Shown: positions 1-64,000 of the stretch, in pieces | Layout: each line of letters begins with the position of its first letter | Numbering within the stretch: the first letter of the stretch is position 1 | DNA from: an uncultured Thermoleophilia bacterium | GTDB lineage: Bacteria; Actinomycetota; Thermoleophilia; Gaiellales; Gaiellaceae | Length of the DNA: 64,000 nucleotides | Assembly (NCBI GenBank): GCA_963819905.1 | Contig: CAWFXP010000001.1 | Location: 146,426-210,425 of the forward strand | Direction: 5' to 3' | Translations under genes and position numbers: made by a program | Notes under the pieces: generated by a model | Seen by the model: only the letters and a program-made list of their open reading frames with translations | The model's database searches: none | What the model was told of the DNA's origin: nothing

Positions 1-2
1 TC

Positions 3-305
3 CCGCTCGCCGCCATGGCGCTGGCGAAGTCGCGCCGCTACTCGTGCGTCCTCGCGCTTGGCTGCGTCATCCGCGGCGAGACGCCGCACTTCGACTACGT
101 TAGCTCCGAGGCTGCGAGCGGCGTGCAGCTCGCCGGGCTCGAGACCGGCATCCCCGTGTCGTTCGGCGTTCTCACCTGCGACACGCTCGCCCAGGCCGAG
201 GCCCGCGCCGGGGGGCCCCTGGGGAACAAGGGTGTCGAGGCCGCGCGCTCGGCGCTCGAGATGATCGAGTCGCTCGGCCTGCTGCGGGCGACGATGACCG
301 CCTAG
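3..305 (+). CDS. ribH: 6,7-dimethyl-8-ribityllumazine synthase, C-terminal part (5' end outside window)
   Basis: Translation LGCVIRGETPHFDYV...GVLTCDT...GNKGVEAA matches the lumazine synthase core; frame is open to the window edge. Confidence 0.85.
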   Translation, partial: PLAAMALAKSRRYSCVLALGCVIRGETPHFDYVSSEAASGVQLAGLETGIPVSFGVLTCDTLAQAEARAGGPLGNKGVEAARSALEMIESLGLLRATMTA

Positions 306-360
306 ATGGTTGATCGGAAAGTGTGGTGGTGTCGGGGACATCCGAGACCGAGCATGAGGC
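303..360. repeat. Direct repeat copy 1 (about 56 nt) starting at the ribH TAG stop
   Basis: TAGATGGTTGATCGGAAAGTGTGGTGGTGTCGGGGACATCCGAGACCGAGCATGAGGC; recurs at 701-756 with 2 mismatches and a 2-nt indel. Confidence 0.9.
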
Positions 361-375
361 CGTGATCGTCCGCAG

Positions 376-394
376 CCGATAGCAGCGCTATCGG
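376..394 (+). terminator. Perfect 8-bp hairpin (CCGATAGC-AGC-GCTATCGG) downstream of ribH
   Basis: Inverted repeat read directly; no U-tract, so terminator function is only inferred. Confidence 0.3.
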
Positions 395-495
395 CGAGGA
401 CGAGCGGGGGCTCAGGCGATGTGTCAAGGGTGTCATCCGGCGCCGCCACGTCGTTTTCCGGTCAATTCTCCGCCGGGCGTTCTGGCCGGGGCAGC

Positions 496-501
496 TATAC
501 T
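496..501 (+). promoter_or_regulatory. Candidate -10 box TATACT, 10 nt upstream of the rpmB ATG
   Basis: The context CAG(C/G)TATACTCC..GCGGCTCATG is shared with the rpmF upstream region (7307-7312). Confidence 0.35.
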
Positions 502-511
502 CCGGCGGCTC

Positions 512-703
512 ATGTCGAAGGTCTGCTCCGTGTGCGGCAAGGGCCCGTCCTTCGGGCACAATCGAAGCCACTCGATGGTGGCGACGAAGCGCCGCTTCGA
601 TCCGAACCTCCAGCGCGTTCGCGTCCTCGTGAACGGCGCTGCCAGGCGCGTGTACGTGTGCACGCGCTGCCTGAAGGGCGGCAAGGTCGTCAAGGCGCTC
701 TAG
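512..703 (+). CDS. rpmB: 50S ribosomal protein L28
   Basis: [38 protein letters not shown]... is a typical L28; the internal ATG is in frame within ORF 419-703. Confidence 0.9.
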
Positions 704-756
704 ACGGTTGATCGGAAAGTGGTGGTGTCGGGGACATCCGAGCCCGAGCATGAGGC
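701..756. repeat. Direct repeat copy 2, starting at the rpmB TAG stop
   Basis: TAGACGGTTGATCGGAAAGTGGTGGTGTCGGGGACATCCGAGCCCGAGCATGAGGC; see copy 1. Confidence 0.9.
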
Positions 757-1469
757 GACATCAGTACGAGTGCGGCGGCGCCAGCGCGTTCGCCGCCTCG
801 TACGACCTGAGCTGGGGCCGGGTGAAGGCGATCACCCGCCCCGCCCCGGGGAATCACGAGTACCAGACGGGCGGTGGAACGAACTGCGACACGAGCGGCA
901 ACGCGGCCGGCTACTACGGGTACTTCGGGCCGGCCGCCGGCGACCCGGCGAAGGGCTACTACAGCTACGACCTCGGAGACTGGCATCTCGTCGCGCTCAA
1001 CTCCGAGTGCGGCAAGGCGCAGGGGTGCGGGGCCGGCTCTCCCCAGGAGCAGTGGCTCCGGGCCGACCTGGCCGCGCATGAGTACGCCTGCACGCTCGCG
1101 TACTGGCATCGCCCGCTGTTCAGCTCGGGCGAGCATCGCGGGTTCGCGGACGTACGCCCGCTCTGGCAGGCGCTCTACGACGCGGGGGCGGACGTTGTGC
1201 TGAGCGGCCACGACTACGACTACGAGCGCTTTGCGCCGCAGACGGCGGCAGGCGCCGTGGACGCGGCGCGAGGCATCCGCCTGTTCGTGGTCGGCACGGG
1301 CGGCAGGCATCTTCGGGCGTTCGGGGCGACGGCGGCGAACAGCCAGGTGCGCGACTCGACGAGCTTCGGCGTACTCCGGCTGACCCTCCGTCCGACCTCG
1401 TACGACTGGCAGTTCGTGCCCGCGGCCGGCTCCGCGTTCACGGACAGCGGCTCCACTGCCTGTCACTGA
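708..1469 (+). pseudogene. Calcineurin-like metallophosphoesterase, 5'-truncated at the repeat boundary
   Basis: Retains the GNHEY, GHDYDYER and VVGTGG motifs. The N-terminal GDxxY/GDxH metal-binding motifs are missing. Homology begins right where repeat copy 2 ends (about 757). Confidence 0.6.
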
Positions 1470-1499
1470 CGCACCCGAGCCCTCCGCGATACTTGCTGC

Positions 1500-1883
1500 G
1501 TGCCGATCGAGGTCCTCATCGTCGAGGACAACGCCGTCTTCCGCGAGGCGCTCGAGGTGCTGCTCGGGCTCGACGGCGACCTCGAGGTCGTCGGCTCGGT
1601 CCCGGACGGACGCGGCGCCCTCGCCGCGTGCGAGGAGCACCCTCCTGACGTGATCGTGCTCGACTACCGGCTGCCCGACCTCGACGGGGTCGAGACGGCA
1701 CGGTCGCTCCGCGCCGTGTGCCCGGGGGCAGCCGTCGTGGCGCTCACGGCCGCGGCCGAGGAGCCGGTGGCCGCTGCCCTCAGGGAAGCCGGGGCGGTGG
1801 CCTGCATCACGAAGGATCGTGATCTCGGCGAGATCGTCGCCGCGATACGCGCTGCTGCGAGCACCGGTGGCACGGCTCGCTGA
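1500..1883 (+). CDS. Stand-alone response regulator receiver domain (CheY-like)
   Basis: IEVLIVEDN...VIVLDYRLPDLDG...ALTA pattern of a REC domain; no output domain. Confidence 0.8.
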   Translation: MPIEVLIVEDNAVFREALEVLLGLDGDLEVVGSVPDGRGALAACEEHPPDVIVLDYRLPDLDGVETARSLRAVCPGAAVVALTAAAEEPVAAALREAGAVACITKDRDLGEIVAAIRAAASTGGTAR

Positions 1884-3972
1884 AGGCCTCGACGCTCGGC
1901 CGTTCGCGGGGCTCGAGGACCTGCCGGGGCGGGGGCCCCACCTGCCGCGGCCGGAGCGGTTGGACGCGCCGGTCGAGTCGCTCGCCGGCGTCGGGCCGAA
2001 GCTGGGTGCCAGCCTGCGCGCGCTCGGTCTCGTCGCAGTGCGCGACCTCGTCTTCGACCGCCCGCGCCGCTACGAGCAGCCCGCGCCGGAAGCGCGGGTG
2101 AGCGATCTCCTGGCCGGCCAGGAGGCGACGATCGAGTGCGAGGTCGTCAGCATCGCGAGCCGCCCCACCCGCCGCAGGCGGCTCAGGATCGTCGAAGCCC
2201 GCGTCCGGGACGACACGGGCTCGGTGCCCGCCGTCTGGTTCAACCAGGAATGGGTGGTCGACCGGCTTCCCCCGGGCACGCGCGTCCGCTTGCGGGGCGC
2301 GATCGAGCGCGGCGGCGGCTTCGTCGTGAAGGACTACGAGACGGCCGCCGACGCCGGGCGCATGTCCCTGCCGGCACCCGTCTACCGCGCGAGCGAGGCG
2401 CTCCCCTCCCGCCGGGTGCGGGACATCGTCGCGAAGGGCCTCGTCCACCTCCCGGACGTCGCCGACCCGCTGCCCGCCGATCTCCGAGCGCGGCTCGGCC
2501 TCCCGCTCAAGCGGGACGCGCTCTCGGTGCTCCATCACCCGGACACGCTCCGCCGCGCGGAGGCCGGACGGGCGCGGCTGGCGTTCGAGGAGCTGCTCGT
2601 GCTCCAGCTCGGTCTCGCGCGCCGCCGCCGCGGCCGCGCGGAGCAGGTCGCCGTCTCGCTCGCGGCCCCGGGAGACCTCGCGGGCAGCTACCGCACGGCG
2701 CTCCCGTTCACGCTCACCGAGGCACAGGAGCGGGCGATCGCCGAGATCGACGTCGACCTGGCGCGCACCGAGCCGATGGAGCGGCTCCTGCAGGGCGACG
2801 TCGGCTCGGGGAAGACGGTGGTCGCGCTCTACGCCCTCGTCCGCGCGGTCGAGCGGGGCTGCCAGGGAGCGCTGATGGCGCCCACGGAGACCCTGGCCGA
2901 GCAGCACTTCCTGACGATCGAGGGCATCTGCGCGCGGCTCGGCGTGCCGGCCGTGCTCCTGACGAGCAGCCTGGCCGCGCGCGAGCATGCGGCGGCACGG
3001 GAAGCGCTCGCGGGCGGCGGTCCGGCCGTCGCGGTCGGGACGCACGCGCTCATCCAGGAGGGGGTCGAGCTCCCCGGCCTCGCGGTCGCCGTCGTCGACG
3101 AGCAGCACCGGTTCGGGGTCGAGCAGCGGGCCGCCCTCGCGCGCGAGCAAACGCCGCACCGGTTGCACATGACGGCGACGCCCATTCCGCGGACGCTGGC
3201 GCTGACGGTCTACGGCGACCTGGCGGTGAGCGAGATCGAGCGGCCTCCGTCGGGACGCAAGCCGATCGTCACCCGCTGGGTCTCCCACGAGCGCAGCGCG
3301 GAGGCGTACACGAGGCTCACCCGCCACCTGGCCGAGGGTCGGCAGGCGTACGTCGTCTGCCCTCTCGTCTCGCCGTCGGAGGCGATCGAGGCCCGCGCCG
3401 CGGAGGACGAGGCGAAGCGGCTCGCCCGCGCCGAGCTCCGCGAGTTCCGAGTCGGCTGCCTGCACGGCCAGCTTCCGCCGGCAGAGCGCCGCTCCGTGAT
3501 GGACGCGTTCGCCCGCGGCGAGCTGGACGTGCTCGTCGCAACGACCGTCATCGAGGTCGGGATCGACGTCCCCAACGCGACGATCATGATCGTGCAGGAG
3601 GCCGATCGCTTCGGGCTCGCTCAGCTCCACCAGCTCCGGGGGCGTGTCGGCCGCGGCGAGGAGCAGTCGTACTGCCTGCTCGTGTCACGCCCGAAGGAGG
3701 AGCTCACGGAGGCGGCCTGCGAGCGGCTGCAGGCGCTCGTCGACACGAGCGACGGGTTCGAGCTGGCGGAGATCGACCTCGAGCTGCGGGGGGAAGGACA
3801 GCTGCTCGGGACGCGCCAGACCGGGCTCTCGGACCTCGCCTTCACCCGGCTGCGAAGCGACCGGCGCCTGCTCGAGAAGGCCAGGCGGCACGCCGCCGGG
3901 CTGGTCGACAGGCAGGGCCCGCTCGACGAGGAGGTCGAGCGGATGTTCGGCGGGGCCGAGCCCGGTGCCTGA
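1867..3972 (+). CDS. recG: ATP-dependent DNA helicase RecG (start uncertain: GTG 1867 or TTG 1960)
   Basis: Wedge-domain N-terminus (VGPKLGASL...RRYE); helicase motifs GDVGSGKT, DEQHRFG, TATPIPRT, HGQL, QLHQLRGRVGRG. Confidence 0.9.
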   Translation: MARLAEGLDARPFAGLEDLPGRGPHLPRPERLDAPVESLAGVGPKLGASLRALGLVAVRDLVFDRPRRYEQPAPEARVSDLLAGQEATIECEVVSIASRPTRRRRLRIVEARVRDDTGSVPAVWFNQEWVVDRLPPGTRVRLRGAIERGGGFVVKDYETAADAGRMSLPAPVYRASEALPSRRVRDIVAKGLVHLPDVADPLPADLRARLGLPLKRDALSVLHHPDTLRRAEAGRARLAFEELLVLQLGLARRRRGRAEQVAVSLAAPGDLAGSYRTALPFTLTEAQERAIAEIDVDLARTEPMERLLQGDVGSGKTVVALYALVRAVERGCQGALMAPTETLAEQHFLTIEGICARLGVPAVLLTSSLAAREHAAAREALAGGGPAVAVGTHALIQEGVELPGLAVAVVDEQHRFGVEQRAALAREQTPHRLHMTATPIPRTLALTVYGDLAVSEIERPPSGRKPIVTRWVSHERSAEAYTRLTRHLAEGRQAYVVCPLVSPSEAIEARAAEDEAKRLARAELREFRVGCLHGQLPPAERRSVMDAFARGELDVLVATTVIEVGIDVPNATIMIVQEADRFGLAQLHQLRGRVGRGEEQSYCLLVSRPKEELTEAACERLQALVDTSDGFELAEIDLELRGEGQLLGTRQTGLSDLAFTRLRSDRRLLEKARRHAAGLVDRQGPLDEEVERMFGGAEPGA

Positions 3973-4012
3973 TCAGGCGGTCCGTCCCCGCGAAGACTGC
4001 GATCCTGTCTCG

Positions 4013-4549
4013 GTGAGGATCATCGCGGGCTCGCGGAAGGGTGCGCGGATCGCGGCCCCGAAGGGCCGGGACACGCGCCCGACAGCCGACCGCGTGCGGG
4101 AGGCGGCGTTCAACCTCGTCGGTCCCCTCGAGGGCGCCCGGGTGCTCGACCTGTACGCGGGCTCCGGTGCCATGGGGCTCGAGGCGCTGTCGCGCGGAGC
4201 TGCCGGCGCGACGTTCGTCGAGACGGACCGGGCGGCCGTCGCCGCGATCCGGCGCAACCTCGCGAAGCTCGGGCTCCCGGGTGCCGAGATCGCGGAGCAG
4301 GACGTGGCCAGGCGGGTTGCAGCCGACGCGGCGGCGGGCAAGGTTTACGATCTCGTGCTGATCGACCCGCCCTACGACATGCTCGAGCGCGCCCTCACCC
4401 GACTCGCCCCCTCGCTTCCCGCCGTGCTGGCCCCGGACGCGCTCGTGGTCGTCGAGTCGGCGGCGCCGAGCGAGCCCGAGCTCCCGCTCGCGGTGCGTAC
4501 GAGCCGACGCTACGGATCCGTCAGGCTGACCGTCTTCGAGGCGCCGTGA
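4013..4549 (+). CDS. rsmD: 16S rRNA (guanine966-N2)-methyltransferase RsmD
   Basis: RIIAGSRKG...TRPTADRVREAAFN...LDLYAGSGAMGLEALSRGA...DPPY; in-frame GTG start at 4013. Confidence 0.85.
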   Translation: MRIIAGSRKGARIAAPKGRDTRPTADRVREAAFNLVGPLEGARVLDLYAGSGAMGLEALSRGAAGATFVETDRAAVAAIRRNLAKLGLPGAEIAEQDVARRVAADAAAGKVYDLVLIDPPYDMLERALTRLAPSLPAVLAPDALVVVESAAPSEPELPLAVRTSRRYGSVRLTVFEAP

Positions 4550-5076
4550 GCGACTCGGCCCCGGTCACCGCGATCTGCCCGGGCAGCTACGACCCGGTCA
4601 CGAACGGCCACGTCGACATCATCCGCCGGGCGGCCCTGATCTTCGACCGCGTCGTCGTCGGGGTCGTGCGCGAGCCGCAGCACAAGTCGCTCATGTTCAC
4701 GGTCGAGGAGCGGGTGCAGTTCCTGACCGACGCCCTCGTGGGGCTCACGAACGTCGAGGTCGAGGTGTTCTCCGAGCTGGTCGTCGACTTCGCCCGCCGC
4801 TGGGGGGCGGGGACGATGATCAAGGGACTGCGGGCGATCTCCGACTTCGAGTGGGAGTTCCAGATGCACCACCTGAACCGGCGTCTCGCGCCGGACATCG
4901 AGACGATGTACCTGATCGCGAACTCGGAGTACAGCTTCGTCTCGTCGAGCGGCGTCAAGGAGATCGCCGCGTTCGGCGGAAACGTCGACGGCCTCGTGCC
5001 GTCGCCGGTCGCCCGCCGGTTCCAGCAGCTCTTCCCGCGCCCGAAACCGGGTGCCCCCGTCTCACCGCAAGAGTAG
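4546..5076 (+). CDS. coaD: Phosphopantetheine adenylyltransferase
   Basis: PGSYDPVTNGHVDIIRRA...KGLRAISDFEWE...; GTGA overlap with rsmD. Confidence 0.95.
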   Translation: MSDSAPVTAICPGSYDPVTNGHVDIIRRAALIFDRVVVGVVREPQHKSLMFTVEERVQFLTDALVGLTNVEVEVFSELVVDFARRWGAGTMIKGLRAISDFEWEFQMHHLNRRLAPDIETMYLIANSEYSFVSSSGVKEIAAFGGNVDGLVPSPVARRFQQLFPRPKPGAPVSPQE

Positions 5077-5087
5077 ACTGGAGGGCC

Positions 5088-5576
5088 ATGGACGTTCTCG
5101 TTCTCATCGACAAGCTCGACGATCTCGTGCACAACGCGAAGGCGGTGCCGCTGACCGACCAGGTTCGCATCGACCGCGAGGAGATCTACGACATCCTCGA
5201 CCAGATGCGCGCCACGATTCCTGAGGAGATCAAGCAGGCCCGCTGGATCGTCAAGGAGCGCCAGGAGATGCTGGCCGAGGCGAAGCGAGAGGGCGACCGG
5301 ATCCTCGGCGAGGCGCGGGAGCAGGCCGTCCGCGAGGCCTCCCAGACCGAGATCGTGAAACTCGCGGAGCACCAGGCCCAGGACATCGTCGAGGACGCGC
5401 GGCGGCAAGCGCGCGAGACGCGCCTCGAGATGGAGGACTGGGCGGATCAGATCCTGTCGACGCTCGAGACGAACCTCGACAAGTTCCTCGGCGCGGTCCG
5501 CCGCGGCCGGGAGCGTCTGCACGAGCGCTCGCAGGAATCCGTCGTCGCGACGTTCAGCGACGAGAGCCTGCACTAG
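5088..5576 (+). CDS. Conserved coiled-coil protein of unknown function (ATP synthase b / DivIVA-like helical protein)
   Basis: ATG preceded by GGAGGG; charged heptad-like sequence; lies at the conserved coaD-yceD position. Confidence 0.55.
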   Translation: MDVLVLIDKLDDLVHNAKAVPLTDQVRIDREEIYDILDQMRATIPEEIKQARWIVKERQEMLAEAKREGDRILGEAREQAVREASQTEIVKLAEHQAQDIVEDARRQARETRLEMEDWADQILSTLETNLDKFLGAVRRGRERLHERSQESVVATFSDESLH

Positions 5577-5617
5577 GCCCCGTCCCGAGTCTCGGCTGCC
5601 GTCCTCCTGGCGCCGCG

Positions 5618-5674
5618 CGCGGGACAGGTCCCGCCCCTACATGGGCGGCGTATAGGGGCCGGACCTGTCCGGCC
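5618..5674. repeat. REP-like element locus A: two inverted copies (5618-5640 reverse, 5652-5674 forward)
   Basis: Consensus GTAGGGGCCGGACCTGTCCGGCC; the two copies are 11 nt apart and can pair over about 22 bp. Confidence 0.85.
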
Positions 5675-5718
5675 CGGATCCGCGGCCTCGACCTGCGGCC
5701 GCGCGCTACCCTCGAAGG

Positions 5719-6216
5719 GTGACCGCCTTCAACCTGCGCAGCGTCAAGCTCCGCCCGGGCGAGCGGTACGAGGGACGGCTGCCGGTCGAGCTCGACCCGG
5801 TCGAGCTCGGAGGCCAGAGCTACGCACCGGTACCGCCGAGCCCGGAGGCGTCGCTCGTCGTCAACCGGCTGGCGACGGGCACGTTGTTCGAGCTCGCCCT
5901 CGACGTCTCGATCGAGGGCGCGTGCTTTCGCTGCCTCGAGCCCGCGGCCGTGCCGCTGCGGATACGGGGCCGGGAGTACCAGGCCGACTCGGCCGACGAC
6001 GAGGAGCTGCAAACGCCCTACGTCGTCGCCGGGCGGCTCGACCTGTCCTCCTGGGCACGCGATGCGGTGGTTCTCGCGCTGCCCGAGAAGATCCTCTGCC
6101 GCGACGACTGCGCCGGGCTCTGCGCCCGCTGCGGCGCCGATCTGAACCGCGCTGCGTGCACCTGCGGCCCGCCGGAGCCGGATCCCCGCTTCGAGAAGCT
6201 GAGGGAGCTCCTCTAG
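5719..6216 (+). CDS. yceD: DUF177 / YceD-family protein (large ribosomal subunit accumulation protein)
   Basis: C-terminal CxxC...CxxC cluster (CRDDCAGLCARCGADLN) and the canonical position upstream of rpmF. Confidence 0.85.
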   Translation: MTAFNLRSVKLRPGERYEGRLPVELDPVELGGQSYAPVPPSPEASLVVNRLATGTLFELALDVSIEGACFRCLEPAAVPLRIRGREYQADSADDEELQTPYVVAGRLDLSSWARDAVVLALPEKILCRDDCAGLCARCGADLNRAACTCGPPEPDPRFEKLRELL

Positions 6217-7181
6217 GTGTAGGACCCAAGCACGTTGGTTCTCGTGACCGGGGGTTGGTGGCCGAGCGCTGAGTGTTTCCTGCGATGGTTGTAGTGCCAG
6301 AGCCAGCCGTCAAGGGCGGCGGTGCGTTCGCGGCTTGAGGCGTAGATGGCTCCGTAGGCCCAGCCGTGCAGGAGAGTGCGGATGAAGCGCTCTGCCTTGC
6401 CGTTGGTCTGGGGCCGGTAGGGACGGGTGCGAAGGTGGCGGATGCCGAGCCTGCGACAGGCGAGGGCGTGGATCGTCGAGCGGTAGCACGATCCGTTATC
6501 GCTGAGGACGCGCTGCACGCGGATCCCATGGCGCCGGTAGAAAGCGGCGGCGCGGCGCAGGAAGGCGACTGCGGTCGTCGCCTTCTCGTCTTCGAGCACC
6601 TCCGCGTAGGCGAGCCGGCTGAAGTCGTCGACGGCGACGTGCACGTACTCGTAGCCGACTGTATGGCGGCGGTGGCCGTTGCGGTCCGTGAACGTGCGGT
6701 TGTAGTGCTTGGCTCCTCCGCGGACGCGCCAGCCTGCTCCGCCCTCGATGCGGCCGAGCTTCTTGACGTCGACGTGAACGAGCTCTCCCGGGCGTGTCCG
6801 CTCGTAGCGCAGGGGCTGCTCGAGCCCAAGCCGGCCGAGCTTGCCCATGCCGACTCGACGCAGGACCGCCGAGACGGTCGAGAGCGCCATCCCCAGCAGC
6901 CCTGCGATCTCGGCGGCCGTGAAGCGCAGGCGGCGTAGGGCGATCAGCGCCGCTACCCGCTCGGGAGGCGTGCGGTTAGCGACCCGCTTGGGCGCCGATG
7001 ATCGGTCGTTCAGCCCGAACTCGCCTTCGTCGCGATAGCGGCAGACCCACTTGCGGGCGCAACGCACGCTGACACCTGCAGCCGCAGCTGCCGCCCTGAG
7101 CGTCCAGCCATCCTCGACAACTCGGGTCGCCAACCGGCGACGTCCCTGCCAGCTGAGAGCCGCGTTACCGTGAAGCTTCAT
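6213..7181 (-). CDS. IS481-family DDE transposase
   Basis: HTH N-terminus plus rve core (VHVDVKK...[11 protein letters not shown]...SDNG...[14 protein letters not shown]). ATG 7181 is preceded by AGGAGG. The stop codon lies in the flanking CTAG. Confidence 0.9.
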
Positions 7182-7264
7182 CCGGTGTCCTCCTTGGACT
7201 GGGTTGCTTGGCAGCTCCCAGCCTCCAAGGAGACCCGGATGAACCAACGTGCTTAGGAACTACA
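6218..7264 (-). mobile_element. IS481-family insertion sequence, intact, 1047 bp
   Basis: 24-bp imperfect terminal inverted repeats (TGTAGGACCCAAGCACGTTGGTTC vs TGTAGTTCCTAAGCACGTTGGTTC, 21/24). 6-bp target duplication TCTAGG at 6212-6217 and 7265-7270. Confidence 0.9.
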
Positions 7265-7306
7265 TCTAGGACGGCTCCCCTGCCCGGGAACCCCGCCCGA
7301 GGCAGG

Positions 7307-7312
7307 TATACT
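7307..7312 (+). promoter_or_regulatory. Candidate -10 box TATACT, 12 nt upstream of the rpmF ATG
   Basis: Same motif context as upstream of rpmB; lies downstream of the IS insertion point. Confidence 0.35.
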
Positions 7313-7324
7313 CCCCCGCGGCTC

Positions 7325-7513
7325 ATGGCTGTCCCCAAGCGAAAGACGTCGAAAGCGCGCCGCGACAAGCGCCGTGCGCAGCACAGGCTTCGGCCCCAGG
7401 CGCTCGTCGAGTGCCCGCAGTGCCACCAGCCCAAGCGCCCTCATCACGTCTGCCCGACCTGCGGCACGTATCGGGGTCGCGAAGTCGAGCCGCTCGAGAC
7501 GCCTGCACCCTAG
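7325..7513 (+). CDS. rpmF: 50S ribosomal protein L32
   Basis: [18 protein letters not shown]...[18 protein letters not shown]. Confidence 0.9.
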
Positions 7514-7526
7514 GGGGCCTACGGAC

Positions 7527-8519
7527 GTGCGTATTCGAGTCGCCGTCGACGCGATGGGCGGCGATCACGCGCCGAGCGAGGTGGTCGCGGGCGCGCGTGA
7601 AGCGGTGTCGGCCGACGTCGAGCCGGTCCTGTTCGGGCCGCGCGAGGAGATCCAGCCGCTCGCGCCCGACCTCGAGATCGTCGACGCGCCGCAGGTCGTC
7701 GGGATGCACGAGAAGCCGGCGGACGCCGCCCGTGACAAGCGCGACAGCTCGCTCTTCGCCGCCTGCCGAGCCACGGCGAGGGGCGACGTCGGCGCCGTCG
7801 TGTCGGCGGGGAACACGGGCGCGATGCTGGCGGCGGGCCTGCTCGAGATCGGCCGGCTTCCGGATGTGAGCCGGCCCGCGATCGCCGCGCCGCTTCCCGC
7901 GATGCGCCGCGTGTCCGTGCTCATCGACGCCGGCGCGAACGCGGACGCGAGGCCCGAGCACCTGCTCCAGTTCGCGCACATGGGGGCCATCTTCTCGCGG
8001 GAGATCATCGGCATCCGCAACCCCGAGGTCGCTCTCCTGTCGATCGGCGAGGAGCCGGAGAAGGGAAACCGGCTCGTCCGAGAGGCTCACCGGCTGCTCG
8101 CCGAGGACGAGGACATCCGCTTCATCGGGAACATGGAGGGGAGGCAGCTGCTCGAGGGCGGCGCCGACGTCGTCGTGTGCGACGGCTTCACAGGGAACAT
8201 GGGGCTGAAGGTCCTCGAGGGGACGATCCGGAGCGTCCTGGACGGCTTTCGCGAGGAGGTCGTGAAGTCGCAGCGCGGCAAGGCGGGGGCGCTCATGATC
8301 CGTCCGGCGGCGCACGCTCTCCGGCGCCGCCTCGATCCGGACACCTACGGCGGCGCCTACTTGCTCGGGCTCAAGGGCCTTGCCGTCATCTCGCACGGGA
8401 ACTCGTCCCGCGTCGCGATCCGAAACGCGATTCAGCTTGCCGCACGCGGCATCAGCCACGACGTGATCGGTCGCATGTCGGAGGAGCTGACGACGCGGGT
8501 TTCCGCACTGCGGACATAG
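7527..8519 (+). CDS. plsX: Phosphate acyltransferase PlsX
   Basis: RIRVAVDAMGGDHAP...VSAGNTGA...CDGFTGN...GHGNS motifs. Confidence 0.9.
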   Translation: MRIRVAVDAMGGDHAPSEVVAGAREAVSADVEPVLFGPREEIQPLAPDLEIVDAPQVVGMHEKPADAARDKRDSSLFAACRATARGDVGAVVSAGNTGAMLAAGLLEIGRLPDVSRPAIAAPLPAMRRVSVLIDAGANADARPEHLLQFAHMGAIFSREIIGIRNPEVALLSIGEEPEKGNRLVREAHRLLAEDEDIRFIGNMEGRQLLEGGADVVVCDGFTGNMGLKVLEGTIRSVLDGFREEVVKSQRGKAGALMIRPAAHALRRRLDPDTYGGAYLLGLKGLAVISHGNSSRVAIRNAIQLAARGISHDVIGRMSEELTTRVSALRT

Positions 8520-8588
8520 GTCTGCTTGCGTGGTAGCATCGGCCCTCCGCCGACGCCCAACACACCGACGACAGGGGAGATTAGGAAC

Positions 8589-8834
8589 ATGGCAGCTTCG
8601 CGCGAGGAAGTCTACGAGCGGGTCAGGGACGTGCTCATCGAGCAGCTCGGGGTCGACGAGGCCGACATCAACGAGGCAGCGTCCTTCCAGGAGGATCTCG
8701 ACGCGGACTCGCTCGACCTCGTCGAGCTGATCATGGAGCTCGAGGACCAGTTCGGCGTCAAGATCTCGGACGAGGACGCCCAGGGGATCCAGACCGTCGG
8801 CCAGGCGGTCGACTACATCGCGGCGCGTACGTAG
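8589..8834 (+). CDS. acpP: Acyl carrier protein
   Basis: [17 protein letters not shown] phosphopantetheine attachment motif; Shine-Dalgarno-like GGGGAG upstream. Confidence 0.9.
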
Positions 8835-8836
8835 TC

Positions 8837-9535
8837 GGCGGCCGGGACTCCCTCACCGCGCTCCTCGAGCTCATCGAGGGCCTCCCGACCGCCCTCGCGG
8901 AGCGCGCCTCGACCCACCCCTCGTTCGTCGTCGACCGGGCGCGCTCGTACGAGCGCCTCGAGTTCCTCGGGGACAGCGTGCTCGAGCTCGCGATCGCGCA
9001 GGTTCTCTTCGAGGCGTTCCCGGACTACCCGGAGGGCGAGCTGACGAAGGCTCGGGCGCACGTCGTCAGCCGCTCGAGCTGCGCGGTCGTCGGGCGACAG
9101 CTCGGCCTGGTCGAAGGGCTCCGCGAGCGGGGGCGAGGCCTGGTTTCCGGCGACGACCTGGAGCGGCTGGTAGGCAACCGGAACGTGCTCTCGGCCCTCC
9201 TCGAGGCGGCGCTCGGCGCCTGCTACCTGACGTACGGGTTCGACCGCGTCCGCGAGCCGATCGCGGCCGCGTTCGGGGAGCGGATCGACTACGCGATCAC
9301 CTCGCACGTCGACCACAAGACGGAGCTCCAGGAGGAGCTGGCCCGGCTCGGCCTCCAGGTCGACTACGCGCTCCGGACGACGGAGGGCCCGCCGCACGCA
9401 CGCAGCTTCACGACCGCAGCCCTCGTCGACGGGGAGGAGTGGGGAGTCGGGACGGGGCCCTCGAAGAAGGCCTCCGAGCAGGCCGCCGCGATGGAGGCGC
9501 TCGTGCGGATCCGCCGCGAACGGGCGCACGGTTGA
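8837..9535 (+). CDS. rnc: Ribonuclease III (N-terminus unresolved: no ATG/GTG/TTG upstream of the catalytic signature)
   Basis: The ERLEFLGDSVLE signature at about 8945-8985 is in frame with ORF 8978-9535. A dsRBD lies at the C-terminus (GPPHARSF...GSGPSKKASEQAAA). Confidence 0.75.
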   Translation, partial: GGRDSLTALLELIEGLPTALAERASTHPSFVVDRARSYERLEFLGDSVLELAIAQVLFEAFPDYPEGELTKARAHVVSRSSCAVVGRQLGLVEGLRERGRGLVSGDDLERLVGNRNVLSALLEAALGACYLTYGFDRVREPIAAAFGERIDYAITSHVDHKTELQEELARLGLQVDYALRTTEGPPHARSFTTAALVDGEEWGVGTGPSKKASEQAAAMEALVRIRRERAHG

Positions 9536-9581
9536 CCCCGGCTCCAGCTCCGGCCGGGGCCGTCGTCAGGATGTAGCCGCG

Positions 9582-12353
9582 GTGCATCTGCGCTCGATCA
9601 ACCTGCGCGGCTTCAAGTCGTTTCCCGACGCTGTCGAGGTTCGCCTCGAGCCGGGCGTTGCCGTCGTCGTCGGGCCGAACGGATCCGGGAAGTCGAACGT
9701 CGCCGACGCGATCGTGTGGGCCGCCGGGAGCCTTGCTCCGAGCGTCCTCCGGGCCGAGAAGCCCGAGGACGTCCTCTTCTCCGGCTCGTCGTCCCGGCCG
9801 GGTGTCGACCACTGCGAGGTCGAGCTCCTGTTCGACAACGCCTCCGGGGACGGGCCGCTCCCGTATGCGGAGCTCTCGATCGCCCGCCGGCTTCACCGCG
9901 GCGGCGAGGGGCAGTACCTCGTCAACCGCGCCGCCGTTCGGCGCACGGACGTGCTCGAGCTGCTCGGGGACGCGGGCCTCGGCCACGAGATGCACGCCGT
10001 CATCGGCCAGGGGCGGGTCGAGCAGGTGCTGTCGTCGAAGCCGTCCGAGCGGCGGGCGTTGATCGAGGAGGCGGCAGGGCTCGGGAGTTTCAAGCATCGC
10101 CGTCACCGGGCCGAGCTGAAGCTCGCCCGCGTGGCGATCCAGGCCGACAAGGCACGGGCGCTCGAGGACGAGGCACGCAAGCGGCTGCGCCCGCTGGCGC
10201 TCCAGGCGACCGCGGCCCAGCGAGCCGAGAAGCTCGCCGTCGAGATCGACCGGATCAGGGCGTGCCTCCTCGCCGGCCGGCTGGCCTCCCTCGAGGACCG
10301 ACTCGCCGGGCTCGAAGGGCAGCGTGCCGGGGCCGTGCAGGAGCGCAGGCGGCGTGACGAGCGCCTCGAGGGCGTCCTGGCAGAGCGCCGGAGGGCAGAG
10401 GAGGAGCTCGAGCAGGCCGCCCGCCGGCACGAGCAGGCGACCGCGTCGCTCTACCGCCTGAGAAGCGCGGCCGAGCGCCTGTCGGTCCGGCACGAGCACG
10501 CGGTCGAGTCGGCCGCGGCGCTGCGCCGGGAGGCGACCAGGGCGAGGGCCCTGGCCGACGCGCCGCACGACTCGACGCCGCTCGACGAGCTCGCCGCCGC
10601 GGAGGGCGCCCTCGGCGAAGCGGGAAGCGCGTCGCGCGCCGCCCTCCACGAGCGCGAGACGCTCGAGGCCTCGGCCCGACTCGCCGCCGACCGTCTGGTC
10701 GCACTCGAGCGGGGCCTTGCCGAACGCGAGGGTCTTCCACCCGCCGCACGGGCGCTTGCCGACCGGGGCGAGCCGCTGGCGCTCTCGCTGCTCGACGTCG
10801 ATGCCGGCTACGAGCGGGCCGTCGCCGCGGCGCTCGCGTCCCGGGCGGCGGCGGTCGTCGCGGCCGACGCGCGGAGCGCGTTCGAGCTCGCCGAGGAAGC
10901 GCGGACGGGCGGGCTCGGGTCGCTGACGGTGCTGCTCCCGCCGCGGGCGAGAAGCGGCTCCGGGCAGCGCGGGGCCCCTGCGGGCGCCGAGGCGCTCAGC
11001 GAGCACGCGCGCCCGCTTCCCGGCGGAGAGCGGGTCGCAGCGCTGCTCGAGGACGTCTGGGTCGTCGAACCGGTCGACCTCGCCGAGGTCGGCCACGGTG
11101 TCGCTGTCACGCGCGAGGGCCATGGCTTCGATCCCGCGAGCGGGGAGCTGTGGTTCGCAGGCAAGGCGGCCGAGAGCGTCCTGATCGAGCTTCACGCCCG
11201 CAGCCGGGCGCTCGCGGCGGAGGTCGAGCAGCTCGAGGCCGACGTGGCCCGCGCTGCCGGCGACGCAGCGCGCGTCTTCGAGGTCGAGCGCGCCGCCCGG
11301 GAGCGCGTCACCAAGGCACGGGCGGCGGTGGCGCTGATGCCTCCGCAGGTCGAGCCGGAGGAGGCGGAGCTGCTCGAGCGGCTTGCCGACGCGGCCGAGC
11401 GCCTGTGCTCGACGCTGACCGCGGCCTCTTCGGCCGCCGGTACCTTCGAGCCCGCCCTTCAGGCCCGTGTCGACGCCGGAGGCGCTTCGAGCGCCGAGCT
11501 CGGCGAAGAGCTCCGCCGGCTCGGGGCGCAGGAGTCCGAGTTGCGGCGGGCTGCGGCAGAGGCGGCTCAGGCCGTCTCGGGGCTCGAGGTGGACGCGGCC
11601 CGCGTCGGCGCCGAGCGCGACGACGTCCGGGCGCGGCTCCCCGACGACACCGAGCCGGCGCAGCTGGACGTAGCGGCCGCCGAGGAGCTCGAGTCGACCC
11701 TCGGCCGGCTCGAGCGGCGGCGTGAGCAGCTCGGGCAGGTGAACCCGCTCGCCGCCGAGGAGCTCGAGGAGGAGAAGGCCCGCCTGGCCGAGCTGACCGA
11801 GCAGCGGGAGGATCTCGACCGCTCGCTCCAGGAGCTCGAGGCGTTGCGCGACGAGCTCTCGGAGACGGTCGAGCGCCGGTTCGAGGAGACGTTCGCCGCC
11901 GTCGAGCGGCATTTCGCCGAGGTCGCGGCCGCCCTCTTCCCCGGGGGTGAGGGCCGTCTTCAGCTCACCGTTCCGGAGGACGATGAGGCCGAGCCGGGGG
12001 TGGAGGTCGAGCTGCGTCCGGCCGGGAAGAAGGTGACGCGGCTGTCGCTTCTCTCCGGCGGCGAGAAGGCGCTCGGCGCGCTCTCGTTCCTGTTCGCGCT
12101 CTTCCTCGCGCGGCCGTGCCCGTTCTACCTTCTCGACGAGGTCGAGGCGGCGCTCGACGACACGAACATCGGCCGGTTCGTCGATCTGCTCCGGCGCTAC
12201 GCGGACCGTGCCCAGTTCATCGTCATCACGCACCAGAAACGGACGATGGAGGCCGCCGATATCTTGTACGGGGTGACCATGGGCGCGGACGGAGTTTCGC
12301 AGATCGTCTCGAAGCGTCTTCAGACCCCTGCCGCCCGGGTCGCCTCCGCGTGA
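9582..12353 (+). CDS. smc: Chromosome partition protein Smc (short form, 923 aa)
   Basis: Walker A GPNGSGKSN, hinge region, signature LSGGEKAL, Walker B FYLLDEVEAALD. Confidence 0.9.
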   Translation: MHLRSINLRGFKSFPDAVEVRLEPGVAVVVGPNGSGKSNVADAIVWAAGSLAPSVLRAEKPEDVLFSGSSSRPGVDHCEVELLFDNASGDGPLPYAELSIARRLHRGGEGQYLVNRAAVRRTDVLELLGDAGLGHEMHAVIGQGRVEQVLSSKPSERRALIEEAAGLGSFKHRRHRAELKLARVAIQADKARALEDEARKRLRPLALQATAAQRAEKLAVEIDRIRACLLAGRLASLEDRLAGLEGQRAGAVQERRRRDERLEGVLAERRRAEEELEQAARRHEQATASLYRLRSAAERLSVRHEHAVESAAALRREATRARALADAPHDSTPLDELAAAEGALGEAGSASRAALHERETLEASARLAADRLVALERGLAEREGLPPAARALADRGEPLALSLLDVDAGYERAVAAALASRAAAVVAADARSAFELAEEARTGGLGSLTVLLPPRARSGSGQRGAPAGAEALSEHARPLPGGERVAALLEDVWVVEPVDLAEVGHGVAVTREGHGFDPASGELWFAGKAAESVLIELHARSRALAAEVEQLEADVARAAGDAARVFEVERAARERVTKARAAVALMPPQVEPEEAELLERLADAAERLCSTLTAASSAAGTFEPALQARVDAGGASSAELGEELRRLGAQESELRRAAAEAAQAVSGLEVDAARVGAERDDVRARLPDDTEPAQLDVAAAEELESTLGRLERRREQLGQVNPLAAEELEEEKARLAELTEQREDLDRSLQELEALRDELSETVERRFEETFAAVERHFAEVAAALFPGGEGRLQLTVPEDDEAEPGVEVELRPAGKKVTRLSLLSGGEKALGALSFLFALFLARPCPFYLLDEVEAALDDTNIGRFVDLLRRYADRAQFIVITHQKRTMEAADILYGVTMGADGVSQIVSKRLQTPAARVASA

Positions 12354-13366
12354 CCCGAACGTGGGCCGAGCTTCTCGGCGACGAGGAGCCGGTCGAAGAC
12401 GACGCCGGGCCAGAGCGGAAGCGACGGTTCAGGCGGCTGCGCTCGGGTCTTACGAAGAGCCGCCAGGCCATCGCGCGCGGCCTCACCGGCTGGCGCTACG
12501 ACCCGTCCGACCTGGACACGTGGGAGCAGCTCGAGGACGTTCTGATCGCGGCCGATGTCGGGGTGGAGACGACGCAGGAGGTGGTCGCGCGGCTCGAGAA
12601 GCGCAGGCCGGAGAACGACGACGAGGTCGTGGACGAGCTGCGCGACGTGCTCGCGGAGCTTGCGTCACCCGACGAGGAGCCTCGGCTTCGCCTGGACGGG
12701 CAGCCGTCGGTGATTCTCGTCGTGGGCGTGAACGGGACGGGGAAGACGACGACGATCGGCAAGCTCGCCGCCAGGCTGCGCGACTCCGGCCGCTCGGTGC
12801 TCGTGGCCGCTGCGGACACCTACCGGGCGGCGGCCGACGAGCAGCTCGAGATCTGGGCCGAGCGGGCCGGGGCGGACTTCGTCGGCTCGACGCGCGGTGG
12901 CGACGCGGCCGCGGTCGCCTTCGACTCGATCGAGGCGGCGCTCGCGCGGGGGCGCGACGTCGTCATCGTCGACACCGCCGGGCGGCTGCACACGCAGGTG
13001 GGCCTGATGGAGGAGCTGACGAAGATCCGCCGCGTGATCGCTTCGCGGCTCGACGGCGCGCCGCACGAGACGCTGCTCGTCGTCGATGCGACGACGGGCC
13101 AGAACGGGCTCCGGCAGGCGGAGCAGTTCGACGAGGCGGTCGAGGTGACGGGCGTCGCCCTGACGAAGCTCGACGGCACCGCGAAGGGCGGCATCGTCGT
13201 CGCGATCGGCCACGAGCTCGGGCTGCCCGTGAAGCTCGTCGGGGTCGGCGAGGGGCTCGACGACCTGCAGCCGTTCGACGCCGAGGAGTTCGCCCGGGCG
13301 CTCGTCTCGGACACGGACGCGCCGGCGGACGACGAGGGCGACGGCCCGGAGGACGACGGCTCGTAG
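12350..13366 (+). CDS. ftsY: Signal recognition particle receptor FtsY
   Basis: GVNGTGKTTTIGKL, DTAGRL, TKLDGTAKGG; GTGA overlap with the smc stop. Confidence 0.9.
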   Translation: MTRTWAELLGDEEPVEDDAGPERKRRFRRLRSGLTKSRQAIARGLTGWRYDPSDLDTWEQLEDVLIAADVGVETTQEVVARLEKRRPENDDEVVDELRDVLAELASPDEEPRLRLDGQPSVILVVGVNGTGKTTTIGKLAARLRDSGRSVLVAAADTYRAAADEQLEIWAERAGADFVGSTRGGDAAAVAFDSIEAALARGRDVVIVDTAGRLHTQVGLMEELTKIRRVIASRLDGAPHETLLVVDATTGQNGLRQAEQFDEAVEVTGVALTKLDGTAKGGIVVAIGHELGLPVKLVGVGEGLDDLQPFDAEEFARALVSDTDAPADDEGDGPEDDGS

Positions 13367-13402
13367 CGGGGGGCCGAGCATCCGGCCCGTACAATCCCAC
13401 GG

Positions 13403-14740
13403 ATGTTCGATTCGCTTTCCGAGAAGCTCCAGGGCGTCCTCGGCGACCTGCGCGGACGCGGGCGCCTCTCCGAGGAGGACGTCACGAAGGCCATGCGCGA
13501 GATCCGCCTCGCGCTACTCGAGGCCGACGTCAACTTCAAGGTCGTCAAGGAGTTCGTCGCGACCGTCAAGGAGCGCGCCCTCGACGCGGAGGTGCTGAAG
13601 AGCCTGACGCCCGGCCAGCAGGTCGTGAAGATCGTGAACGAGGAGCTGACGGCGCTGATGGGGCAAGGCAGCTCGAAGCTCGCCTTCTCCGGCCGGCCGC
13701 CGACGGTCATCTTGCTCGCGGGCCTGCAGGGGTCGGGTAAGACGACCGCCTCGGCCAAGCTCGCGCTCCACCTGCGCAAGAAGGACGGCAAGACGCCTGC
13801 GATCGCAGCGTGCGACCTCCAGCGGCCGGCGGCGATGGATCAGCTGGAACAGCTCGGCAAGCAGATCCAGGTGCCCGTCTACCGGCGCGGGGACACCGGC
13901 GACCCGGTCGAGGTGGCCCGCTGGGCGCTCGAGCAGGCGAGGGCGCAGGGCCGCGACGTGCTCATCGTCGACACCGCGGGCCGGCTCCACGTCGACGAGG
14001 AGCTGATGGACGAGCTCGTCGCGATTCGCAAGGAGACGAAGCCGACGAACGTCCTCCTCGTGCTCGACGCGATGACGGGCCAGGACGCGGTGAACGTCGC
14101 GGAGGCGTTCCAGGAGCGCGTCGCCTTCGACGGCGTGATCCTGACCAAGCTCGACGGTGACGCGCGAGGCGGGGCGGCGCTGTCGGTGAAGGCGGTTACC
14201 GGCCAGCCGATCAAGTTCGCCTCGACGGGCGAGAAGCTCGACCAGCTCGAGCCGTTCCACCCCGATCGGATGGCGTCGCGCATCCTCGGGATGGGCGACG
14301 TGCTGACGCTCATCGAGAAGGCGGAGGACGCCGCCGAGCAGGACGAGCAGGAGGAGCTGGAGGCGCGCCTGCGGGCGGGGAAGTTCACCTTCGACGACTT
14401 CCTGAAGTCCTACGAGATGATGCGCAAGATGGGCCCCCTGCGCAGCGTGATGAACATGATCCCGGGCGTCGGCAAGCAGCTCCAGGGCGTCAACCTCGAC
14501 GATCGCCAGCTGGAATGGGTCAAGGCGATCGTCCTCTCGATGACGCCGGAGGAGCGGGCCCACCCGGAGATCATCAAGGGCGCCCGCCGGGCTCGCATCG
14601 CCCGCGGCAGCGGGACGTCCGTCCAGCAGGTGAACCAGCTGCTGAACGGTCGCAAGCAGATGGAGAAGATGATGAAGCAGATAGGGCGCGGCAAGCAGCC
14701 GAACCTCCAGTCGCTCGTCACGCAGCAGGTGCGCAGATGA
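13403..14740 (+). CDS. ffh: Signal recognition particle protein Ffh
   Basis: GLQGSGKTT, DTAGRL, TKLDGDARGG and a methionine-rich M domain; TACAAT lies 7 nt upstream of the ATG. Confidence 0.95.
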   Translation: MFDSLSEKLQGVLGDLRGRGRLSEEDVTKAMREIRLALLEADVNFKVVKEFVATVKERALDAEVLKSLTPGQQVVKIVNEELTALMGQGSSKLAFSGRPPTVILLAGLQGSGKTTASAKLALHLRKKDGKTPAIAACDLQRPAAMDQLEQLGKQIQVPVYRRGDTGDPVEVARWALEQARAQGRDVLIVDTAGRLHVDEELMDELVAIRKETKPTNVLLVLDAMTGQDAVNVAEAFQERVAFDGVILTKLDGDARGGAALSVKAVTGQPIKFASTGEKLDQLEPFHPDRMASRILGMGDVLTLIEKAEDAAEQDEQEELEARLRAGKFTFDDFLKSYEMMRKMGPLRSVMNMIPGVGKQLQGVNLDDRQLEWVKAIVLSMTPEERAHPEIIKGARRARIARGSGTSVQQVNQLLNGRKQMEKMMKQIGRGKQPNLQSLVTQQVRR

Positions 14741-14793
14741 GCGGCGGGACGACGTAGGCCGCGAACGCAGACGACGCGACAGACGGAGGAGAG

Positions 14794-15033
14794 ATGGCAG
14801 CGAAGATCAGGCTCGCGCGCGTGGGCTCGAAGAAGAACCCGATCTACCGGGTGGTGGTCGCGGACTCGCGCTCGCCGCGCGACGGGCGGTTCATCGAGAT
14901 CGTCGGGCGCTACAACCCGCAGACCGACCCGTCGACGATCGACCTCGACGAGGCGAAGATCAAGGACTGGGTCGCGAAGGGCGCCCAGCCGACCGACTCG
15001 GTCAGGCGCCTGATGAAGGCCCAGGGCTTCTAA
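14794..15033 (+). CDS. rpsP: 30S ribosomal protein S16
   Basis: [35 protein letters not shown]. Confidence 0.95.
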
Positions 15034-15039
15034 CCCTCG

Positions 15040-15270
15040 GTGGAGGAGCTGGTCGCCTACCTGGCGCGTTGCCTCGTCGACAACCCCGACGACGTTCGCG
15101 TCGAGCGGGTCGAGCGTGACGACGCGGTCGTCCTGCGGCTGCACGTCGCCCAGGAAGACCTCGGCAAGGTGATCGGCAAGCAGGGGCGCCTCGCGCGGTC
15201 CTTGCGGACTCTCGTTCGGGCGAGCGGGACGAAGCGCGGCGAGCGGACGCTCCTCGAGATCGTCGAATGA
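15040..15270 (+). CDS. KH-domain RNA-binding protein (UPF0109 / YlqC-like)
   Basis: GKVIGKQGR motif; conserved position between rpsP and rimM. Confidence 0.8.
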   Translation: MEELVAYLARCLVDNPDDVRVERVERDDAVVLRLHVAQEDLGKVIGKQGRLARSLRTLVRASGTKRGERTLLEIVE

Positions 15271-15731
15271 CGCACTGGGTGTCGGTCGGCCGGGTCGGCC
15301 GACCGCACGGGCTCGACGGCTCCTTCGTCGTCGAAGCCGGAAGCGAGGAGCCGGGTCGCCTCGCCGAGGGCGCTCGCGTCTACGTCGGCGGCGAGCCGGC
15401 GACGGTCGTCGCCGCGAAGCGCGCCGGCGGGCGCACGGTGATCTCGCTGGATCGCCGGGTCGAGCGCGGGGCGGAGCTCGAGATCCCCGCCGAGCAGCTG
15501 CCCCCGCTTCCCGACGGCGAGTTCTACGCGTTCGAGCTCGTCGGGCTCGCGGTGGAAGACGAGCAGGGCCGTCGTCTCGGGCGGGTCGCGGCCGTCGCAC
15601 CGGGCGTCGCAAACGACGTGCTCGAGCTCGATTCCGGTGCCGCGCTCCCGCTCGTCGAGGACTGCGTGCGGGCCGTCGATATCGGGGCCGGGCGACTCGT
15701 CGTTGCCGCCCGGTTCGTCGACGACGGCTAG
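15267..15731 (+). CDS. rimM: 16S rRNA processing protein RimM
   Basis: VGRVGRPHGLDGSF...FYAFELVG...ND PRC-barrel pattern; ATGA overlap. Confidence 0.85.
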   Translation: MTHWVSVGRVGRPHGLDGSFVVEAGSEEPGRLAEGARVYVGGEPATVVAAKRAGGRTVISLDRRVERGAELEIPAEQLPPLPDGEFYAFELVGLAVEDEQGRRLGRVAAVAPGVANDVLELDSGAALPLVEDCVRAVDIGAGRLVVAARFVDDG

Positions 15732-15751
15732 GTAGAGTGCGGAGCCGCACG

Positions 15752-16411
15752 ATGCAGATCGACGTCTTCACGCTCCTGCCGCACGCGTTCGCCTGGATGA
15801 CCGAGCAGCGCCCGATCGCGGCCGTCCTCGGCACCGAGCTCGACCTGCGCCTCTACAACTACCGGGAGTTCACGCCGCTTCGCGCGGGCCAGGTCGACGA
15901 CGAGCCCTACGGCGGTGGCGCCGGGATGGTGATCCGGGTCGACGTGGTCGACGCCGCGCTGCAGGCGGTCTACGGAGGCAGTCCCGGCCGTCGCGTCGTC
16001 GCGTTCTCGCCCCAGGGCCGCCTGCTCGACGAGGAGCTGGTCGGAGAGCTCGCGGGAGAGGAGCGCCTAGCGCTCCTCTCCGCCCGCTTCGAGGGCTTCG
16101 ACGAGCGGGTGCACGAGCACCTCGTGACGGACACGGTCTCGATCGGCCCCTACGTGCTCTCGGGCGGGGAGCTGCCGGCGATGGTCGTCCTCGACGCGGT
16201 CGCGCGTCGACTGCCGGGGGCGCTCGGAAGCCCGGCCAGCGCCGTCGAGGAGACCTTCTCCGACGCGCTCGGCGGTGGCGCCGAGTACCCGCACTACACC
16301 CGTCCCGCCGAGTATCGCGGCTGGAGCGTCCCCGACGTCCTGCTGTCGGGCGACCACGCGCGAATCGACGCGTGGCGGCTGGGGCAGAGCGCCGAGCGGA
16401 GCCTGCGCTGA
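15752..16411 (+). CDS. trmD: tRNA (guanine37-N1)-methyltransferase TrmD (start ATG 15752 or GTG 15737)
   Basis: MQIDVFTLLP...DDEPYGGGAGMV...SIGPYVLSGGE...YPHYTRP. Confidence 0.9.
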   Translation: MQIDVFTLLPHAFAWMTEQRPIAAVLGTELDLRLYNYREFTPLRAGQVDDEPYGGGAGMVIRVDVVDAALQAVYGGSPGRRVVAFSPQGRLLDEELVGELAGEERLALLSARFEGFDERVHEHLVTDTVSIGPYVLSGGELPAMVVLDAVARRLPGALGSPASAVEETFSDALGGGAEYPHYTRPAEYRGWSVPDVLLSGDHARIDAWRLGQSAERSLR

Positions 16412-17013
16412 GGGGGCCCATCGACCGGCTGACCGCCGGCCTCCCCAAGCCGTGGCGGACGATCGTCGACTGGGGGCTGACGATCGCGATCGCGGTCGCC
16501 GCCGTCCTGCTCGTCAAGGCGTTCGTCGTGAACCCCTACAAGATCCCCTCGGCGTCCATGGAGCCGACGTTCCACTGCGCCGAGTCGAGCGGCCAGGGCT
16601 GCATGGGAAACTACAACGACCGGGTCATCGCCAACCGCTTCATCTACCACTTCCGGGATCCGAAGCGCGGCGACATCGTCGTCTTCGACCCACCGGCCGA
16701 CGTCGTCTCGGCCTGCGGCGCCGGGGGCACCTACGTGAAGCGCATCATCGGACTGCCGGGCGACGAGATCTCGCAGCGTGACGGTGTCGTCTTCATCGAC
16801 GGCGAGGCGCTCGACGAGCCGTATCTCGAGCCCGGCAGGGAGGGGGGGCCCGACTTCGGGCCGCTGACGCTCGGTCCGGACCAGTACTTCATGATGGGCG
16901 ACAACCGCCAGCTCTCCTGCGACAGCCGCCGCTGGGGGCCGATCTCACGCGAGCAGATGATCGGGCCGGTGTTCATGACCTACTGGCCACCGAACCGAAT
17001 CAGCTTCAGCTAG
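16372..17013 (+). CDS. lepB: Signal peptidase I
   Basis: [37 protein letters not shown] boxes; the start is uncertain and overlaps the trmD 3' end. Confidence 0.85.
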
Positions 17014-17048
17014 GATTTCCGGTCGCGCCGGCTCGGCGCGCCTTCCTT

Positions 17049-17396
17049 ATGAGCAACGTGATCGAGTCCATCGAGCGGCGGCAGCTGCGTGAGGTCCCGC
17101 AGTTCAAGGCGGGCGATACCGTGCGCGTCCACTTCCAGGTCATCGAGGGCCAGCGCCGGCGCGTCCAGGTGTTCGAGGGGACCGTCATCAAGCGCCAGGG
17201 CCCCGGCGCGCGCGAGACGTTCACCGTGCGCAAGCAGTCCTTCGGCGTCGGCGTCGAGCGCACGTTCCCGGTGCACTCGCCGAAGATCGAGAAGATCGAG
17301 GTTCGCTCGATCGGCGACGTGAACCGCGCGAAGCTCTACTACCTGCGCAGCAAGGTCGGCAAGAAGGCCCGCGTCCGCGAGAAGCAGGTCCGCTGA
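17049..17396 (+). CDS. rplS: 50S ribosomal protein L19
   Basis: [29 protein letters not shown]. Confidence 0.95.
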
Positions 17397-17524
17397 GGCC
17401 CGGGCGGGCTTCGGCGGGCCGGTCTACCCGAACGAGACCCGTCGCGCGCGGGCGCGGCATTTCGACACGGTTTCGGCGCGGAGCGGGCACACGATCCGTC
17501 GTCGGACGCCGATATGCTCGGCGA

Positions 17525-18179
17525 GTGGCCTCGACGCGCAGCGGGCGCAAGCTGATCGCCTTCGATCGCCGGCTCGGCGTCCGGTACGTCGCCGGGGCGG
17601 ACGAGGCGGGCCGCGGCAGCCTCGCGGGGCCCCTGGTCGCAGCCGGCGTCCTGCTCGACTACGGCGAGCTGCGCGGCCGGCGCGTCGGCCGCGCTCGGCC
17701 TGCTGAACGACTCGAAGCAGCTCGACCCGGACCTCCGCGAACGGCTCTTCCGGGCGGTCGTCGCGAACGCGACCAGAGTCTCCGTCCAGGTCGTCTCCGC
17801 CGGGGAGATCGACCGCTCGGGCCTCCATCGCTCGAACCTGAGAGCGCTCGCGGCCGCCCTCGCCGCGCTCGGTGACGAGGCCGAGCTGCGCCTCGTCGAC
17901 GGGTTTCGCCTCGGCCCTGCCGCTCCGCCGCATCGGGCGGTCGTCGACGGGGACGAGAAGAGCGCCGCCATCGCGGCTGCGTCGGTCGTCGCGAAGGTCG
18001 TCCGCGATCGCGCCATGCGCCGCCTCGACGCCCTCTATCCGGGCTTCGGGTTCGCGCGTCACGTCGGCTACATCACGCCTGCCCACTCCGCCGCGGTCCG
18101 CCGCCGGGGCCCATGTCCGATCCACCGTCGGAGCTTCCAGGCGCTCTGCTACGCGGAGGTCCGCCCGGACGCGGCATGA
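17525..18179 (+). pseudogene. rnhB: Ribonuclease HII with an apparent single-base frameshift near 17687 (possible assembly error)
   Basis: The N-terminus (GADEAGRGSLAGPLVAAGV) is in one frame. LNDSKQL...VDGDEKSAAIAAASVVAKV...GY is in the next frame. The join fits one extra base in GTCGGCCGCG. Confidence 0.8.
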
Positions 18180-18511
18180 ACCCTGCCGGCGCTGCGGCCG
18201 AGCGGCGGGTCAGGCGCCACTACCGGCTGCGGGGCTACCGCATCCTGGCGGCGAACGAACGGGCCGGCGGCAACGAGCTCGACGTCGTCGTCCGGCGCGG
18301 CCGGCGCCTCGTCTTCTGCGAGGTGAAGTTCCGCTCCGGAAACCGCTTCGGGGATCCCGTCGAGGCAGTCGGGCCCGAGAAGCAGCGCCGCGTGCGCCGT
18401 GCAGCGGAGGGATTTCTCGCGCGCCGGCCGGAGCTGGCAGGGCTCGAGATCGTGCTCGAGGTGGCAGCCGTAGGGCCCTCCCGGATCGAGCGGGTGCGCC
18501 TCGTTCCGTGA
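18176..18511 (+). CDS. YraN-family (UPF0102) endonuclease-like protein
   Basis: GNELDVV...VFCEVKFR pattern; ATGA overlap with the rnhB stop. Confidence 0.75.
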   Translation: MNPAGAAAERRVRRHYRLRGYRILAANERAGGNELDVVVRRGRRLVFCEVKFRSGNRFGDPVEAVGPEKQRRVRRAAEGFLARRPELAGLEIVLEVAAVGPSRIERVRLVP

Positions 18512-18563
18512 CCCCTCCTTGCCGGTTGACGCACGAGCTTAGTCTTCGCTAACTTCAACCTTC

Positions 18564-20783
18564 GTGGAGGATTCCGCGACCGGAGGTGAGGAGACGGCCA
18601 TCGGCCGGTGGACGCGGGCGATGATCCGCTGGCGCTGGCTCGTCGTCGCCGTCTGGGTCGTGATCCTCGCCGGGTCGGTGGCCGCGACGCGCGACCTCGG
18701 CGACCTGCTCACCAACCGGTTCCAGCTCCCCGGAACCGACACGAGGCGGGCCGAGCAGATTCTCGAGAATCGCTTCGGCCAGCGCTCGAGCGGCTCGTTC
18801 ACGATCGTCGCGGTCTCGGAGTCGGGAGACGTCGCCGCTGCGCTCCCCGCCCTCGACGAGGCCGCCGCGCGCGCCGCCCGGACGGTGCCGACGGGCACGT
18901 ACGTCGGTGCGGTGCCGGTGTCGCCGGAGATCGCGACCGCCACCGTCGTCTCGAAGCTCGAGCCGGCGGATGCGAAGGGCTACGTCGCCGGGCTCCGTGA
19001 GGCGCTCGGCCGGGTCCCGGGGGTGACGCTCGCCGTCACGGGGCAGGCGGCGATCGAACACGACCTCGAGCCGATCCAGGACGAGGACCTGCAGCGAGGC
19101 GAGCTGTTCGTCGCGGTTCCGCTCGCGCTCCTGATCCTCGTCTTCGTCTTCGGGACGCTCGCCTTCCTGATCCCGTTCGTATTCGCGCTGACTGCAATTC
19201 CGACGACGCTCGGGGTGGTCTGGATCTTCGCCAACACGATGGAGCTCTCGACGTACGTCACCCAGCTCGTGTCGCTGATCGGGCTCGGTATCGCGATCGA
19301 CTACTCGCTCCTCATGGTCTATCGCTATCGCGAGGAGCGGCGTGCCGGGAGGGATAAGACCGAGGCCGTCGTCACCACGATGGAGACCGCAGGGCGAGCC
19401 GTCGTCTTCAGCGGCACCGCGGTGGCAATCGGGCTCGCGCTCCTGCTCGCGATGCCACTCCCGTTCATCCGGGGCTTCGGCGTCGCCGGTCTCACCATTC
19501 CGATCGTGTCGGTCATCTGCGCCGTCACGCTCCTGCCGGTGCTTCTCTACCTCACGGCGGACGCCCTCGACCGGGTGCGTCTCGTGCCACGGCGGCTGCT
19601 GGAGCGGCGTGCGGACACCGACCAGGGATTCTGGATGCGGCTCGCCCACGCGATCATGCGTCATCCGGCCCGCTTCGCCACCATCGCCGTCGCGCTGCTC
19701 CTCGCGATGGCGATCCCCGCCTTCTGGATCGAGGTCGGGCCGGGGACGAACCAGGGGATCCCGCAGGACCTCGAATCGACCCGGGCGCTCACCATCCTCG
19801 GCGAGGCTGCGGGAGACGGGGCCACGGCGCCGACCGAGATCGTCATCGACACGGGGCGTCCGGGCGGCGCGTCGCAGCCCGCCGTCACCGCGGCCGTCGA
19901 GCGCCTTCGGGAGGGGCTCGAGGCCGACCCGGAGACCGCGGCGGTCGTCGTCGGCCAGGGGAGCCAGCACGTCGATCCGACCGGTCGCTACCTCCGGCTC
20001 CAGTCGATCGGCGAGAGCGAGTACGGAACCCCGGGGGCGATGGACTTCGTCGAGCGCGTTCGGAGCGAGATCGTCCCGGCGGCCGGCTTCCCCGAGGAGG
20101 TCAGCGTGTTCGCGGGCGGCGGACCGCCCTCGAGTGTCGACTTCCTCGATCTCGTCTACGGCACCTTCCCGTGGCTCGTGCTCGCGGTGCTCGCGCTGAC
20201 CTACGTCCTGCTCCTGCGAGCGTTTCGCTCACTCGTCCTCCCGCTCAAGGCGATCGTCCTCAACCTGCTCTCGATCGGTGCCGCCTACGGTCTCCTCGTC
20301 GTCTTCTTCAAGTGGGGGGCGGGGGAGCCGTTCGGGCTCCAGAGCTACGACCAGATCGAGGGCTGGATCCCGGTCTTCCTGTTCGCGATGCTGTTCGGCC
20401 TCTCGATGGACTACGAGGTGTTCCTCGTCAGCCGCATGCGCGAGGAACGGGACGCGGGTGCGCCGAACGAGCGGGCGGTCGCGGTCGGCCTGGCGAAGAC
20501 CGGCCGGATCGTGACCGCCGCCGGTTTGATCATGATCGCGGCCTTCTCGGGCTTCATGATCGGGCGCATCCTTGGTCTGCAGCAGTTCGGCTTCGGCCTG
20601 GCCGTCGCGATCGCGGTGGACATCACGATCGTCCGCGCGCTCCTTCTCCCGAGCGCGATGGCGCTGTTCGGGCGCTGGAACTGGTGGTTACCCGGGAAGG
20701 TGGCGCGGGTGGCACGGGTCGAGCCCTCGCCGCTCGCCCAGGAGCCCTCCCGGCCTGCGGTCTCGCCGTCCCGCGCCCGCTAG
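18564..20783 (+). CDS. MMPL-family (RND superfamily) membrane transporter
   Basis: 739 aa with two blocks of about 6 TM segments and the GIAIDYSLLMVYRYREE / GLSMDYEVFLVSRMREE repeats typical of MMPL. Confidence 0.85.
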   Translation: MEDSATGGEETAIGRWTRAMIRWRWLVVAVWVVILAGSVAATRDLGDLLTNRFQLPGTDTRRAEQILENRFGQRSSGSFTIVAVSESGDVAAALPALDEAAARAARTVPTGTYVGAVPVSPEIATATVVSKLEPADAKGYVAGLREALGRVPGVTLAVTGQAAIEHDLEPIQDEDLQRGELFVAVPLALLILVFVFGTLAFLIPFVFALTAIPTTLGVVWIFANTMELSTYVTQLVSLIGLGIAIDYSLLMVYRYREERRAGRDKTEAVVTTMETAGRAVVFSGTAVAIGLALLLAMPLPFIRGFGVAGLTIPIVSVICAVTLLPVLLYLTADALDRVRLVPRRLLERRADTDQGFWMRLAHAIMRHPARFATIAVALLLAMAIPAFWIEVGPGTNQGIPQDLESTRALTILGEAAGDGATAPTEIVIDTGRPGGASQPAVTAAVERLREGLEADPETAAVVVGQGSQHVDPTGRYLRLQSIGESEYGTPGAMDFVERVRSEIVPAAGFPEEVSVFAGGGPPSSVDFLDLVYGTFPWLVLAVLALTYVLLLRAFRSLVLPLKAIVLNLLSIGAAYGLLVVFFKWGAGEPFGLQSYDQIEGWIPVFLFAMLFGLSMDYEVFLVSRMREERDAGAPNERAVAVGLAKTGRIVTAAGLIMIAAFSGFMIGRILGLQQFGFGLAVAIAVDITIVRALLLPSAMALFGRWNWWLPGKVARVARVEPSPLAQEPSRPAVSPSRAR

Positions 20784-20805
20784 CGTCTCCGGCTCTCGGC
20801 GCGGG

Positions 20806-21225
20806 TCAGCCGCTCGTCGAGCGTACGACGTAGGCGGAGACGTCGAGGATCTGCGTCTCGCTCAGCTGATCCTGGAACGCCGGCATCCCGCCGCCGCCGT
20901 TCGTCACCTGCTCGACGGTCGCTTCGAAGTCCGGCTGGAGGTCGTCGAGGTTCGGCCCGACGCTCCCCTCCGATCCGGCGGCGGCCAGGACGTGGCAGCC
21001 GCCACATCCGCCCGACTCCCACACCGCCGCGCCCGCCTCGGCGTCGCCGGTTGCCCCTTCGCCGCCGCCCGTCGTGGCCGACGTCTCGGCGGTCGTCGCC
21101 TCGGTGGCGGTCGTCGCCTCCGTCGCCTCGCCGCCGCCGTCGCCACCGCCGCCGCAGGCCGCGGCGGCCGGGACGAGCAGCGCGAGAAGCGCCAGCAGCA
21201 CGAGCCTACGCCTCGGGGAGAACAT
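20806..21225 (-). CDS. Class I c-type cytochrome, lipoprotein
   Basis: Lipobox LVPAAAAC, a low-complexity G/T/E/A linker, CGGCH heme motif and a distal Met (GGMPAF). Confidence 0.75.
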   Translation of the reverse strand: MFSPRRRLVLLALLALLVPAAAACGGGGDGGGEATEATTATEATTAETSATTGGGEGATGDAEAGAAVWESGGCGGCHVLAAAGSEGSVGPNLDDLQPDFEATVEQVTNGGGGMPAFQDQLSETQILDVSAYVVRSTSG

Positions 21226-21335
21226 CGTGGCGCGAAGCTTCTCACATCGCCGGGACGGATGCCTCCGAATCCGACTCGCGGGGCCGGGTTCGTGCGCCAT
21301 GAGCGTGGGGTACCCTCGTAGAGGAGCGAGGAAAC

Positions 21336-21932
21336 GTGGACGCGAGGACGATCGACGAGCTGGGAGTCGGGCTTCGCAGCCGCCGCCGGCGGGCGATCGA
21401 GAGCCTGGGCCTCGCCGGCGCGACCGTCGCGCTCGCAGCCGCCGTCTGGAGCGTGTCGACCCCACTCGCGATCGCGCTCGCGGCCGGCGCCGTGGTCGAG
21501 ATCGTTCTCTTTCTCGCAGCGTTCGTCGGGCGGCGGACGCTGATCGAGCAGCTGGCGCTCGATCCCTCTGCCTACGCGCTACCCGAGGTCGAGGCGTTCG
21601 GCTCGCGGCTCGTGGAGCCGAAGGCTCGTGCCCGGCTCGCCGCGAGCATCCGCTCCATGCTCGACGACAACGCGAAGTCGGAGGGACGCCGGGTCGTCGC
21701 CGCGGTCTACTACCTCCGCGGGCGCGTCGCCCGGTACTCCCGCGAGCTCGAAGCGATCGCGGCGGCGCTCCTCTCGCCGGCGGTCAGGGTGCAGCCCGTG
21801 AGCGCCGCCCGCTGTCGCTGGCTCCTCACCCAGGCCGCCGAGAGCCCGCTCTACAACCCCCGCATCCCCGCCGAGGATCTCGGCGTGGCGCTCCGGCGGA
21901 TCTCGGACGGCCTGCAGCCGGCAGCGCAGTAG
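21336..21932 (+). CDS. Hypothetical membrane protein
   Basis: ORF with two predicted TM helices near the N-terminus; no recognisable family. Confidence 0.4.
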   Translation: MDARTIDELGVGLRSRRRRAIESLGLAGATVALAAAVWSVSTPLAIALAAGAVVEIVLFLAAFVGRRTLIEQLALDPSAYALPEVEAFGSRLVEPKARARLAASIRSMLDDNAKSEGRRVVAAVYYLRGRVARYSRELEAIAAALLSPAVRVQPVSAARCRWLLTQAAESPLYNPRIPAEDLGVALRRISDGLQPAAQ

Positions 21933-21956
21933 GCAGAGCCGCCGCGGCAGCCCGCC

Positions 21957-22466
21957 TCAGGTGCGCCGCACCAGCTCGTCGAGCGGGCGGCGGTTCGCGG
22001 CCGCGCTCCACTCCTCGACGGTGCGAGCCTCGACGACGGGCTCCCGCTTCGGATGGCCGAACGTGAGCACGATCTGCAGCCGCTCCTCCTCGCCGAGGCC
22101 GAGGACGGCGGCCGCGCCGTCGTGGTCGGCAACGCCGTTCGGCGTCGAGGCGAGGCCCGCGTTCCATGCTGCCAGCAGCATGTTCTGCGACGCGCGGCCG
22201 CAATCGAACGCCACCGGCCCCTTGCCCTGCCCGACCACCGCGACGACGAGCGCGGCTCCCCGCACGTTGTCGGGGACGTAGACGGTCTCCGCGAGCTGAT
22301 CCCGGACTGACCCCTCGACGAGGACGAACTGCCAGGGCTGGCGGTTGCGCGCGCTTCCCGAGAGGCGACCGGCGTCCAGGATCCGCTGGACGAGCGCCGG
22401 CTCGATCCCGCGCTCGGCATAGCGCCTGCGGTCGCGCCGGCTCGCGATTGCGAGCGAGACGTCCAC
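21957..22466 (-). CDS. Nitroreductase-family protein (start uncertain)
   Basis: RRDRRRY...SARNRQPWQFVLV...MLLAAWNAGL pattern. Confidence 0.7.
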   Translation of the reverse strand: MDVSLAIASRRDRRRYAERGIEPALVQRILDAGRLSGSARNRQPWQFVLVEGSVRDQLAETVYVPDNVRGAALVVAVVGQGKGPVAFDCGRASQNMLLAAWNAGLASTPNGVADHDGAAAVLGLGEEERLQIVLTFGHPKREPVVEARTVEEWSAAANRRPLDELVRRT

Positions 22467-22557
22467 GGTGGGAGGGTAGCGGCGATGGAGCCGGTCCGAC
22501 GAGAATCGGCACAAAGGCGACACCCCTCCGCGTGGCCTCGCGGCCTACCGTCGAACC

Positions 22558-24018
22558 ATGCTGGCCAGGGCGCTCACGCACACGCTCGTGGGCCTCGACG
22601 CGCGACCGGTCGAGGTCGAGGCGCATCTCCAGCTCGGGGTGCCTGCCTTCGCGATCGTGGGCCTGCCGGACAAGGCGTGCCAGGAGGCGAAGGAGCGCGT
22701 CCGGAGCGGCATTGCGAACGCCGAGCTCGAGTGGCCGCTTCGCCGCATCACCGTCAACCTCGCGCCGGCCGATCTGCGCAAAGAGGGCTCGGGCTTCGAC
22801 CTCCCGATCGCTCTTGCGGTGCTCGCGGCATCCAGGCAGCTCTCGGCGGAGCGTCTCGAAGCACACGCGGCGCTCGGCGAGCTCGCGCTCGACGGACGGC
22901 TGCGCCCGGTGCCCGGCGCGCTCGCGTGCGCGGAGGCGGCGCGCCGGGCGGGGATCGACCGCGTTCTCTGCGCCGCCGAGTCCGCGGCCGAGGTTTCCCT
23001 GGCCGGGGTCGAGCCGGTGCCCCTGCGTCACCTGGCCGAGGTCGGACCCTACTTCCGCGGCGAGCAGGAGCCCACGTATCGGCCGGTCGTCCAGCGCGGG
23101 GTCGCGCCGACGCATCCGGACCTGGCCGACGTCCGCGGGCAGGACCGGGCGAGGAGGGCGCTCGAGATCGCCGCGGCCGGCCGCCACAACCTCCTGCTCG
23201 CCGGGCCGCCGGGGACGGGCAAGACCATGCTCGCCAGGCGGCTCGCCGGCATCCTGCCGCGACTGACGTTCGAGGAGGCGCTCGAGGTCACGAGGATCCA
23301 CTCGGTTGCCGGGCTCCTACCGCGCGGGCGCCCGCTGCTCGAGCAGCCGCCGTTCCGTGCGCCGCACCACACCGCCTCGGCTGCGGCCGTGGTCGGCGGC
23401 GGCCACGGGCCGACGCCGGGGGAGGCGAGCCTCGCACACCACGGGATCCTGCTGCTCGACGAGCTGGCGGAGTTCCACCGGCCGGTGCTCGAGGCGCTTC
23501 GCCAGCCCGTCGAGGACGGCGTCGTGGCCATCGCGCGGGTTACCGGCCGGGCGCTCTTCCCGGCTCGCTTCACCCTGGTCGCGACGATGAACCTCTGTCC
23601 GTGCGGCGCCCGTGGCGATCCCGGAGTCGAGTGCTCGTGCACGCCGCAACGAATCGCCGCCTACCACGCGAAGCTCTCGCGGGCGCTTCTCGATCGGATC
23701 GACCTCGTGCTCCTCGTTCCCCGAGCGCGGGCGCGTGAGCTGTCCGCTGGAGCCGGTGAGGCGAGCGCGGCCGTCGCGATGCGGGTCGCCGCTGCCCGGT
23801 CGCGGCTGGCGGAGCGTGCTCCCACGCTCGATCAGGCCGCCTCGGCTCTCCTCGATCGAGCAGTCGACCGCGTGCCGCTCTCGGGTCGCGGCCGGGCCCG
23901 TGTGATCCGTGTCGCCCGCACGGTCGCCGCACTGGCCGGCTCGGAGGCGGTCGCCGCCGAGCACGTGGCCGAGACGCTCTCGTATCGGGCTCCGCGCGAG
24001 CTCGCGGGCGCGGCATGA
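22558..24018 (+). CDS. comM: Mg-chelatase-like AAA+ protein YifB/ComM
   Basis: The N-terminal Lon-like domain carries GSGFDLPIALAVL. Walker A is GPPGTGKTM, Walker B LLLDELAEF. A Zn-ribbon CPCG is present. Confidence 0.9.
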   Translation: MLARALTHTLVGLDARPVEVEAHLQLGVPAFAIVGLPDKACQEAKERVRSGIANAELEWPLRRITVNLAPADLRKEGSGFDLPIALAVLAASRQLSAERLEAHAALGELALDGRLRPVPGALACAEAARRAGIDRVLCAAESAAEVSLAGVEPVPLRHLAEVGPYFRGEQEPTYRPVVQRGVAPTHPDLADVRGQDRARRALEIAAAGRHNLLLAGPPGTGKTMLARRLAGILPRLTFEEALEVTRIHSVAGLLPRGRPLLEQPPFRAPHHTASAAAVVGGGHGPTPGEASLAHHGILLLDELAEFHRPVLEALRQPVEDGVVAIARVTGRALFPARFTLVATMNLCPCGARGDPGVECSCTPQRIAAYHAKLSRALLDRIDLVLLVPRARARELSAGAGEASAAVAMRVAAARSRLAERAPTLDQAASALLDRAVDRVPLSGRGRARVIRVARTVAALAGSEAVAAEHVAETLSYRAPRELAGAA

Positions 24019-24869
24019 GAGCGAGCCCGGCAGTCGTCGCCCGGTCGGATGGGGCCTACCCGGCTCTCCTCGCCGCGATCTACGATCCACCGCCGCGCCT
24101 CTACCTGCGCGGATCCCGGCCGGATCTGCTGCACGGGCCGTGCGTGGCGCTCGTCGGCGCACGCTCGTGCAGCTCCTACGGGCGGCAGGTCGCGCGTTGG
24201 CTCGGTCGCGAGCTCGCCGCGGCGGGGGCAGTGGTCGTGAGCGGCCTCGCGCGCGGGGTGGACGGGGAGGCGCATCGCGGCGCGCTGGAGGCGGGTGGGT
24301 CGACGATCGCCGTCCTCGGGTGCGGGATCGATCGCGACTACCCGCGTGCCCACGCCGAGCTCGCGCGGAGAATCGCGGCGGAGGGGTTGATCGTCTCGGA
24401 GTACCCCCCGGGCACGGAGCCGGCCCCGTGGCGCTTTCCCGCCCGCAACCGCATCGTCGCCGGGCTGTGCCTCGCGGTCGCCGTGATCGAGGCGAGGGAG
24501 AGATCGGGCGCGCTCATCACGGCCGACTTCGCGCTCGAGGAGGGGCGCGAGGTGCTGGCGGTGCCCGGCGAGGTGACGAGCGCCCTGTCAGCCGGCTCGA
24601 ACGCCCTCCTCAAGCACGGCGCGGCGCCGCTGACGAGGCCCGACGACGTGCTCTCGGCCCTCGGGCTCGAGGGCGCGCCCTCCGTGCCGGGCCCGCCCGC
24701 AGGAACGCCGGGTGCCGTTCTCGGCGCGCTTCGCGACGGTGCAGCCGGTGTCGACGAGATTGCGACGGCAACGGGGATCGTCGCGGCAGAGGTCGCGGCC
24801 GCGCTCTCGCAGCTCGAGCTCGACGGGCTGGCGCAGGTAGCCGACGGGATCTACCGGGCGACGGCGTGA
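24015..24869 (+). CDS. dprA: DNA processing protein DprA (Smf)
   Basis: VALVGARSCSSYG...SGLARGVDGEAHRGAL...VLGCGID..YP...FPARNRI; ATGA overlap with comM. Confidence 0.85.
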   Translation: MRASPAVVARSDGAYPALLAAIYDPPPRLYLRGSRPDLLHGPCVALVGARSCSSYGRQVARWLGRELAAAGAVVVSGLARGVDGEAHRGALEAGGSTIAVLGCGIDRDYPRAHAELARRIAAEGLIVSEYPPGTEPAPWRFPARNRIVAGLCLAVAVIEARERSGALITADFALEEGREVLAVPGEVTSALSAGSNALLKHGAAPLTRPDDVLSALGLEGAPSVPGPPAGTPGAVLGALRDGAAGVDEIATATGIVAAEVAAALSQLELDGLAQVADGIYRATA

Positions 24870-24878
24870 CAGTCCCGA

Positions 24879-25535
24879 TCACGTCAGGGTGCGCGCTCCG
24901 GCGACCACGAACCATGCTCCGAAGCCGGCGATCACGATCGCCGCCACGGTCGAGACCCAACGCAGGAGGCGCTCGGTGACGTAGCGGCCGGCGTAGGCGC
25001 TTCCTGCTGAGACGATGGTGAACCAGGTCAGGGTGCCGGCGCCGACTCCCGCCGGGAGGAGCACGAGCGTCTCGACTCGCGTCGGGTCGAGCCGCGAGAC
25101 GACGCCGGCGAAGACGGCGGCCCACGAGAGGATCGTGAGCGGGTTCGCGAGCGTCGCTCCGACCGAGAGCACGAAGGTGCCGGAGAATCGCGACACCGCG
25201 AACCGGGCGGGCCGCCCTCCGCCGGCGAGCGCTGCCGCGCCGCCCGCAGGGCTCGGACGGTTCCGACCGACGGCGCCCATCCGCCAGGCGACGACGATGA
25301 GCGCGACCCCGCCGACCACTTCGAGCCAGCCTCGGGCCGAGCCGGTGAAGAGCGCGGCCGCGCCGATCCCGGCGATGAGCGCGTAGAACGCGTCGACGAC
25401 CGCCGCGCCGAGCCCGACCCCGAAGGCGGGCCAGAAGCCGTAGCGGAGCCCGGAGCTGAGGCAGAAGACGTTGATCGGCCCGAACCCGGCTGCCACGGCG
25501 AACCCGAGACCGAACCCGGCGAGGAGGGCGCCCAC
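24879..25535 (-). CDS. LysE/RhtB-family amino-acid exporter
   Basis: About 6 TM segments; GPINVF N-terminal motif; typical size. Confidence 0.75.
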   Translation of the reverse strand: MGALLAGFGLGFAVAAGFGPINVFCLSSGLRYGFWPAFGVGLGAAVVDAFYALIAGIGAAALFTGSARGWLEVVGGVALIVVAWRMGAVGRNRPSPAGGAAALAGGGRPARFAVSRFSGTFVLSVGATLANPLTILSWAAVFAGVVSRLDPTRVETLVLLPAGVGAGTLTWFTIVSAGSAYAGRYVTERLLRWVSTVAAIVIAGFGAWFVVAGARTLT

Positions 25536-25612
25536 GACGCCACGCTACGGGACGGATAGGATGACCGCTCGACGGACGCAAATCACGGCCAACGCGGAGA
25601 AAAGGAGGCCGG

Positions 25613-25960
25613 ATGGGACTCATGGACAAGCTGAAGGCCGGCGCCGAGCAGGCGAAGGACCTGGCCGGTGAAGCGGCCGCGAGGGCAAAGGACGAAGCGC
25701 GTGACCTTCAGACCAAACGGGAGCTCGGGCAGGCATACGACGAGCTCGGGAAGACCGTGTTCGATCTCAGCGAGAAGGGCGAGCTCACGCACGCGAGTCT
25801 CGAGCCGCACGTAGCCAAGATCCGCGGGCTGAAGGAACAGCTCGCGCAGCGAGCTGCGAGTGCCGAGCAGGAGGCGGCTGCCTCCGAGACTCCACCGGCG
25901 GCGGAAGCCGAGGGCGCCGCGCCCGCCGGGGACGACGGGGCGGAAAAGCCCTCCTCCTGA
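25613..25960 (+). CDS. Small charged coiled-coil protein, unknown function
   Basis: ORF with an AGGAGG-like site upstream; A/E/K-rich with a low-complexity tail. Confidence 0.45.
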   Translation: MGLMDKLKAGAEQAKDLAGEAAARAKDEARDLQTKRELGQAYDELGKTVFDLSEKGELTHASLEPHVAKIRGLKEQLAQRAASAEQEAAASETPPAAEAEGAAPAGDDGAEKPSS

Positions 25961-26062
25961 CCGTCTCGCCACGGTAGCGCGCCGCCGGAAGGCTCGTCTG
26001 GCGCGCCGTCGAAACTGCTAGGGTCGAAGTCGGACCTTCGGATCCCGGGAAACGCCAGGCAC

Positions 26063-27899
26063 GTGGCAAAAACAGTCGAGGAACGCGATCGGGTCGTCGT
26101 CAGGTTCGCCGGCGACTCGGGCGACGGAATGCAGGTTGCCGGCGACCGCTTCACGAACGCGACCGCCGTCCTCGGCAACGATCTGGCGACGCTTCCCGAC
26201 TTCCCGGCCGAGATCCGCGCCCCGCGCGGCACGCTGCACGGCGTGTCGGCGTTCCAGATCCAGTTCGCGTCGCGCGACATCCTGACCCCCGGCGACGCGC
26301 CGAACGTTCTCGTCGTCATGAATCCGGCTGCCCTGCGCACGAACCTGTCGACCCTGGTCAAGGGTGGAACGATCGTCGCGAACGAGGACGAGTTCACGGC
26401 ACGGAACCTCGAGAAGGCGGGGTACGGCGCGAACCCGCTCGACGACGGCACGCTCTCCGGCTACCAGGTGTTTCGCGTGCCGATGGAGTCCCTCACCCTG
26501 CGCGCGACGGAGTCGATCGAAGGGTTGACGAGCCGGGAGGCCCAGCGGGCGAAGAACTTCTTCGCGCTCGGGCTGGTGTCGTGGATGTACGGACGCCCGA
26601 CCGGCGTCACCGAGGAGTGGATCGGGACGAAGTTCTCGTCACGGCCGGAGATCCGTGACGCGAACCTCGCCGCCTTCCGGGCCGGCTGGAACTTCGGCGA
26701 GACGACCGAGGTCTTCGCGACGCAGTACGAGGTCAAGCGTGCCCCTGCCGAGCCGGGCGTCTACCGGAACGTCTCGGGCGCGGCGGCGCTCGCCTGGGGG
26801 CTGATCGCAGCGAGCGTTCGCAGCGGTCTGCCGCTCTTCTACGCGAGCTACCCGATCACACCCGCGTCCGAGCTTCTCCACGAGCTCTCCCGCCACAAGA
26901 ACTTCGGGGTGCGGACGATCCAGGCGGAGGACGAGATCGCCGCTGCGAACCTCGCGCTGGGCGCTGCCTTCGGCGGCCACCTCGGCGTGACCGGCACGAG
27001 CGGACCGGGGATGGACCTAAAGGCCGAGACGATCGGCCTGGCCGTCATGCTCGAGCTGCCGATGGTGATCGTCGACGTCCAGCGGTCGGGCCCCTCGACC
27101 GGGATGCCGACGAAGAACGAGGCGGCCGACCTGCTGATGGCGCTGCACGGCCGGCACGGCGAGTCCCCCATTCCGATCGTCGCTCCGTTCACCCCCGCCC
27201 AGTGCTTCGACGCTGCGATCGACGCATGCCGGATCGCGATCACGTACCGCACGCCGGTGATCCTCCTGTCGGACACGTTCCTCGGCAACTCCTCCGAGCC
27301 GTGGCAGATCCCCCGATGTCTCGTCCCTCCCGACCATCGACCCCGCCTTCGCGGCAGAGCCGAACTCGGCCGAGGGGTTCCTCCCGTACCTGCGCGACGA
27401 GAACCTGGCGCGGCCTTGGGCCGTTCCAGGCACGCCCGGCCTCGAGCACCGGATCGGCGGGCTCGAGAAGGAGGATCGCACCGGCAACATCTCGTACGAC
27501 CCGGAGAACCACGAGCTCATGACACGCCTGAGGGCCGGGAAGGTCGCGCAGATCGCGCACGACATCCCGCCGCTCGAGGTCGATGATCCGGACGGCGCCG
27601 AGCTGCTCGTCGTCGGCTGGGGCTCGACGTTCGGGCCGATCCAGGCGGCGATCCGCAACGTTCGCGCCCGCGGTGGAAACGTGGCTACGGCCCACCTCGC
27701 GCACCTGAGCCCACTCCCTCGAAACGCCGGCGAGGTGCTCGCCGACTATCCGAGGATCCTCGTGCCCGAACTGAACACCGGCCAGCTCGTGCGCGTCCTG
27801 CGCGCCGAGTATCTCGTCCCCGCAGAGGGGCTCTCGAAGGTCACGGGGCAGCCGTTCCGGACGGTCGAGATCGAGCAGGAGATCGAGCGGAGGCTCTGA
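26063..27899 (+). pseudogene. korA: 2-oxoacid:ferredoxin oxidoreductase alpha subunit, split by +1 in a C5 run at 27310-27314 (possible assembly error)
   Basis: The N-terminal 416 aa are in one frame (FAGDSGDGMQ..., GTSGPGMDLK). The C-terminal part (DVSSLPTIDP...VVGWGST...) is in the next frame and ends 1 nt before korB. Confidence 0.85.
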
Positions 27900-27900
27900 G

Positions 27901-28908
<1,008 letters not shown>

Positions 28909-29238
28909 GCCTCCGGCGAGCGTCCGCAGCCCGCGCGCGATCCAAGCAGGCAGCCGACTTGCCAACCCCAGTCCGCCCCTAGCAGCTTTCGGCCCTCGAC
29001 AGGGGTCAGACCCCGGCCGGGGCCGTGCGAATCCCGGCACAGAATCGCTGCGCAGACGTGCGGAAGCGGCCGGCGATCGACGCAGGGGCTGTCGGAAGAA
29101 AACGATGTTGGGCGCGGACGTTCGCGTTCTCCCTATGGAGCATTCGGCACACTTCTGGCGCAATCGAGGCTCGGGCGTCGGCGTTCGCGGCCTTCGCGAC
29201 CTGTCCGGCTCGGGCGCCGGAAAGCTCTCCAGGATGCT

Positions 29239-30155
29239 TCAGGCGGGGAAGGACGACGGCTCGTCGCAGGCGCGGCGCCAGAGGTCGTCGTCGATGTTGC
29301 GGCCGGTCACGACGAGGACGATCGGCCCCTCGACATCGCTGAGCTCGGCAAGCGCCGCGAGCGCCGCTCCGGGGGCGCCCTCGACGCGGATGCCAGCCCG
29401 CGCGTAGGCACCGACCGCCTCGGCGATTGCCCGCTCGGAGACGAGGACCATCCGCGAGACCACCTCGCCGAGCACCTCGACGGCCAGAGGAACGGCGACC
29501 CGAACCGCGAGGCCGTCAGCGAAGGTGTCGGCGCGGTCGGAGGTCACGATCTCGCCGGCCCGCCAGCACTCGACCATCACCGAGGCTTGCGCCGACTGGA
29601 CTCCGATTCGCTGCGTGGACGGCGCGTGCTCGCAGAGCTCCAGGCCGATGCCGCCGAGGAGCGCGCCGTTGCCGAGCGGGACGACCACCGCTGCGGGCGG
29701 CGCCTCGAGCTGGGCCAGGATCTCGGCTGCGATCGCCCGGTAGGCCTGGAACTGGAGCCACTCGGCGCCGTCCTCGAACAGCGGCAGCCCCTCGTCCGCA
29801 GCAAAGGCGGCCGCCGCGGCCTTGGCCTGGTCGAAGTCCGACCCGGTGAGCCGGATCTCGGCCCCGTGGCGCTCGATCAGCTCGAGCTTGGCCCGAGCCG
29901 CGCCGGGAGGCGCGAACACGATCGCCCGCACGCCGGCCCGGGACGCGGCCCACGCCGTCGCGGCCCCGTGGTTGCCGGTCGACGCGGTGACCACCGCCAC
30001 CGCGCCTGCGTCGCGGTAGGCCTCGATCACGGGCAGCGCGCCGCGCCACTTGAAGGCGCCGAGCTCGTGGACGTCCTCGCGCTTCAGGAACACGTCGCTC
30101 CGGGCGCCTGCGATCTCTGCCAGGGGCCGGCTCGAGCGGCGTGGGCGGTGTCACG
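29239..30155 (-). pseudogene. PLP-dependent enzyme of the threonine dehydratase / Trp-synthase-beta fold, with an apparent frameshift at about 30124-30131
   Basis: GTG 30155 gives VTPPTPLEP in one frame. LAEIAGARSDVFLKREDVHELGAFKWRGA...STGNHG follows in the next frame. Confidence 0.7.
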
Positions 30156-30159
30156 CCGT

Positions 30160-30705
30160 TCAGGCCGTCAGGTCGACGAGCCCGCTCGGCCGCGACCACA
30201 TCTCGTCCGCATAGGTGACGGACGCGCGGGACAGGTTGCCGCGGTCGTCGTAGCTGTAGAAGCCCATCCGCCAGAGCGCCGGCGAGTAGAGGTGCAGAGA
30301 GACCGCCGGCGGGCCGCCCGGGTTGCGCACGCAGTGGATCCGGGCGGCGTCGAAGTCGAAGACAGTGCCGGCCGGGTGGCGATGGCTCACCTGCCGGATC
30401 GCGCCGTTCTCGAGGAGCAGGCGGTCCTCGGCGAGCTCGCCGTCCACGACGTAGACCGCACCGCAGGACGTGTCGTGGTCGTGGAAGCCTGTGTCCTGCT
30501 CGCGGTCCCAGCAGATGAGCCAGACGTCGAGGTGGACGTCGCGGTAGAGCTCCGAGTAGACGCGCTCGTCGGGGTCGTGCTTGACCAGCTCGCTCCAGAG
30601 GTCTCGCTCGCGGCCGAGCTCGACGGCCAACTCGGCGAGGAAGGCCTGCCCGAGGTCCTCGTTGCCGGGCAGCCGCTCGGCGATCCAGGTCGAGACGTCG
30701 CTCAC
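30160..30705 (-). CDS. Cysteine dioxygenase type I-like cupin
   Basis: FHDHD...GxxxxE...IHCVRN three-His cupin arrangement, size about 180 aa. Confidence 0.65.
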   Translation of the reverse strand: MSDVSTWIAERLPGNEDLGQAFLAELAVELGRERDLWSELVKHDPDERVYSELYRDVHLDVWLICWDREQDTGFHDHDTSCGAVYVVDGELAEDRLLLENGAIRQVSHRHPAGTVFDFDAARIHCVRNPGGPPAVSLHLYSPALWRMGFYSYDDRGNLSRASVTYADEMWSRPSGLVDLTA

Positions 30706-31568
30706 ACCGCCGATCGTACTCCCTCGAGCAAGCGCCGCGGATTCTCGTTAAGGACCATGGTCGCCACGGCATCGCCGAAGCCCCGGATCGCGGCGAGCGT
30801 GGGCGCCGGATCGATCACCGGGACGTCGCTCCCGTGGACGAGCTGGGTGACCCCGTAGGTGGCGAGGCAGAGGTCGAGCGCCCGCCGTCCGTACGACGAC
30901 GTGTCGAGGAAGACGTTCGGGTGCATCGCGGCCCGGTCGTCCACGCCGCGCGAGCGCATCCGTTCGAGCTGGATCGGCGCACCGCCGGCGAGGATCGCGA
31001 AGACCACGGGCAGGTCGGCGAACCGCGTGGCGTCGCGCGCGAGCCACGTGGCATAGGCGGCCTGCATCTGCGCGCTGTAGTCGACGACCGCGCCCCACCA
31101 GGGCGGCGCGTCGCCCGGGAGCTCGCGCGGCGGGCCCGGGTGCACGAACAGGAGCTGGCGCGCCGCGCGGAGCTCCCCGAGCAGTGGGTCGATTCCGCCG
31201 ACGAGCTCCCCTGCTGCGACGCAGGCGCCGGCGAACCCGGGCCGACAGACCCCGGCGGCGAGCGCCTGGATCCGGCCGGACGCCGATCCGACGAGCTCGA
31301 GCGCGCCGGTGTGATACGCGTCTGCGAGCTCCCCCTCGGGATCCGTCAGGTACCCGGGCGGCACCGAGACCAGGGCGACGTCGATCCCGTGACGATCGAG
31401 CAGCGCCAGGCGGGTATCGAGATCGTGGTCGCCGAGGTCGATCTCCGAGTCGAGCTCGCCCGGAAGCCGAAGCACGCGCCCGTCGAGGCGCGGCGGCTCG
31501 CGTCGCCCGGCGAGCGCAGCCGTGAACGCCTCCGGCCAGAGATGCTGATGGACGTCGAACGCCGGCAC
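30702..31568 (-). CDS. Amidohydrolase-2 family metal-dependent hydrolase/decarboxylase
   Basis: FDVHQHLWP N-terminal HxH motif, ...FVHPG..., ...LVHGSDVP; GTG start lies 5 nt after the ppa stop. Confidence 0.75.
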   Translation of the reverse strand: MPAFDVHQHLWPEAFTAALAGRREPPRLDGRVLRLPGELDSEIDLGDHDLDTRLALLDRHGIDVALVSVPPGYLTDPEGELADAYHTGALELVGSASGRIQALAAGVCRPGFAGACVAAGELVGGIDPLLGELRAARQLLFVHPGPPRELPGDAPPWWGAVVDYSAQMQAAYATWLARDATRFADLPVVFAILAGGAPIQLERMRSRGVDDRAAMHPNVFLDTSSYGRRALDLCLATYGVTQLVHGSDVPVIDPAPTLAAIRGFGDAVATMVLNENPRRLLEGVRSAV

Positions 31569-31573
31569 GGCGG

Positions 31574-32074
31574 CTAGCCGTCGTGCAGGGTTCCGCCGAG
31601 CCGGGTCCGCGCTGCCGCGATCGTCGTCATCGCCTCCGCCCGGTTCCCGAAGCCGCGCGTCGACGTCTTCTTCTTCTCGAGCTCCTTGTAGACCTGGAAG
31701 AAGTGCTCGATCTCGTCGCGAAACTCCGGCTGGAGGTCGTGGATGTCGTGGACGCGACTCCATGCGGGGTCTCGCAGGGACGCGCAGAGGATCTTCTCGT
31801 CGGAGCCCTTCTCGTCTGTCATGTAGAAGACGCCGATCGGGCGCACGCGGATGCGGCAGCCGGGAAAGGTCGGGTCGCCGACGAGGACGAGGGCGTCCAG
31901 CGGGTCGCCGTCCTCGCCGAGCGTCCCCTCGATGTAGCCGTAATCGGCCGGGTAGGTCATCGACGTGAACAGGCGCCGGTCGAGCACGATGCCGCCCAGC
32001 CCGGGATCGAACTCGTACTTGTTCCGCGATCCGGCCGGTATCTCGACGAAGACCACGATCTCGGGCTCGGTCAT
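31574..32074 (-). CDS. ppa: Inorganic pyrophosphatase (family I)
   Basis: EIPAGSRNKYEFD...YPADYGYI..TLGEDGDPLDALVL...DEKGSDEKI; TATCCT lies 7 nt upstream of the ATG. Confidence 0.95.
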   Translation of the reverse strand: MTEPEIVVFVEIPAGSRNKYEFDPGLGGIVLDRRLFTSMTYPADYGYIEGTLGEDGDPLDALVLVGDPTFPGCRIRVRPIGVFYMTDEKGSDEKILCASLRDPAWSRVHDIHDLQPEFRDEIEHFFQVYKELEKKKTSTRGFGNRAEAMTTIAAARTRLGGTLHDG

Positions 32075-32174
32075 CGGCCTGAGGATAGATTGTCGCCGCC
32101 GCGGAAGCGGAGCGCCACGACCGCGAGCCGCCGACCGATCTCGTCGACGACCCGGCGCTCGAGCGCCGGGAGCG

Positions 32175-33311
32175 TCACGACGCCGGGGCCCCGGCGAGAT
32201 CCCGGTCGAGCACCACGATCGTCCGGGCCCCTTCCCCGCGGCGCAGGCGGGCGAAGGCCTCGTCGATCCCGTCCAGGTCGGTGAAGTGCGAGACGACGTC
32301 GGCGATCTCGAGATCCCCGTCCGCCGCCAGCTCGGCCAGCCTGCTGATCTCAGCCGCCGGGTTGCCCGAGCCGTAGAACGAGCCGCGCAGTGACTTCTCC
32401 GAGAGGAAGTCGACCGCCGGCACGGACGCGTCGACACCGACCGGCGCGAGGCCGACGACGGTGGCCGTCGCGCCGGGGCGGAGCGTGTCCCAGGCGAGCC
32501 GGATCGTCTCCGCCCGTCCGACGACCTCGAAGGCGTGGTCGACGCCACCCGCGGTCAGCCTGCGAACCGCGCGGGCGGCGTCCGGCTCCGACGCGTCGAC
32601 GCCGTGTGTCGCGCCGCGGGCCTCGGCGAGCGCGAGCTTCTCCGCCACGCGGTCGACGGCGACTATCGGCCCGGCCCCCGCGAGGCGCGCCGCGGCGACG
32701 ACCTGGAGCCCGACACCGCCGCAGCCGACGACGCAGACGCTCTCCCCCGGCGCCACCCCGGCGGCGTTGCGAACGGCGCCGAACCCGGTGACTACCGCAC
32801 AGCCGATGAGCGAGGCCTGCCAGAGCGCCAACCCGTCGGGAATCGGCACCGCCGATGCGGCCGGGACGACGCAGTGCTCGGCGAAGCAGGCGATCCCGAG
32901 AAAGCTCTTGAGCTCGACGCCGTCACGAGCCGCTATCCGGAGGCGACCGTCGAGCGCGGTTCCCGCGAACGTCGCCCGCGAGTTGGTCTCGCAGAGGTTG
33001 CTGCGCCCCTCGCGGCAGCGGCGGCAGGCGCCGCACGCAGGCAGAAAGCAGAGTGCGACGCGGGTGCCGGGGGAGAGGTCGGGGACCCCGGCGCCCACCT
33101 GCTCGACGACACCGGCGCCCTCGTGGCCGAGCACCACCGGGAAGCGGTTCCCGCTCAGATGCCCGTCCGCGCAATGGAGATCCGAATGGCAGACACCCGC
33201 CGCCGCGAGGCGCACCAGCACCTCGCCGGGCCCGGGCGCGGCGAGGACGACGGGCTCGATCGACGCCGGTGCCTCCGGTTCGCGGAACACCGCCGCTCGC
33301 GTCTCGGTCAC
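32175..33311 (-). CDS. Zn-dependent alcohol dehydrogenase, class III-like
   Basis: GVCHSDLH, GHEGAGVV, the structural Zn cluster CGACRRCREGRSNLC, and GCGGVGL. Confidence 0.85.
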   Translation of the reverse strand: MTETRAAVFREPEAPASIEPVVLAAPGPGEVLVRLAAAGVCHSDLHCADGHLSGNRFPVVLGHEGAGVVEQVGAGVPDLSPGTRVALCFLPACGACRRCREGRSNLCETNSRATFAGTALDGRLRIAARDGVELKSFLGIACFAEHCVVPAASAVPIPDGLALWQASLIGCAVVTGFGAVRNAAGVAPGESVCVVGCGGVGLQVVAAARLAGAGPIVAVDRVAEKLALAEARGATHGVDASEPDAARAVRRLTAGGVDHAFEVVGRAETIRLAWDTLRPGATATVVGLAPVGVDASVPAVDFLSEKSLRGSFYGSGNPAAEISRLAELAADGDLEIADVVSHFTDLDGIDEAFARLRRGEGARTIVVLDRDLAGAPAS

Positions 33312-33315
33312 CCGG

Positions 33316-34425
33316 TCACCCGACCCGGAACGCCTCGAGCGCGTCGAGGTCGGGGGTTACGCCGAGGCCGGGACCGGGCGGCGGCGCGATCGTGCCGTCG
33401 GGAGCGATCTCGAGCGGGGCCGGGAGAATGGAGTCACGCCGCTCCGGGGTCCAGGCCGGCGGGTCGAGCGGCACCTCGAGGTAGGGACAGGTCGAGACGG
33501 CGAGCGCGAGGTGGAGGTTGGCGAGCAGCCCGTAGCCGTTCGTCCACGTGTGTGGCGAGAAGCTCCGCCCGCAGAGATCGGCCAGATCGGCGATCCGTCG
33601 GCAACCGGACAGCCCGCCGGCGAGCACGACGTCGGGTTGAACCACGTCGACCCCGCCGCGGAGGATCAGGTCGCGCGCCTCCGACAGGTGACGAACCATC
33701 TCCCCGGCCGCGATCCGAAGGGTCGTGCGCCGGCGAAGCTGCGCATAGCCGTCGAGGTCGTCGGTCCGCAGCGGCTCCTCGAGCCAGAAGACGCCGAGCC
33801 GCTCGAGCTCCGCCGCGCAGCGGCTCGCCGTGGCGAGATCCCAGCGCGGCGCCCGATCGCCGGGCATCCGCCAGCCGTGGTTCGCGTCGACCATGATCTC
33901 GAGCTCAGGGCCGGCGGCGTCTCGAACCTGCTCGACGAGCTCGACGTCGCGGCGCCAGTCGTCGTCCTGGAAGCGGAGCTTGATCGCCCTGACGCCCGCG
34001 GCGCGCAGGGCGACGGCGCGGCGCGCCCGCTCCTCCGCTCCGACGGGCTCGCCGCTCGAGGCGTACGCGAGGATGCGATCCGAGCGACCGCCGAGCAGGC
34101 GCCAGAGCGGCTGGTCGAGCGCACGCCCGACGAGGTCCCACACGGCCACCTCGGCCGTCCACGGGCGCCCGCCGTGGAAGTCGACGGTCTCGCAGACCTC
34201 CCGGACGACCTCCGTCCGGAAGGGATCGACCCCGACCAGGTGGCGCTCGAGCTCCGCCGCGTCAGGCAAGTGGTCGCCGCTCGCGTAGCCGCAGAGGCCC
34301 TCGTCCGAGTGGATGGTGACGAGGGTGGCCTGCAGCGCGGTTCGAGGCACGGGATCCCAGGCGGCCCGAAAGGGGGGATCGAGTGGAAACGCGTAGCGTC
34401 GCGTCTCGATACCCGAGATTCGCAC
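33316..34425 (-). CDS. Enolase-superfamily enzyme (mandelate racemase / acid-sugar dehydratase-like)
   Basis: Metal ligands in IMVDANHGW, WLEEP and IAAGEM; a possible His/Asp dyad in VQPD ... SPHTW. Confidence 0.85.
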   Translation of the reverse strand: MRISGIETRRYAFPLDPPFRAAWDPVPRTALQATLVTIHSDEGLCGYASGDHLPDAAELERHLVGVDPFRTEVVREVCETVDFHGGRPWTAEVAVWDLVGRALDQPLWRLLGGRSDRILAYASSGEPVGAEERARRAVALRAAGVRAIKLRFQDDDWRRDVELVEQVRDAAGPELEIMVDANHGWRMPGDRAPRWDLATASRCAAELERLGVFWLEEPLRTDDLDGYAQLRRRTTLRIAAGEMVRHLSEARDLILRGGVDVVQPDVVLAGGLSGCRRIADLADLCGRSFSPHTWTNGYGLLANLHLALAVSTCPYLEVPLDPPAWTPERRDSILPAPLEIAPDGTIAPPPGPGLGVTPDLDALEAFRVG

Positions 34426-34950
34426 TCAGCCGCCTCGGTAGTAGGCGTTCGCGGCCTCGTCGCGTCTCGCGGCGAGGGCCAGGACGTCGTCTCCCGTCGG
34501 CGGCTCGAGCGCGTCGGCGACCGCGGCGCGCGTCGCCTCGCGGTTCGCGTGGCGCACCGCCGTCTCGTCGTCGACGGCCGGGTCGACCCAGACCGCGACG
34601 AGGCAAACCAGCTCGGCCGCCTCGGCGGCGCCGAGCAGCCCGTCGTGCACGGCGTCGAGCATGCCCTGTGCGATCCCGAGCTGGGCCGCGCCCCAGGTGA
34701 TGCGCTCGTGCTCCGATCCGCGCTCGAGCGTCGCCTTGTTGACGACGATCGTCAGCGGCCGGACGACGGTTCCCGGGGTCAGGCAGGCGAGAAAGGGAAC
34801 ATGGCCCGGCCTCCCGGTGCCGAGGAGAGCCGCCAGCGCGGCCGACGTGGGAGATCCCCTCCGGGCGAGGGCGACGTTGATGTGGCTTCCGTTCGGCACC
34901 TCGCCGGACCACGCCTCACCGATCCGGCCGTCGAGAGCGTCATCCATCAT
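34426..34950 (-). CDS. fae: Formaldehyde-activating enzyme (Fae) family protein
   Basis: By recalled comparison it aligns along its length with Methylobacterium Fae: IGEA..G....HI......RGSP, GH, NK.T, GAAQ.G.A....DAV..G, L.V.V.W, N.EAT..A. AAAGGA precedes the ATGATG start. Confidence 0.8.
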   Translation of the reverse strand: MMDDALDGRIGEAWSGEVPNGSHINVALARRGSPTSAALAALLGTGRPGHVPFLACLTPGTVVRPLTIVVNKATLERGSEHERITWGAAQLGIAQGMLDAVHDGLLGAAEAAELVCLVAVWVDPAVDDETAVRHANREATRAAVADALEPPTGDDVLALAARRDEAANAYYRGG

Positions 34951-36064
34951 GGTCCTTTCGGTCGAGTTCGAGCACGACACGGAGCGCCGTCCCCGATTGC
35001 ATCAGCTCGAACGCCTCCGCCACCGCCTCGAGCGGCAGCCGGTGCGAGATCAGGCGATCGAGCGGCAGGCGCCCGCTGCGGTAGAGCTCGAGGATCGCGG
35101 GAAAGTCGCGCTCGGGCTTCGACGAGCCGTAGATCGAGCCGAGCACGCGTCGCTCGCCGCGCGGGATCTGGAGCGCCGGCAGCGTGACCACGGCGTCCGC
35201 CCGCGGAATGCCGATCAGGACGGCCGCTCCCCGCGCCCGGCACGCGAGGAAGGCGGCGAGAGCGGCCTCGGGCCGGCCGGTCGCCTCGAGCGCGTAGTCG
35301 ACCCCGCCGCCGCTGACCTCGCGCACGCGCTCGGCCGTCGACTCCGCGTCGCCGGTCCACGCGACGGTCGCGGTCGCGCCGAGGCTTGCCGCCTCGGCGA
35401 GCTTCGCCGCGGCGACGTCGACGGCGACGACGGGCTCGGCTCCGGCGGCGAGCGCGGCCAGGAGCGCCGAGAGGCCGACACCGCCGCAGCCGATGACGCA
35501 GACCCGGTCCCCCGGGCGCACGCCCGCTGTCCGCCAGACGGCGCCGACCCCGGTCGCGATCGCGCAGCCGACGAGCGAGGCGACGTCGGCGGGGACGTCG
35601 TCCGGGATCGGGATGCACGAGCGCTCTGCCACGACGGCGTGGTCGGCGAAGGTCGAGAGGAGCGAGTAGTGATAGACGGGCAGGCCGTTGCGCGACAGGC
35701 GCGGGGTGCCGTCGAGGAGGCCTCCGTGACCCATCGCGCTCCAGGCCGTGCGGCAGAGATGCGGCAGGTCGCGCAGGCACTCCTCGCAGGCGCCGCACCA
35801 GGGAAGCCAGGAAAGGGCGACTCGCGTCCCCGGTCGGAGCGACACGTCCGGCCCGATTGCCTCGACGACTCCGGCGCCCTCGTGGCCGAGAACGGCGGGG
35901 CAGCGCGTCTCTGCCGTACCGTCGATCGCGTTCAGGTCGGAGTGGCACACACCGCTCGCCTCCAGGCGGACGAGCACCTCGCCTGGCCCTGGCGCCGCGA
36001 GGTCGAGCTCCGTGACCTCGAGCGGCGCCCCGGTCGCGGGCAGCACCGCTCCGCGAATCCTCAC
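34940..36064 (-). CDS. Zn-dependent alcohol dehydrogenase (second paralogue)
   Basis: GVCHSDLN, GHEGAGVV, CGACEECLRDLPHLC, GCGGVGL; GTGA overlap with the upstream ATPase gene. Confidence 0.85.
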   Translation of the reverse strand: MRIRGAVLPATGAPLEVTELDLAAPGPGEVLVRLEASGVCHSDLNAIDGTAETRCPAVLGHEGAGVVEAIGPDVSLRPGTRVALSWLPWCGACEECLRDLPHLCRTAWSAMGHGGLLDGTPRLSRNGLPVYHYSLLSTFADHAVVAERSCIPIPDDVPADVASLVGCAIATGVGAVWRTAGVRPGDRVCVIGCGGVGLSALLAALAAGAEPVVAVDVAAAKLAEAASLGATATVAWTGDAESTAERVREVSGGGVDYALEATGRPEAALAAFLACRARGAAVLIGIPRADAVVTLPALQIPRGERRVLGSIYGSSKPERDFPAILELYRSGRLPLDRLISHRLPLEAVAEAFELMQSGTALRVVLELDRKDHDG

Positions 36065-38119
36065 GTGCCGGCCTCCGCGCGGGTCTCGACCGCTTCGTCG
36101 GCCGGGAGCGCCTGCAGCCGCCGGAGCTCGTCGATCGGGATGTGGCAGCGCATCATGTGGCCGGGCTCGACCTCGGCGAGCGGGGGCTCCTCGGTTTCGC
36201 AGATCTCGCCGACTTTTCGCGGGCAGCGGGTGTGGAAGACGCAGCCGGACGGAGGGTCGGCCGCGCTCGGGATCTCGCCCTCGAGCCGGATCCGGAGCCC
36301 CTCCTCGCCGTCGAGCTTGGGCACGGCGGACAGGAGCGCTTCGGTGTAGGGGTGGTGCGGCCCCGAGAACACGCGCTCGGCGCCGCCCAGCTCCATCAGC
36401 CGGCCGAGGTAGAGAACCGCGATCCGGTCGGACAGGTAGCGGACGACTCCGAGGTCGTGCGAGATGAAGACGTACGCGGTGCGGTCGTCGCGCTGCAGTT
36501 CGGCGAGCAGGTTGAGGATCGCCGCCTGCACCGAGACGTCGAGCGCGGAGGTGGGCTCGTCGCAGACGACGACCTCGGGGCTGCCCGCGAACGCGCGCGC
36601 GATGGCCACTCGCTGCTTCAGGCCTCCCGAGAGCGAGGTCGGCCGAACGGTCAGGTACCGGTCGGCGAGCCGGACGGAGCGGGTGAGCTCGACGAGGCGC
36701 TCGTCGCGCGCCTTGCCTTTCAGGCCGCCGAGACGCGTCAGGGCGCGGCCCACGATCCGCCGCACGGTGTGGCGCTGGTTGAGGGCGGAGTCGGGGTTCT
36801 GGAAGACGATCTGGATCGCCCGGATCTCCTGCCGTCCACGCTTCGAGATCGTCTCGCCGAGAGGCCTTCCGTCGAGCTCGAGCGTCGAGTCCGCATCCGG
36901 TGCCGTGATGCCGAGGAGCACGCGGGCGAACGTGGTCTTGCCGCTGCCCGACTCGCCGACGACGCCGAGCGTCTCGCCCGGCCAGACGTCGACGCTGACG
37001 TCCGAGAGCGCGTGGATCCGGTGCCCGGCCTGCCGGAACGTCTTCGACACGGCTTCCGCGCGGATGATCGGAGTCGTCGCGCGATCGAGCTTCGACGGCG
37101 CTCCGAGCTCCTCCGGGATGACGCGCGGGATCGACTGGGCGCGCTCGTGGTAGTAGCAGCGGCTCGAGCGGTTTCCGAGATCGTACGGCGGCGGCTCCTC
37201 GGCGCGGCAGCGGTCGTCGGCGAGCGCGCAGCGGTCTGCGAACACGCAGCCCGGCAGGTCGGCCCCCGGCGAGGGCAGGAAGCCGGGGATCGTGTCGAGC
37301 CGTCCGTGGTCCTTCCGCCGGCCGCCGCGCGGGATGCAGCGGAGGAGGCCGACGGTGTACGGGTGCCGGGGGTCGTCGAACAGCGCCCGGGCCGGGCCCT
37401 CCTCGACCAGCGTGCCGGCGTAGAGCACCCCCACGCGGTCGCACATCTTCGCGATGACCGCGAGGTTGTGCGAGATGAAGAGGACGCTCGTCCCGAACTC
37501 CTGGCGGAGGTTGAGGACGAGCTCGAGCACCTCCGCCTCGACGGTCGCGTCGAGGCCCGTCGTCGGCTCGTCGAGGATGAGGAGCGTCGGGTCCTTCGCC
37601 AGCGCCATGGCGATGAGGATCCGCTGCTGCATGCCGCCCGAGAGCTGGTGCGGATAGCGCTGCATGACCGACGCCGGGTCGGCGATCTGCACCTTGCGCA
37701 GCATCCCCTCGGCCCTCGTCGCCGCCTCCGCTGCGCTCGCTCCTCCGATCGCGTACGCCTCGGCGAGCTGTTTCCCGACCCGAATCGAGGGGTTCAGGGC
37801 TCGTCCGGGATCCTGGTAGACCATGGAGACGCTCTTCGCCCGCAGGTCGCGAAGCTGCGACGCACCCATCGCGAGGACGTCCCGGCCGCCGACGCTGATG
37901 TGCGCCCTGGCGTACACGCCCGTTGCGCGCGAGGTACCCGACGATGGCGAACGCCGCGGTCGACTTGCCGCAACCCGACTCGCCGACGAGCCCGTAGCTC
38001 TCGCCCTGCCCGATGTGGAACGTCAGGCCGCGGATCACCTGCCGGTCGTGGCCGCGGATCCGGTAGGCGACGTCGAGATCGACGACGTCGAGGGCGTTGG
38101 CCGTCGTCTCGGCGCTCAC
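36061..38119 (-). pseudogene. Fused double ABC ATPase (DppD/DppF-like), with an apparent frameshift near 37918-37925
   Basis: The first Walker A (GESGCGKST) is in one frame. The rest is in the next frame: LSGGMQQR, DEPTTGLD, a second GESGSGKTT, LSGGLKQR and DEPTSALD. Confidence 0.85.
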
Positions 38120-38988
38120 CGGTCGACCACCGCCTGAATGCCGTCCGCGACGAGGTTGACGGCCACGGCCAGCGACGCGATCGCGAGCGCCGGGAACAGA
38201 GTCGGCCACCAGATGTTCCCGGAGATGAGACCGTAGTTCTCCGCGATCTGGAGGCCCCAGTCAGGAGACGGCGGCTGGATGCCGAAGCCGAGAAACGAGA
38301 GCGTCGCGACGGCGAAGATCGCGTAGCCGAGGCGGACCGTGAACTCGACGATGATCGGGGGCAGGACGTTCGGCAGGATCTCGACGAACATGACGTGGGG
38401 CGCCCGCTCACCTCGCAGCCGGGCGGCGGATACGTAGTCGAGCTCGCGCTCGCTCAGCACCGTCGAACGAACGGTTCGCGCGATGATCGGGGCGAAGACG
38501 ATGCCGATCACGACGATGACGGTCCAGCTCGACGGGCCGAGCGCCGTGATGACGAGCAGCGCGAGCACGATCAGCGGGATCGCGAGGAACGCATCGACGA
38601 TCCGGGAGAGCGTGTCGTCGACGAAGCCGCGGAAGTAGCCCATCACGAGGCCGAACGCCGTCCCGAGGGCGGTGCCGAGGATGGTGGCGAGCAGCGCGAC
38701 GACGATGATGCTGCGCGCGCCGACGATCACCCGCGACAGGACGTCTCGGCCGAGCTGGTCGGTCCCGAGCCAGTGCTCACCGGAGGGAGCCTGGAGAATC
38801 TCGGGGCTCGGGGCGAGGTAGTCGTACGGCGCGAACAGCGTGCCGAAGATCGCGCACACGACCCACCAGAGGACGATCAGCGAGCCGACGAGGAACGTCG
38901 GCGAGCGCCAGAGCGCGCGCAGGGTCTCGCGGCGAGCGATCCTGACCTCGCTCCGGTCCGGAGCGGATGGGGTGGCCGCCGTCGTCAT
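38116..38988 (-). CDS. ABC transporter permease (DppC/OppC-like)
   Basis: HWLGTDQLGRDVLSR and an EAA-like loop; ATGA/GTGA overlaps on both sides. Confidence 0.85.
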   Translation of the reverse strand: MTTAATPSAPDRSEVRIARRETLRALWRSPTFLVGSLIVLWWVVCAIFGTLFAPYDYLAPSPEILQAPSGEHWLGTDQLGRDVLSRVIVGARSIIVVALLATILGTALGTAFGLVMGYFRGFVDDTLSRIVDAFLAIPLIVLALLVITALGPSSWTVIVVIGIVFAPIIARTVRSTVLSERELDYVSAARLRGERAPHVMFVEILPNVLPPIIVEFTVRLGYAIFAVATLSFLGFGIQPPSPDWGLQIAENYGLISGNIWWPTLFPALAIASLAVAVNLVADGIQAVVDR

Positions 38989-39938
38989 TCGCGGGCTCCG
39001 TAGCGGATGCGGGGATTCAGCACCGAGTAGAGGAGGTCTGCGATCAGCGTTGCGGCGATGTAGACGAGCGCCACGGTGAGAACGCCCGACTGGAGAACCG
39101 GGAAGTCCTTCTTGCGGGCGGCGTCGTAGATCAGGCGTCCGATGCCGTTGTAGTTGAAGAGGAGCTCGATCGCGACGAGCCCGCCGATCAGGTACCCCAG
39201 CTGGACGGCGATCACCGTGATCGTCGGAAGAAGCGAGTTCCGAAGCACGTGCCGGCGCACGACGGTTGTCCGCGGGAGGCCCTTGAGAACGGCGGTGCGC
39301 GTGTAGTCGGAATCGAGCGAGGCCACCGTGCCCGCACGCGCCATCCGTGCGATGTACCCGAACAGGACCGCGCACAGCGCGAGCGCCGGCAGCAGGAGGT
39401 ACTTGACCTGGGTGAAGACGCCGCTGCCCTGTGGGGCCGTGGCCGTGATCGGGAGCCACTCGAGCCAGATACCGAAGACCATGATCAGGACGATGCCGGT
39501 GACGAACTCCGGCACCGTCGACAGGGAGAGGCCGGTTACCGTGATGAACCGGTCAGCCGGACGGTTCAGATGCAGCGCGGCGAACACGCCCCCGATGATG
39601 CTCAGGGGGACGACGATCACGAAGGCGACGGCGGCCAGCTTGAGCGAGTTGACCAGCGCGTCGCCGATCAGGTCCGAGACCGGCGTCTTGAACACGTACG
39701 ACGTGCCCATGTCGCCCTGCATGAAACCGCTGAACCAGTCCCAGTAGCGCGTCAGGAGCGGGTCGTAGTACCCGAGCTCCTCGTTCAGGGCCACGACCAC
39801 GGCGTTGTCGGCGAACGGCCCCAGGATCGCCCTTCCTGGGTTGCCGGGCAGGACCTGTGCACCGACGAAGACGATCACGCTCACGAGCCACAGCGTGATG
39901 AGTGCGAGGCCGAGTCGGCGGAGAATGAAGCGGGTCAC
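38985..39938 (-). CDS. ABC transporter permease (DppB/OppB-like)
   Basis: MTRFILRRL... N-terminus typical of the family, 6 TM segments. Confidence 0.9.
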   Translation of the reverse strand: MTRFILRRLGLALITLWLVSVIVFVGAQVLPGNPGRAILGPFADNAVVVALNEELGYYDPLLTRYWDWFSGFMQGDMGTSYVFKTPVSDLIGDALVNSLKLAAVAFVIVVPLSIIGGVFAALHLNRPADRFITVTGLSLSTVPEFVTGIVLIMVFGIWLEWLPITATAPQGSGVFTQVKYLLLPALALCAVLFGYIARMARAGTVASLDSDYTRTAVLKGLPRTTVVRRHVLRNSLLPTITVIAVQLGYLIGGLVAIELLFNYNGIGRLIYDAARKKDFPVLQSGVLTVALVYIAATLIADLLYSVLNPRIRYGARE

Positions 39939-39996
39939 GGCCGGGCTGCGGCCGGGCGTCGGTGGGGGCTCCCCGGCCGACGCCCGGCCGTTCGAC

Positions 39997-41736
39997 TCAT
40001 GCGGTGATCGAGGCCTGGTCGAGGAAGATCTGACCGACGGCCGTGTTCACGACGCCGCTGACGTTCGATCCGAGGGCCGAGAGGAAGTTGTAGAAGTAGG
40101 CAAAGATGATCGGCGTCTCGTCGAGCAGCAGCGTCTGGATCTGACCCGCGATCTGCTGCTGGGTCTGGAGGTCGGCCGTTGCGATGAACTGAGGGACGAG
40201 CGCGTCGTACTCGCTGTTCTTGAAGTGCGCGGCGTTCCACGTTCCCTCGGATAGGAGCGGGGCAGACAGGAGCGTGTTCGGCACGCTGCGGTGTGCGTAG
40301 TCGACGAGGCTCATGATCGAGTCCAGCCACGGTGACGATCCGAAGACGCCGTCGCCGTAGTAGGTCCCGAGATCCTGGACGACGAGGTCGATCTCGACCC
40401 CGATCTCCCTCGCCGCGGCCTGGACGAGCTGGGCGTACTGCGGTACCTCGACCGTCTTGGCGACGTTCATCTGCGTCTTGAAGCCGTTGGGATACCCGGC
40501 ATCCGTCAGGAGCTGCTTCGCCTGCTCGAGATCCTGCGCCCGCTGCGGGACCGACGTGTCCGTCTGCGGGTAGAAAGGCGCCAGCGGGCTGTCGTTGCCG
40601 AGGTCGGCGAGACCCTTCCAGAGCGTCTCGATGATCGCCGGCCGGTCGAGCGTCAGCGCGATCGCCTGGCGCACCCGCTTGTCGTCGAACGGCTTCATGT
40701 CGGTCCGCATCGAGAGCTGCCGGTGAGGCGTGCCTATTGCCTTGAGGACGGTGAAGCTCTCGGGGTCAGCGAGGATGGCCTGTCCTCCCACGGCCCCGAA
40801 CTGGTCGATTGCGTCGATCTGCTTGCCGACGAGCGCGAGGATGTGGGCCTGCTCGTCCTCGTAGTAGGTGACCTCGACGGCGTCCAGAGGCGGAGCCGGG
40901 CCCCAGTAGGTCGGGTTCCGCGCCAGGCTTGCACCGACCTTCGGCGTGTACGCAGTCCGCGTGAACGGACCCGTGCCGATGAACGTGTTGTCCCAGTCCG
41001 CCGGGTCGTAGTTCTCCGGAAGGATGATCAGGTTGTAGTTGTCGGAGGAGACGATGTTCGGGAATCCGTAATTCGGCGCATCGAGGGTGAACACCACGGT
41101 CGTGTCGTCGCTCGCGACGGCGTTTCCCGGTGTGAGGACGCCGCCGAGCGCGGAGAGCGCGTTCCCCTTGTTGGCCGGATCGGCATGCAGGTTGAAGGTG
41201 TAGGCGACGTCCTTCGCGGTCATCGGCGTCGCCGCCTCGTCGTTGAACGTGACACCCTGGCGGATCGTGAACGTCCACTCGCTCAGGTCGTCGTTCGGAG
41301 ACCAGCTTTCGGCGAGCTGAGGCTGGACCTCGGCTTCGCCGAGCGACAGCGTGAGGAACTGGCCCGTCAACGCGTTCATGACGAGACCGCCCTGATCGAG
41401 AATCGTGACCGGGTTGAGCGTCCCGGCGGGCGTCGTCGACCCGAGCCGGAACGTACCGCCGGTAGCCGGTGGCGCCGTCTCGGCCGGAGCGCCGGTGTCG
41501 GCGGGAGCACCCGTGTCGGCCGGCGCCGTCGTCTCGCCGCCGGCGTCGCCGTCGCCGCCGCCGCCGCACGCGGCGGCCAGGAAGGCGACCATCGGGATCG
41601 ACATGCCGATGACGGTGCCGCGGCGCACAAAGTCGCGCCGACTGAGCCTGCCGGCCGCGTACTCGTCGATGATGTGGTTCTCGACCTCGCTCCGCTCCTT
41701 GCGGATCTCGTCGACCTTTCGCTGGGTCTCGTCCAT
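39997..41736 (-). CDS. ABC substrate-binding lipoprotein, family 5 (peptide/nickel/opine type), Tat signal
   Basis: SRRDFVRRG twin-arginine motif, lipobox LAAAC, a PADTGA repeat linker, family-5 fold length. Confidence 0.9.
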   Translation of the reverse strand: MDETQRKVDEIRKERSEVENHIIDEYAAGRLSRRDFVRRGTVIGMSIPMVAFLAAACGGGGDGDAGGETTAPADTGAPADTGAPAETAPPATGGTFRLGSTTPAGTLNPVTILDQGGLVMNALTGQFLTLSLGEAEVQPQLAESWSPNDDLSEWTFTIRQGVTFNDEAATPMTAKDVAYTFNLHADPANKGNALSALGGVLTPGNAVASDDTTVVFTLDAPNYGFPNIVSSDNYNLIILPENYDPADWDNTFIGTGPFTRTAYTPKVGASLARNPTYWGPAPPLDAVEVTYYEDEQAHILALVGKQIDAIDQFGAVGGQAILADPESFTVLKAIGTPHRQLSMRTDMKPFDDKRVRQAIALTLDRPAIIETLWKGLADLGNDSPLAPFYPQTDTSVPQRAQDLEQAKQLLTDAGYPNGFKTQMNVAKTVEVPQYAQLVQAAAREIGVEIDLVVQDLGTYYGDGVFGSSPWLDSIMSLVDYAHRSVPNTLLSAPLLSEGTWNAAHFKNSEYDALVPQFIATADLQTQQQIAGQIQTLLLDETPIIFAYFYNFLSALGSNVSGVVNTAVGQIFLDQASITA

Positions 41737-41865
41737 GCCCGGTTCTCCTCCCGTTCTCGTTCGGCCCTTCGCCGCTTATTGCAGCTGGCGCCGCCGGTGT
41801 CAACCGTCCGTGCACCTGAAAGAGACGTGCTCCGCGCCGCGCGGTTAGGCCCGCCCGGAACGCAT

Positions 41866-42553
41866 CTAGACCGGCCAGGCCTCCTTCCGGTGGCCCATGT
41901 CCCAGAACATCCACTCGTAGCGCGACGCCTGGACGAAGATCTCGCGGGCCCGCTCGCGATCGGTCGCCGAAAGCGTCGCGCCGAGGCGGTCGGTCAGCTC
42001 GAGCCACTCGCGCATGCCCTGCGCGTACTCCTCGCCTCCGTACGTCTCGATCCAGCGCCGGTAGGCGGGGTCGGGCGATCCGCGCGACAGGAGCTCCTTG
42101 CCGACCTCCCAGTAGATCCAGCCGCAGGGGAGCACGGCCGCCACCGCGTCGGCGTAGCTGCCGTTCTGCACGATCCGAAGCAGGTAGCTCGTGTACGCGA
42201 GGTTCGTCGGAGCCGGCTGCGCGGCGTCGACCTCGGCCGCGTCGATTCCGAGCTCCGCGAGCAATTCCTCGTGCAGCGTCGCGTTCCGCCGCGATGGCCG
42301 TCAGGGCGCTGCGCGTGAACACCTCGGTGTCGGCCTGCTCGGGGGCCCGGGCCCCCGTGACGGCGAGCGCCTTCGCGTAGTCACGCAGGTAGAGGCTGTC
42401 CTGCACGACGTAGAAACGGAACGCGTCCCGGTCGAGGGTCCCGTCCGTCAGCCCGCCCAGGAAAGGGTGGTCGAGGATGGCCGCATAGATCCCGCCGATC
42501 GACGACCAGAGATCCTGGGTGAGCGCTCCCCGCCCCGTTGCCACGCTCGCCAT
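41866..42553 (-). pseudogene. tenA: TenA/thiaminase II-like protein, with an apparent +1 at about 42277
   Basis: The N-terminus (HPFLGGLTDGTLDRDAFRFYVVQDSLYL) is in one frame. LHEELLAELGID...CGWIYWEVG...RYEWMFWD is in the next frame. Confidence 0.75.
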
Positions 42554-42640
42554 GGAGTGTCGAGAATACCCGGTCGCCGTGAACCGGTCCTGACGCCATG
42601 CCCTCCCGGGTAGGTTGTCCGGCGTGGGAGGGGGAAGCGC

Positions 42641-43801
42641 ATGCGCGTGAAGGACGTCCGTGCGACGGCCGTCAACGTCCCGATGGTGGCGCCCTACCGG
42701 TTCGCGTTCGGCTCCCTCGCGAGCTTCACGACGACGGTCGTGGAGGTCGAGGACGAGGACGGCGTCGTCGGTATCGGAGAGAGCCCGCACGGCGACCTGG
42801 CTCGCGAGGTGGAGGTGCTCGGCGCGGCGCTGGCGGGGACGCGAATCGACGACCTGAACGGCTGCGAGGCGCGCGTCCTCTCGCGAACGGGGTTCTCGCC
42901 GTGGTCGCAGGACGCGACCGCGCGCCGTGCCTTCGGCGGTATCGAGATCGCGCTCTGGGATCTCAGAGCGCGGCGTGAAGGACGCCCGCTCGTCGAGCTG
43001 CTCGGCGGCCGAGTGCGCGACGAGGTCGCCTTCACGGAATACTTCGCGCTGCGCCACGGCGCCGAGGAGACGCCAGAGGCCGTGGTCGCCTACTGCGAGC
43101 AGATGGCGGCCGAGCACGGCTCCCCGTGGTTCGAGGGCAAGCTCGGCGTGCTCGACGTGGCGGAGGAGTTGGCGATGGTCGGCGCCCTCTCGGAATGCCT
43201 CGGCCAGCGCCTCCTCAGGCTCGACGCAAACGGCGCCTTCACCGTGCCGACGGCGCGTCGCGTCGTCGCGGCGCTCGCCCGTCTCGGCATCCCTTGGCTC
43301 GAGGATCCCTGCCGGACGCTCGACGAGGTCGCCCGACTGCGTGCCGACGGCCATCCGGTCTCCTTCTCGACGCACGAGCCCGAGCTCGCACGGGCTGCCC
43401 GCACCGGTGTCCCCGACGCGTTCTGCCTCGACGCGGCAGAGCTCGGCGGCATCCGGCGAACGCAGGACTTCCTCCGGGCCTGCGAGGCGATCGGGATCGA
43501 CTTCTGGTGCTACAGCGGCGACGCCGGGGTCATGACCGCGGCGTACCTGCACCTGACCGCGAGCGAGCCCTCGCTGATCCATCCCCATCAGGCGCTCTTC
43601 CGCTTCACCGCCGACGTGGTGGTCGACCGTGGCCACTACGCCCCGAAGGACGGTCTCCTCTCCGTTCCCGACGGCCCGGGTCTCGGGATGGACCTCGACC
43701 GCTCGGCCCTTGCCCGGATGCACGAGCGCTACCGCTCCGAAGGCGCGATGCCGACCGGCTTTCCGGGCGAGCGGTCCGGCGGCGGCTTTCGCCGGCGGTG
43801 A
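42641..43801 (+). CDS. Enolase-superfamily enzyme (second paralogue)
   Basis: RLDANGAF, WLEDP and an N-terminal capping domain; about 386 aa. Confidence 0.8.
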   Translation: MRVKDVRATAVNVPMVAPYRFAFGSLASFTTTVVEVEDEDGVVGIGESPHGDLAREVEVLGAALAGTRIDDLNGCEARVLSRTGFSPWSQDATARRAFGGIEIALWDLRARREGRPLVELLGGRVRDEVAFTEYFALRHGAEETPEAVVAYCEQMAAEHGSPWFEGKLGVLDVAEELAMVGALSECLGQRLLRLDANGAFTVPTARRVVAALARLGIPWLEDPCRTLDEVARLRADGHPVSFSTHEPELARAARTGVPDAFCLDAAELGGIRRTQDFLRACEAIGIDFWCYSGDAGVMTAAYLHLTASEPSLIHPHQALFRFTADVVVDRGHYAPKDGLLSVPDGPGLGMDLDRSALARMHERYRSEGAMPTGFPGERSGGGFRRR

Positions 43802-45045
43802 CGTCCGCCGCGAGCGGCTCGCCGGGAGGTGTCAGGTCGATCCTGGCTGACCGCCGGGTGGCGACCGTCATCGCGCTCGCCTTCGTCGTGATGGTCGGTA
43901 CCGGGCTGACCCTGCCCATCCTGCCGCTCTATGCCCGCTCGTTCGATGTCGGGTACGGGGCCACGGGCGTGCTGATCGGCGCGTACGCGGCCGCGCGCCT
44001 CGCGGCTGACCTGGGGAGCGGCCTGGTCGTACGGCGGTTCGGCGAGCGGCGGACGGCTGCATGCGGCCTCGTCCTCGTCGCCGCCAGCGCCGCCGCGACG
44101 GGTCTCGCGCCGACGTTCCCAGCGGCCGTCGGGTTCTGGGCCGTGTCGGGAGTCGGCTCGGCGGTCGTCTTCTCGGCGATGTACAGCCACGTGATCAAGC
44201 TCGCTCCGCCCGGCGGCATGGGCCGGACGCTCAGCCTCCTCTACGGCGCCTTCAACCTCGGGGTCGTGGCCGGAGGGTTCCTGAGCGGCGTCATCGCCTT
44301 CGCGCTCGGCCTGGCTGCGCCGCTCTTCGTCATGGCGGGCGCAGCCCTCGTTGCCGCGGGCCTCTACCTGCGCTACCTCCCGGACGTCGGGTCGCCAGCG
44401 GACACGGAGGTGAAACCGGAGACGCACGGACGCGTGACGACGGGGCTGCGCGCGGTGCTCCGCCGGCCCGGCTTCGCGATGGTGCTCGTCACGAACCTCG
44501 CCTACCTGTGGATGATCGCGGCCGTCGTCGACACGCTGCTACCACTCTATGCCGGCGAGGAGATCGGGATGTCGACGGTCGGGATCGGCGTCGTGCTCGC
44601 GCTCCTCATCGCCGCCGAGTTCGTCGTGCTGTACCCGGCCGGAGCCATCGCCGACCGCCGCGGCCGTAAGGTAGTCATGGTGCCCGCGCTGGCCGCCCTT
44701 GCGGTGGCCACGGCGGCGATCGGCTGGACCGAGTCGGCCGTCGTCTTCGGCGTCGCCGCCGCGCTCCTCGGCGTCACGTCCGGGTTCGCCGGCGTTCCCC
44801 CGGCCGCGATGCTGGCCGACGTGGTTCCCCGCGCCGAATCGCCGGTCGCGGTCGGCGTCTTCCGGTTCGCGGGTGACCTCGGCTTCATGCTCGGCCCGCT
44901 CGTCGCAGGGTTCGTGGCCGGCGTGGCCGGGTTCAAGACCGCCTTCCTGGTGACGGCGATCCCGACTCTCGTGGCCCTCGGCTTCGTCCTGGTCACCCCC
45001 GAGACGCTTCGCCGAGCCGTCAAGCCGGTTCCCGCGGGAGAGTAG
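43798..45045 (+). CDS. MFS transporter
   Basis: 12 predicted TM helices, with RRFGERR and DRRGRK loop motifs; GTGA overlap. Confidence 0.85.
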   Translation: MTSAASGSPGGVRSILADRRVATVIALAFVVMVGTGLTLPILPLYARSFDVGYGATGVLIGAYAAARLAADLGSGLVVRRFGERRTAACGLVLVAASAAATGLAPTFPAAVGFWAVSGVGSAVVFSAMYSHVIKLAPPGGMGRTLSLLYGAFNLGVVAGGFLSGVIAFALGLAAPLFVMAGAALVAAGLYLRYLPDVGSPADTEVKPETHGRVTTGLRAVLRRPGFAMVLVTNLAYLWMIAAVVDTLLPLYAGEEIGMSTVGIGVVLALLIAAEFVVLYPAGAIADRRGRKVVMVPALAALAVATAAIGWTESAVVFGVAAALLGVTSGFAGVPPAAMLADVVPRAESPVAVGVFRFAGDLGFMLGPLVAGFVAGVAGFKTAFLVTAIPTLVALGFVLVTPETLRRAVKPVPAGE

Positions 45046-45055
45046 TATCGAGCCC

Positions 45056-46132
45056 GTGATCGACTGCGATATCCATCCGCAGCTCGGCAACGTGGACGAG
45101 TTCCTCGGCTACGTCGAGCCGGCCCAGCGCGAGTGGTTTCGGCTCCAGGGGCCGACGCTCGGCCTTCCCGGCTATCCCTGGAACCACCCGAGCTCCTTCT
45201 TCCGGCAGGACCTCGAGCACGGGGAGGCGCTCCCGCCGGGCTCGACCGCGGCCGAGGTCGTCCGCGACCTGCTCGACCCGTACGACATCGACGTGGGCGT
45301 CCTGAACGGCGACGACGCGATCTACCTCTCGCTCGTCGCCAGCCCCTACCGGGCGACCGAGTTCGCGCGCGCCCACAACGAGTGGATCCGGGAACGGTGG
45401 CTCGACGCCGACCCGCGCCTGCGCGGCGGTATCGTCTGCGCGGTCCAGGATCCGCTGGCGGCCGCATCCGAGATCAGACGGGTGGCGCAGGACCCACGCT
45501 TCGTCCATGTCGTCCTCGTCGGAGGGTCGGAGCGGCCGTACGGGGAGCCACGCTATCTGCCGATCTTCGAGGCGGCTGCCGAGTGCGGCCTTCCGATCGC
45601 AATTCACTCCGGCGGCGAGGGCATGGGGCTGGCCGCGCCCCCCGGCGGTGCCGGGATGCCGACCTTCTACATCGAGTGGCACACCCTGGGCTCCGCCGGA
45701 AGCATCATGGCGCACCTCGTGTCGCTCATCTGCCACGGCGTCTTCGAGCGGCTTCCCTCCCTCAAGGTCCTCTTACTCGAGGGCGGTCTCGCCTGGCTTC
45801 CCGGGATCCTCTGGCGGCTCGACACCAACTGGCGGGCGCTGCGGCTCGACACGCCGTGGCTCGAGCGCAAGCCGAGCGAGGTAGCCCGCGAGCACGTGAA
45901 GTTCACGACCCAGCCGCTCGAGCACACCGACGGCCACGACGAGCTGCTCTTCCAGATGCTCGAGGCGGCAGGAGCGCCGGACAACCTCTGCTTCGCCTCC
46001 GACTACCCGCACTGGGACGGAGACGATCCTGCGTACATGCTCAAGCGGCTGCCAGAGACGTGGCGCGAGCGGGTCATGAGCGGGAGCGCCGCCGAGCTCT
46101 ACGGCGAGCGGCTCGGCCTCGTCGCGGCGTGA
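45056..46132 (+). CDS. Amidohydrolase-2 family protein (ACMSD/LigW-like)
   Basis: IDCDIHP N-terminus, IAIHSGG, ...FASDYPHWD C-terminal metal motif. Confidence 0.8.
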   Translation: MIDCDIHPQLGNVDEFLGYVEPAQREWFRLQGPTLGLPGYPWNHPSSFFRQDLEHGEALPPGSTAAEVVRDLLDPYDIDVGVLNGDDAIYLSLVASPYRATEFARAHNEWIRERWLDADPRLRGGIVCAVQDPLAAASEIRRVAQDPRFVHVVLVGGSERPYGEPRYLPIFEAAAECGLPIAIHSGGEGMGLAAPPGGAGMPTFYIEWHTLGSAGSIMAHLVSLICHGVFERLPSLKVLLLEGGLAWLPGILWRLDTNWRALRLDTPWLERKPSEVAREHVKFTTQPLEHTDGHDELLFQMLEAAGAPDNLCFASDYPHWDGDDPAYMLKRLPETWRERVMSGSAAELYGERLGLVAA

Positions 46133-46482
46133 CCGCCTGGCACGACCTGGGCTCCTACGAGGAGCTCGAGCGCGCCGGGCGCCTGGTGGCTCGGGTCGAA
46201 GGGCGCGAGGTGGGGGTCGTCCTCGACCGGACCCGTGACCGGCCGGTCGGGATCCGCAACCGCTGCCCGCACAGCGGCGCGCCGATCTGCCTGGGGACGG
46301 TGCGCGAGCGCGTCTCCGGCACGCCTGGGCGCTACGAGCTGACCGGCGAGCCGGTTCTCCGCTGTCCCTGGCACGGCTGGGAGTTCGACCTCGAGACGGG
46401 CCGCTGTCGCGACGACGCGTCCTACCGAGTGGCCGTCTACCCGGCTGAGGTCCGGGACGGGCGGGTGCTCGTCAGGGCGTAG
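46129..46482 (+). CDS. Small Rieske [2Fe-2S] domain protein
   Basis: CPHSGAPI ... CPWHGWEF motifs; GTGA overlap; its TAG stop lies inside a REP copy. Confidence 0.8.
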   Translation: MTAWHDLGSYEELERAGRLVARVEGREVGVVLDRTRDRPVGIRNRCPHSGAPICLGTVRERVSGTPGRYELTGEPVLRCPWHGWEFDLETGRCRDDASYRVAVYPAEVRDGRVLVRA

Positions 46483-46621
46483 GGGCCGGACCTGTCCGGC
46501 CTTTCGCTGGGACGCCTGGTTCCCGGGCGGGACAGGTCCCGCCCCTACGGTGGCGTCAAATCTCGGGCGGGACAGGTCCCGGCCCTACGACGGTATCTGT
46601 AGGGGCCGGACCTGTCCGGCC
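46479..46621. repeat. REP-like element locus B: four copies (46479-46501 fwd, 46526-46548 rev, 46566-46588 rev, 46599-46621 fwd)
   Basis: GTAGGGGCCGGACCTGTCCGGCC and its G/C-swapped variant GTAGGGGCGGGACCTGTCCCGCC; they fill the convergent intergenic gap. Confidence 0.9.
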
Positions 46622-46625
46622 CTTC

Positions 46626-48053
46626 CTAGCCGAGCGCGCCGCTTCGGACGAGCTCGACGACCGGCTCGAGATCCTGGGGCACTGAGTCGCCCTCGTCCAT
46701 GAAGGGAACGAGCTCGCGGACGAGCGCGTAGGCTCGACCGGTCGCCTCGCCGAGCGCCGGCCTGCCGCGCAGGTCGACCGCCTGGGCGGCGAGGACGAGC
46801 TCGATCGCGACGAGCCGCTCCGTAAGCGAGACCATCTCGGCCAGCCGGCGGGCCGCGAGCGGGGCCATCGTCACCCGGTCCTCGATGCCCTCGGCATGTG
46901 ACGTCGAGACCAACTCGAACGAGACGGGCTGGGCAAGGAGACGGGCCTCGGCGGCGAGCGCCTGCGCCGAGATGCCGAACTCGGACACCGAGTTCTCGGC
47001 CAGGCCGGGACGTGGAGCAAGTCCCTCGGGCAGGTCGGTGAGGTGGGCCTGCAAGAGCTTCACCGAGCGCTCGCAGGCGGCCGCGATGACCGGCGCCAGC
47101 CCGATCCGCAGGTAGTCGAGCGCGGCGGCCAGCGGCAGGACGTCGAAGTTGGAGACCGACACGATCCGATCCTCGGCTGCGATCGGCAGCGGGTTGTCCT
47201 GCGATGCGTTCAGCTCGACGTCGACAGCTCGCCGGGTGAAGGCGAGCACGTCGCGGAGCGCTCCGTGCATCTGCGGGACGCAACGGAACGTGACCGGATC
47301 CTGGAGGTTCCGGGCCGTTCCCTCCGTCCAGAGGTAGCTGCCGCCGAGCAGACCGCGCAGCCGCGTGACCGTCTCGGCGAGGCCCGGATACGGCCGGGTC
47401 TCCGACACCCGTAGGTGGAGAATCGTCAGATTCGCGACGAACGCCTCGAGATCGAGTGCCGCGGCGACGTCGAGCGCGTCCGCCAGCCGAGTCGCGTCGG
47501 CGAGCGCGAGCGCCGCGAGGCTGGTCGAGAAGGCGCCGCTGTTCAGGAGCGCGATTCCCTCCTTCGCGGCGAGGCGATCGGTACCGAAGACCCCGTGCGC
47601 GAGGTCGGCCAGCGGGGCCAGATCGGCGAGGCCGACCGAGCCGAGCGATCGGACGGCCGGCACGCGATCGTCGTTCAGCGCCGAGACGAGGCGTTCGGCG
47701 AGCTCCGGGCGGACGCCGGGGAGCCCCGTCGCGAAGGAGTTCGCCAGTCGCACCATCGCGCCCCGCACGACGTCGTCTCCGAACGGCGGGCCCTGGCCTG
47801 TTCGGTGGTTGACGATCATCCGGCGGTTGAACTCCTCGTGCTCCCCGGCTCCGATTCTGACCTTCTTGCGCATCCCCACCCCGGTCGTCATCCCGTAGAC
47901 GGGGTCGCCGCGGGCAAGCACGTGCTCGACGAACGCGCGCGATTCCTGCATCCGTTCCATGGCGCCGGCCGACAGCTCGACCGGCTCCGAGGCGCGCGCC
48001 ACGCGGACGAGATCATCGAGCGTGAGGTCGCTTCCCGTGAGGACGACCGTCAT
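46626..48053 (-). CDS. Histidine/aromatic ammonia-lyase family protein lacking the Ala-Ser-Gly MIO triad
   Basis: VYGMTTGVG and ...NASQDNP... are family motifs. The expected GSVGASGDLAPLA reads GSVGLADLAPLA (aa 138-149). Confidence 0.8.
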   Translation of the reverse strand: MTVVLTGSDLTLDDLVRVARASEPVELSAGAMERMQESRAFVEHVLARGDPVYGMTTGVGMRKKVRIGAGEHEEFNRRMIVNHRTGQGPPFGDDVVRGAMVRLANSFATGLPGVRPELAERLVSALNDDRVPAVRSLGSVGLADLAPLADLAHGVFGTDRLAAKEGIALLNSGAFSTSLAALALADATRLADALDVAAALDLEAFVANLTILHLRVSETRPYPGLAETVTRLRGLLGGSYLWTEGTARNLQDPVTFRCVPQMHGALRDVLAFTRRAVDVELNASQDNPLPIAAEDRIVSVSNFDVLPLAAALDYLRIGLAPVIAAACERSVKLLQAHLTDLPEGLAPRPGLAENSVSEFGISAQALAAEARLLAQPVSFELVSTSHAEGIEDRVTMAPLAARRLAEMVSLTERLVAIELVLAAQAVDLRGRPALGEATGRAYALVRELVPFMDEGDSVPQDLEPVVELVRSGALG

Positions 48054-49150
48054 GCCCAGACGGCCTCGGCGGTCTCGGCCACCGCCCGGAGCTTCGCCGT
48101 CTCGTCCTCGATGGTGAGAGCGTTTCCGAGGATCGACGTGGCGAAGCCGCACTGCGGCGAGACGGCGAGGCGCTCGACCGGGATGAAGGCGCTCGCCTCC
48201 CGAATCCGTGCCACCAGCTCCTCGACCGTCTCGCGGCGTGCGGTCTTCGTCGTCACCAGGCCGAGCACGGCCACCTTGTCCTCGGGAACGTGCGCGAGCG
48301 GCGCGAAGTCCCCGGAGCGCTCGTCGTCGTACTCGAGCAAGAGGCGCTCCGCGTTGATCTTCGGGAAGAGGCGCGCTGCCAGCCAGTCGTACCCACCGGA
48401 GACGAGCCAGCGGCTCGCCTGGTTCCCGCGGCAGAGATGGAAGCTGAACGTCACGCCGGGATGGCTTCCGATGACGTGGTTGTCCAGCTCGAGCCCCAGG
48501 TCGAGCCAGCGCTCCGCGGGCCAGCCGCGGCTCGCGTAGAAGTCGCGCCAGCGCGGCTCGACGAGCAGCGGGTACTGCGGTGCGTCGATCTGGATCGCCG
48601 TCGCTCCGAGCGCGACCAGCTCGCCGACCTCCTCGCGGAGGATGTCGGCGACGTCCTCGAGATACCGGTCGAGGGTCGGGTACTCGGCCGGTGCCCTCGC
48701 CGGGTCGTAGAAGCTCGACAGCATGCTCGGGCTCGGCAGCGTCACCTTGAGCACGCGGTTCGTCCGGCCCCGGGCGTAGACGAACTCCTCCGTCGAGAGG
48801 CCGCGCAACCGCCTGAGCTTCCCGACGACCGCGAGCGGCGGGCGCTCGAGCGCGAGATCGCCGACCTCGTCGGAGTGCCACTCTCCCCAGAGGAACGCAT
48901 CGAGATCCCAGTCCGCGAAGCCCTCGACGGCCGCCGGGAGCTGGCTCTGGAAGGACAGCCGCCTCATCTCGCCGTCCGTGACGACGTCGAGCCCGGCTTC
49001 CTCCTGGAGGCGGATCGCCCAGTCGACGGCCTCGTCCTCGATGCGCTTGAACGCGGGAATCGAGAGCTCGCCCCGCTCGAGCCCCTCACGCGCGTCGAGC
49101 AACTCGGGTGGGCGCAGCAGGCTGCCGACGACGTCGCTGCGCGGCACCAT
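48050..49150 (-). CDS. Cobalamin-independent methionine synthase (MetE C-terminal/UROD-like) family protein
   Basis: VVTDGE, ...IQIDAP..., HLCRGN, ...SPQCGF Zn-ligand pattern. Confidence 0.8.
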   Translation of the reverse strand: MVPRSDVVGSLLRPPELLDAREGLERGELSIPAFKRIEDEAVDWAIRLQEEAGLDVVTDGEMRRLSFQSQLPAAVEGFADWDLDAFLWGEWHSDEVGDLALERPPLAVVGKLRRLRGLSTEEFVYARGRTNRVLKVTLPSPSMLSSFYDPARAPAEYPTLDRYLEDVADILREEVGELVALGATAIQIDAPQYPLLVEPRWRDFYASRGWPAERWLDLGLELDNHVIGSHPGVTFSFHLCRGNQASRWLVSGGYDWLAARLFPKINAERLLLEYDDERSGDFAPLAHVPEDKVAVLGLVTTKTARRETVEELVARIREASAFIPVERLAVSPQCGFATSILGNALTIEDETAKLRAVAETAEAVWA

Positions 49151-49274
49151 GCGGCGAGTCTAGAGCCTCGGAGCGCCGCCGCACGGCGGGTCGGCTCGTC
49201 GTGTTTGTAATGCTGCCCGCCCGGGGACGACTACCCGGCAAGCTGTACCATTTCGGCACAGGCCCGGTCACGGC

Positions 49275-50462
49275 ATGAGAGACATCCTCGTCGTCTGCCC
49301 GCAGGAGCGGGACCTCCAGGCAATCCGGGCCGCGGGTCTCGATTCGCGCTACCGCATCCACTTCGCGGGCGCCGATCTCGACGCGATCGACGTGTTCGAC
49401 CCGCAGGAGTTCGTCGAGGAGTGCGACGAGATCCCGGCCGACGGAGTCATCGGCACGAAGGACCGCTCCGCGCTGCTCGCGGCGCTCATCGCCGAGCGCC
49501 GTGGCCTGCCGGGCCCGAGCCCGCGCGCCCTCATCGCGTGCCAGTTCAAGCCGACCGCGCGCGCGCTCGAGCGCGCGACCATGCCGGCGGCCACCCCGAG
49601 GTTCGCCCTGCTCGACGGGCGCCCGCCGTTCGGCCCGCCCTTCTTCGTGAAGCCCGTCGTCGGCCGGCTCTCGCAACGCGCTCGTCGAATCGACGACCCG
49701 GCCGACATCGAGCGGCTCGAAGACGTCGACGAGTACATGACGAGCTACGCGCGCATCGCGGAGCTCGCGGGACTGCATCCCGACGCCGTCCGCGGGTTCC
49801 TTGCGGAGGAGCTCCTCTCGGGCCAGGAGGTGACGGTCGAGGGCTACGTCCACGACGGCGAGATGACCGCCATCGGCGTCACCGACTCCGTCAAGTACCC
49901 GGGCACGAACAGCTTCGAGCGGTTCGAGTACCCGACGGCCCACTCCGCGGAGCGCGAGGCGGAGCTCGCGGACGTCGTCGCCCGCGTGCTGGCTGCGCTC
50001 GGCTTCGACGGAGGCTTCTTCAACGCCGAGTTCTTCATCCCGGACGAGGATTCGCCCGCGCGGATCATCGAGGTGAACGCCCGGATCTCGTCCCAGTTCT
50101 GGCCGCTCGTCCAGGCGGTGGACGGGCAGTCGACCTACGAGGCGCTGTTCGCTCTCGCCTGCGGCGACGACCCGGCCTGGCAGGTCGGGCCGCCGCAGGG
50201 TGTCGCCATCTCGTACTGCCTGCGCGTCTTCGAGGACGCCTATGTCCGGCAGGTGCCCGATCCCGAGGACGGCCTCGAGCTCCTCGCCCGTCCGGGACTT
50301 CGGCTCTCCCAGCAGGGACGGAACGACGCCCAGAGCTACCGGCTCTGCATCTTCGACGAGGTCGGCGAGACGCGCGAGCAGGCGGTCGAGCGCTGCCGGG
50401 CGCGGGCCGAGCGTCTCCGGGAAGGGTTCGAGCTCGAGCCCGTGCGCGTCGGCGCCCGGTGA
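49275..50462 (+). CDS. ATP-grasp domain protein
   Basis: FFVKPVVG...EELLSGQEVTVEGYV...FFNAEFF...IIEVNARIS pattern. Confidence 0.75.
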   Translation: MRDILVVCPQERDLQAIRAAGLDSRYRIHFAGADLDAIDVFDPQEFVEECDEIPADGVIGTKDRSALLAALIAERRGLPGPSPRALIACQFKPTARALERATMPAATPRFALLDGRPPFGPPFFVKPVVGRLSQRARRIDDPADIERLEDVDEYMTSYARIAELAGLHPDAVRGFLAEELLSGQEVTVEGYVHDGEMTAIGVTDSVKYPGTNSFERFEYPTAHSAEREAELADVVARVLAALGFDGGFFNAEFFIPDEDSPARIIEVNARISSQFWPLVQAVDGQSTYEALFALACGDDPAWQVGPPQGVAISYCLRVFEDAYVRQVPDPEDGLELLARPGLRLSQQGRNDAQSYRLCIFDEVGETREQAVERCRARAERLREGFELEPVRVGAR

Positions 50463-50842
50463 CCCGGCTCGGCTACGCGATCCTCTTCGTCTCCGACCTC
50501 GAGCGCTCGATCCGCTTCTACCGGGACGCGCTCGGGCTGCCCTTCCGGTTCGCGAACGAGAGCTACGCCGAGTTCGCCACCGAGGGCGCCAAGTTCGCGC
50601 TCTACGCCCGCTCGCACCTGCCGGAGCTGATCGGGCGCGAGGCGCCGCCGGGGCCCGCGCCCTGGCCGCAGGGCGAGATCGCGTTCCTCTGCGACGACGT
50701 CGACGCCGAGCACGAGCGCCTCGCCGCCGACGGCGTCACGATCCTCTCGCCCCCGACCGACCGGCCCTGGGGCGAGCGGACACTGCACGTCGCGGATCCT
50801 GACGGCAACGTCGTCGAGCTCACGAGACCGAAACATCCGTAG
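50459..50842 (+). CDS. Glyoxalase/bleomycin-resistance (VOC) family protein
   Basis: LGYAILFVSDLERSIRFYRDALGL...DPDGNVVEL; its TAG stop lies inside a REP copy. Confidence 0.85.
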   Translation: MTRLGYAILFVSDLERSIRFYRDALGLPFRFANESYAEFATEGAKFALYARSHLPELIGREAPPGPAPWPQGEIAFLCDDVDAEHERLAADGVTILSPPTDRPWGERTLHVADPDGNVVELTRPKHP

Positions 50843-50905
50843 GGGCCGGACCTGTCCGGCCCCGCTCACGGGGGAAGCAACCGTAGGGGCCGGACCTGTC
50901 CGGCC
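50839..50905. repeat. REP-like element locus C: two tandem forward copies (50839-50861, 50883-50905)
   Basis: Both copies are identical to the consensus GTAGGGGCCGGACCTGTCCGGCC. Confidence 0.9.
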
Positions 50906-50922
50906 CGCGCTTCCCGGGCCGG

Positions 50923-51525
<603 letters not shown>

Positions 51526-51953
51526 GGCGCGGTCCTTTCTCCTGGTGGTTTCCGTGGAGGGAATCTACCCGAGGAGCGAGGGATCCCACGCTGCCGAGAA
51601 GCGCGCGGTCGTTCGCCCGCCCGGCGTTACCAGGCCTTCACGGAGCCGCCACGTAGGAATGCGCCGGCGCAGGCGGCAAAAGCCGCCCGCAGCCAGCGCG
51701 ATCCCCGCTCGGCGCCGCTCACCGAACGGTCCGTGCCGCAGCGTCTTGGGTGGGGGGTCCCGGGGTGCCGCATGGTTGTCTCTTGCGACCGCTCCGCTTC
51801 GTTTCTCTCGCCTCGAGATCCGAGGTGCGCGGGGGTCGATGCAAGGCTTGGTTCGCACTCTATGGAGATCGCGGGATTCGTCAAGGGCTGTCGGGCTGCG
51901 TCGTAGACTTCGCCTGTGTCCGCTAGATACGGGCATCCGGGCCGCGGCGGTTT

Positions 51954-52691
51954 GTGATGCGCCGCGTCCTCGTGACGGGCGCCGAGGGCGTGATCGGTTC
52001 GGCCGTCCGCGAGCGGCTGGCGGGCCGCTACGAGCTCGTCTCGCTCACGCGCGCGCCCGCAGGCTTCGCGAGCCACGTCGGGGACATCGCCGATCCGGCG
52101 GCGATCGCGCCGGCGTTCGAGAACGTCTCCGCTGTCGTCCATCTCGCGGCCTCGGTGTCGGTCGACTCACCCTGGGAAGACGTGTTGCGCGACAATGTGA
52201 TCGGCACGCGCAACGTCTTCGAAGCCGCCCGGCTCGCCCGCGTCGAGACGGTCGTCTTCGCCTCGAGCAACCACGTCGTCGGCTCGTGGGAGCTGGAGCA
52301 CGCCCCATCCCTCTACGAGCTCGACGACCCGCGGCGCCTCGACGAGCGGGCGGAGTTCCGACCCGACTCGCTGTACGGGGTCTCGAAGTGCTTCGGCGAG
52401 GCGCTCGGCCGGTACTACGCGGAGGCGTTCGGCATGCGCGTCGTCTGTCTGCGGATCGGCACCGTGCGGGGCGACGACGATCCGTGCGCGAGCCCGGCTT
52501 CGAAGCGCCTGCGCGCGACGTGGCTCAGCCGGCGGGACTGCTGCGAGCTGATCGCCTGCGCGCTCGAGTCAGGAGACACGGGCTTCGCGATCGTCTACGG
52601 AACGTCCGACAACCCGCGCCAGATCTGGAGCCTCGACGGAGCGCGGGCCCTCGGCTACGAGCCGAGAGACGCCGCGCCCGTCGACTGCTGA
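51954..52691 (+). CDS. NAD-dependent epimerase/dehydratase family (extended SDR)
   Basis: VLVTGAEGVIGS Rossmann motif, YGVSK catalytic motif. Confidence 0.8.
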   Translation: MMRRVLVTGAEGVIGSAVRERLAGRYELVSLTRAPAGFASHVGDIADPAAIAPAFENVSAVVHLAASVSVDSPWEDVLRDNVIGTRNVFEAARLARVETVVFASSNHVVGSWELEHAPSLYELDDPRRLDERAEFRPDSLYGVSKCFGEALGRYYAEAFGMRVVCLRIGTVRGDDDPCASPASKRLRATWLSRRDCCELIACALESGDTGFAIVYGTSDNPRQIWSLDGARALGYEPRDAAPVDC

Positions 52692-52698
52692 GCTCGTC

Positions 52699-53196
52699 TC
52701 AGCTCGAGGCCGGCTCCCCGTGCAGATCGCGCTGCAGCTCTTCCTCGGCCTCCTTCGAGAGCGAGGTCTTCAGAACCGTGCCGCCGAACTTGCTGAGCGC
52801 CTCGACGGCCTTGTCGGGCGTGACCTTCTCGACGATCAGGAAGAGCGCCGAGGTCCCGGGCTGCAGCATGTCCCGCACCTGGTTCTGGAACTCCTTGTCG
52901 ATCCCGGTCTTCTCGATCTTCCCGAAGAGCGCGCCCAGGCCTGCGCCGACGGCCATGCCGAAGACCGGCACGAAGAAGATGAGCCCGAACAGGAACCCCC
53001 AGAACATGCCCCAGGTCGCCCCCGCGCCCACCGTGTGCTGGTGCGTGGTGGTGTGGAACTTGCCCTCCGCGTCTCGGCGGATGGCGGCCATTGCGTCGGC
53101 TTCGATCAGGAGGTCGCCCTGCAGGCGCTCCGCCTCGCGAAGCGCGAGCTCGGCGGTTCCCTCGTCGTCGTAGCCGATCGCGATCAGATCAGACAT
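52699..53196 (-). CDS. DUF1269-family membrane protein
   Basis: N-terminal soluble domain, glycine-zipper TM region (GAGATWGMFWGFLFG...GAGLGALFG), C-terminal soluble domain. Confidence 0.75.
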   Translation of the reverse strand: MSDLIAIGYDDEGTAELALREAERLQGDLLIEADAMAAIRRDAEGKFHTTTHQHTVGAGATWGMFWGFLFGLIFFVPVFGMAVGAGLGALFGKIEKTGIDKEFQNQVRDMLQPGTSALFLIVEKVTPDKAVEALSKFGGTVLKTSLSKEAEEELQRDLHGEPASS

Positions 53197-53298
53197 CGAT
53201 CACTCCTTCCCATGCATCGGTTCGCGGGCGGAGCATACCGTCGCTTGGCCTCATCGACCCGCGATCCCGTTCACTCAGCGGGACTGGCATGGCGATCG

Positions 53299-55290
53299 TC
53301 ATTGGAGAGTCTTGATCGCCCGCATGACCGCTTCGACGCCCGGCAGGGTCCGGTTCTCGAGATCCTTCTGATAGGGCACCGGCCGATGAGGCGCGCCGAC
53401 CCGCACAATCGGCGCGTCGAGGTTCCAGAAACCATGCTCCGCGACGGCGGCGGCGATCTCGGCCCCGATGCCGCAAAACTGGACTGCCTCGTGGGCGATC
53501 ACGACGCGCCCGGTTCTTGCGACCGACTCGAGGATCGTGTCGAGATCGAGCGGATAGAGGGTCCGCGGATCAACCACTTCGACGTCTGTTCCTTCGTGTC
53601 GTAGCCGCTCCGCTGCGCGCATGGCAGCCGGTACGAGAGCCTGGGTCGCGACGACCGTGATGTCGTACCCTCTTCGCTTGATCTCTGCCTTTCCAAGCGG
53701 GATCTCGTAGCGTCCGGCCGGGACCGGGCTCTCGTCGAAGAGCAGAGACTTGGCCTCAAGAAAGACCACGGGATTGTCATCACGAATGGACGCTGCGAGC
53801 AGCCCCTTTGCGTCGGCTGGAGAGGACGGCGCGACCACCACGAGCCCGGGGATGTGTGCGAACCAGGCTTCGAGGCTTTGGGAGTGCTGAGCTGCAAGGC
53901 GGATGCCACCGCCGGAGGGGCCGCGCACGACGAGAGGAACGTGCGCGGCCCCTCCGGTCATGAACCGAAACTTCGCGGCCTGGTTGACGATTGCGTCCGC
54001 CGCGAGCGTTACGAAATCGAAGATCTGGAGCTCGACCACCGGCCGCAGCCCGGTGAGGGCTGCGCCGACGGCCATGCCGACGAAGCCTCCTTCCGAGATA
54101 GGCGTGTTGCGGACCCGCCCGGCACCAAATTGCGCCCACAGCCCCTCCGTTGCGCGGAAGATCCCGCCGAGCGGCCCGACATCCTCACCGATCACGATTA
54201 CGGTCTCGTCGGTCTCCATCTCGAGACGGAGGGCATCGCGGACAGCAGCGTAGAAGTCCATCGATATCGCCTCGTCGCTGACTGGAGGCGAGCCTTGCGG
54301 GGCATGCTGGACGTAGACGACGCTGTCGAGATCATCCACCCGTGGCACCGGCTCTCCCTCTGCCCAGCGAATCGCGTCTTGCAACTCGGTCTCGACCAAG
54401 TCGCGCACAACGGCCAGCGATTCGTGCTCGACACCCAGTCCGATGAGCACCGACTCCGCACGAGCGACGGGATCGCGACCGGCCCACTCGAGTGCGGCTC
54501 GAGGATCGCGAAGGTCTGGGAGGTTCGTCCGAACGGAGTGTTGCATCCTCCGGTATGTGGTCGCCTCGATGAGCGTGGGCCCGGCGCCGTCCCGGGCGCG
54601 GCGAACCGCAGTCTTCGTGCCACTACGCACTGCTGCCACATCGTTCCCGTCGATGGTTACGCCTGGCATCCCGTATGCGGCGGCACGAGCGGCGATGCTC
54701 TCGACCGCTCGCACCTCACGCCATTCGGTAGACAGTGCAACGTCGTTGTTCTCGCACACGAAGACGACTGGGAGTTGCCAGACCGACGCGAGGTTCATGG
54801 CCTCGTGTGCGATCCCTTGATTCACGGCACCGTCGCCGAAGAACGCGATGGTTACCTGACCGCTCCGGCGGAGTTGGGCGCTGAGCGCGGATCCACAGCC
54901 GATCGAAAGGCCGGCGCCGACGATGCCATTGCAGCCGAGCACCCCAAGCTCGATGTCCGCGATGTGCATCGAGCCGCCCAGGCCGCCGCAGTAGCCGCTT
55001 GCCCGCCCCATCAGCTCGGCCATCATGCGCCTGATGTCCGCCCCTCTCGCGATGAGGTGCCCGTGGCTGCGGTGATGACCCACGATGTAGTCGTCGGGCC
55101 TGAGCACCGAGGTGGCGCCGACTGCAACGGCCTCTTGGCCGATACAGCTGTGCGCGGTGCCTGTCACGATTCCGGCGGCGAAGAGCTCGGCAATCGCTTC
55201 CTCGAACCTCCGGATGAGGAACATCTGCCGGTAGGCCTCGAGGTCGTCCCGGGCGAACGACGGCGCCAGAGGAGATGGATCTGCCGGCAT
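53299..55290 (-). CDS. Fused E1 alpha-beta subunit of a TPP-dependent 2-oxoacid/acetoin dehydrogenase
   Basis: The alpha part carries GDGAVNQG...ENN (TPP motif). It continues without a stop into the beta part (MDFYAAVRDALRLEM...GEDVG...). ATG 55290. Confidence 0.85.
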   Translation of the reverse strand: MPADPSPLAPSFARDDLEAYRQMFLIRRFEEAIAELFAAGIVTGTAHSCIGQEAVAVGATSVLRPDDYIVGHHRSHGHLIARGADIRRMMAELMGRASGYCGGLGGSMHIADIELGVLGCNGIVGAGLSIGCGSALSAQLRRSGQVTIAFFGDGAVNQGIAHEAMNLASVWQLPVVFVCENNDVALSTEWREVRAVESIAARAAAYGMPGVTIDGNDVAAVRSGTKTAVRRARDGAGPTLIEATTYRRMQHSVRTNLPDLRDPRAALEWAGRDPVARAESVLIGLGVEHESLAVVRDLVETELQDAIRWAEGEPVPRVDDLDSVVYVQHAPQGSPPVSDEAISMDFYAAVRDALRLEMETDETVIVIGEDVGPLGGIFRATEGLWAQFGAGRVRNTPISEGGFVGMAVGAALTGLRPVVELQIFDFVTLAADAIVNQAAKFRFMTGGAAHVPLVVRGPSGGGIRLAAQHSQSLEAWFAHIPGLVVVAPSSPADAKGLLAASIRDDNPVVFLEAKSLLFDESPVPAGRYEIPLGKAEIKRRGYDITVVATQALVPAAMRAAERLRHEGTDVEVVDPRTLYPLDLDTILESVARTGRVVIAHEAVQFCGIGAEIAAAVAEHGFWNLDAPIVRVGAPHRPVPYQKDLENRTLPGVEAVMRAIKTLQ

Positions 55291-55354
55291 TACGTTCGCT
55301 CTCGTCCGGAGGGGAGCGCCTTTTCCGGCGCAAGGTTTAGCATTCCCCAGCCTG

Positions 55355-55364
55355 TAATGCATTA
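55355..55364. promoter_or_regulatory. Perfect 10-bp palindrome TAATGCATTA in an AT-rich divergent control region; candidate GntR operator
   Basis: Read directly; embedded in TGTAATGCATTATAC (GT-N10-AC); lies between the divergent E1 and SDR genes. Confidence 0.3.
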
Positions 55365-55491
55365 TACGGAGTATCTTGCATCTAAATGAGCATATGGTAT
55401 TCTCCTCGGCCGTGTTTGAGAGTCGATCCCGCCCGATCGGCCACGCCGGCAAGAACAGCCCCGTGTCGTCGCCTGGAAGGGCACCAGGGTC

Positions 55492-56283
55492 ATGAAGATG
55501 GAACACGAGGTGGCTATCGTCACCGGCGGAGGGCATGGCCTCGGTGCGGCGATCTCGCGCGTTCTTGCAGACGAAGGCTGCGCGGTCGCGGTGACGGATG
55601 TCCAGACGTCGGCAGCGGTGGCATGCGCCGGCGAGATAGGCGGGAAGGCGATCGGACTTCATCTCGACGTTCGTGACCGATCGTCGATCGAGGCCGCCGT
55701 CTCGGAGACCGTGGAACGCCTGGGCGAGGTCTCGGTGCTCGTGAACAACGCTGGCATCAACCGAGTGGGGCCCTCGGAGACGTATGACGAATCGCTCTGG
55801 GACGAAGTGGTCGAGATCAACCTCACAGGCGTATTCCGTTGCTGTCAGGTCGTCGGGGCGCGCATGCTCGCCAAGGGGCGCGGATCGATCGTAAACCTCG
55901 CTTCGATTCATTCACGTATCGCAAGCCCCGGACGGGCCGCATATTGCGCCACCAAGACCGGGCTCGTCGGACTTACGCGTGCGCTGGCAGTCGAATGGGC
56001 ATCACGAGGTGTCCGGGTGAACGCTGTTGCACCCGGGTACATCGACACCCGCCTGACCAGAGACGCGATCGCGTCGGGGCTCATCTCGGAGGAGCAACTC
56101 CTCGACCGTGTCCCGCTAGGCCGACTGGGCACGCCGGAGCATGTCGCGCGTTCGGTCCTGTTCCTCGCCTCCTGGGAATCGGAGTACATCACAGGCACGA
56201 CGATCGAGACGGATGGGGGCTACGTCGCATTCGGGGCCCCCGGACCGGCAAGCCGGATGCCTCCAGCTCCCTCGGCGCGATGA
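55492..56283 (+). CDS. Short-chain dehydrogenase/reductase (FabG-like)
   Basis: TGGGHGLG, NNAG, YCATK catalytic motif. Confidence 0.9.
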   Translation: MKMEHEVAIVTGGGHGLGAAISRVLADEGCAVAVTDVQTSAAVACAGEIGGKAIGLHLDVRDRSSIEAAVSETVERLGEVSVLVNNAGINRVGPSETYDESLWDEVVEINLTGVFRCCQVVGARMLAKGRGSIVNLASIHSRIASPGRAAYCATKTGLVGLTRALAVEWASRGVRVNAVAPGYIDTRLTRDAIASGLISEEQLLDRVPLGRLGTPEHVARSVLFLASWESEYITGTTIETDGGYVAFGAPGPASRMPPAPSAR

Positions 56284-56317
56284 CGGGAGCTGTCCTCGAC
56301 CCGAAAGGAACGACGGC

Positions 56318-56884
56318 ATGAGCAGGCCCTATGACGAGTCGTTCTACCGGGGTCATGGTTGGGACAACGTGACCGGACCCGACGCGGAGCGGACGCGTGA
56401 ACTGACGGACACGCTCGAGGCGCGCAAGGAATGGCTCCCGCTCGTCGGCAAGCTCGACGAGGCCCGGCTGGTCGCTGAGTTCCCCGGATCGCAGTGCCTG
56501 CTTCCGATCAACTGGCTGGCGATCCCCGAGCGGAAATTCGAGTATGTCCTGATTCGAACTGAGCCGGGTCGCTCGTTTCCGGAGCACGTCCACGGATACG
56601 GCGACGAGATCTACCTCGTCCTGGGCGGTGAGGGAACCGTCTTTCTCGACGGGAAGGCGTACGAGGCCCGCGCGTCGGACATCTTTCACATCCCACCGGG
56701 CACGCCCCACGGCTACAAGGCATCAGAGGAGTCCGACACGACATTCGATCTCTTCGTCGTCAGTGCGCCTGGGGTCGCGGCCGAGCTACGGTCGCGCTAC
56801 TGGGCGGTCGAGTCGGTCCCGCGCGAAGCGCCAAAGGACGCCGCTACAGGCAGCGCGCCCGAACGCGACGACGGGTCGCGATGA
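56318..56884 (+). CDS. Cupin-domain protein
   Basis: FPEHVHGYGDEIYLVLGGEG...HIPPGTPHG two-motif cupin; AAAGGA upstream of the ATG. Confidence 0.7.
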   Translation: MSRPYDESFYRGHGWDNVTGPDAERTRELTDTLEARKEWLPLVGKLDEARLVAEFPGSQCLLPINWLAIPERKFEYVLIRTEPGRSFPEHVHGYGDEIYLVLGGEGTVFLDGKAYEARASDIFHIPPGTPHGYKASEESDTTFDLFVVSAPGVAAELRSRYWAVESVPREAPKDAATGSAPERDDGSR

Positions 56885-57561
56885 CGCAGATCTCGACGAG
56901 CATGACAAAAAGGGACTGGGTGGCCAGCGAACTTCGCCGGCTCATCCTCAGCGGGTCGATTCCGAGAGGCAGGCGCATCCAGCTCGACGATATTGCCTCT
57001 CGATTCGAGGTCAGCATCACGCCGGTTCGCGAAGCCTTGCGCCAGCTCGAGGCCGAACGCCTCCTCGTCAGCGAGCCCCACAGAGGAGTCACCGTCCCGC
57101 TCGTCGATACCGAAGCGCTCAAGGCCGTGTACGTCATGCGTCGGCTCGCCGAGCCGTATGCCTTCGCTCGCGCCTCCCGCCGATTCTCGCGCCTCGACAT
57201 CGAACGTGTCGATGAGCTCACGAGCGCGATGGAGACTGCCAACCTCGCTGGAGACGCTGCGGGCGTCAGCGCCGCGAACAGAGGCTTTCATTTCCTCTTC
57301 TTCGAGCGGTGTGGAATCCCCGGTCTGCCTGAACGGTTGGAGGAGCTCTGGATCGCGTTCCCGTGGGACGTGCTGATGAGCGGCGATCACGTGGGCGGTT
57401 CGGTGGTTGAGCACCGCGAGATCATCGCGGCGGTTGAAGCAGACGATCCGGACCGTGTGAGGGGCGCAGCAGAAGCGCACGTCGCGCGCAGCTACTTCCT
57501 GATCGTCGATCACCTGCAAGTGGAATCTGGCCCCGATCCGTTCGATCTGACGCTCGACTGA
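56881..57561 (+). CDS. GntR-family transcriptional regulator (FadR/FCD subfamily)
   Basis: Winged HTH (IASRFEVSITPVREALRQLEAERLL) plus an all-helical C-terminal domain; ATGA overlap. Confidence 0.85.
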   Translation: MTQISTSMTKRDWVASELRRLILSGSIPRGRRIQLDDIASRFEVSITPVREALRQLEAERLLVSEPHRGVTVPLVDTEALKAVYVMRRLAEPYAFARASRRFSRLDIERVDELTSAMETANLAGDAAGVSAANRGFHFLFFERCGIPGLPERLEELWIAFPWDVLMSGDHVGGSVVEHREIIAAVEADDPDRVRGAAEAHVARSYFLIVDHLQVESGPDPFDLTLD

Positions 57562-57609
57562 CGACCGACGGAGCCACAGACAGATGTCATCTGAAACGAG
57601 GAGGTCGAC

Positions 57610-58446
57610 GTGCAACTGGGGATGATCAATTCCGCGTGGTTCGGATCGAAGTACGACGGTCGGCCTGGGCTCGAGAAGATGAAGGAGCTCGGGTTCGACG
57701 CAGTCGACGTACTCGCCGACCCACTCGATCTCTCGACGGACGCACGAGCGGCCCTCGTGCGGGACGTGGCTGAGGTCGGCTTGGCGTTGCCGTCGGTGAT
57801 CGTCGTCGCGTTCGGTTTCTCGGACTTCAATCCGTCGATTCGACGGTTCCACCTGGACCGAGCAAAGGCTCACGTTGATCTCGGCGTCGAACTGGGCGCG
57901 AAGCTGATGGTCGTCGCCCTCGGCGAGTACATCTGGCAGCACGAGGTGATTCCGCCCGAAGCCCAGTGGCACTGGGCTGTCGATTCAACGCGGGAGCTGG
58001 GTGACTACGCGGCTTCGTCTGGACTCGAGCTCGCGATGGAACTCGAGCCATTCGACCTTTCGCTTGTCAACACGATCGACAAGCTCGCAAAGTTCATCGA
58101 CGACGTCGATCACCCCGCCGTCAAGGCGAATCTCGACTGCTCGCATCTCTGGCTCATGGGGCTCGACGCCTCGGAGATTCTCAAGCTCAAGGGAAGAATC
58201 ATCCACACGCACTTCTCCGACTGCAACGGCGAGACCCACGGCGATCTCCCACCCGGTCGCGGGAACACACCGCTCATTCGGTACCTCGAAGCGCTCGTGC
58301 AAGCAGAGTTCGACGGAGTCCTCTCGCTCGAGCTCGAGTACGCTCCCCAGCCGGACCAGATCGTCGAATGGGTCACGGAAGCCTACGACGCAACCGCGGC
58401 CATGATGGACAGCCTCGGTATTCGGACTCCGGATCGCGCGCGATGA
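57610..58446 (+). CDS. Xylose isomerase-like TIM-barrel (sugar phosphate isomerase/epimerase) protein
   Basis: ...LAMELEP..., ...HTHFSD..., ...LSLELE metal-site pattern. Confidence 0.8.
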   Translation: MQLGMINSAWFGSKYDGRPGLEKMKELGFDAVDVLADPLDLSTDARAALVRDVAEVGLALPSVIVVAFGFSDFNPSIRRFHLDRAKAHVDLGVELGAKLMVVALGEYIWQHEVIPPEAQWHWAVDSTRELGDYAASSGLELAMELEPFDLSLVNTIDKLAKFIDDVDHPAVKANLDCSHLWLMGLDASEILKLKGRIIHTHFSDCNGETHGDLPPGRGNTPLIRYLEALVQAEFDGVLSLELEYAPQPDQIVEWVTEAYDATAAMMDSLGIRTPDRAR

Positions 58447-58465
58447 AATTCGTCTGAGTGGCATG

Positions 58466-58488
58466 AATCCCGCTCGCTAAGCGGGATT
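58466..58488 (+). terminator. 8-bp hairpin AATCCCGC-TCGCTAA-GCGGGATT after the isomerase gene
   Basis: Read directly; no U-tract. Confidence 0.3.
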
Positions 58489-58503
58489 GCGCCTATCCAT
58501 CGG

Positions 58504-58550
58504 AACAGGGCAGGCAGGACTCGAACCTGCAACCCCCGGTTTTTGGAGAC
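58504..58550 (-). repeat. Duplicate of the 3' 46 nt of tRNA-Trp (att-like site), with one extra T
   Basis: AACAGGGCAGGCAGGACTCGAACCTGCAACCCCCGGTTTT(T)GGAGAC matches 62636-62681 in the same orientation. Confidence 0.85.
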
Positions 58551-58599
58551 GATGGCGAGGCGCGATTCGATTGTCGGAACGCCTCGTATCGGTGCTCGT

Positions 58600-59433
58600 G
58601 GATCGCCGCCGCAGGCGGCCGCCTTCGCAGGTCAAATCCGGTCAGCCGGCGACCGCCGAGATCGCAAGCGACTACCACGCTCGAACCCGGTAAACGGCCC
58701 AATCCACGTTGCCGGAGCAGCGCCCGGCGATGCGCTCGCCGTTCGAGTCGAGAAAATTCTGCCTCGGATCGATCAGTGTGCCACCTACGTATGGCCCTAC
58801 CCGTACGCGACCGCTGCCCTTGGCGCCGATACGCAACATGAGACCCGGATCTGTGCGATTCGAGAGGGAAGAATCTTGTGGGATGGCGCTCTGACGCTGC
58901 CCTATCGACCCATGGTCGGAGTCATCGCCACTGCCCCAGAATGCGAGGTGCCTTCGACCGAGGCAGCCGGCGACTGGGGCGGGAACCTCGACCTAAGAGA
59001 GCTGGCACCGAACAATACGGTCCTCCTGCCCTGTCATGTTCCCGGCGGACACCTCTTCTTGGGAGACTGTCACGCGTGCCAAGGGGACGGAGAGGTGAGC
59101 GCCGCAGCGCTAGAAATGTCTGCACGAATCACTATCCGCATCGACCTTGTTCGCGCAGCCAACCTGCCAGGCCCGAGAATCCTTACCCCGGATGAGTTAG
59201 TCGCTGTGGCCGTCGAACGGTCACTCGAGGAAGCGATCGGGTCAGCCTATGGGAGGCTCGCCACGTGGCTCGAGAGCGACTACGGTCTCGGGCGCTGGGA
59301 AGCGTACTCATTGCTCACATAGGTCGGCGCGCTGAGCATCGGCTATTTCCGCCTCGGCGTCGTCGGCGCGAAGATCGAACGCGCTTTCATCCCACCCATA
59401 AAGCCTCAGGGTTCATCGACTCCTTCGGCGTAA
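58600..59433 (+). pseudogene. Acetamidase/formamidase-family gene remnant (5'-truncated, frameshifted, in-frame TAG at 59320-59322)
   Basis: NPVNGPIHVAGAAPGDAL...GGNLD...GDCHACQGDGEV family motifs. The frame stays open for 36 codons after the TAG. Confidence 0.7.
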
Positions 59434-59540
59434 GTACCCACTCGGAGGGCGGCGCCGTTGTCCTTGGGGACGGGCTTCGCCACCTCCTTCAGCTGAAGGA
59501 CATCGGGCGGGCCGTACCGTTCGACAACGACTGCCTTCAT
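59406..59540 (-). pseudogene. N-terminal 45-aa stub of an MDR-family quinone oxidoreductase
   Basis: MKAVVVERYGPPDVLQLKEVAKPVPKDN... then a stop; the rest of the gene is absent. Confidence 0.55.
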
Positions 59541-59689
59541 GGCTTGTCCCTCTCTCTGCTCTATCGGACAGCTTGCCCGGTCCCCGCGATGAGCATCCAA
59601 AGCGTTCCACGCCTCCCACGGATCAAGGGACGCCCGGATGACCAACGTGCTCAGAATCACAGCTACTCTCACCCTCGCCCCGAGACAAC

Positions 59690-59899
59690 ATGAGGAAGGA
59701 CGTCCGCGAGTTCATCCGCCGGCTCGAAGCAGCCGGCCTCACCGTCGAGCCGACTCCCGGGCACTACCGCGTCCTGCGCGACGGAAAGCCACTCCGAAAA
59801 ACCAACGGGATGCCCTTCACGCTGCCGTTCTCCCCCGACACGACCCGGTGGCGCAGAGCGGCGATCCTGGACCTCCGCAAGCTCGGCATCCACCTCTAG
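59690..59899 (+). CDS. Small protein, weakly HicA/YcfA-like (tentative)
   Basis: 69 aa; REFIRRLEAAG...GHYRV...LDLRKLGI resembles the HicA fold pattern, judged by eye only. Confidence 0.35.
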   Translation: MRKDVREFIRRLEAAGLTVEPTPGHYRVLRDGKPLRKTNGMPFTLPFSPDTTRWRRAAILDLRKLGIHL

Positions 59900-60152
59900 C
59901 CGCGTTGCATCTAGGTAGAGTGGTCTTAACTGGCCCCGCCCTCAGAGCCAGGCCGAAAGCTCGCACCCCACCGACGCGCTCTGCGCGCGAGGCGAGGAGC
60001 TTCACCGGCGAACAGACTTCGACTGCGGGGCCAGCCTCTTCCTCGTACCCACGGTTTCTCGTTTGCTCTCTCTGACAGACACCGGTCTCGGTGGTAGTAC
60101 CCCGCGCGGGCACGGCCATCGGGTGCGGCGAACCGCAAGGAAGGAGTTCGAG

Positions 60153-60368
60153 ATGCAGGCCAAGGTCGGAGATAGGATCGTGATCGAGCCCGCAAAGGTC
60201 ACGCAGCCCGGGCGGGCGGGCACGATCGAGCAGGTGCTCCATGCCGAGCCGCCGACGTACAGCGTCAAATGGGACGACGGTCGGACGAGCGTCCTTGCCC
60301 CGTCGGCAGGCGGCGCACGAGTCGAGAGCCCCCAGCCGAAGCGGGGCCGAGGAAAGCCCACGGCCTAA
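60153..60368 (+). CDS. DUF1918-domain protein
   Basis: MQAKVGDRIVIE...GTIEQV...PPYSVKWDDG pattern; AAGGAAGGAG upstream. Confidence 0.6.
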   Translation: MQAKVGDRIVIEPAKVTQPGRAGTIEQVLHAEPPTYSVKWDDGRTSVLAPSAGGARVESPQPKRGRGKPTA

Positions 60369-60373
60369 ACGGG

Positions 60374-61756
60374 CTAAGCCCGCCGGCGACGCCCAGGGGA
60401 CGGTGGGTCTGTACGCGGCTTGTCTGAGCGGATGTCGTGATAGGTAGTGGCGAGCCGGTTGGCGACCGCGGCCCAGGTGTACCGCTCGTGGGCGTGTCGG
60501 TGAGCAAGGGTTCCTCGGCGTCGGCGCTCCTTCGGGTTGTGTAGCGCGTGGTTGATCGCTTCGGTGAGCGCCTCTCTGTCGTTTGGAGGCACGAGCCAAC
60601 CTGTTCGATCGTGTTCGACGATCGAGCGTGGGCCCGCGCAGTCTGTGGCTATGACGGGTAGGCCGCAGGCCATCGCCTCGACGAGCACGAGGCCGAACGA
60701 CTCGCGGGCGGATGGCAGCACGAGCAGGTCTGAGGCGTTGAGTGCCGCGGCGACGTCGAGCTGCTCGCGCCAGCCGGCGAGGAAGATGTTCTGCGCTGCG
60801 AGCGTCTCGATCACCTCGATCGGGTGCTCGCCTTCGTATTCGCCCGGGTAGCCACCGACGAGGACGAGCGTGGCGTCACGCCCGCGTTGTGTGCGTACCC
60901 GCGCCCAGGCGTGGATGAGAAGCGGCAGACGCTTGACCTCGGTGTAGCGACCGACGTAGAGGACGATCGGGGCTCCGTCGCGGAAGCGGTGGAGGTCTGC
61001 CTCGTTGTAGCTGACGCTGCCGGGCGCACCACCGGGCCGCCAGCCCTTGGGCTCCTCCCCCAGCCAGCGCTGCCAGAGCGCGCAGCGGTCCTCGGGCGAG
61101 AGCGGACGACAGGCGAAGGTGTTCGTGTCAACGCCGTTTGCAAGGCAGATGAGCCGGTCGCGCTCAAGCCCAAGCAGTGCGCGCGCCTCCTCGGCGAGTG
61201 CGGGTGCGGAAACGATCACCCGCGCCGATGCGTTTGCCCACTTGCGCATCCGCTCAGCCCAGGTGCGGGCGTGCCCCAACGGTGGGCCGCAGCCGCGCTC
61301 GATCCGCTCGAGCAGAGCAAGCTCCGTTCCATGCAGGTGCGTGACGATCGGAACGTCCGCGAACGCGCGCAGCGCCGCCTCGTGGATCGGGGTCAGGTGG
61401 TTGAGGTGCAGGATGTCGACTCCTTGCGAGCAAGCGCGCCGCAAAGCCACGATCCAGGCCTCGACGATGCGCTCGTAGGAGCGGTCATCCACCCGGGCGA
61501 TCAGCCGTTCCCCCGCTGACGCCCCTTCCTCGTAGGTCGGTAGGAAGGCGATCGCCGGCCGCTGAGGCTCGTCGAGACCGACCTCGACCGGCTGAACGTC
61601 GAGACCAGCGAAGAAGGTCGGGGCATGCGACGGCTCGCCCGGCTCCCCCTGCGAACCAGCCGCCAGGGTCAGCGCGATCCCGTGCGAAGGCACCGCCCGA
61701 GCGAGCGAGCGCGCGACGTGAGCCGAGCCACCGCGAGGGAAAAAGAACAGGCCCAT
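60374..61756 (-). CDS. GT4-family glycosyltransferase (start uncertain, up to 61792)
   Basis: FFPRGGS N-terminus and the C-terminal ...LPSARESFGLVLVEAMACGLPVIA... EX7E-type motif. Confidence 0.8.
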   Translation of the reverse strand: MGLFFFPRGGSAHVARSLARAVPSHGIALTLAAGSQGEPGEPSHAPTFFAGLDVQPVEVGLDEPQRPAIAFLPTYEEGASAGERLIARVDDRSYERIVEAWIVALRRACSQGVDILHLNHLTPIHEAALRAFADVPIVTHLHGTELALLERIERGCGPPLGHARTWAERMRKWANASARVIVSAPALAEEARALLGLERDRLICLANGVDTNTFACRPLSPEDRCALWQRWLGEEPKGWRPGGAPGSVSYNEADLHRFRDGAPIVLYVGRYTEVKRLPLLIHAWARVRTQRGRDATLVLVGGYPGEYEGEHPIEVIETLAAQNIFLAGWREQLDVAAALNASDLLVLPSARESFGLVLVEAMACGLPVIATDCAGPRSIVEHDRTGWLVPPNDREALTEAINHALHNPKERRRRGTLAHRHAHERYTWAAVANRLATTYHDIRSDKPRTDPPSPGRRRRA

Positions 61757-62039
61757 CGCCACGCCTACCTTCGGCAGACCAGACGTACTCAATCACCTCT
61801 CCCAACGCGTTAGCAGAGCCGCCACGGACGCGCTTAAGCCAACCTCATCTCACTCGGCAACCGCCGCGAAGCTGCCCGATCACGGCACTCACCTATCGAA
61901 CGATGTGGCACCCATCGCCGATCGTCAACCACAGACCGATCAACCTGAAGCCCCCGCCGAGGTCGCGGGCGATCGTCCGACCACGCCCGGACGGGCGGCG
62001 CGCGAGTGATCGCCGACACTCTCAGGCGAAGAGCGATGC

Positions 62040-62575
62040 TGACAGCAATTCCGCAGCGGTGCGCGATGACCGGTCGAGACCGTATTTTCGCCTCGTCCGC
62101 GCTCAGGAAGTAGTCGCGCTCCATGTCTTGCAGACCTTCTCGAGCGGCTGGCCGGTGTGGAGAGCGATGATCTCCTCGAGGGCCGTTTGACGCTGATCAC
62201 CTCGCGCGCTGGGATCTCGATGTCGGTCGCCTGCCCCTCGAAGCCGCCCGAGACCTGGTGGAGCAGGATCTTCGCGTTTGGCAGCGCCATCGTTTCCCCT
62301 TTGCCCCTCCGGCGAGCAGCAGGGCGCCGATCGACAAGGCCGTCCCGACGCAGATCGTCTGCAGTCGGTTTGACGAACTGGATCGTGTCGTAGACCGTGA
62401 GCCCGCGTGGACGGAGCGCCGGCGAGTTGACGTAGATCGCGATGTCTCTGTCGGGATCCTCGGATTCCAGGTGCAGCAACTCGGCCACCACGAGGTTCGC
62501 GACTCGTCATAGATCGGCTTGGAGGAAGATGATCCGCTTTGAGGCGGCCCGAACGGGTTCCAACCGCTGCCCGCC
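62040..62575 (-). pseudogene. clpP: ClpP-type protease gene with many frameshifts and a degenerate N-terminus
   Basis: Fragments lie in three frames: KRIIFL, ANLVVAELLHLESEDPDRDIAIYVNSP, VYDTIQFVKP, ALPNAKILLHQVSGGFEGQATDIEI, LEEIIALHTGQPLEKV, MERDYFLSADEAK. Confidence 0.75.
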
Positions 62576-62637
62576 CGGCGGGAGCCTCTAAATCACCTGC
62601 TCAGAGGCCTCGGGGAGGGGGCTCGATGGAGCCCAAA

Positions 62638-62710
62638 CAGGGCAGGCAGGACTCGAACCTGCAACCCCCGGTTTTGGAGACCGGTGCTCTGCCAATTGAG
62701 CTACTGCCCT
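62638..62710 (-). tRNA. trnW: tRNA-Trp (anticodon CCA), CCA end not encoded
   Basis: Manual fold: AGGGCAG-TA-GCTC-AATTGGCA-GAGC-A-CCGGT-CTCCAAA-ACCGG-GGGTT-GCAGG-TTCGAGT-CCTGC-CTGCCCT-G. Confidence 0.9.
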
Positions 62711-62765
62711 ACGGCAAGGCCCATTGTAGATCGGGGCGGCCAGGGCTCGCCCTACACTCCAGCCG

Positions 62766-62933
62766 GTGGCCAGGCCGAAGCGACCCGCGCTCGGGGTGCT
62801 CTTCCTCGTCATCGCCGGCTGCTTCGGGGGCGTGGCCGCCTACGCGGCGATCGAACGGGCGTGGATCATCGCGATCGCCGCGGCCGTGCTCGCCGTCTGG
62901 ATGGGTGAGCTGACCTATCGTGCTCTCCGTTGA
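62766..62933 (+). CDS. Possible 55-aa two-TM membrane protein overlapping the sigma-factor start
   Basis: GTG-initiated VARPKRPALGVLFLVIAGCFGGVAAYAAIERAWIIAIAAAVLAVWMGELTYRALR; below the length cutoff of the ORF track. Confidence 0.3.
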   Translation: MARPKRPALGVLFLVIAGCFGGVAAYAAIERAWIIAIAAAVLAVWMGELTYRALR

Positions 62934-63744
62934 GGCCCGTATCCTTGACGCCGTGGCGCAGGTGGAAGACGTCGAGACCCTCTGGGCGCAGTACAAGTCG
63001 GAGCCGGATCGGCAGATCCGCGACCGGCTGATCCTCACGTATGCGCCGCTCGTCAAGTACGTCGCCGGCAGGCTCGGCGCGGGCCTCCCCGCGCACGTCG
63101 ACGAGAGCGATCTCGTCTCGTACGGCCTGCTCGGTCTGATCGACGCCATCGAGCGGTACGACCCGACCGCGACGTCAAGTTCGAGACCTATGCCGTCGCC
63201 CGCATCCGCGGTGCGATCATCGACGAGCTTCGCTCGATGGACTGGGTGCCGCGCTCGGTGCGCTCGCGGGCGAGGGAGATCGAGCGGGCGATCGCCCAGC
63301 TCGAGGCGACAGCTCATGCGGGCGCCCACCGACGAGGAGATCGCGGCGAAGCTGGGCATCACGCGAGGAGGAGCTCGACGAGTCGCTGCTCGAGATCTCC
63401 CGCTCGTCGATCGGCGCGCTCGACGAGCTCTGGTCGAGCCCCACCGGATCGGGCGACGCGGTCGCGCTCGTCGACACGCTCGAGGATCCGAACGCGGTCG
63501 AGCCCGGCGGCGAGATCGAGGCGACCGAGGTTCGAGGAGCTGATCGGCGAGGCGATCGCCGCGCTGCCCGGAGCGGGAGAAGCTCGTCATCACGCTCTAC
63601 TACTACGAGGAGCTGACCCTGCGCGAGATCGGCGAGGTGCTCGGCGTGACCGAGTCCCGCGTCTCCCAGCTCCACACGAAGGCGATCCTGCGCCTCAAGG
63701 CGCGCCTCGCGGGTGCCGCGGCGCGCGCCACGATGGAGCAATAG
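62920..63744 (+). pseudogene. FliA/WhiG-type (sigma-28) RNA polymerase sigma factor with about 5 frameshifts
   Basis: The peptide is perfectly conserved across shifted frames: [93 protein letters not shown]. Confidence 0.8.
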
Positions 63745-63865
63745 CCTCGCGGATCGCCGGCAGCGCACGGCGCTACCCTCCGACCGGCCGAAACGGCCGA
63801 TCGGACGCTCGAGGAGAGCTACACTCCTTCGGCCGAAGGGAACCGAGAGGAAGGAACGTCCGTCC

Positions 63866-64000
63866 ATGCCAGCGCACGATCCGAGCTACATTCGCAACGT
63901 CGCCGTCGTCGGTCACCGCGGGACCGGGAAGACGTCACTCGTCGAGGCGATGCTCTTCCAGTCGGAGGCGACGAACCGGCTCGGGAACGGTCGAGCAGGG
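63866..64000 (+). CDS. Elongation factor G-like GTPase, N-terminal part (runs off the window)
   Basis: [24 protein letters not shown]1 motif; GAGAGGAAGGAA upstream. Confidence 0.7.

Follow-up and report, generated by a model that had tools for sequence, protein, structure and literature searches.

A tightly packed operon of uncultured soil Thermoleophilia that joins a Fae-like protein to an ABC importer, two alcohol dehydrogenases and an enolase-superfamily enzyme points to an aldehyde-handling catabolic pathway not yet described

Formaldehyde-activating enzyme (Fae) catalyses a reaction that also proceeds spontaneously, the addition of a nitrogen nucleophile to formaldehyde, and a conserved Gln is presumably its pterin contact. 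Class III alcohol dehydrogenases (ADHs) oxidise hemithioacetals. In the window, the 64,000-nt stretch of Thermoleophilia DNA analysed here, a Fae homologue lies in a cluster of eight minus-strand genes (32175-41736) in which a PepT-type ABC importer is encoded together with the enzymes. The original prediction could not assign this set of genes to any described pathway, and none was found in the literature searched. The cluster points to a catabolic route for aldehydes that is as yet undescribed. The genes, each supported by Pfam, and one intercistronic element are as follows.

39997-41736, minus strand: family-5 solute-binding protein (SBP), part of an ABC importer of peptide/opine (PepT) type (Pfam SBP_bac_5, E 6e-69)
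39939-39996, minus strand: intercistronic hairpin in the 58-nt gap between the SBP and permease 1 genes (RNA fold)
38985-39938, minus strand: ABC permease 1, DppB/OppB-like (Pfam BPD_transp_1 and BPD_transp_1_N)
38116-38988, minus strand: ABC permease 2, DppC/OppC-like (Pfam BPD_transp_1 and OppC_N)
36061-38119, minus strand: fused double ABC ATPase of DppD-DppF type (two ABC_tran and two oligo_HPY domains in the repaired protein)
34940-36064, minus strand: Zn-dependent medium-chain ADH, ADH2 (Pfam ADH_N and ADH_zinc_N)
34426-34950, minus strand: Fae-like protein, 174 aa (Pfam Fae PF08714, E 5e-36)
33316-34425, minus strand: enolase-superfamily (MR/MLE) enzyme (Pfam MR_MLE_C, E 4e-60)
32175-33311, minus strand: Zn-dependent ADH, ADH1 (Pfam)

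The open reading frames and Pfam domains bear out the eight genes, their limits and their domains as predicted. The ATG of permease 2 overlaps the permease 1 stop (ATGA), a GTGA overlap joins permease 2 to the ATPase, and the GTG start of ADH2 overlaps the ATPase stop (GTGA). The junction coordinates confirm an overlap of 11 nt between the end of ADH2 and the beginning of the Fae-like gene, and a gap of 0 nt where the MR/MLE start abuts the Fae-like stop, with 4 nt then separating MR/MLE from ADH1. The claim that every junction is a gap of 0-4 nt or an overlap of 4-11 nt thus held for these genes but failed between SBP and permease 1, where the 58-nt gap holds a hairpin with a 14-bp stem (dG -45.3 kcal/mol, z -4.56; 0/200 shuffles fold as well). 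A GC-rich palindrome follows ADH1, as does a gap of 100 nt, the fold of this region not being significant (z -1.5), and a scan of the coding strand of the cluster revealed no internal promoter-like or terminator-like site.

The fused double ATPase was correctly predicted as to its domains but is not one intact ORF, since a single extra A at ~37901 shifts the frame; a second 1-nt insertion at ~42277 breaks the ORF of a TenA-like gene. These two breaks could signify a decaying, non-functional locus in which the operon is being lost. This is very improbable, as neither insertion is present in L084, a contig of 97% identity whose ORFs are broken at other places. L084 differs from the window by 42 indel runs, mostly single-base, in 10.7 kb, and fragmentation of a similar kind is seen in related long-read contigs. 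The other seven cluster genes are intact ORFs, and intact ATPase orthologues of 686 aa occur in two loci (L001 and L002). Because L084 lacks the extra base and the two contigs differ by so many indel runs, the ATPase insertion is most likely long-read assembly noise and not the mark of a pseudogene.

In ~70 Thermoleophilia MAG loci the genes again run ABC importer, ADH, Fae-like, MR/MLE, ADH, an order kept across the class down to 47% Fae identity. Among 80 genome loci, counting for each feature those with enough flank, 71 of 75 have MR/MLE no more than 400 nt downstream of the Fae-like gene, 65 of 69 have a Zn-ADH no more than 400 nt upstream of it, and 57 of 62 have the importer upstream of it and on its strand. 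This arrangement is far beyond chance; part of it may reflect inheritance and not selection, given that nearly all the loci come from one class. Six genes (SBP, permease 1, ADH2, Fae-like, MR/MLE and ADH1), the set used for dN/dS, are under purifying selection (dN/dS 0.09-0.26), which also speaks against decay. The conserved order, the stop/start overlaps, these ratios and the lack of internal promoter-like or terminator-like sites uphold the view of the cluster as one functional unit, an operon of closely spaced genes shared among uncultured Thermoleophilia of soil.

The Fae-like protein scores 102.2 bits against the NCBIfam Fae model TIGR03126, under the cut-off of 118.05, and is ~30% identical to the Fae of M. 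extorquens. Canonical representatives are 48-73% identical to the M. extorquens enzyme and form a clade of their own, with the window protein in a separate clade in which His22 and Gln88 are kept and systematic switches are seen (D24N, F84W, P86A, F119W, H121D and W122P). As such it is not a canonical methylotroph Fae, as had been suspected. It is modelled to have the Fae fold, the AF2 model matching 1Y60/1Y5Y with a TM of 0.72-0.79. We tentatively place it in a broad non-methylotrophic subfamily, to be set apart from H4MPT-dependent Fae proper. No H4MPT gene was detected among 38 window ORFs scanned with Pfam, in agreement with the original prediction, and no H4MPT or folate C1 gene was seen in the Fae-like neighbourhoods sampled. 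The conserved catalytic His and Gln are compatible with pterin binding.

In other clades and phyla, an aldehyde dehydrogenase and an NAD(P) oxidoreductase accompany the Fae-like proteins almost without exception, those across phyla being 36-50% identical to the window protein in contexts without an MR/MLE partner, and metagenomic clades also have ADH-Fae and AKR-Fae pairs. The more distant Fae-likes of cultured Bacillus, Streptomyces, Burkholderia and Ensifer have as neighbours a transporter, an NAD(P) oxidoreductase and an aldehyde dehydrogenase of SSADH type. Bacillus sp. F19 has a BCCT transporter, a Zn-ADH 43% identical to ADH2 and an SSADH, with the Fae-like and IclR genes divergent, while S. 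clavuligerus has a glycine-betaine-type ABC transporter, Fae-like, oxidoreductase and SSADH. Burkholderia YI23 has Fae-like, AKR, SSADH and MFS genes, and Ensifer has AKR, Fae-like, Aldedh and LysR followed by an ABC importer of family 5 in which the ATPase is fused. Finding a 'fae' match in a soil metagenome need not mean C1 metabolism.

Further genes of the window recur as neighbours of the cluster in other loci.

46626-48164, minus strand: HAL/PAL-family lyase paralogue, recurrent accessory gene (Pfam Lyase_aromatic, E 2e-114)
42641-43801, plus strand: second enolase-superfamily gene, divergent (Pfam MR_MLE_N and MR_MLE_C)
30702-31763, minus strand: Amidohydro_2, accessory, travelling with the cluster in many loci (Pfam)
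30160-30705, minus strand: CDO_I-like cupin, accessory, paired with the Amidohydro_2 gene (Pfam)

The HAL-like lyase, with homologues in ~40 loci, lacks the Ala-Ser-Gly MIO triad (GSVGLADL) and scores 343 bits against the hutH model, for which the cut-off is 539. Alongside such MIO-less lyases, recurrent neighbours include OCD-like genes, MttB-family genes (7 loci), homocysteine S-methyltransferase genes (18 loci) and MetE-like genes (4 loci and the window). In one locus (L065) flavin amine oxidases (DAO and amine oxidase) replace both ADHs and stand immediately upstream of the Fae-like gene, and four others (L025, L029, L043 and L044) have a DAO gene as the upstream neighbour of ADH2. Together with the betaine-type and BCCT transporters of S. 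clavuligerus and Bacillus, the Fae fold and the invariant His22 and Gln88, the MttB-family, homocysteine S-methyltransferase, MetE-like, amine-oxidase and MIO-less lyase genes could be read as pterin-dependent formaldehyde activation, in which the Fae-like protein would condense free formaldehyde with host-made H4MPT (or tetrahydrofolate). The formaldehyde would be released as an imported methylated amine or betaine is oxidatively N-demethylated, the C1 unit passing to a pterin-bound pool, and the MIO-less lyases would suit a trimethylammonium leaving group. Such a role is unlikely: the core cluster has no demethylase, DAO occurs in only ~5 of 80 loci with best NCBIfam matches to D-amino-acid dehydrogenase and not sarcosine oxidase, and the sub-cut-off Fae score, the substitutions near the conserved His and Gln and the lack of H4MPT or folate C1 genes in the neighbourhoods examined all argue against it. 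In addition, the H4MPT pathway is reported to have been detected neither in Bacillus methanolicus nor in the actinomycete Amycolatopsis methanolica (PMC8879981).

The translation shows that the N-terminus of the SBP contains a lipobox (LAAAC) and a twin-arginine-like motif (SRRDFVRR). The best PDB relatives of the SBP are glutathione, agropinic-acid and dipeptide binders (E ~1e-30), every NCBIfam match being far under its cut-off. ADH1 and ADH2 are paralogues (44% identical), and the proposal that only the last ADH is class-III-like was not sustained, both being equally so by NCBIfam (TIGR03989, 305 bits for ADH1 and 289 for ADH2, whose best match it is, against a cut-off of 440). The best PDB relatives of ADH2 are liver and class III ADHs (E ~1e-68), and its catalytic (C, H, C) and structural (4 Cys) ligands can be recognised. 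MR/MLE has an MR-type active site, judged by conservation over 57 orthologues (K149-x-R151; D180/E216/E242; D265-H293).

The best NCBIfam matches of MR/MLE are acid-sugar dehydratases (talarate/galactarate, arabinonate and galactonate). In the PDB it matches 4GGB/4HPN best (E 4e-37), which we take to be the A. tumefaciens enzyme proposed as a galactarolactone cycloisomerase. ADH2 has a further Pfam match to Glu_dehyd_C, the C-terminal domain of glucose dehydrogenase. Genes for Amidohydro_2, aldehyde dehydrogenase, HIBADH-like and IclR proteins are recurrent across loci, and family-5 SBPs also bind sugars and sugar-opines. A variant (L069/L037) has a KduD-like SDR, an FGGY sugar kinase and an FAD oxidase, as does Streptomyces NBC_01562, whose Fae-like set, with oxidoreductase and SSADH, is orthologous to it (53-70% identity). 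These features would fit oxidation of a sugar acid, lactone or polyol, as in the uronate route Udh-Gli-Gci-KGSADH, the ADHs oxidising a polyol or hemiacetal, the amidohydrolase handling a lactone, the enolase-family enzyme dehydrating or opening a ring and the Fae-like protein handling an open-chain aldo-sugar or glycosylamine. We regard this as quite improbable, since all the sugar-enzyme matches are far under family cut-offs, no relative of the Amidohydro_2 protein was found in the PDB, a KdgD-type enzyme or aldolase is absent, and the HAL-like, OCD-like, CDO-like, methyltransferase and amine-oxidase neighbours suggest a nitrogen compound. To our knowledge the Fae fold has no role in sugar metabolism except in archaeal Fae-Hps fusions. 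The acid-sugar and lactone matches of MR/MLE and the L069/L037 sugar kinase fit a sugar-derived substrate no less than a nitrogen compound.

The reading that we favour, with some reserve, is an operon whose products take up and oxidatively break down a small carboxylated nitrogen compound, possibly an amino-alcohol, betaine or opine-like one, the amine-oxidase, OCD-like, HAL-like, CDO-like and methyltransferase neighbours pointing to nitrogen in the substrate. After import, ADH2 would oxidise a substrate hydroxyl to an aldehyde, for which the Fae-like protein would do what Fae does for formaldehyde, adding a nitrogen (or sulphur) nucleophile to the carbonyl so that a carbinolamine, aminal or cyclic imine is formed or broken. 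This chemistry would use the conserved His and would not require H4MPT. ADH1 would take the aldehyde or adduct to the acid level, and the enolase-family enzyme may abstract the proton alpha to the carboxylate, leading to epimerisation or beta-elimination. The window version of the cluster has no aldehyde dehydrogenase; in loci where ADH1 is missing (L034, L059 and L075-L080), Aldedh directly follows MR/MLE, an SSADH-like enzyme has this position in other variants, and by gene position ADH1 and Aldedh may be equivalent. The earlier idea that an aldehyde is loaded and then oxidised by a class-III-like ADH is consistent with this substitution and with the oxidoreductase/Aldedh pairings of other Fae-likes; its proposals of formaldehyde as the aldehyde and of H4MPT or mycothiol as the carrier drew no support from the analysis.

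The accessory genes are heterogeneous across loci, which speaks against the favoured reading: the Amidohydro_2 family is present in 36 and the CDO-like family in 31, with varying position and orientation, and homologues of the second enolase-superfamily gene occur in 8.

The Fae homologue encoded in the window is not a canonical Fae, since it scores below the family cut-off, falls in a separate clade, carries a series of residue switches and has no H4MPT-pathway gene nearby. It belongs to a block of eight co-directional minus-strand genes running from 41736 to 32175, an arrangement borne out in keeping with the original prediction, with each of the eight domain calls supported by Pfam:

39997-41736, minus strand, family-5 solute-binding protein (SBP)
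following the SBP gene, minus strand, two BPD_transp_1 permeases, one with OppC_N
36061-38119, minus strand, fused ATPase (ABC_tran and oligo_HPY domains, two of each)
34940-36064, minus strand, zinc-dependent alcohol dehydrogenase ADH2 (ADH_N and ADH_zinc_N)
34426-34950, minus strand, Fae-domain protein (PF08714, E 4.7e-36)
33316-34425, minus strand, enolase-superfamily (MR/MLE) enzyme (MR_MLE_C, E 3.8e-60)
32175-33311, minus strand, second zinc-dependent alcohol dehydrogenase ADH1 (ADH_N and ADH_zinc_N)

In fold and length the Fae-like protein resembles Fae of Methylorubrum extorquens AM1 (EC 4.2.1.147; 1Y5Y/1Y60; TIGR03126; PF08714), and 1Y60/1Y5Y was the sole significant structural neighbour of its AlphaFold (AF2) model (pLDDT 75; TM 0.72-0.79, E 1e-11, 28% identity). 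Overall it is approximately 28-30% identical to M. extorquens Fae, scoring 102.2 bits against the NCBIfam Fae equivalog TIGR03126, below the cut-off of 118.05. An exhaustive search found the entire Fae family to comprise only 584 clusters at 50% identity. The canonical representatives, including an Fae-Hps fusion, share 48-73% identity with M. extorquens Fae and make up a compact clade of their own, whose members have only about 30% identity to the window protein. The phylogeny proposed as a check on the original prediction, run as a neighbour-joining tree without bootstrap support, placed the window protein outside the methylotroph/archaeal Fae clade. Fifteen representatives match the query at E <= 1e-30, with those placed in the tree all falling in the non-canonical group.

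Both groups share the columns G10-E11, His22, K/R63-P64, G85, Gln88 and D97, with H23 of the window protein (Fae His22) invariant and Q90 (Gln88) nearly invariant within its clade. In the 2005 Fae structure paper His22 is reportedly the acid catalyst, while the orientation of the Gln88 amide is said to change upon pterin binding. Compared to canonical Fae the clade carries the switches D24N, P86A, L13W, F84W, F119W, H121D and W122P (N25, A88, W86, W121, D123 and P124 being the window equivalents of canonical D24, P86, F84, F119, H121 and W122), together with a clade-specific conserved Cys at Fae position V55. Asn at Fae position 24 and Trp at 84 and 119 are also found in the Fae-like proteins of Bacillus, Streptomyces, Burkholderia and Ensifer. 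A retained active-site core with changed neighbouring positions suggests related chemistry on another ligand, which could still be a pterin. Genuine pterin-dependent formaldehyde capture following N-demethylation is considered unlikely. Canonical Fae would be expected among H4MPT-linked C1 genes, whereas the Fae-like gene sits between a Zn-ADH and an enolase-family gene. In agreement with the original prediction, none of the 38 window ORFs scanned with Pfam is another H4MPT-pathway gene, and mtdB, mch, fhc and methanopterin biosynthesis genes were likewise found neither among these ORFs nor in the annotated or sampled neighbourhoods of the related loci.

Fae-family proteins with a function other than formaldehyde activation for growth are also represented by Fae2 and Fae3 of methylotrophs, distant paralogues whose mutants have no C1 growth defect and whose role is still unsettled even in these organisms (PMC5023235). 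Fae2 and Fae3 differ from the window protein in that their hosts are methylotrophs equipped with canonical Fae and the H4MPT pathway as well. To our knowledge no ADH and enolase-family context has been reported for either.

The tight packing of the eight genes described in the original prediction holds at six of the seven junctions, which comprise ATGA, GTGA and GTGA overlaps, an 11-nt overlap between ADH2 and the Fae-like gene, one 0-nt gap and one 4-nt gap, but not at the SBP-permease junction, where there is a gap of 58 nt. This is the only sizeable intergenic gap in the operon and contains a hairpin (39939-39996) with a 14-bp GC-rich stem (-45.3 kcal/mol, z -4.6), a stable hairpin at such a junction being common in binding-protein-dependent transporter operons. 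A scan of the coding strand for consensus promoters and terminators, which was not tuned for high-GC actinobacteria, yielded nothing useful; the G+C content of the window is approximately 71%.

The fused double-ATPase domains that had been predicted are present, but not as one intact ORF, as an extra single A at 37901 shifts the frame of the gene. This A is missing from L084, a 97%-identical metagenomic contig, which reads through at this point while having its own break elsewhere in the same gene, and the two sequences differ by 42 runs of mostly single-base indels across 10.7 kb. A 1-nt insertion at 42277 likewise breaks a TenA/THI-4/PQQC-family gene (41866-42553, minus strand) immediately upstream of the SBP gene; the TenA-like gene is whole (228 aa) in L084 and accompanies the cluster in its closest relatives only (4 loci). 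Since L084 lacks the A, since indel runs are so numerous and since the related loci are long-read soil MAGs, some with fragmented genes of a similar kind, we read the frameshifts at 37901 and 42277 as probable assembly noise. The comparison with L084 led us to discard the idea that the ATPase gene is a pseudogene, and a decaying locus as the explanation of the cluster as a whole is regarded as very improbable, the six genes compared being under constraint (see below). Proteins appearing to fuse Fae with MR/MLE in the metagenomic data (P0142, P0227, P0187 and P0165) were considered as Rosetta-stone evidence and set aside, as they gave only partial domain matches and are probably frameshift read-throughs of abutting genes in noisy assemblies. 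Matches of the Fae-like profile to the N-termini of the MR/MLE structures 4DN1 (E 0.02) and 2NQL (E 0.56) were weak and taken as chance.

A scan with one genome per species identified 80 loci, nearly all in Solirubrobacterales, Gaiellales and Thermoleophilaceae MAGs with a few in bins labelled Chloroflexota, Acidobacteriota and Eisenbacteria. The closest named relative is an uncultured Thermoleophilia MAG (locus L004), in which the cluster proteins are 71-88% identical except for a partly recovered SBP. In tblastn searches with the eight window proteins the order SBP-permease-permease-ATPase-ADH-Fae-like-MR/MLE-ADH was kept in most loci, down to 47% Fae identity. Among loci with sufficient flank to be counted, the Fae-like gene has an MR/MLE gene no more than 400 nt downstream in 71 of 75 and a Zn-ADH no more than 400 nt upstream in 65 of 69, while the importer is upstream on the same strand in 57 of 62 and a second ADH follows MR/MLE in 45 of 71. 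When compared to the metagenomic locus L002, dN/dS was 0.09-0.26 for six genes (SBP, first permease, ADH2, Fae-like, MR/MLE and ADH1), the Fae-like gene being the least constrained at 0.26. The proposal that the cluster forms one functional unit is thus well supported by the conserved order and neighbour counts, the tight junctions and the dN/dS values.

The SBP and permease genes (38985-41736) are 92-94% identical to those of L002 at the amino acid level with dS of 0.3-0.55, whereas the enzyme genes are more diverged (71-86% identity, dS 0.67-0.77), which hints at recombination or differing histories inside the operon. One Gaiellaceae MAG, MFD05747.bin.2.112, has two ADH/Fae-like/MR/MLE cores (L029 and L051) with differing accessory genes, suggesting paralogous clusters for related substrates.

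ADH1 and ADH2 are paralogues (44% identical) of the medium-chain type. Each has a full catalytic zinc site, a full structural zinc site and an NAD-type fingerprint, with CHSD, GHEGAG, the Cys of 'GCA', a 4-Cys structural site and GCGGVG...VAVD present in both sequences. The two score highest on TIGR03989 (NDMA-dependent ADH; ADH2 289 and ADH1 305 bits, cut-off 440), ahead of the glutathione and mycothiol formaldehyde-dehydrogenase models TIGR02818 and TIGR03451 (266.5 and 279.2 bits for ADH2, 253.9 and 260.7 bits for ADH1, against cut-offs of 544 and 513), such that scores overall are approximately half to two-thirds of the family cut-offs. The PDB neighbours of both are liver-type and class III ADHs alike. 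The combination of an 'activating enzyme' with a class-III-type Zn-ADH is known from the Gfa/glutathione-dependent formaldehyde dehydrogenase system of Paracoccus and the actinomycete mycothiol-dependent enzyme (PMC8879981). The window cluster is similar in placing an activating-type gene beside a class-III-type Zn-ADH, with both ADHs matching TIGR03451 and TIGR02818, but the Gfa fold is unrelated to that of Fae and the cluster, with its pair of ADHs, its importer and its enolase-family enzyme, is composed differently from these systems. A gene for an S-formyl-thiol hydrolase was not found with the cluster.

In the MR/MLE enzyme the metal ligands D180, E216 and E242, which align with those of 4GGB, and the D265-H293 dyad of strands 6 and 7 are invariant in 57 orthologues, and strand 2 carries an invariant K149-x-R151 where the mandelate-racemase subgroup expects K-x-K. 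The closest models are acid-sugar dehydratases, each matched below cut-off (TalrD/GalrD, the top NCBIfam match, 129.6 bits against 500; galactonate dehydratase 113 against 311). The top PDB match is 4GGB/4HPN (E 4e-37), an Agrobacterium protein proposed to be a galactarolactone cycloisomerase. In Agrobacterium uronate is oxidised by a pathway comprising Udh, Gli (amidohydrolase superfamily), Gci (enolase superfamily) and KGSA dehydrogenase, and the combination of dehydrogenase, Amidohydro-type, MR/MLE and aldehyde dehydrogenase genes around the Fae-like gene is reminiscent of it. The cluster differs in that Zn-ADHs stand in for the SDR, K-x-R replaces K-x-K, there is no KdgD, and the Fae-like protein and nitrogen-metabolism neighbours are without counterpart in the uronate pathway. 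A sugar-acid or lactone route for the cluster is rated as decidedly unlikely. The Amidohydro_2 protein was considered as a relative of lactone isomerases or lactonases, but had no PDB relative at E <= 1e-3.

With its family-5 SBP, two permeases (one with OppC_N) and oligo_HPY ATPases the importer has the make-up of PepT-type systems (Dpp, Gsi, AgaA-type agropinic acid, AccA), differing from them in that a single 686-aa protein combines both ATPases. The SBP is about equally remote from glutathione, agropinic-acid, dipeptide and agrocinopine binders in the PDB (E ~1e-30), and its NCBIfam scores do not exceed a quarter of the cut-offs, the top match being nickel/NikA-type (143 bits against 600).

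Further genes lie near the core in varying position and orientation, and around the window cluster the following were identified:

29239-31763, minus strand, Amidohydro_2, CDO_I-like cupin and threonine-dehydratase/EutB-like PLP enzyme, downstream of an inorganic pyrophosphatase gene
42641-43801, plus strand, second, MLE-like enolase-superfamily gene
45056-46132, plus strand, second Amidohydro_2 gene
46626-48164, minus strand, HAL-like gene
48050-49150, minus strand, short MetE-like (Meth_synt_2) gene
49275-50462, plus strand, ATP-grasp gene

Several of the second MR/MLE, second Amidohydro_2, MetE-like and ATP-grasp genes have homologues near the cluster in other loci. Across the loci Amidohydro_2 (36 loci) and the CDO_I-like cupin (31 loci) come after the Fae cluster as a pair, the two being called as a single fused 438-aa product in the metagenomic locus L001. 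Also near the core are HAL/PAL-family lyases (approximately 40 loci), aldehyde dehydrogenase (24 loci; top models PuuC and BADH, below cut-off), IclR (22), homocysteine S-methyltransferase-family genes (18), HIBADH-like dehydrogenases (16), OCD/mu-crystallin genes (14, mostly adjoining the HAL-like gene), MttB-family genes (7) and DAO-family flavoproteins (5). Most HAL-like paralogues, including that of the window (GSVGLADL), are without the Ala-Ser-Gly triad that forms the MIO cofactor and are probably not ammonia-lyases. The HAL-like paralogues score under the hutH cut-offs, and the few that keep ASG adjoin OCD-like genes. Catabolism of ergothioneine or hercynine, raised by the MIO-less HAL-like lyases, CDO-like cupin, methyltransferases and a hydantoinase-like neighbour, is retained as a lead only; the HAL-like proteins gave no match to an ergothionase model, though NCBIfam includes Ert models, of which ErtD came up, and urocanase-type genes were absent near the cluster.

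The core itself has natural variants in Thermoleophilia. In L065 a DAO and an amine oxidase gene (7386-10522) directly upstream of the Fae-like gene take the place of both ADHs, while ADH2 has a DAO gene immediately upstream in L025, L029, L043 and L044. An aldehyde dehydrogenase gene follows MR/MLE in the position of ADH1 in L034, L059 and L075-L080. In L069 and L037 (10001-14300) the place of MR/MLE is taken by genes for a KduD-like SDR, FGGY kinase and FAD-linked oxidase, and in L077 (10001-11796) a dihydropyrimidinase-like amidohydrolase gene comes after the Fae-like one. L083 has importer, ADH2, Fae-like, MR/MLE, MttB-like, Amidohydro_2, CDO-like, Aldedh and HAL-like genes, all running in one direction.

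More distant Fae-like proteins (36-50% identity) were found in cultured bacteria by a plasmid tblastn search. In Bacillus sp. F19 the neighbours are a BCCT transporter, a Zn-ADH (43% identical to ADH2) and an SSADH-type aldehyde dehydrogenase, with the Fae-like gene and IclR divergent. In Streptomyces clavuligerus the SBP gene of an ABC system annotated as glycine-betaine type overlaps the Fae-like gene, followed by SSADH and an HIBADH-like oxidoreductase sharing 58% identity with its Thermoleophilia counterpart. A Streptomyces sp. NBC_01562 plasmid carries FGGY kinase, FAD oxidase, SDR, SSADH and IclR genes with divergent Fae-like, oxidoreductase and MFS transporter genes, a set orthologous to the L069/L037 variant (53-70% identity). 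Burkholderia sp. YI23 has Fae-like, aldo-keto reductase, SSADH and MFS genes, and Ensifer adhaerens has aldo-keto reductase, Fae-like, aldehyde dehydrogenase and LysR genes followed by an importer with a family-5 SBP and fused double ATPase. In metagenomic representatives from other clades a Zn-ADH fragment overlaps the Fae-like start, an aldo-keto reductase gene lies just upstream, or cyclic amidohydrolases flank the gene. All the non-canonical proteins compared from these phyla and metagenomic clades have Asn 24, Trp 84 and Trp 119 in Fae numbering, and their constant companions are an NAD(P) alcohol/carbonyl oxidoreductase, an aldehyde dehydrogenase, a transporter and a regulator rather than H4MPT enzymes.

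In modules converting choline via betaine aldehyde to glycine betaine, an alcohol dehydrogenase and a betaine-aldehyde dehydrogenase lie beside Opu/BCCT transporters, and the transporter, alcohol dehydrogenase and aldehyde dehydrogenase genes beside the Fae-like genes of Bacillus sp. F19 and S. clavuligerus are similar. The Thermoleophilia aldehyde dehydrogenase scored 520 bits against the BADH model, below the cut-off of 669. The window cluster differs from such modules in its family-5 SBP importer and in having no aldehyde dehydrogenase, and we know of no choline/betaine module with an Fae-like or enolase-family component.

Gene content, conservation and family assignments, which are all that was observed directly, lead us to propose as the best-supported reading, tentatively and at rather less than even confidence, an aldehyde-centred catabolic route for an imported compound, the catalytic steps of which are all inferred. 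ADH2 would make an aldehyde from the imported compound and the Fae-like protein would catalyse a nucleophile-carbonyl addition or its reverse, Fae itself catalysing such an addition between formaldehyde and N5/N10 of H4MPT. ADH1 would then oxidise the aldehyde or adduct to the acid level, a step that an aldehyde dehydrogenase may perform in other variants, with the enolase-family enzyme acting at the carboxylate end. A nitrogen compound (an amino alcohol, betaine or opine-like molecule) is favoured as substrate by the importer type, by the amine oxidases replacing ADHs and by neighbours of the OCD-like, HAL-like and methyl-transfer kinds; the sugar-like affinities of MR/MLE and the kinase-containing variant speak for a substrate that is sugar-derived or glycated as a further candidate. 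Beyond this aldehyde-centred route for the window cluster, a large share of the Fae family may be unconnected with methanopterin. A broad Fae subfamily free of pterin carrier and marked by Asn24, Trp84 and Trp119 may perform amine-aldehyde chemistry (carbinolamine, aminal or cyclic-imine) on substrate-derived aldehydes alongside alcohol and aldehyde dehydrogenases, and may in soil Thermoleophilia have joined two Zn-ADHs and an enolase-superfamily enzyme in a new pathway for an imported amino-alcohol, betaine or opine-like compound, a wider proposal that is put forward with considerable doubt. The probability left over from the aldehyde-centred route, pterin-dependent formaldehyde capture, the sugar-acid or lactone route and a decaying locus lies with other readings.

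The proteins all belong to known superfamilies and the operon architecture is ordinary. What is new is a populous Fae subfamily in a non-C1 genomic context, invariably partnered in the soil Thermoleophilia cluster by two Zn-ADHs and an enolase-superfamily enzyme as a set arrangement. The original prediction could name no described pathway with this gene combination, and the literature searched likewise yielded no published pathway of this composition or paper on the cluster. Fae is taken as diagnostic of H4MPT-linked formaldehyde oxidation; homologues are automatically annotated as '5,6,7,8-tetrahydromethanopterin hydro-lyase' (JGI names), and surveys take such annotations as C1 or formaldehyde-detoxification potential, so that the finding bears on 'fae' as a metagenomic marker. 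A methanol-SIP study recorded a formaldehyde-activating enzyme gene but no further methylotrophy gene in 12 MAGs (PMC10994693). The genome loci of the non-canonical group are almost all Thermoleophilia MAGs from soil, and their conserved context argues for a role other than that of canonical Fae and not described so far. Solving the cluster would establish what an entire Fae subfamily does, reveal a substrate and pathway new for uncultured Gaiellales and Solirubrobacterales and correct C1-metabolism inference from metagenomes. This is testable now because cultured carriers exist in Bacillus sp. F19, Streptomyces clavuligerus, Streptomyces sp. NBC_01562, Burkholderia/Caballeronia and Ensifer adhaerens.

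Chromosomal housekeeping genes (RecG, PlsX, SMC, FtsY, Ffh, TrmD and DprA) occupy the left part of the window. Between 54000 and 60000 the G+C content is 0.63-0.65 as against approximately 0.71 elsewhere, this stretch including genes for a fused 2-oxoacid dehydrogenase E1 (53299-55911), a cupin/AraC-binding-domain protein, GntR and a xylose-isomerase-like TIM barrel, together with a formamidase/acetamidase-family fragment (58543-59322).
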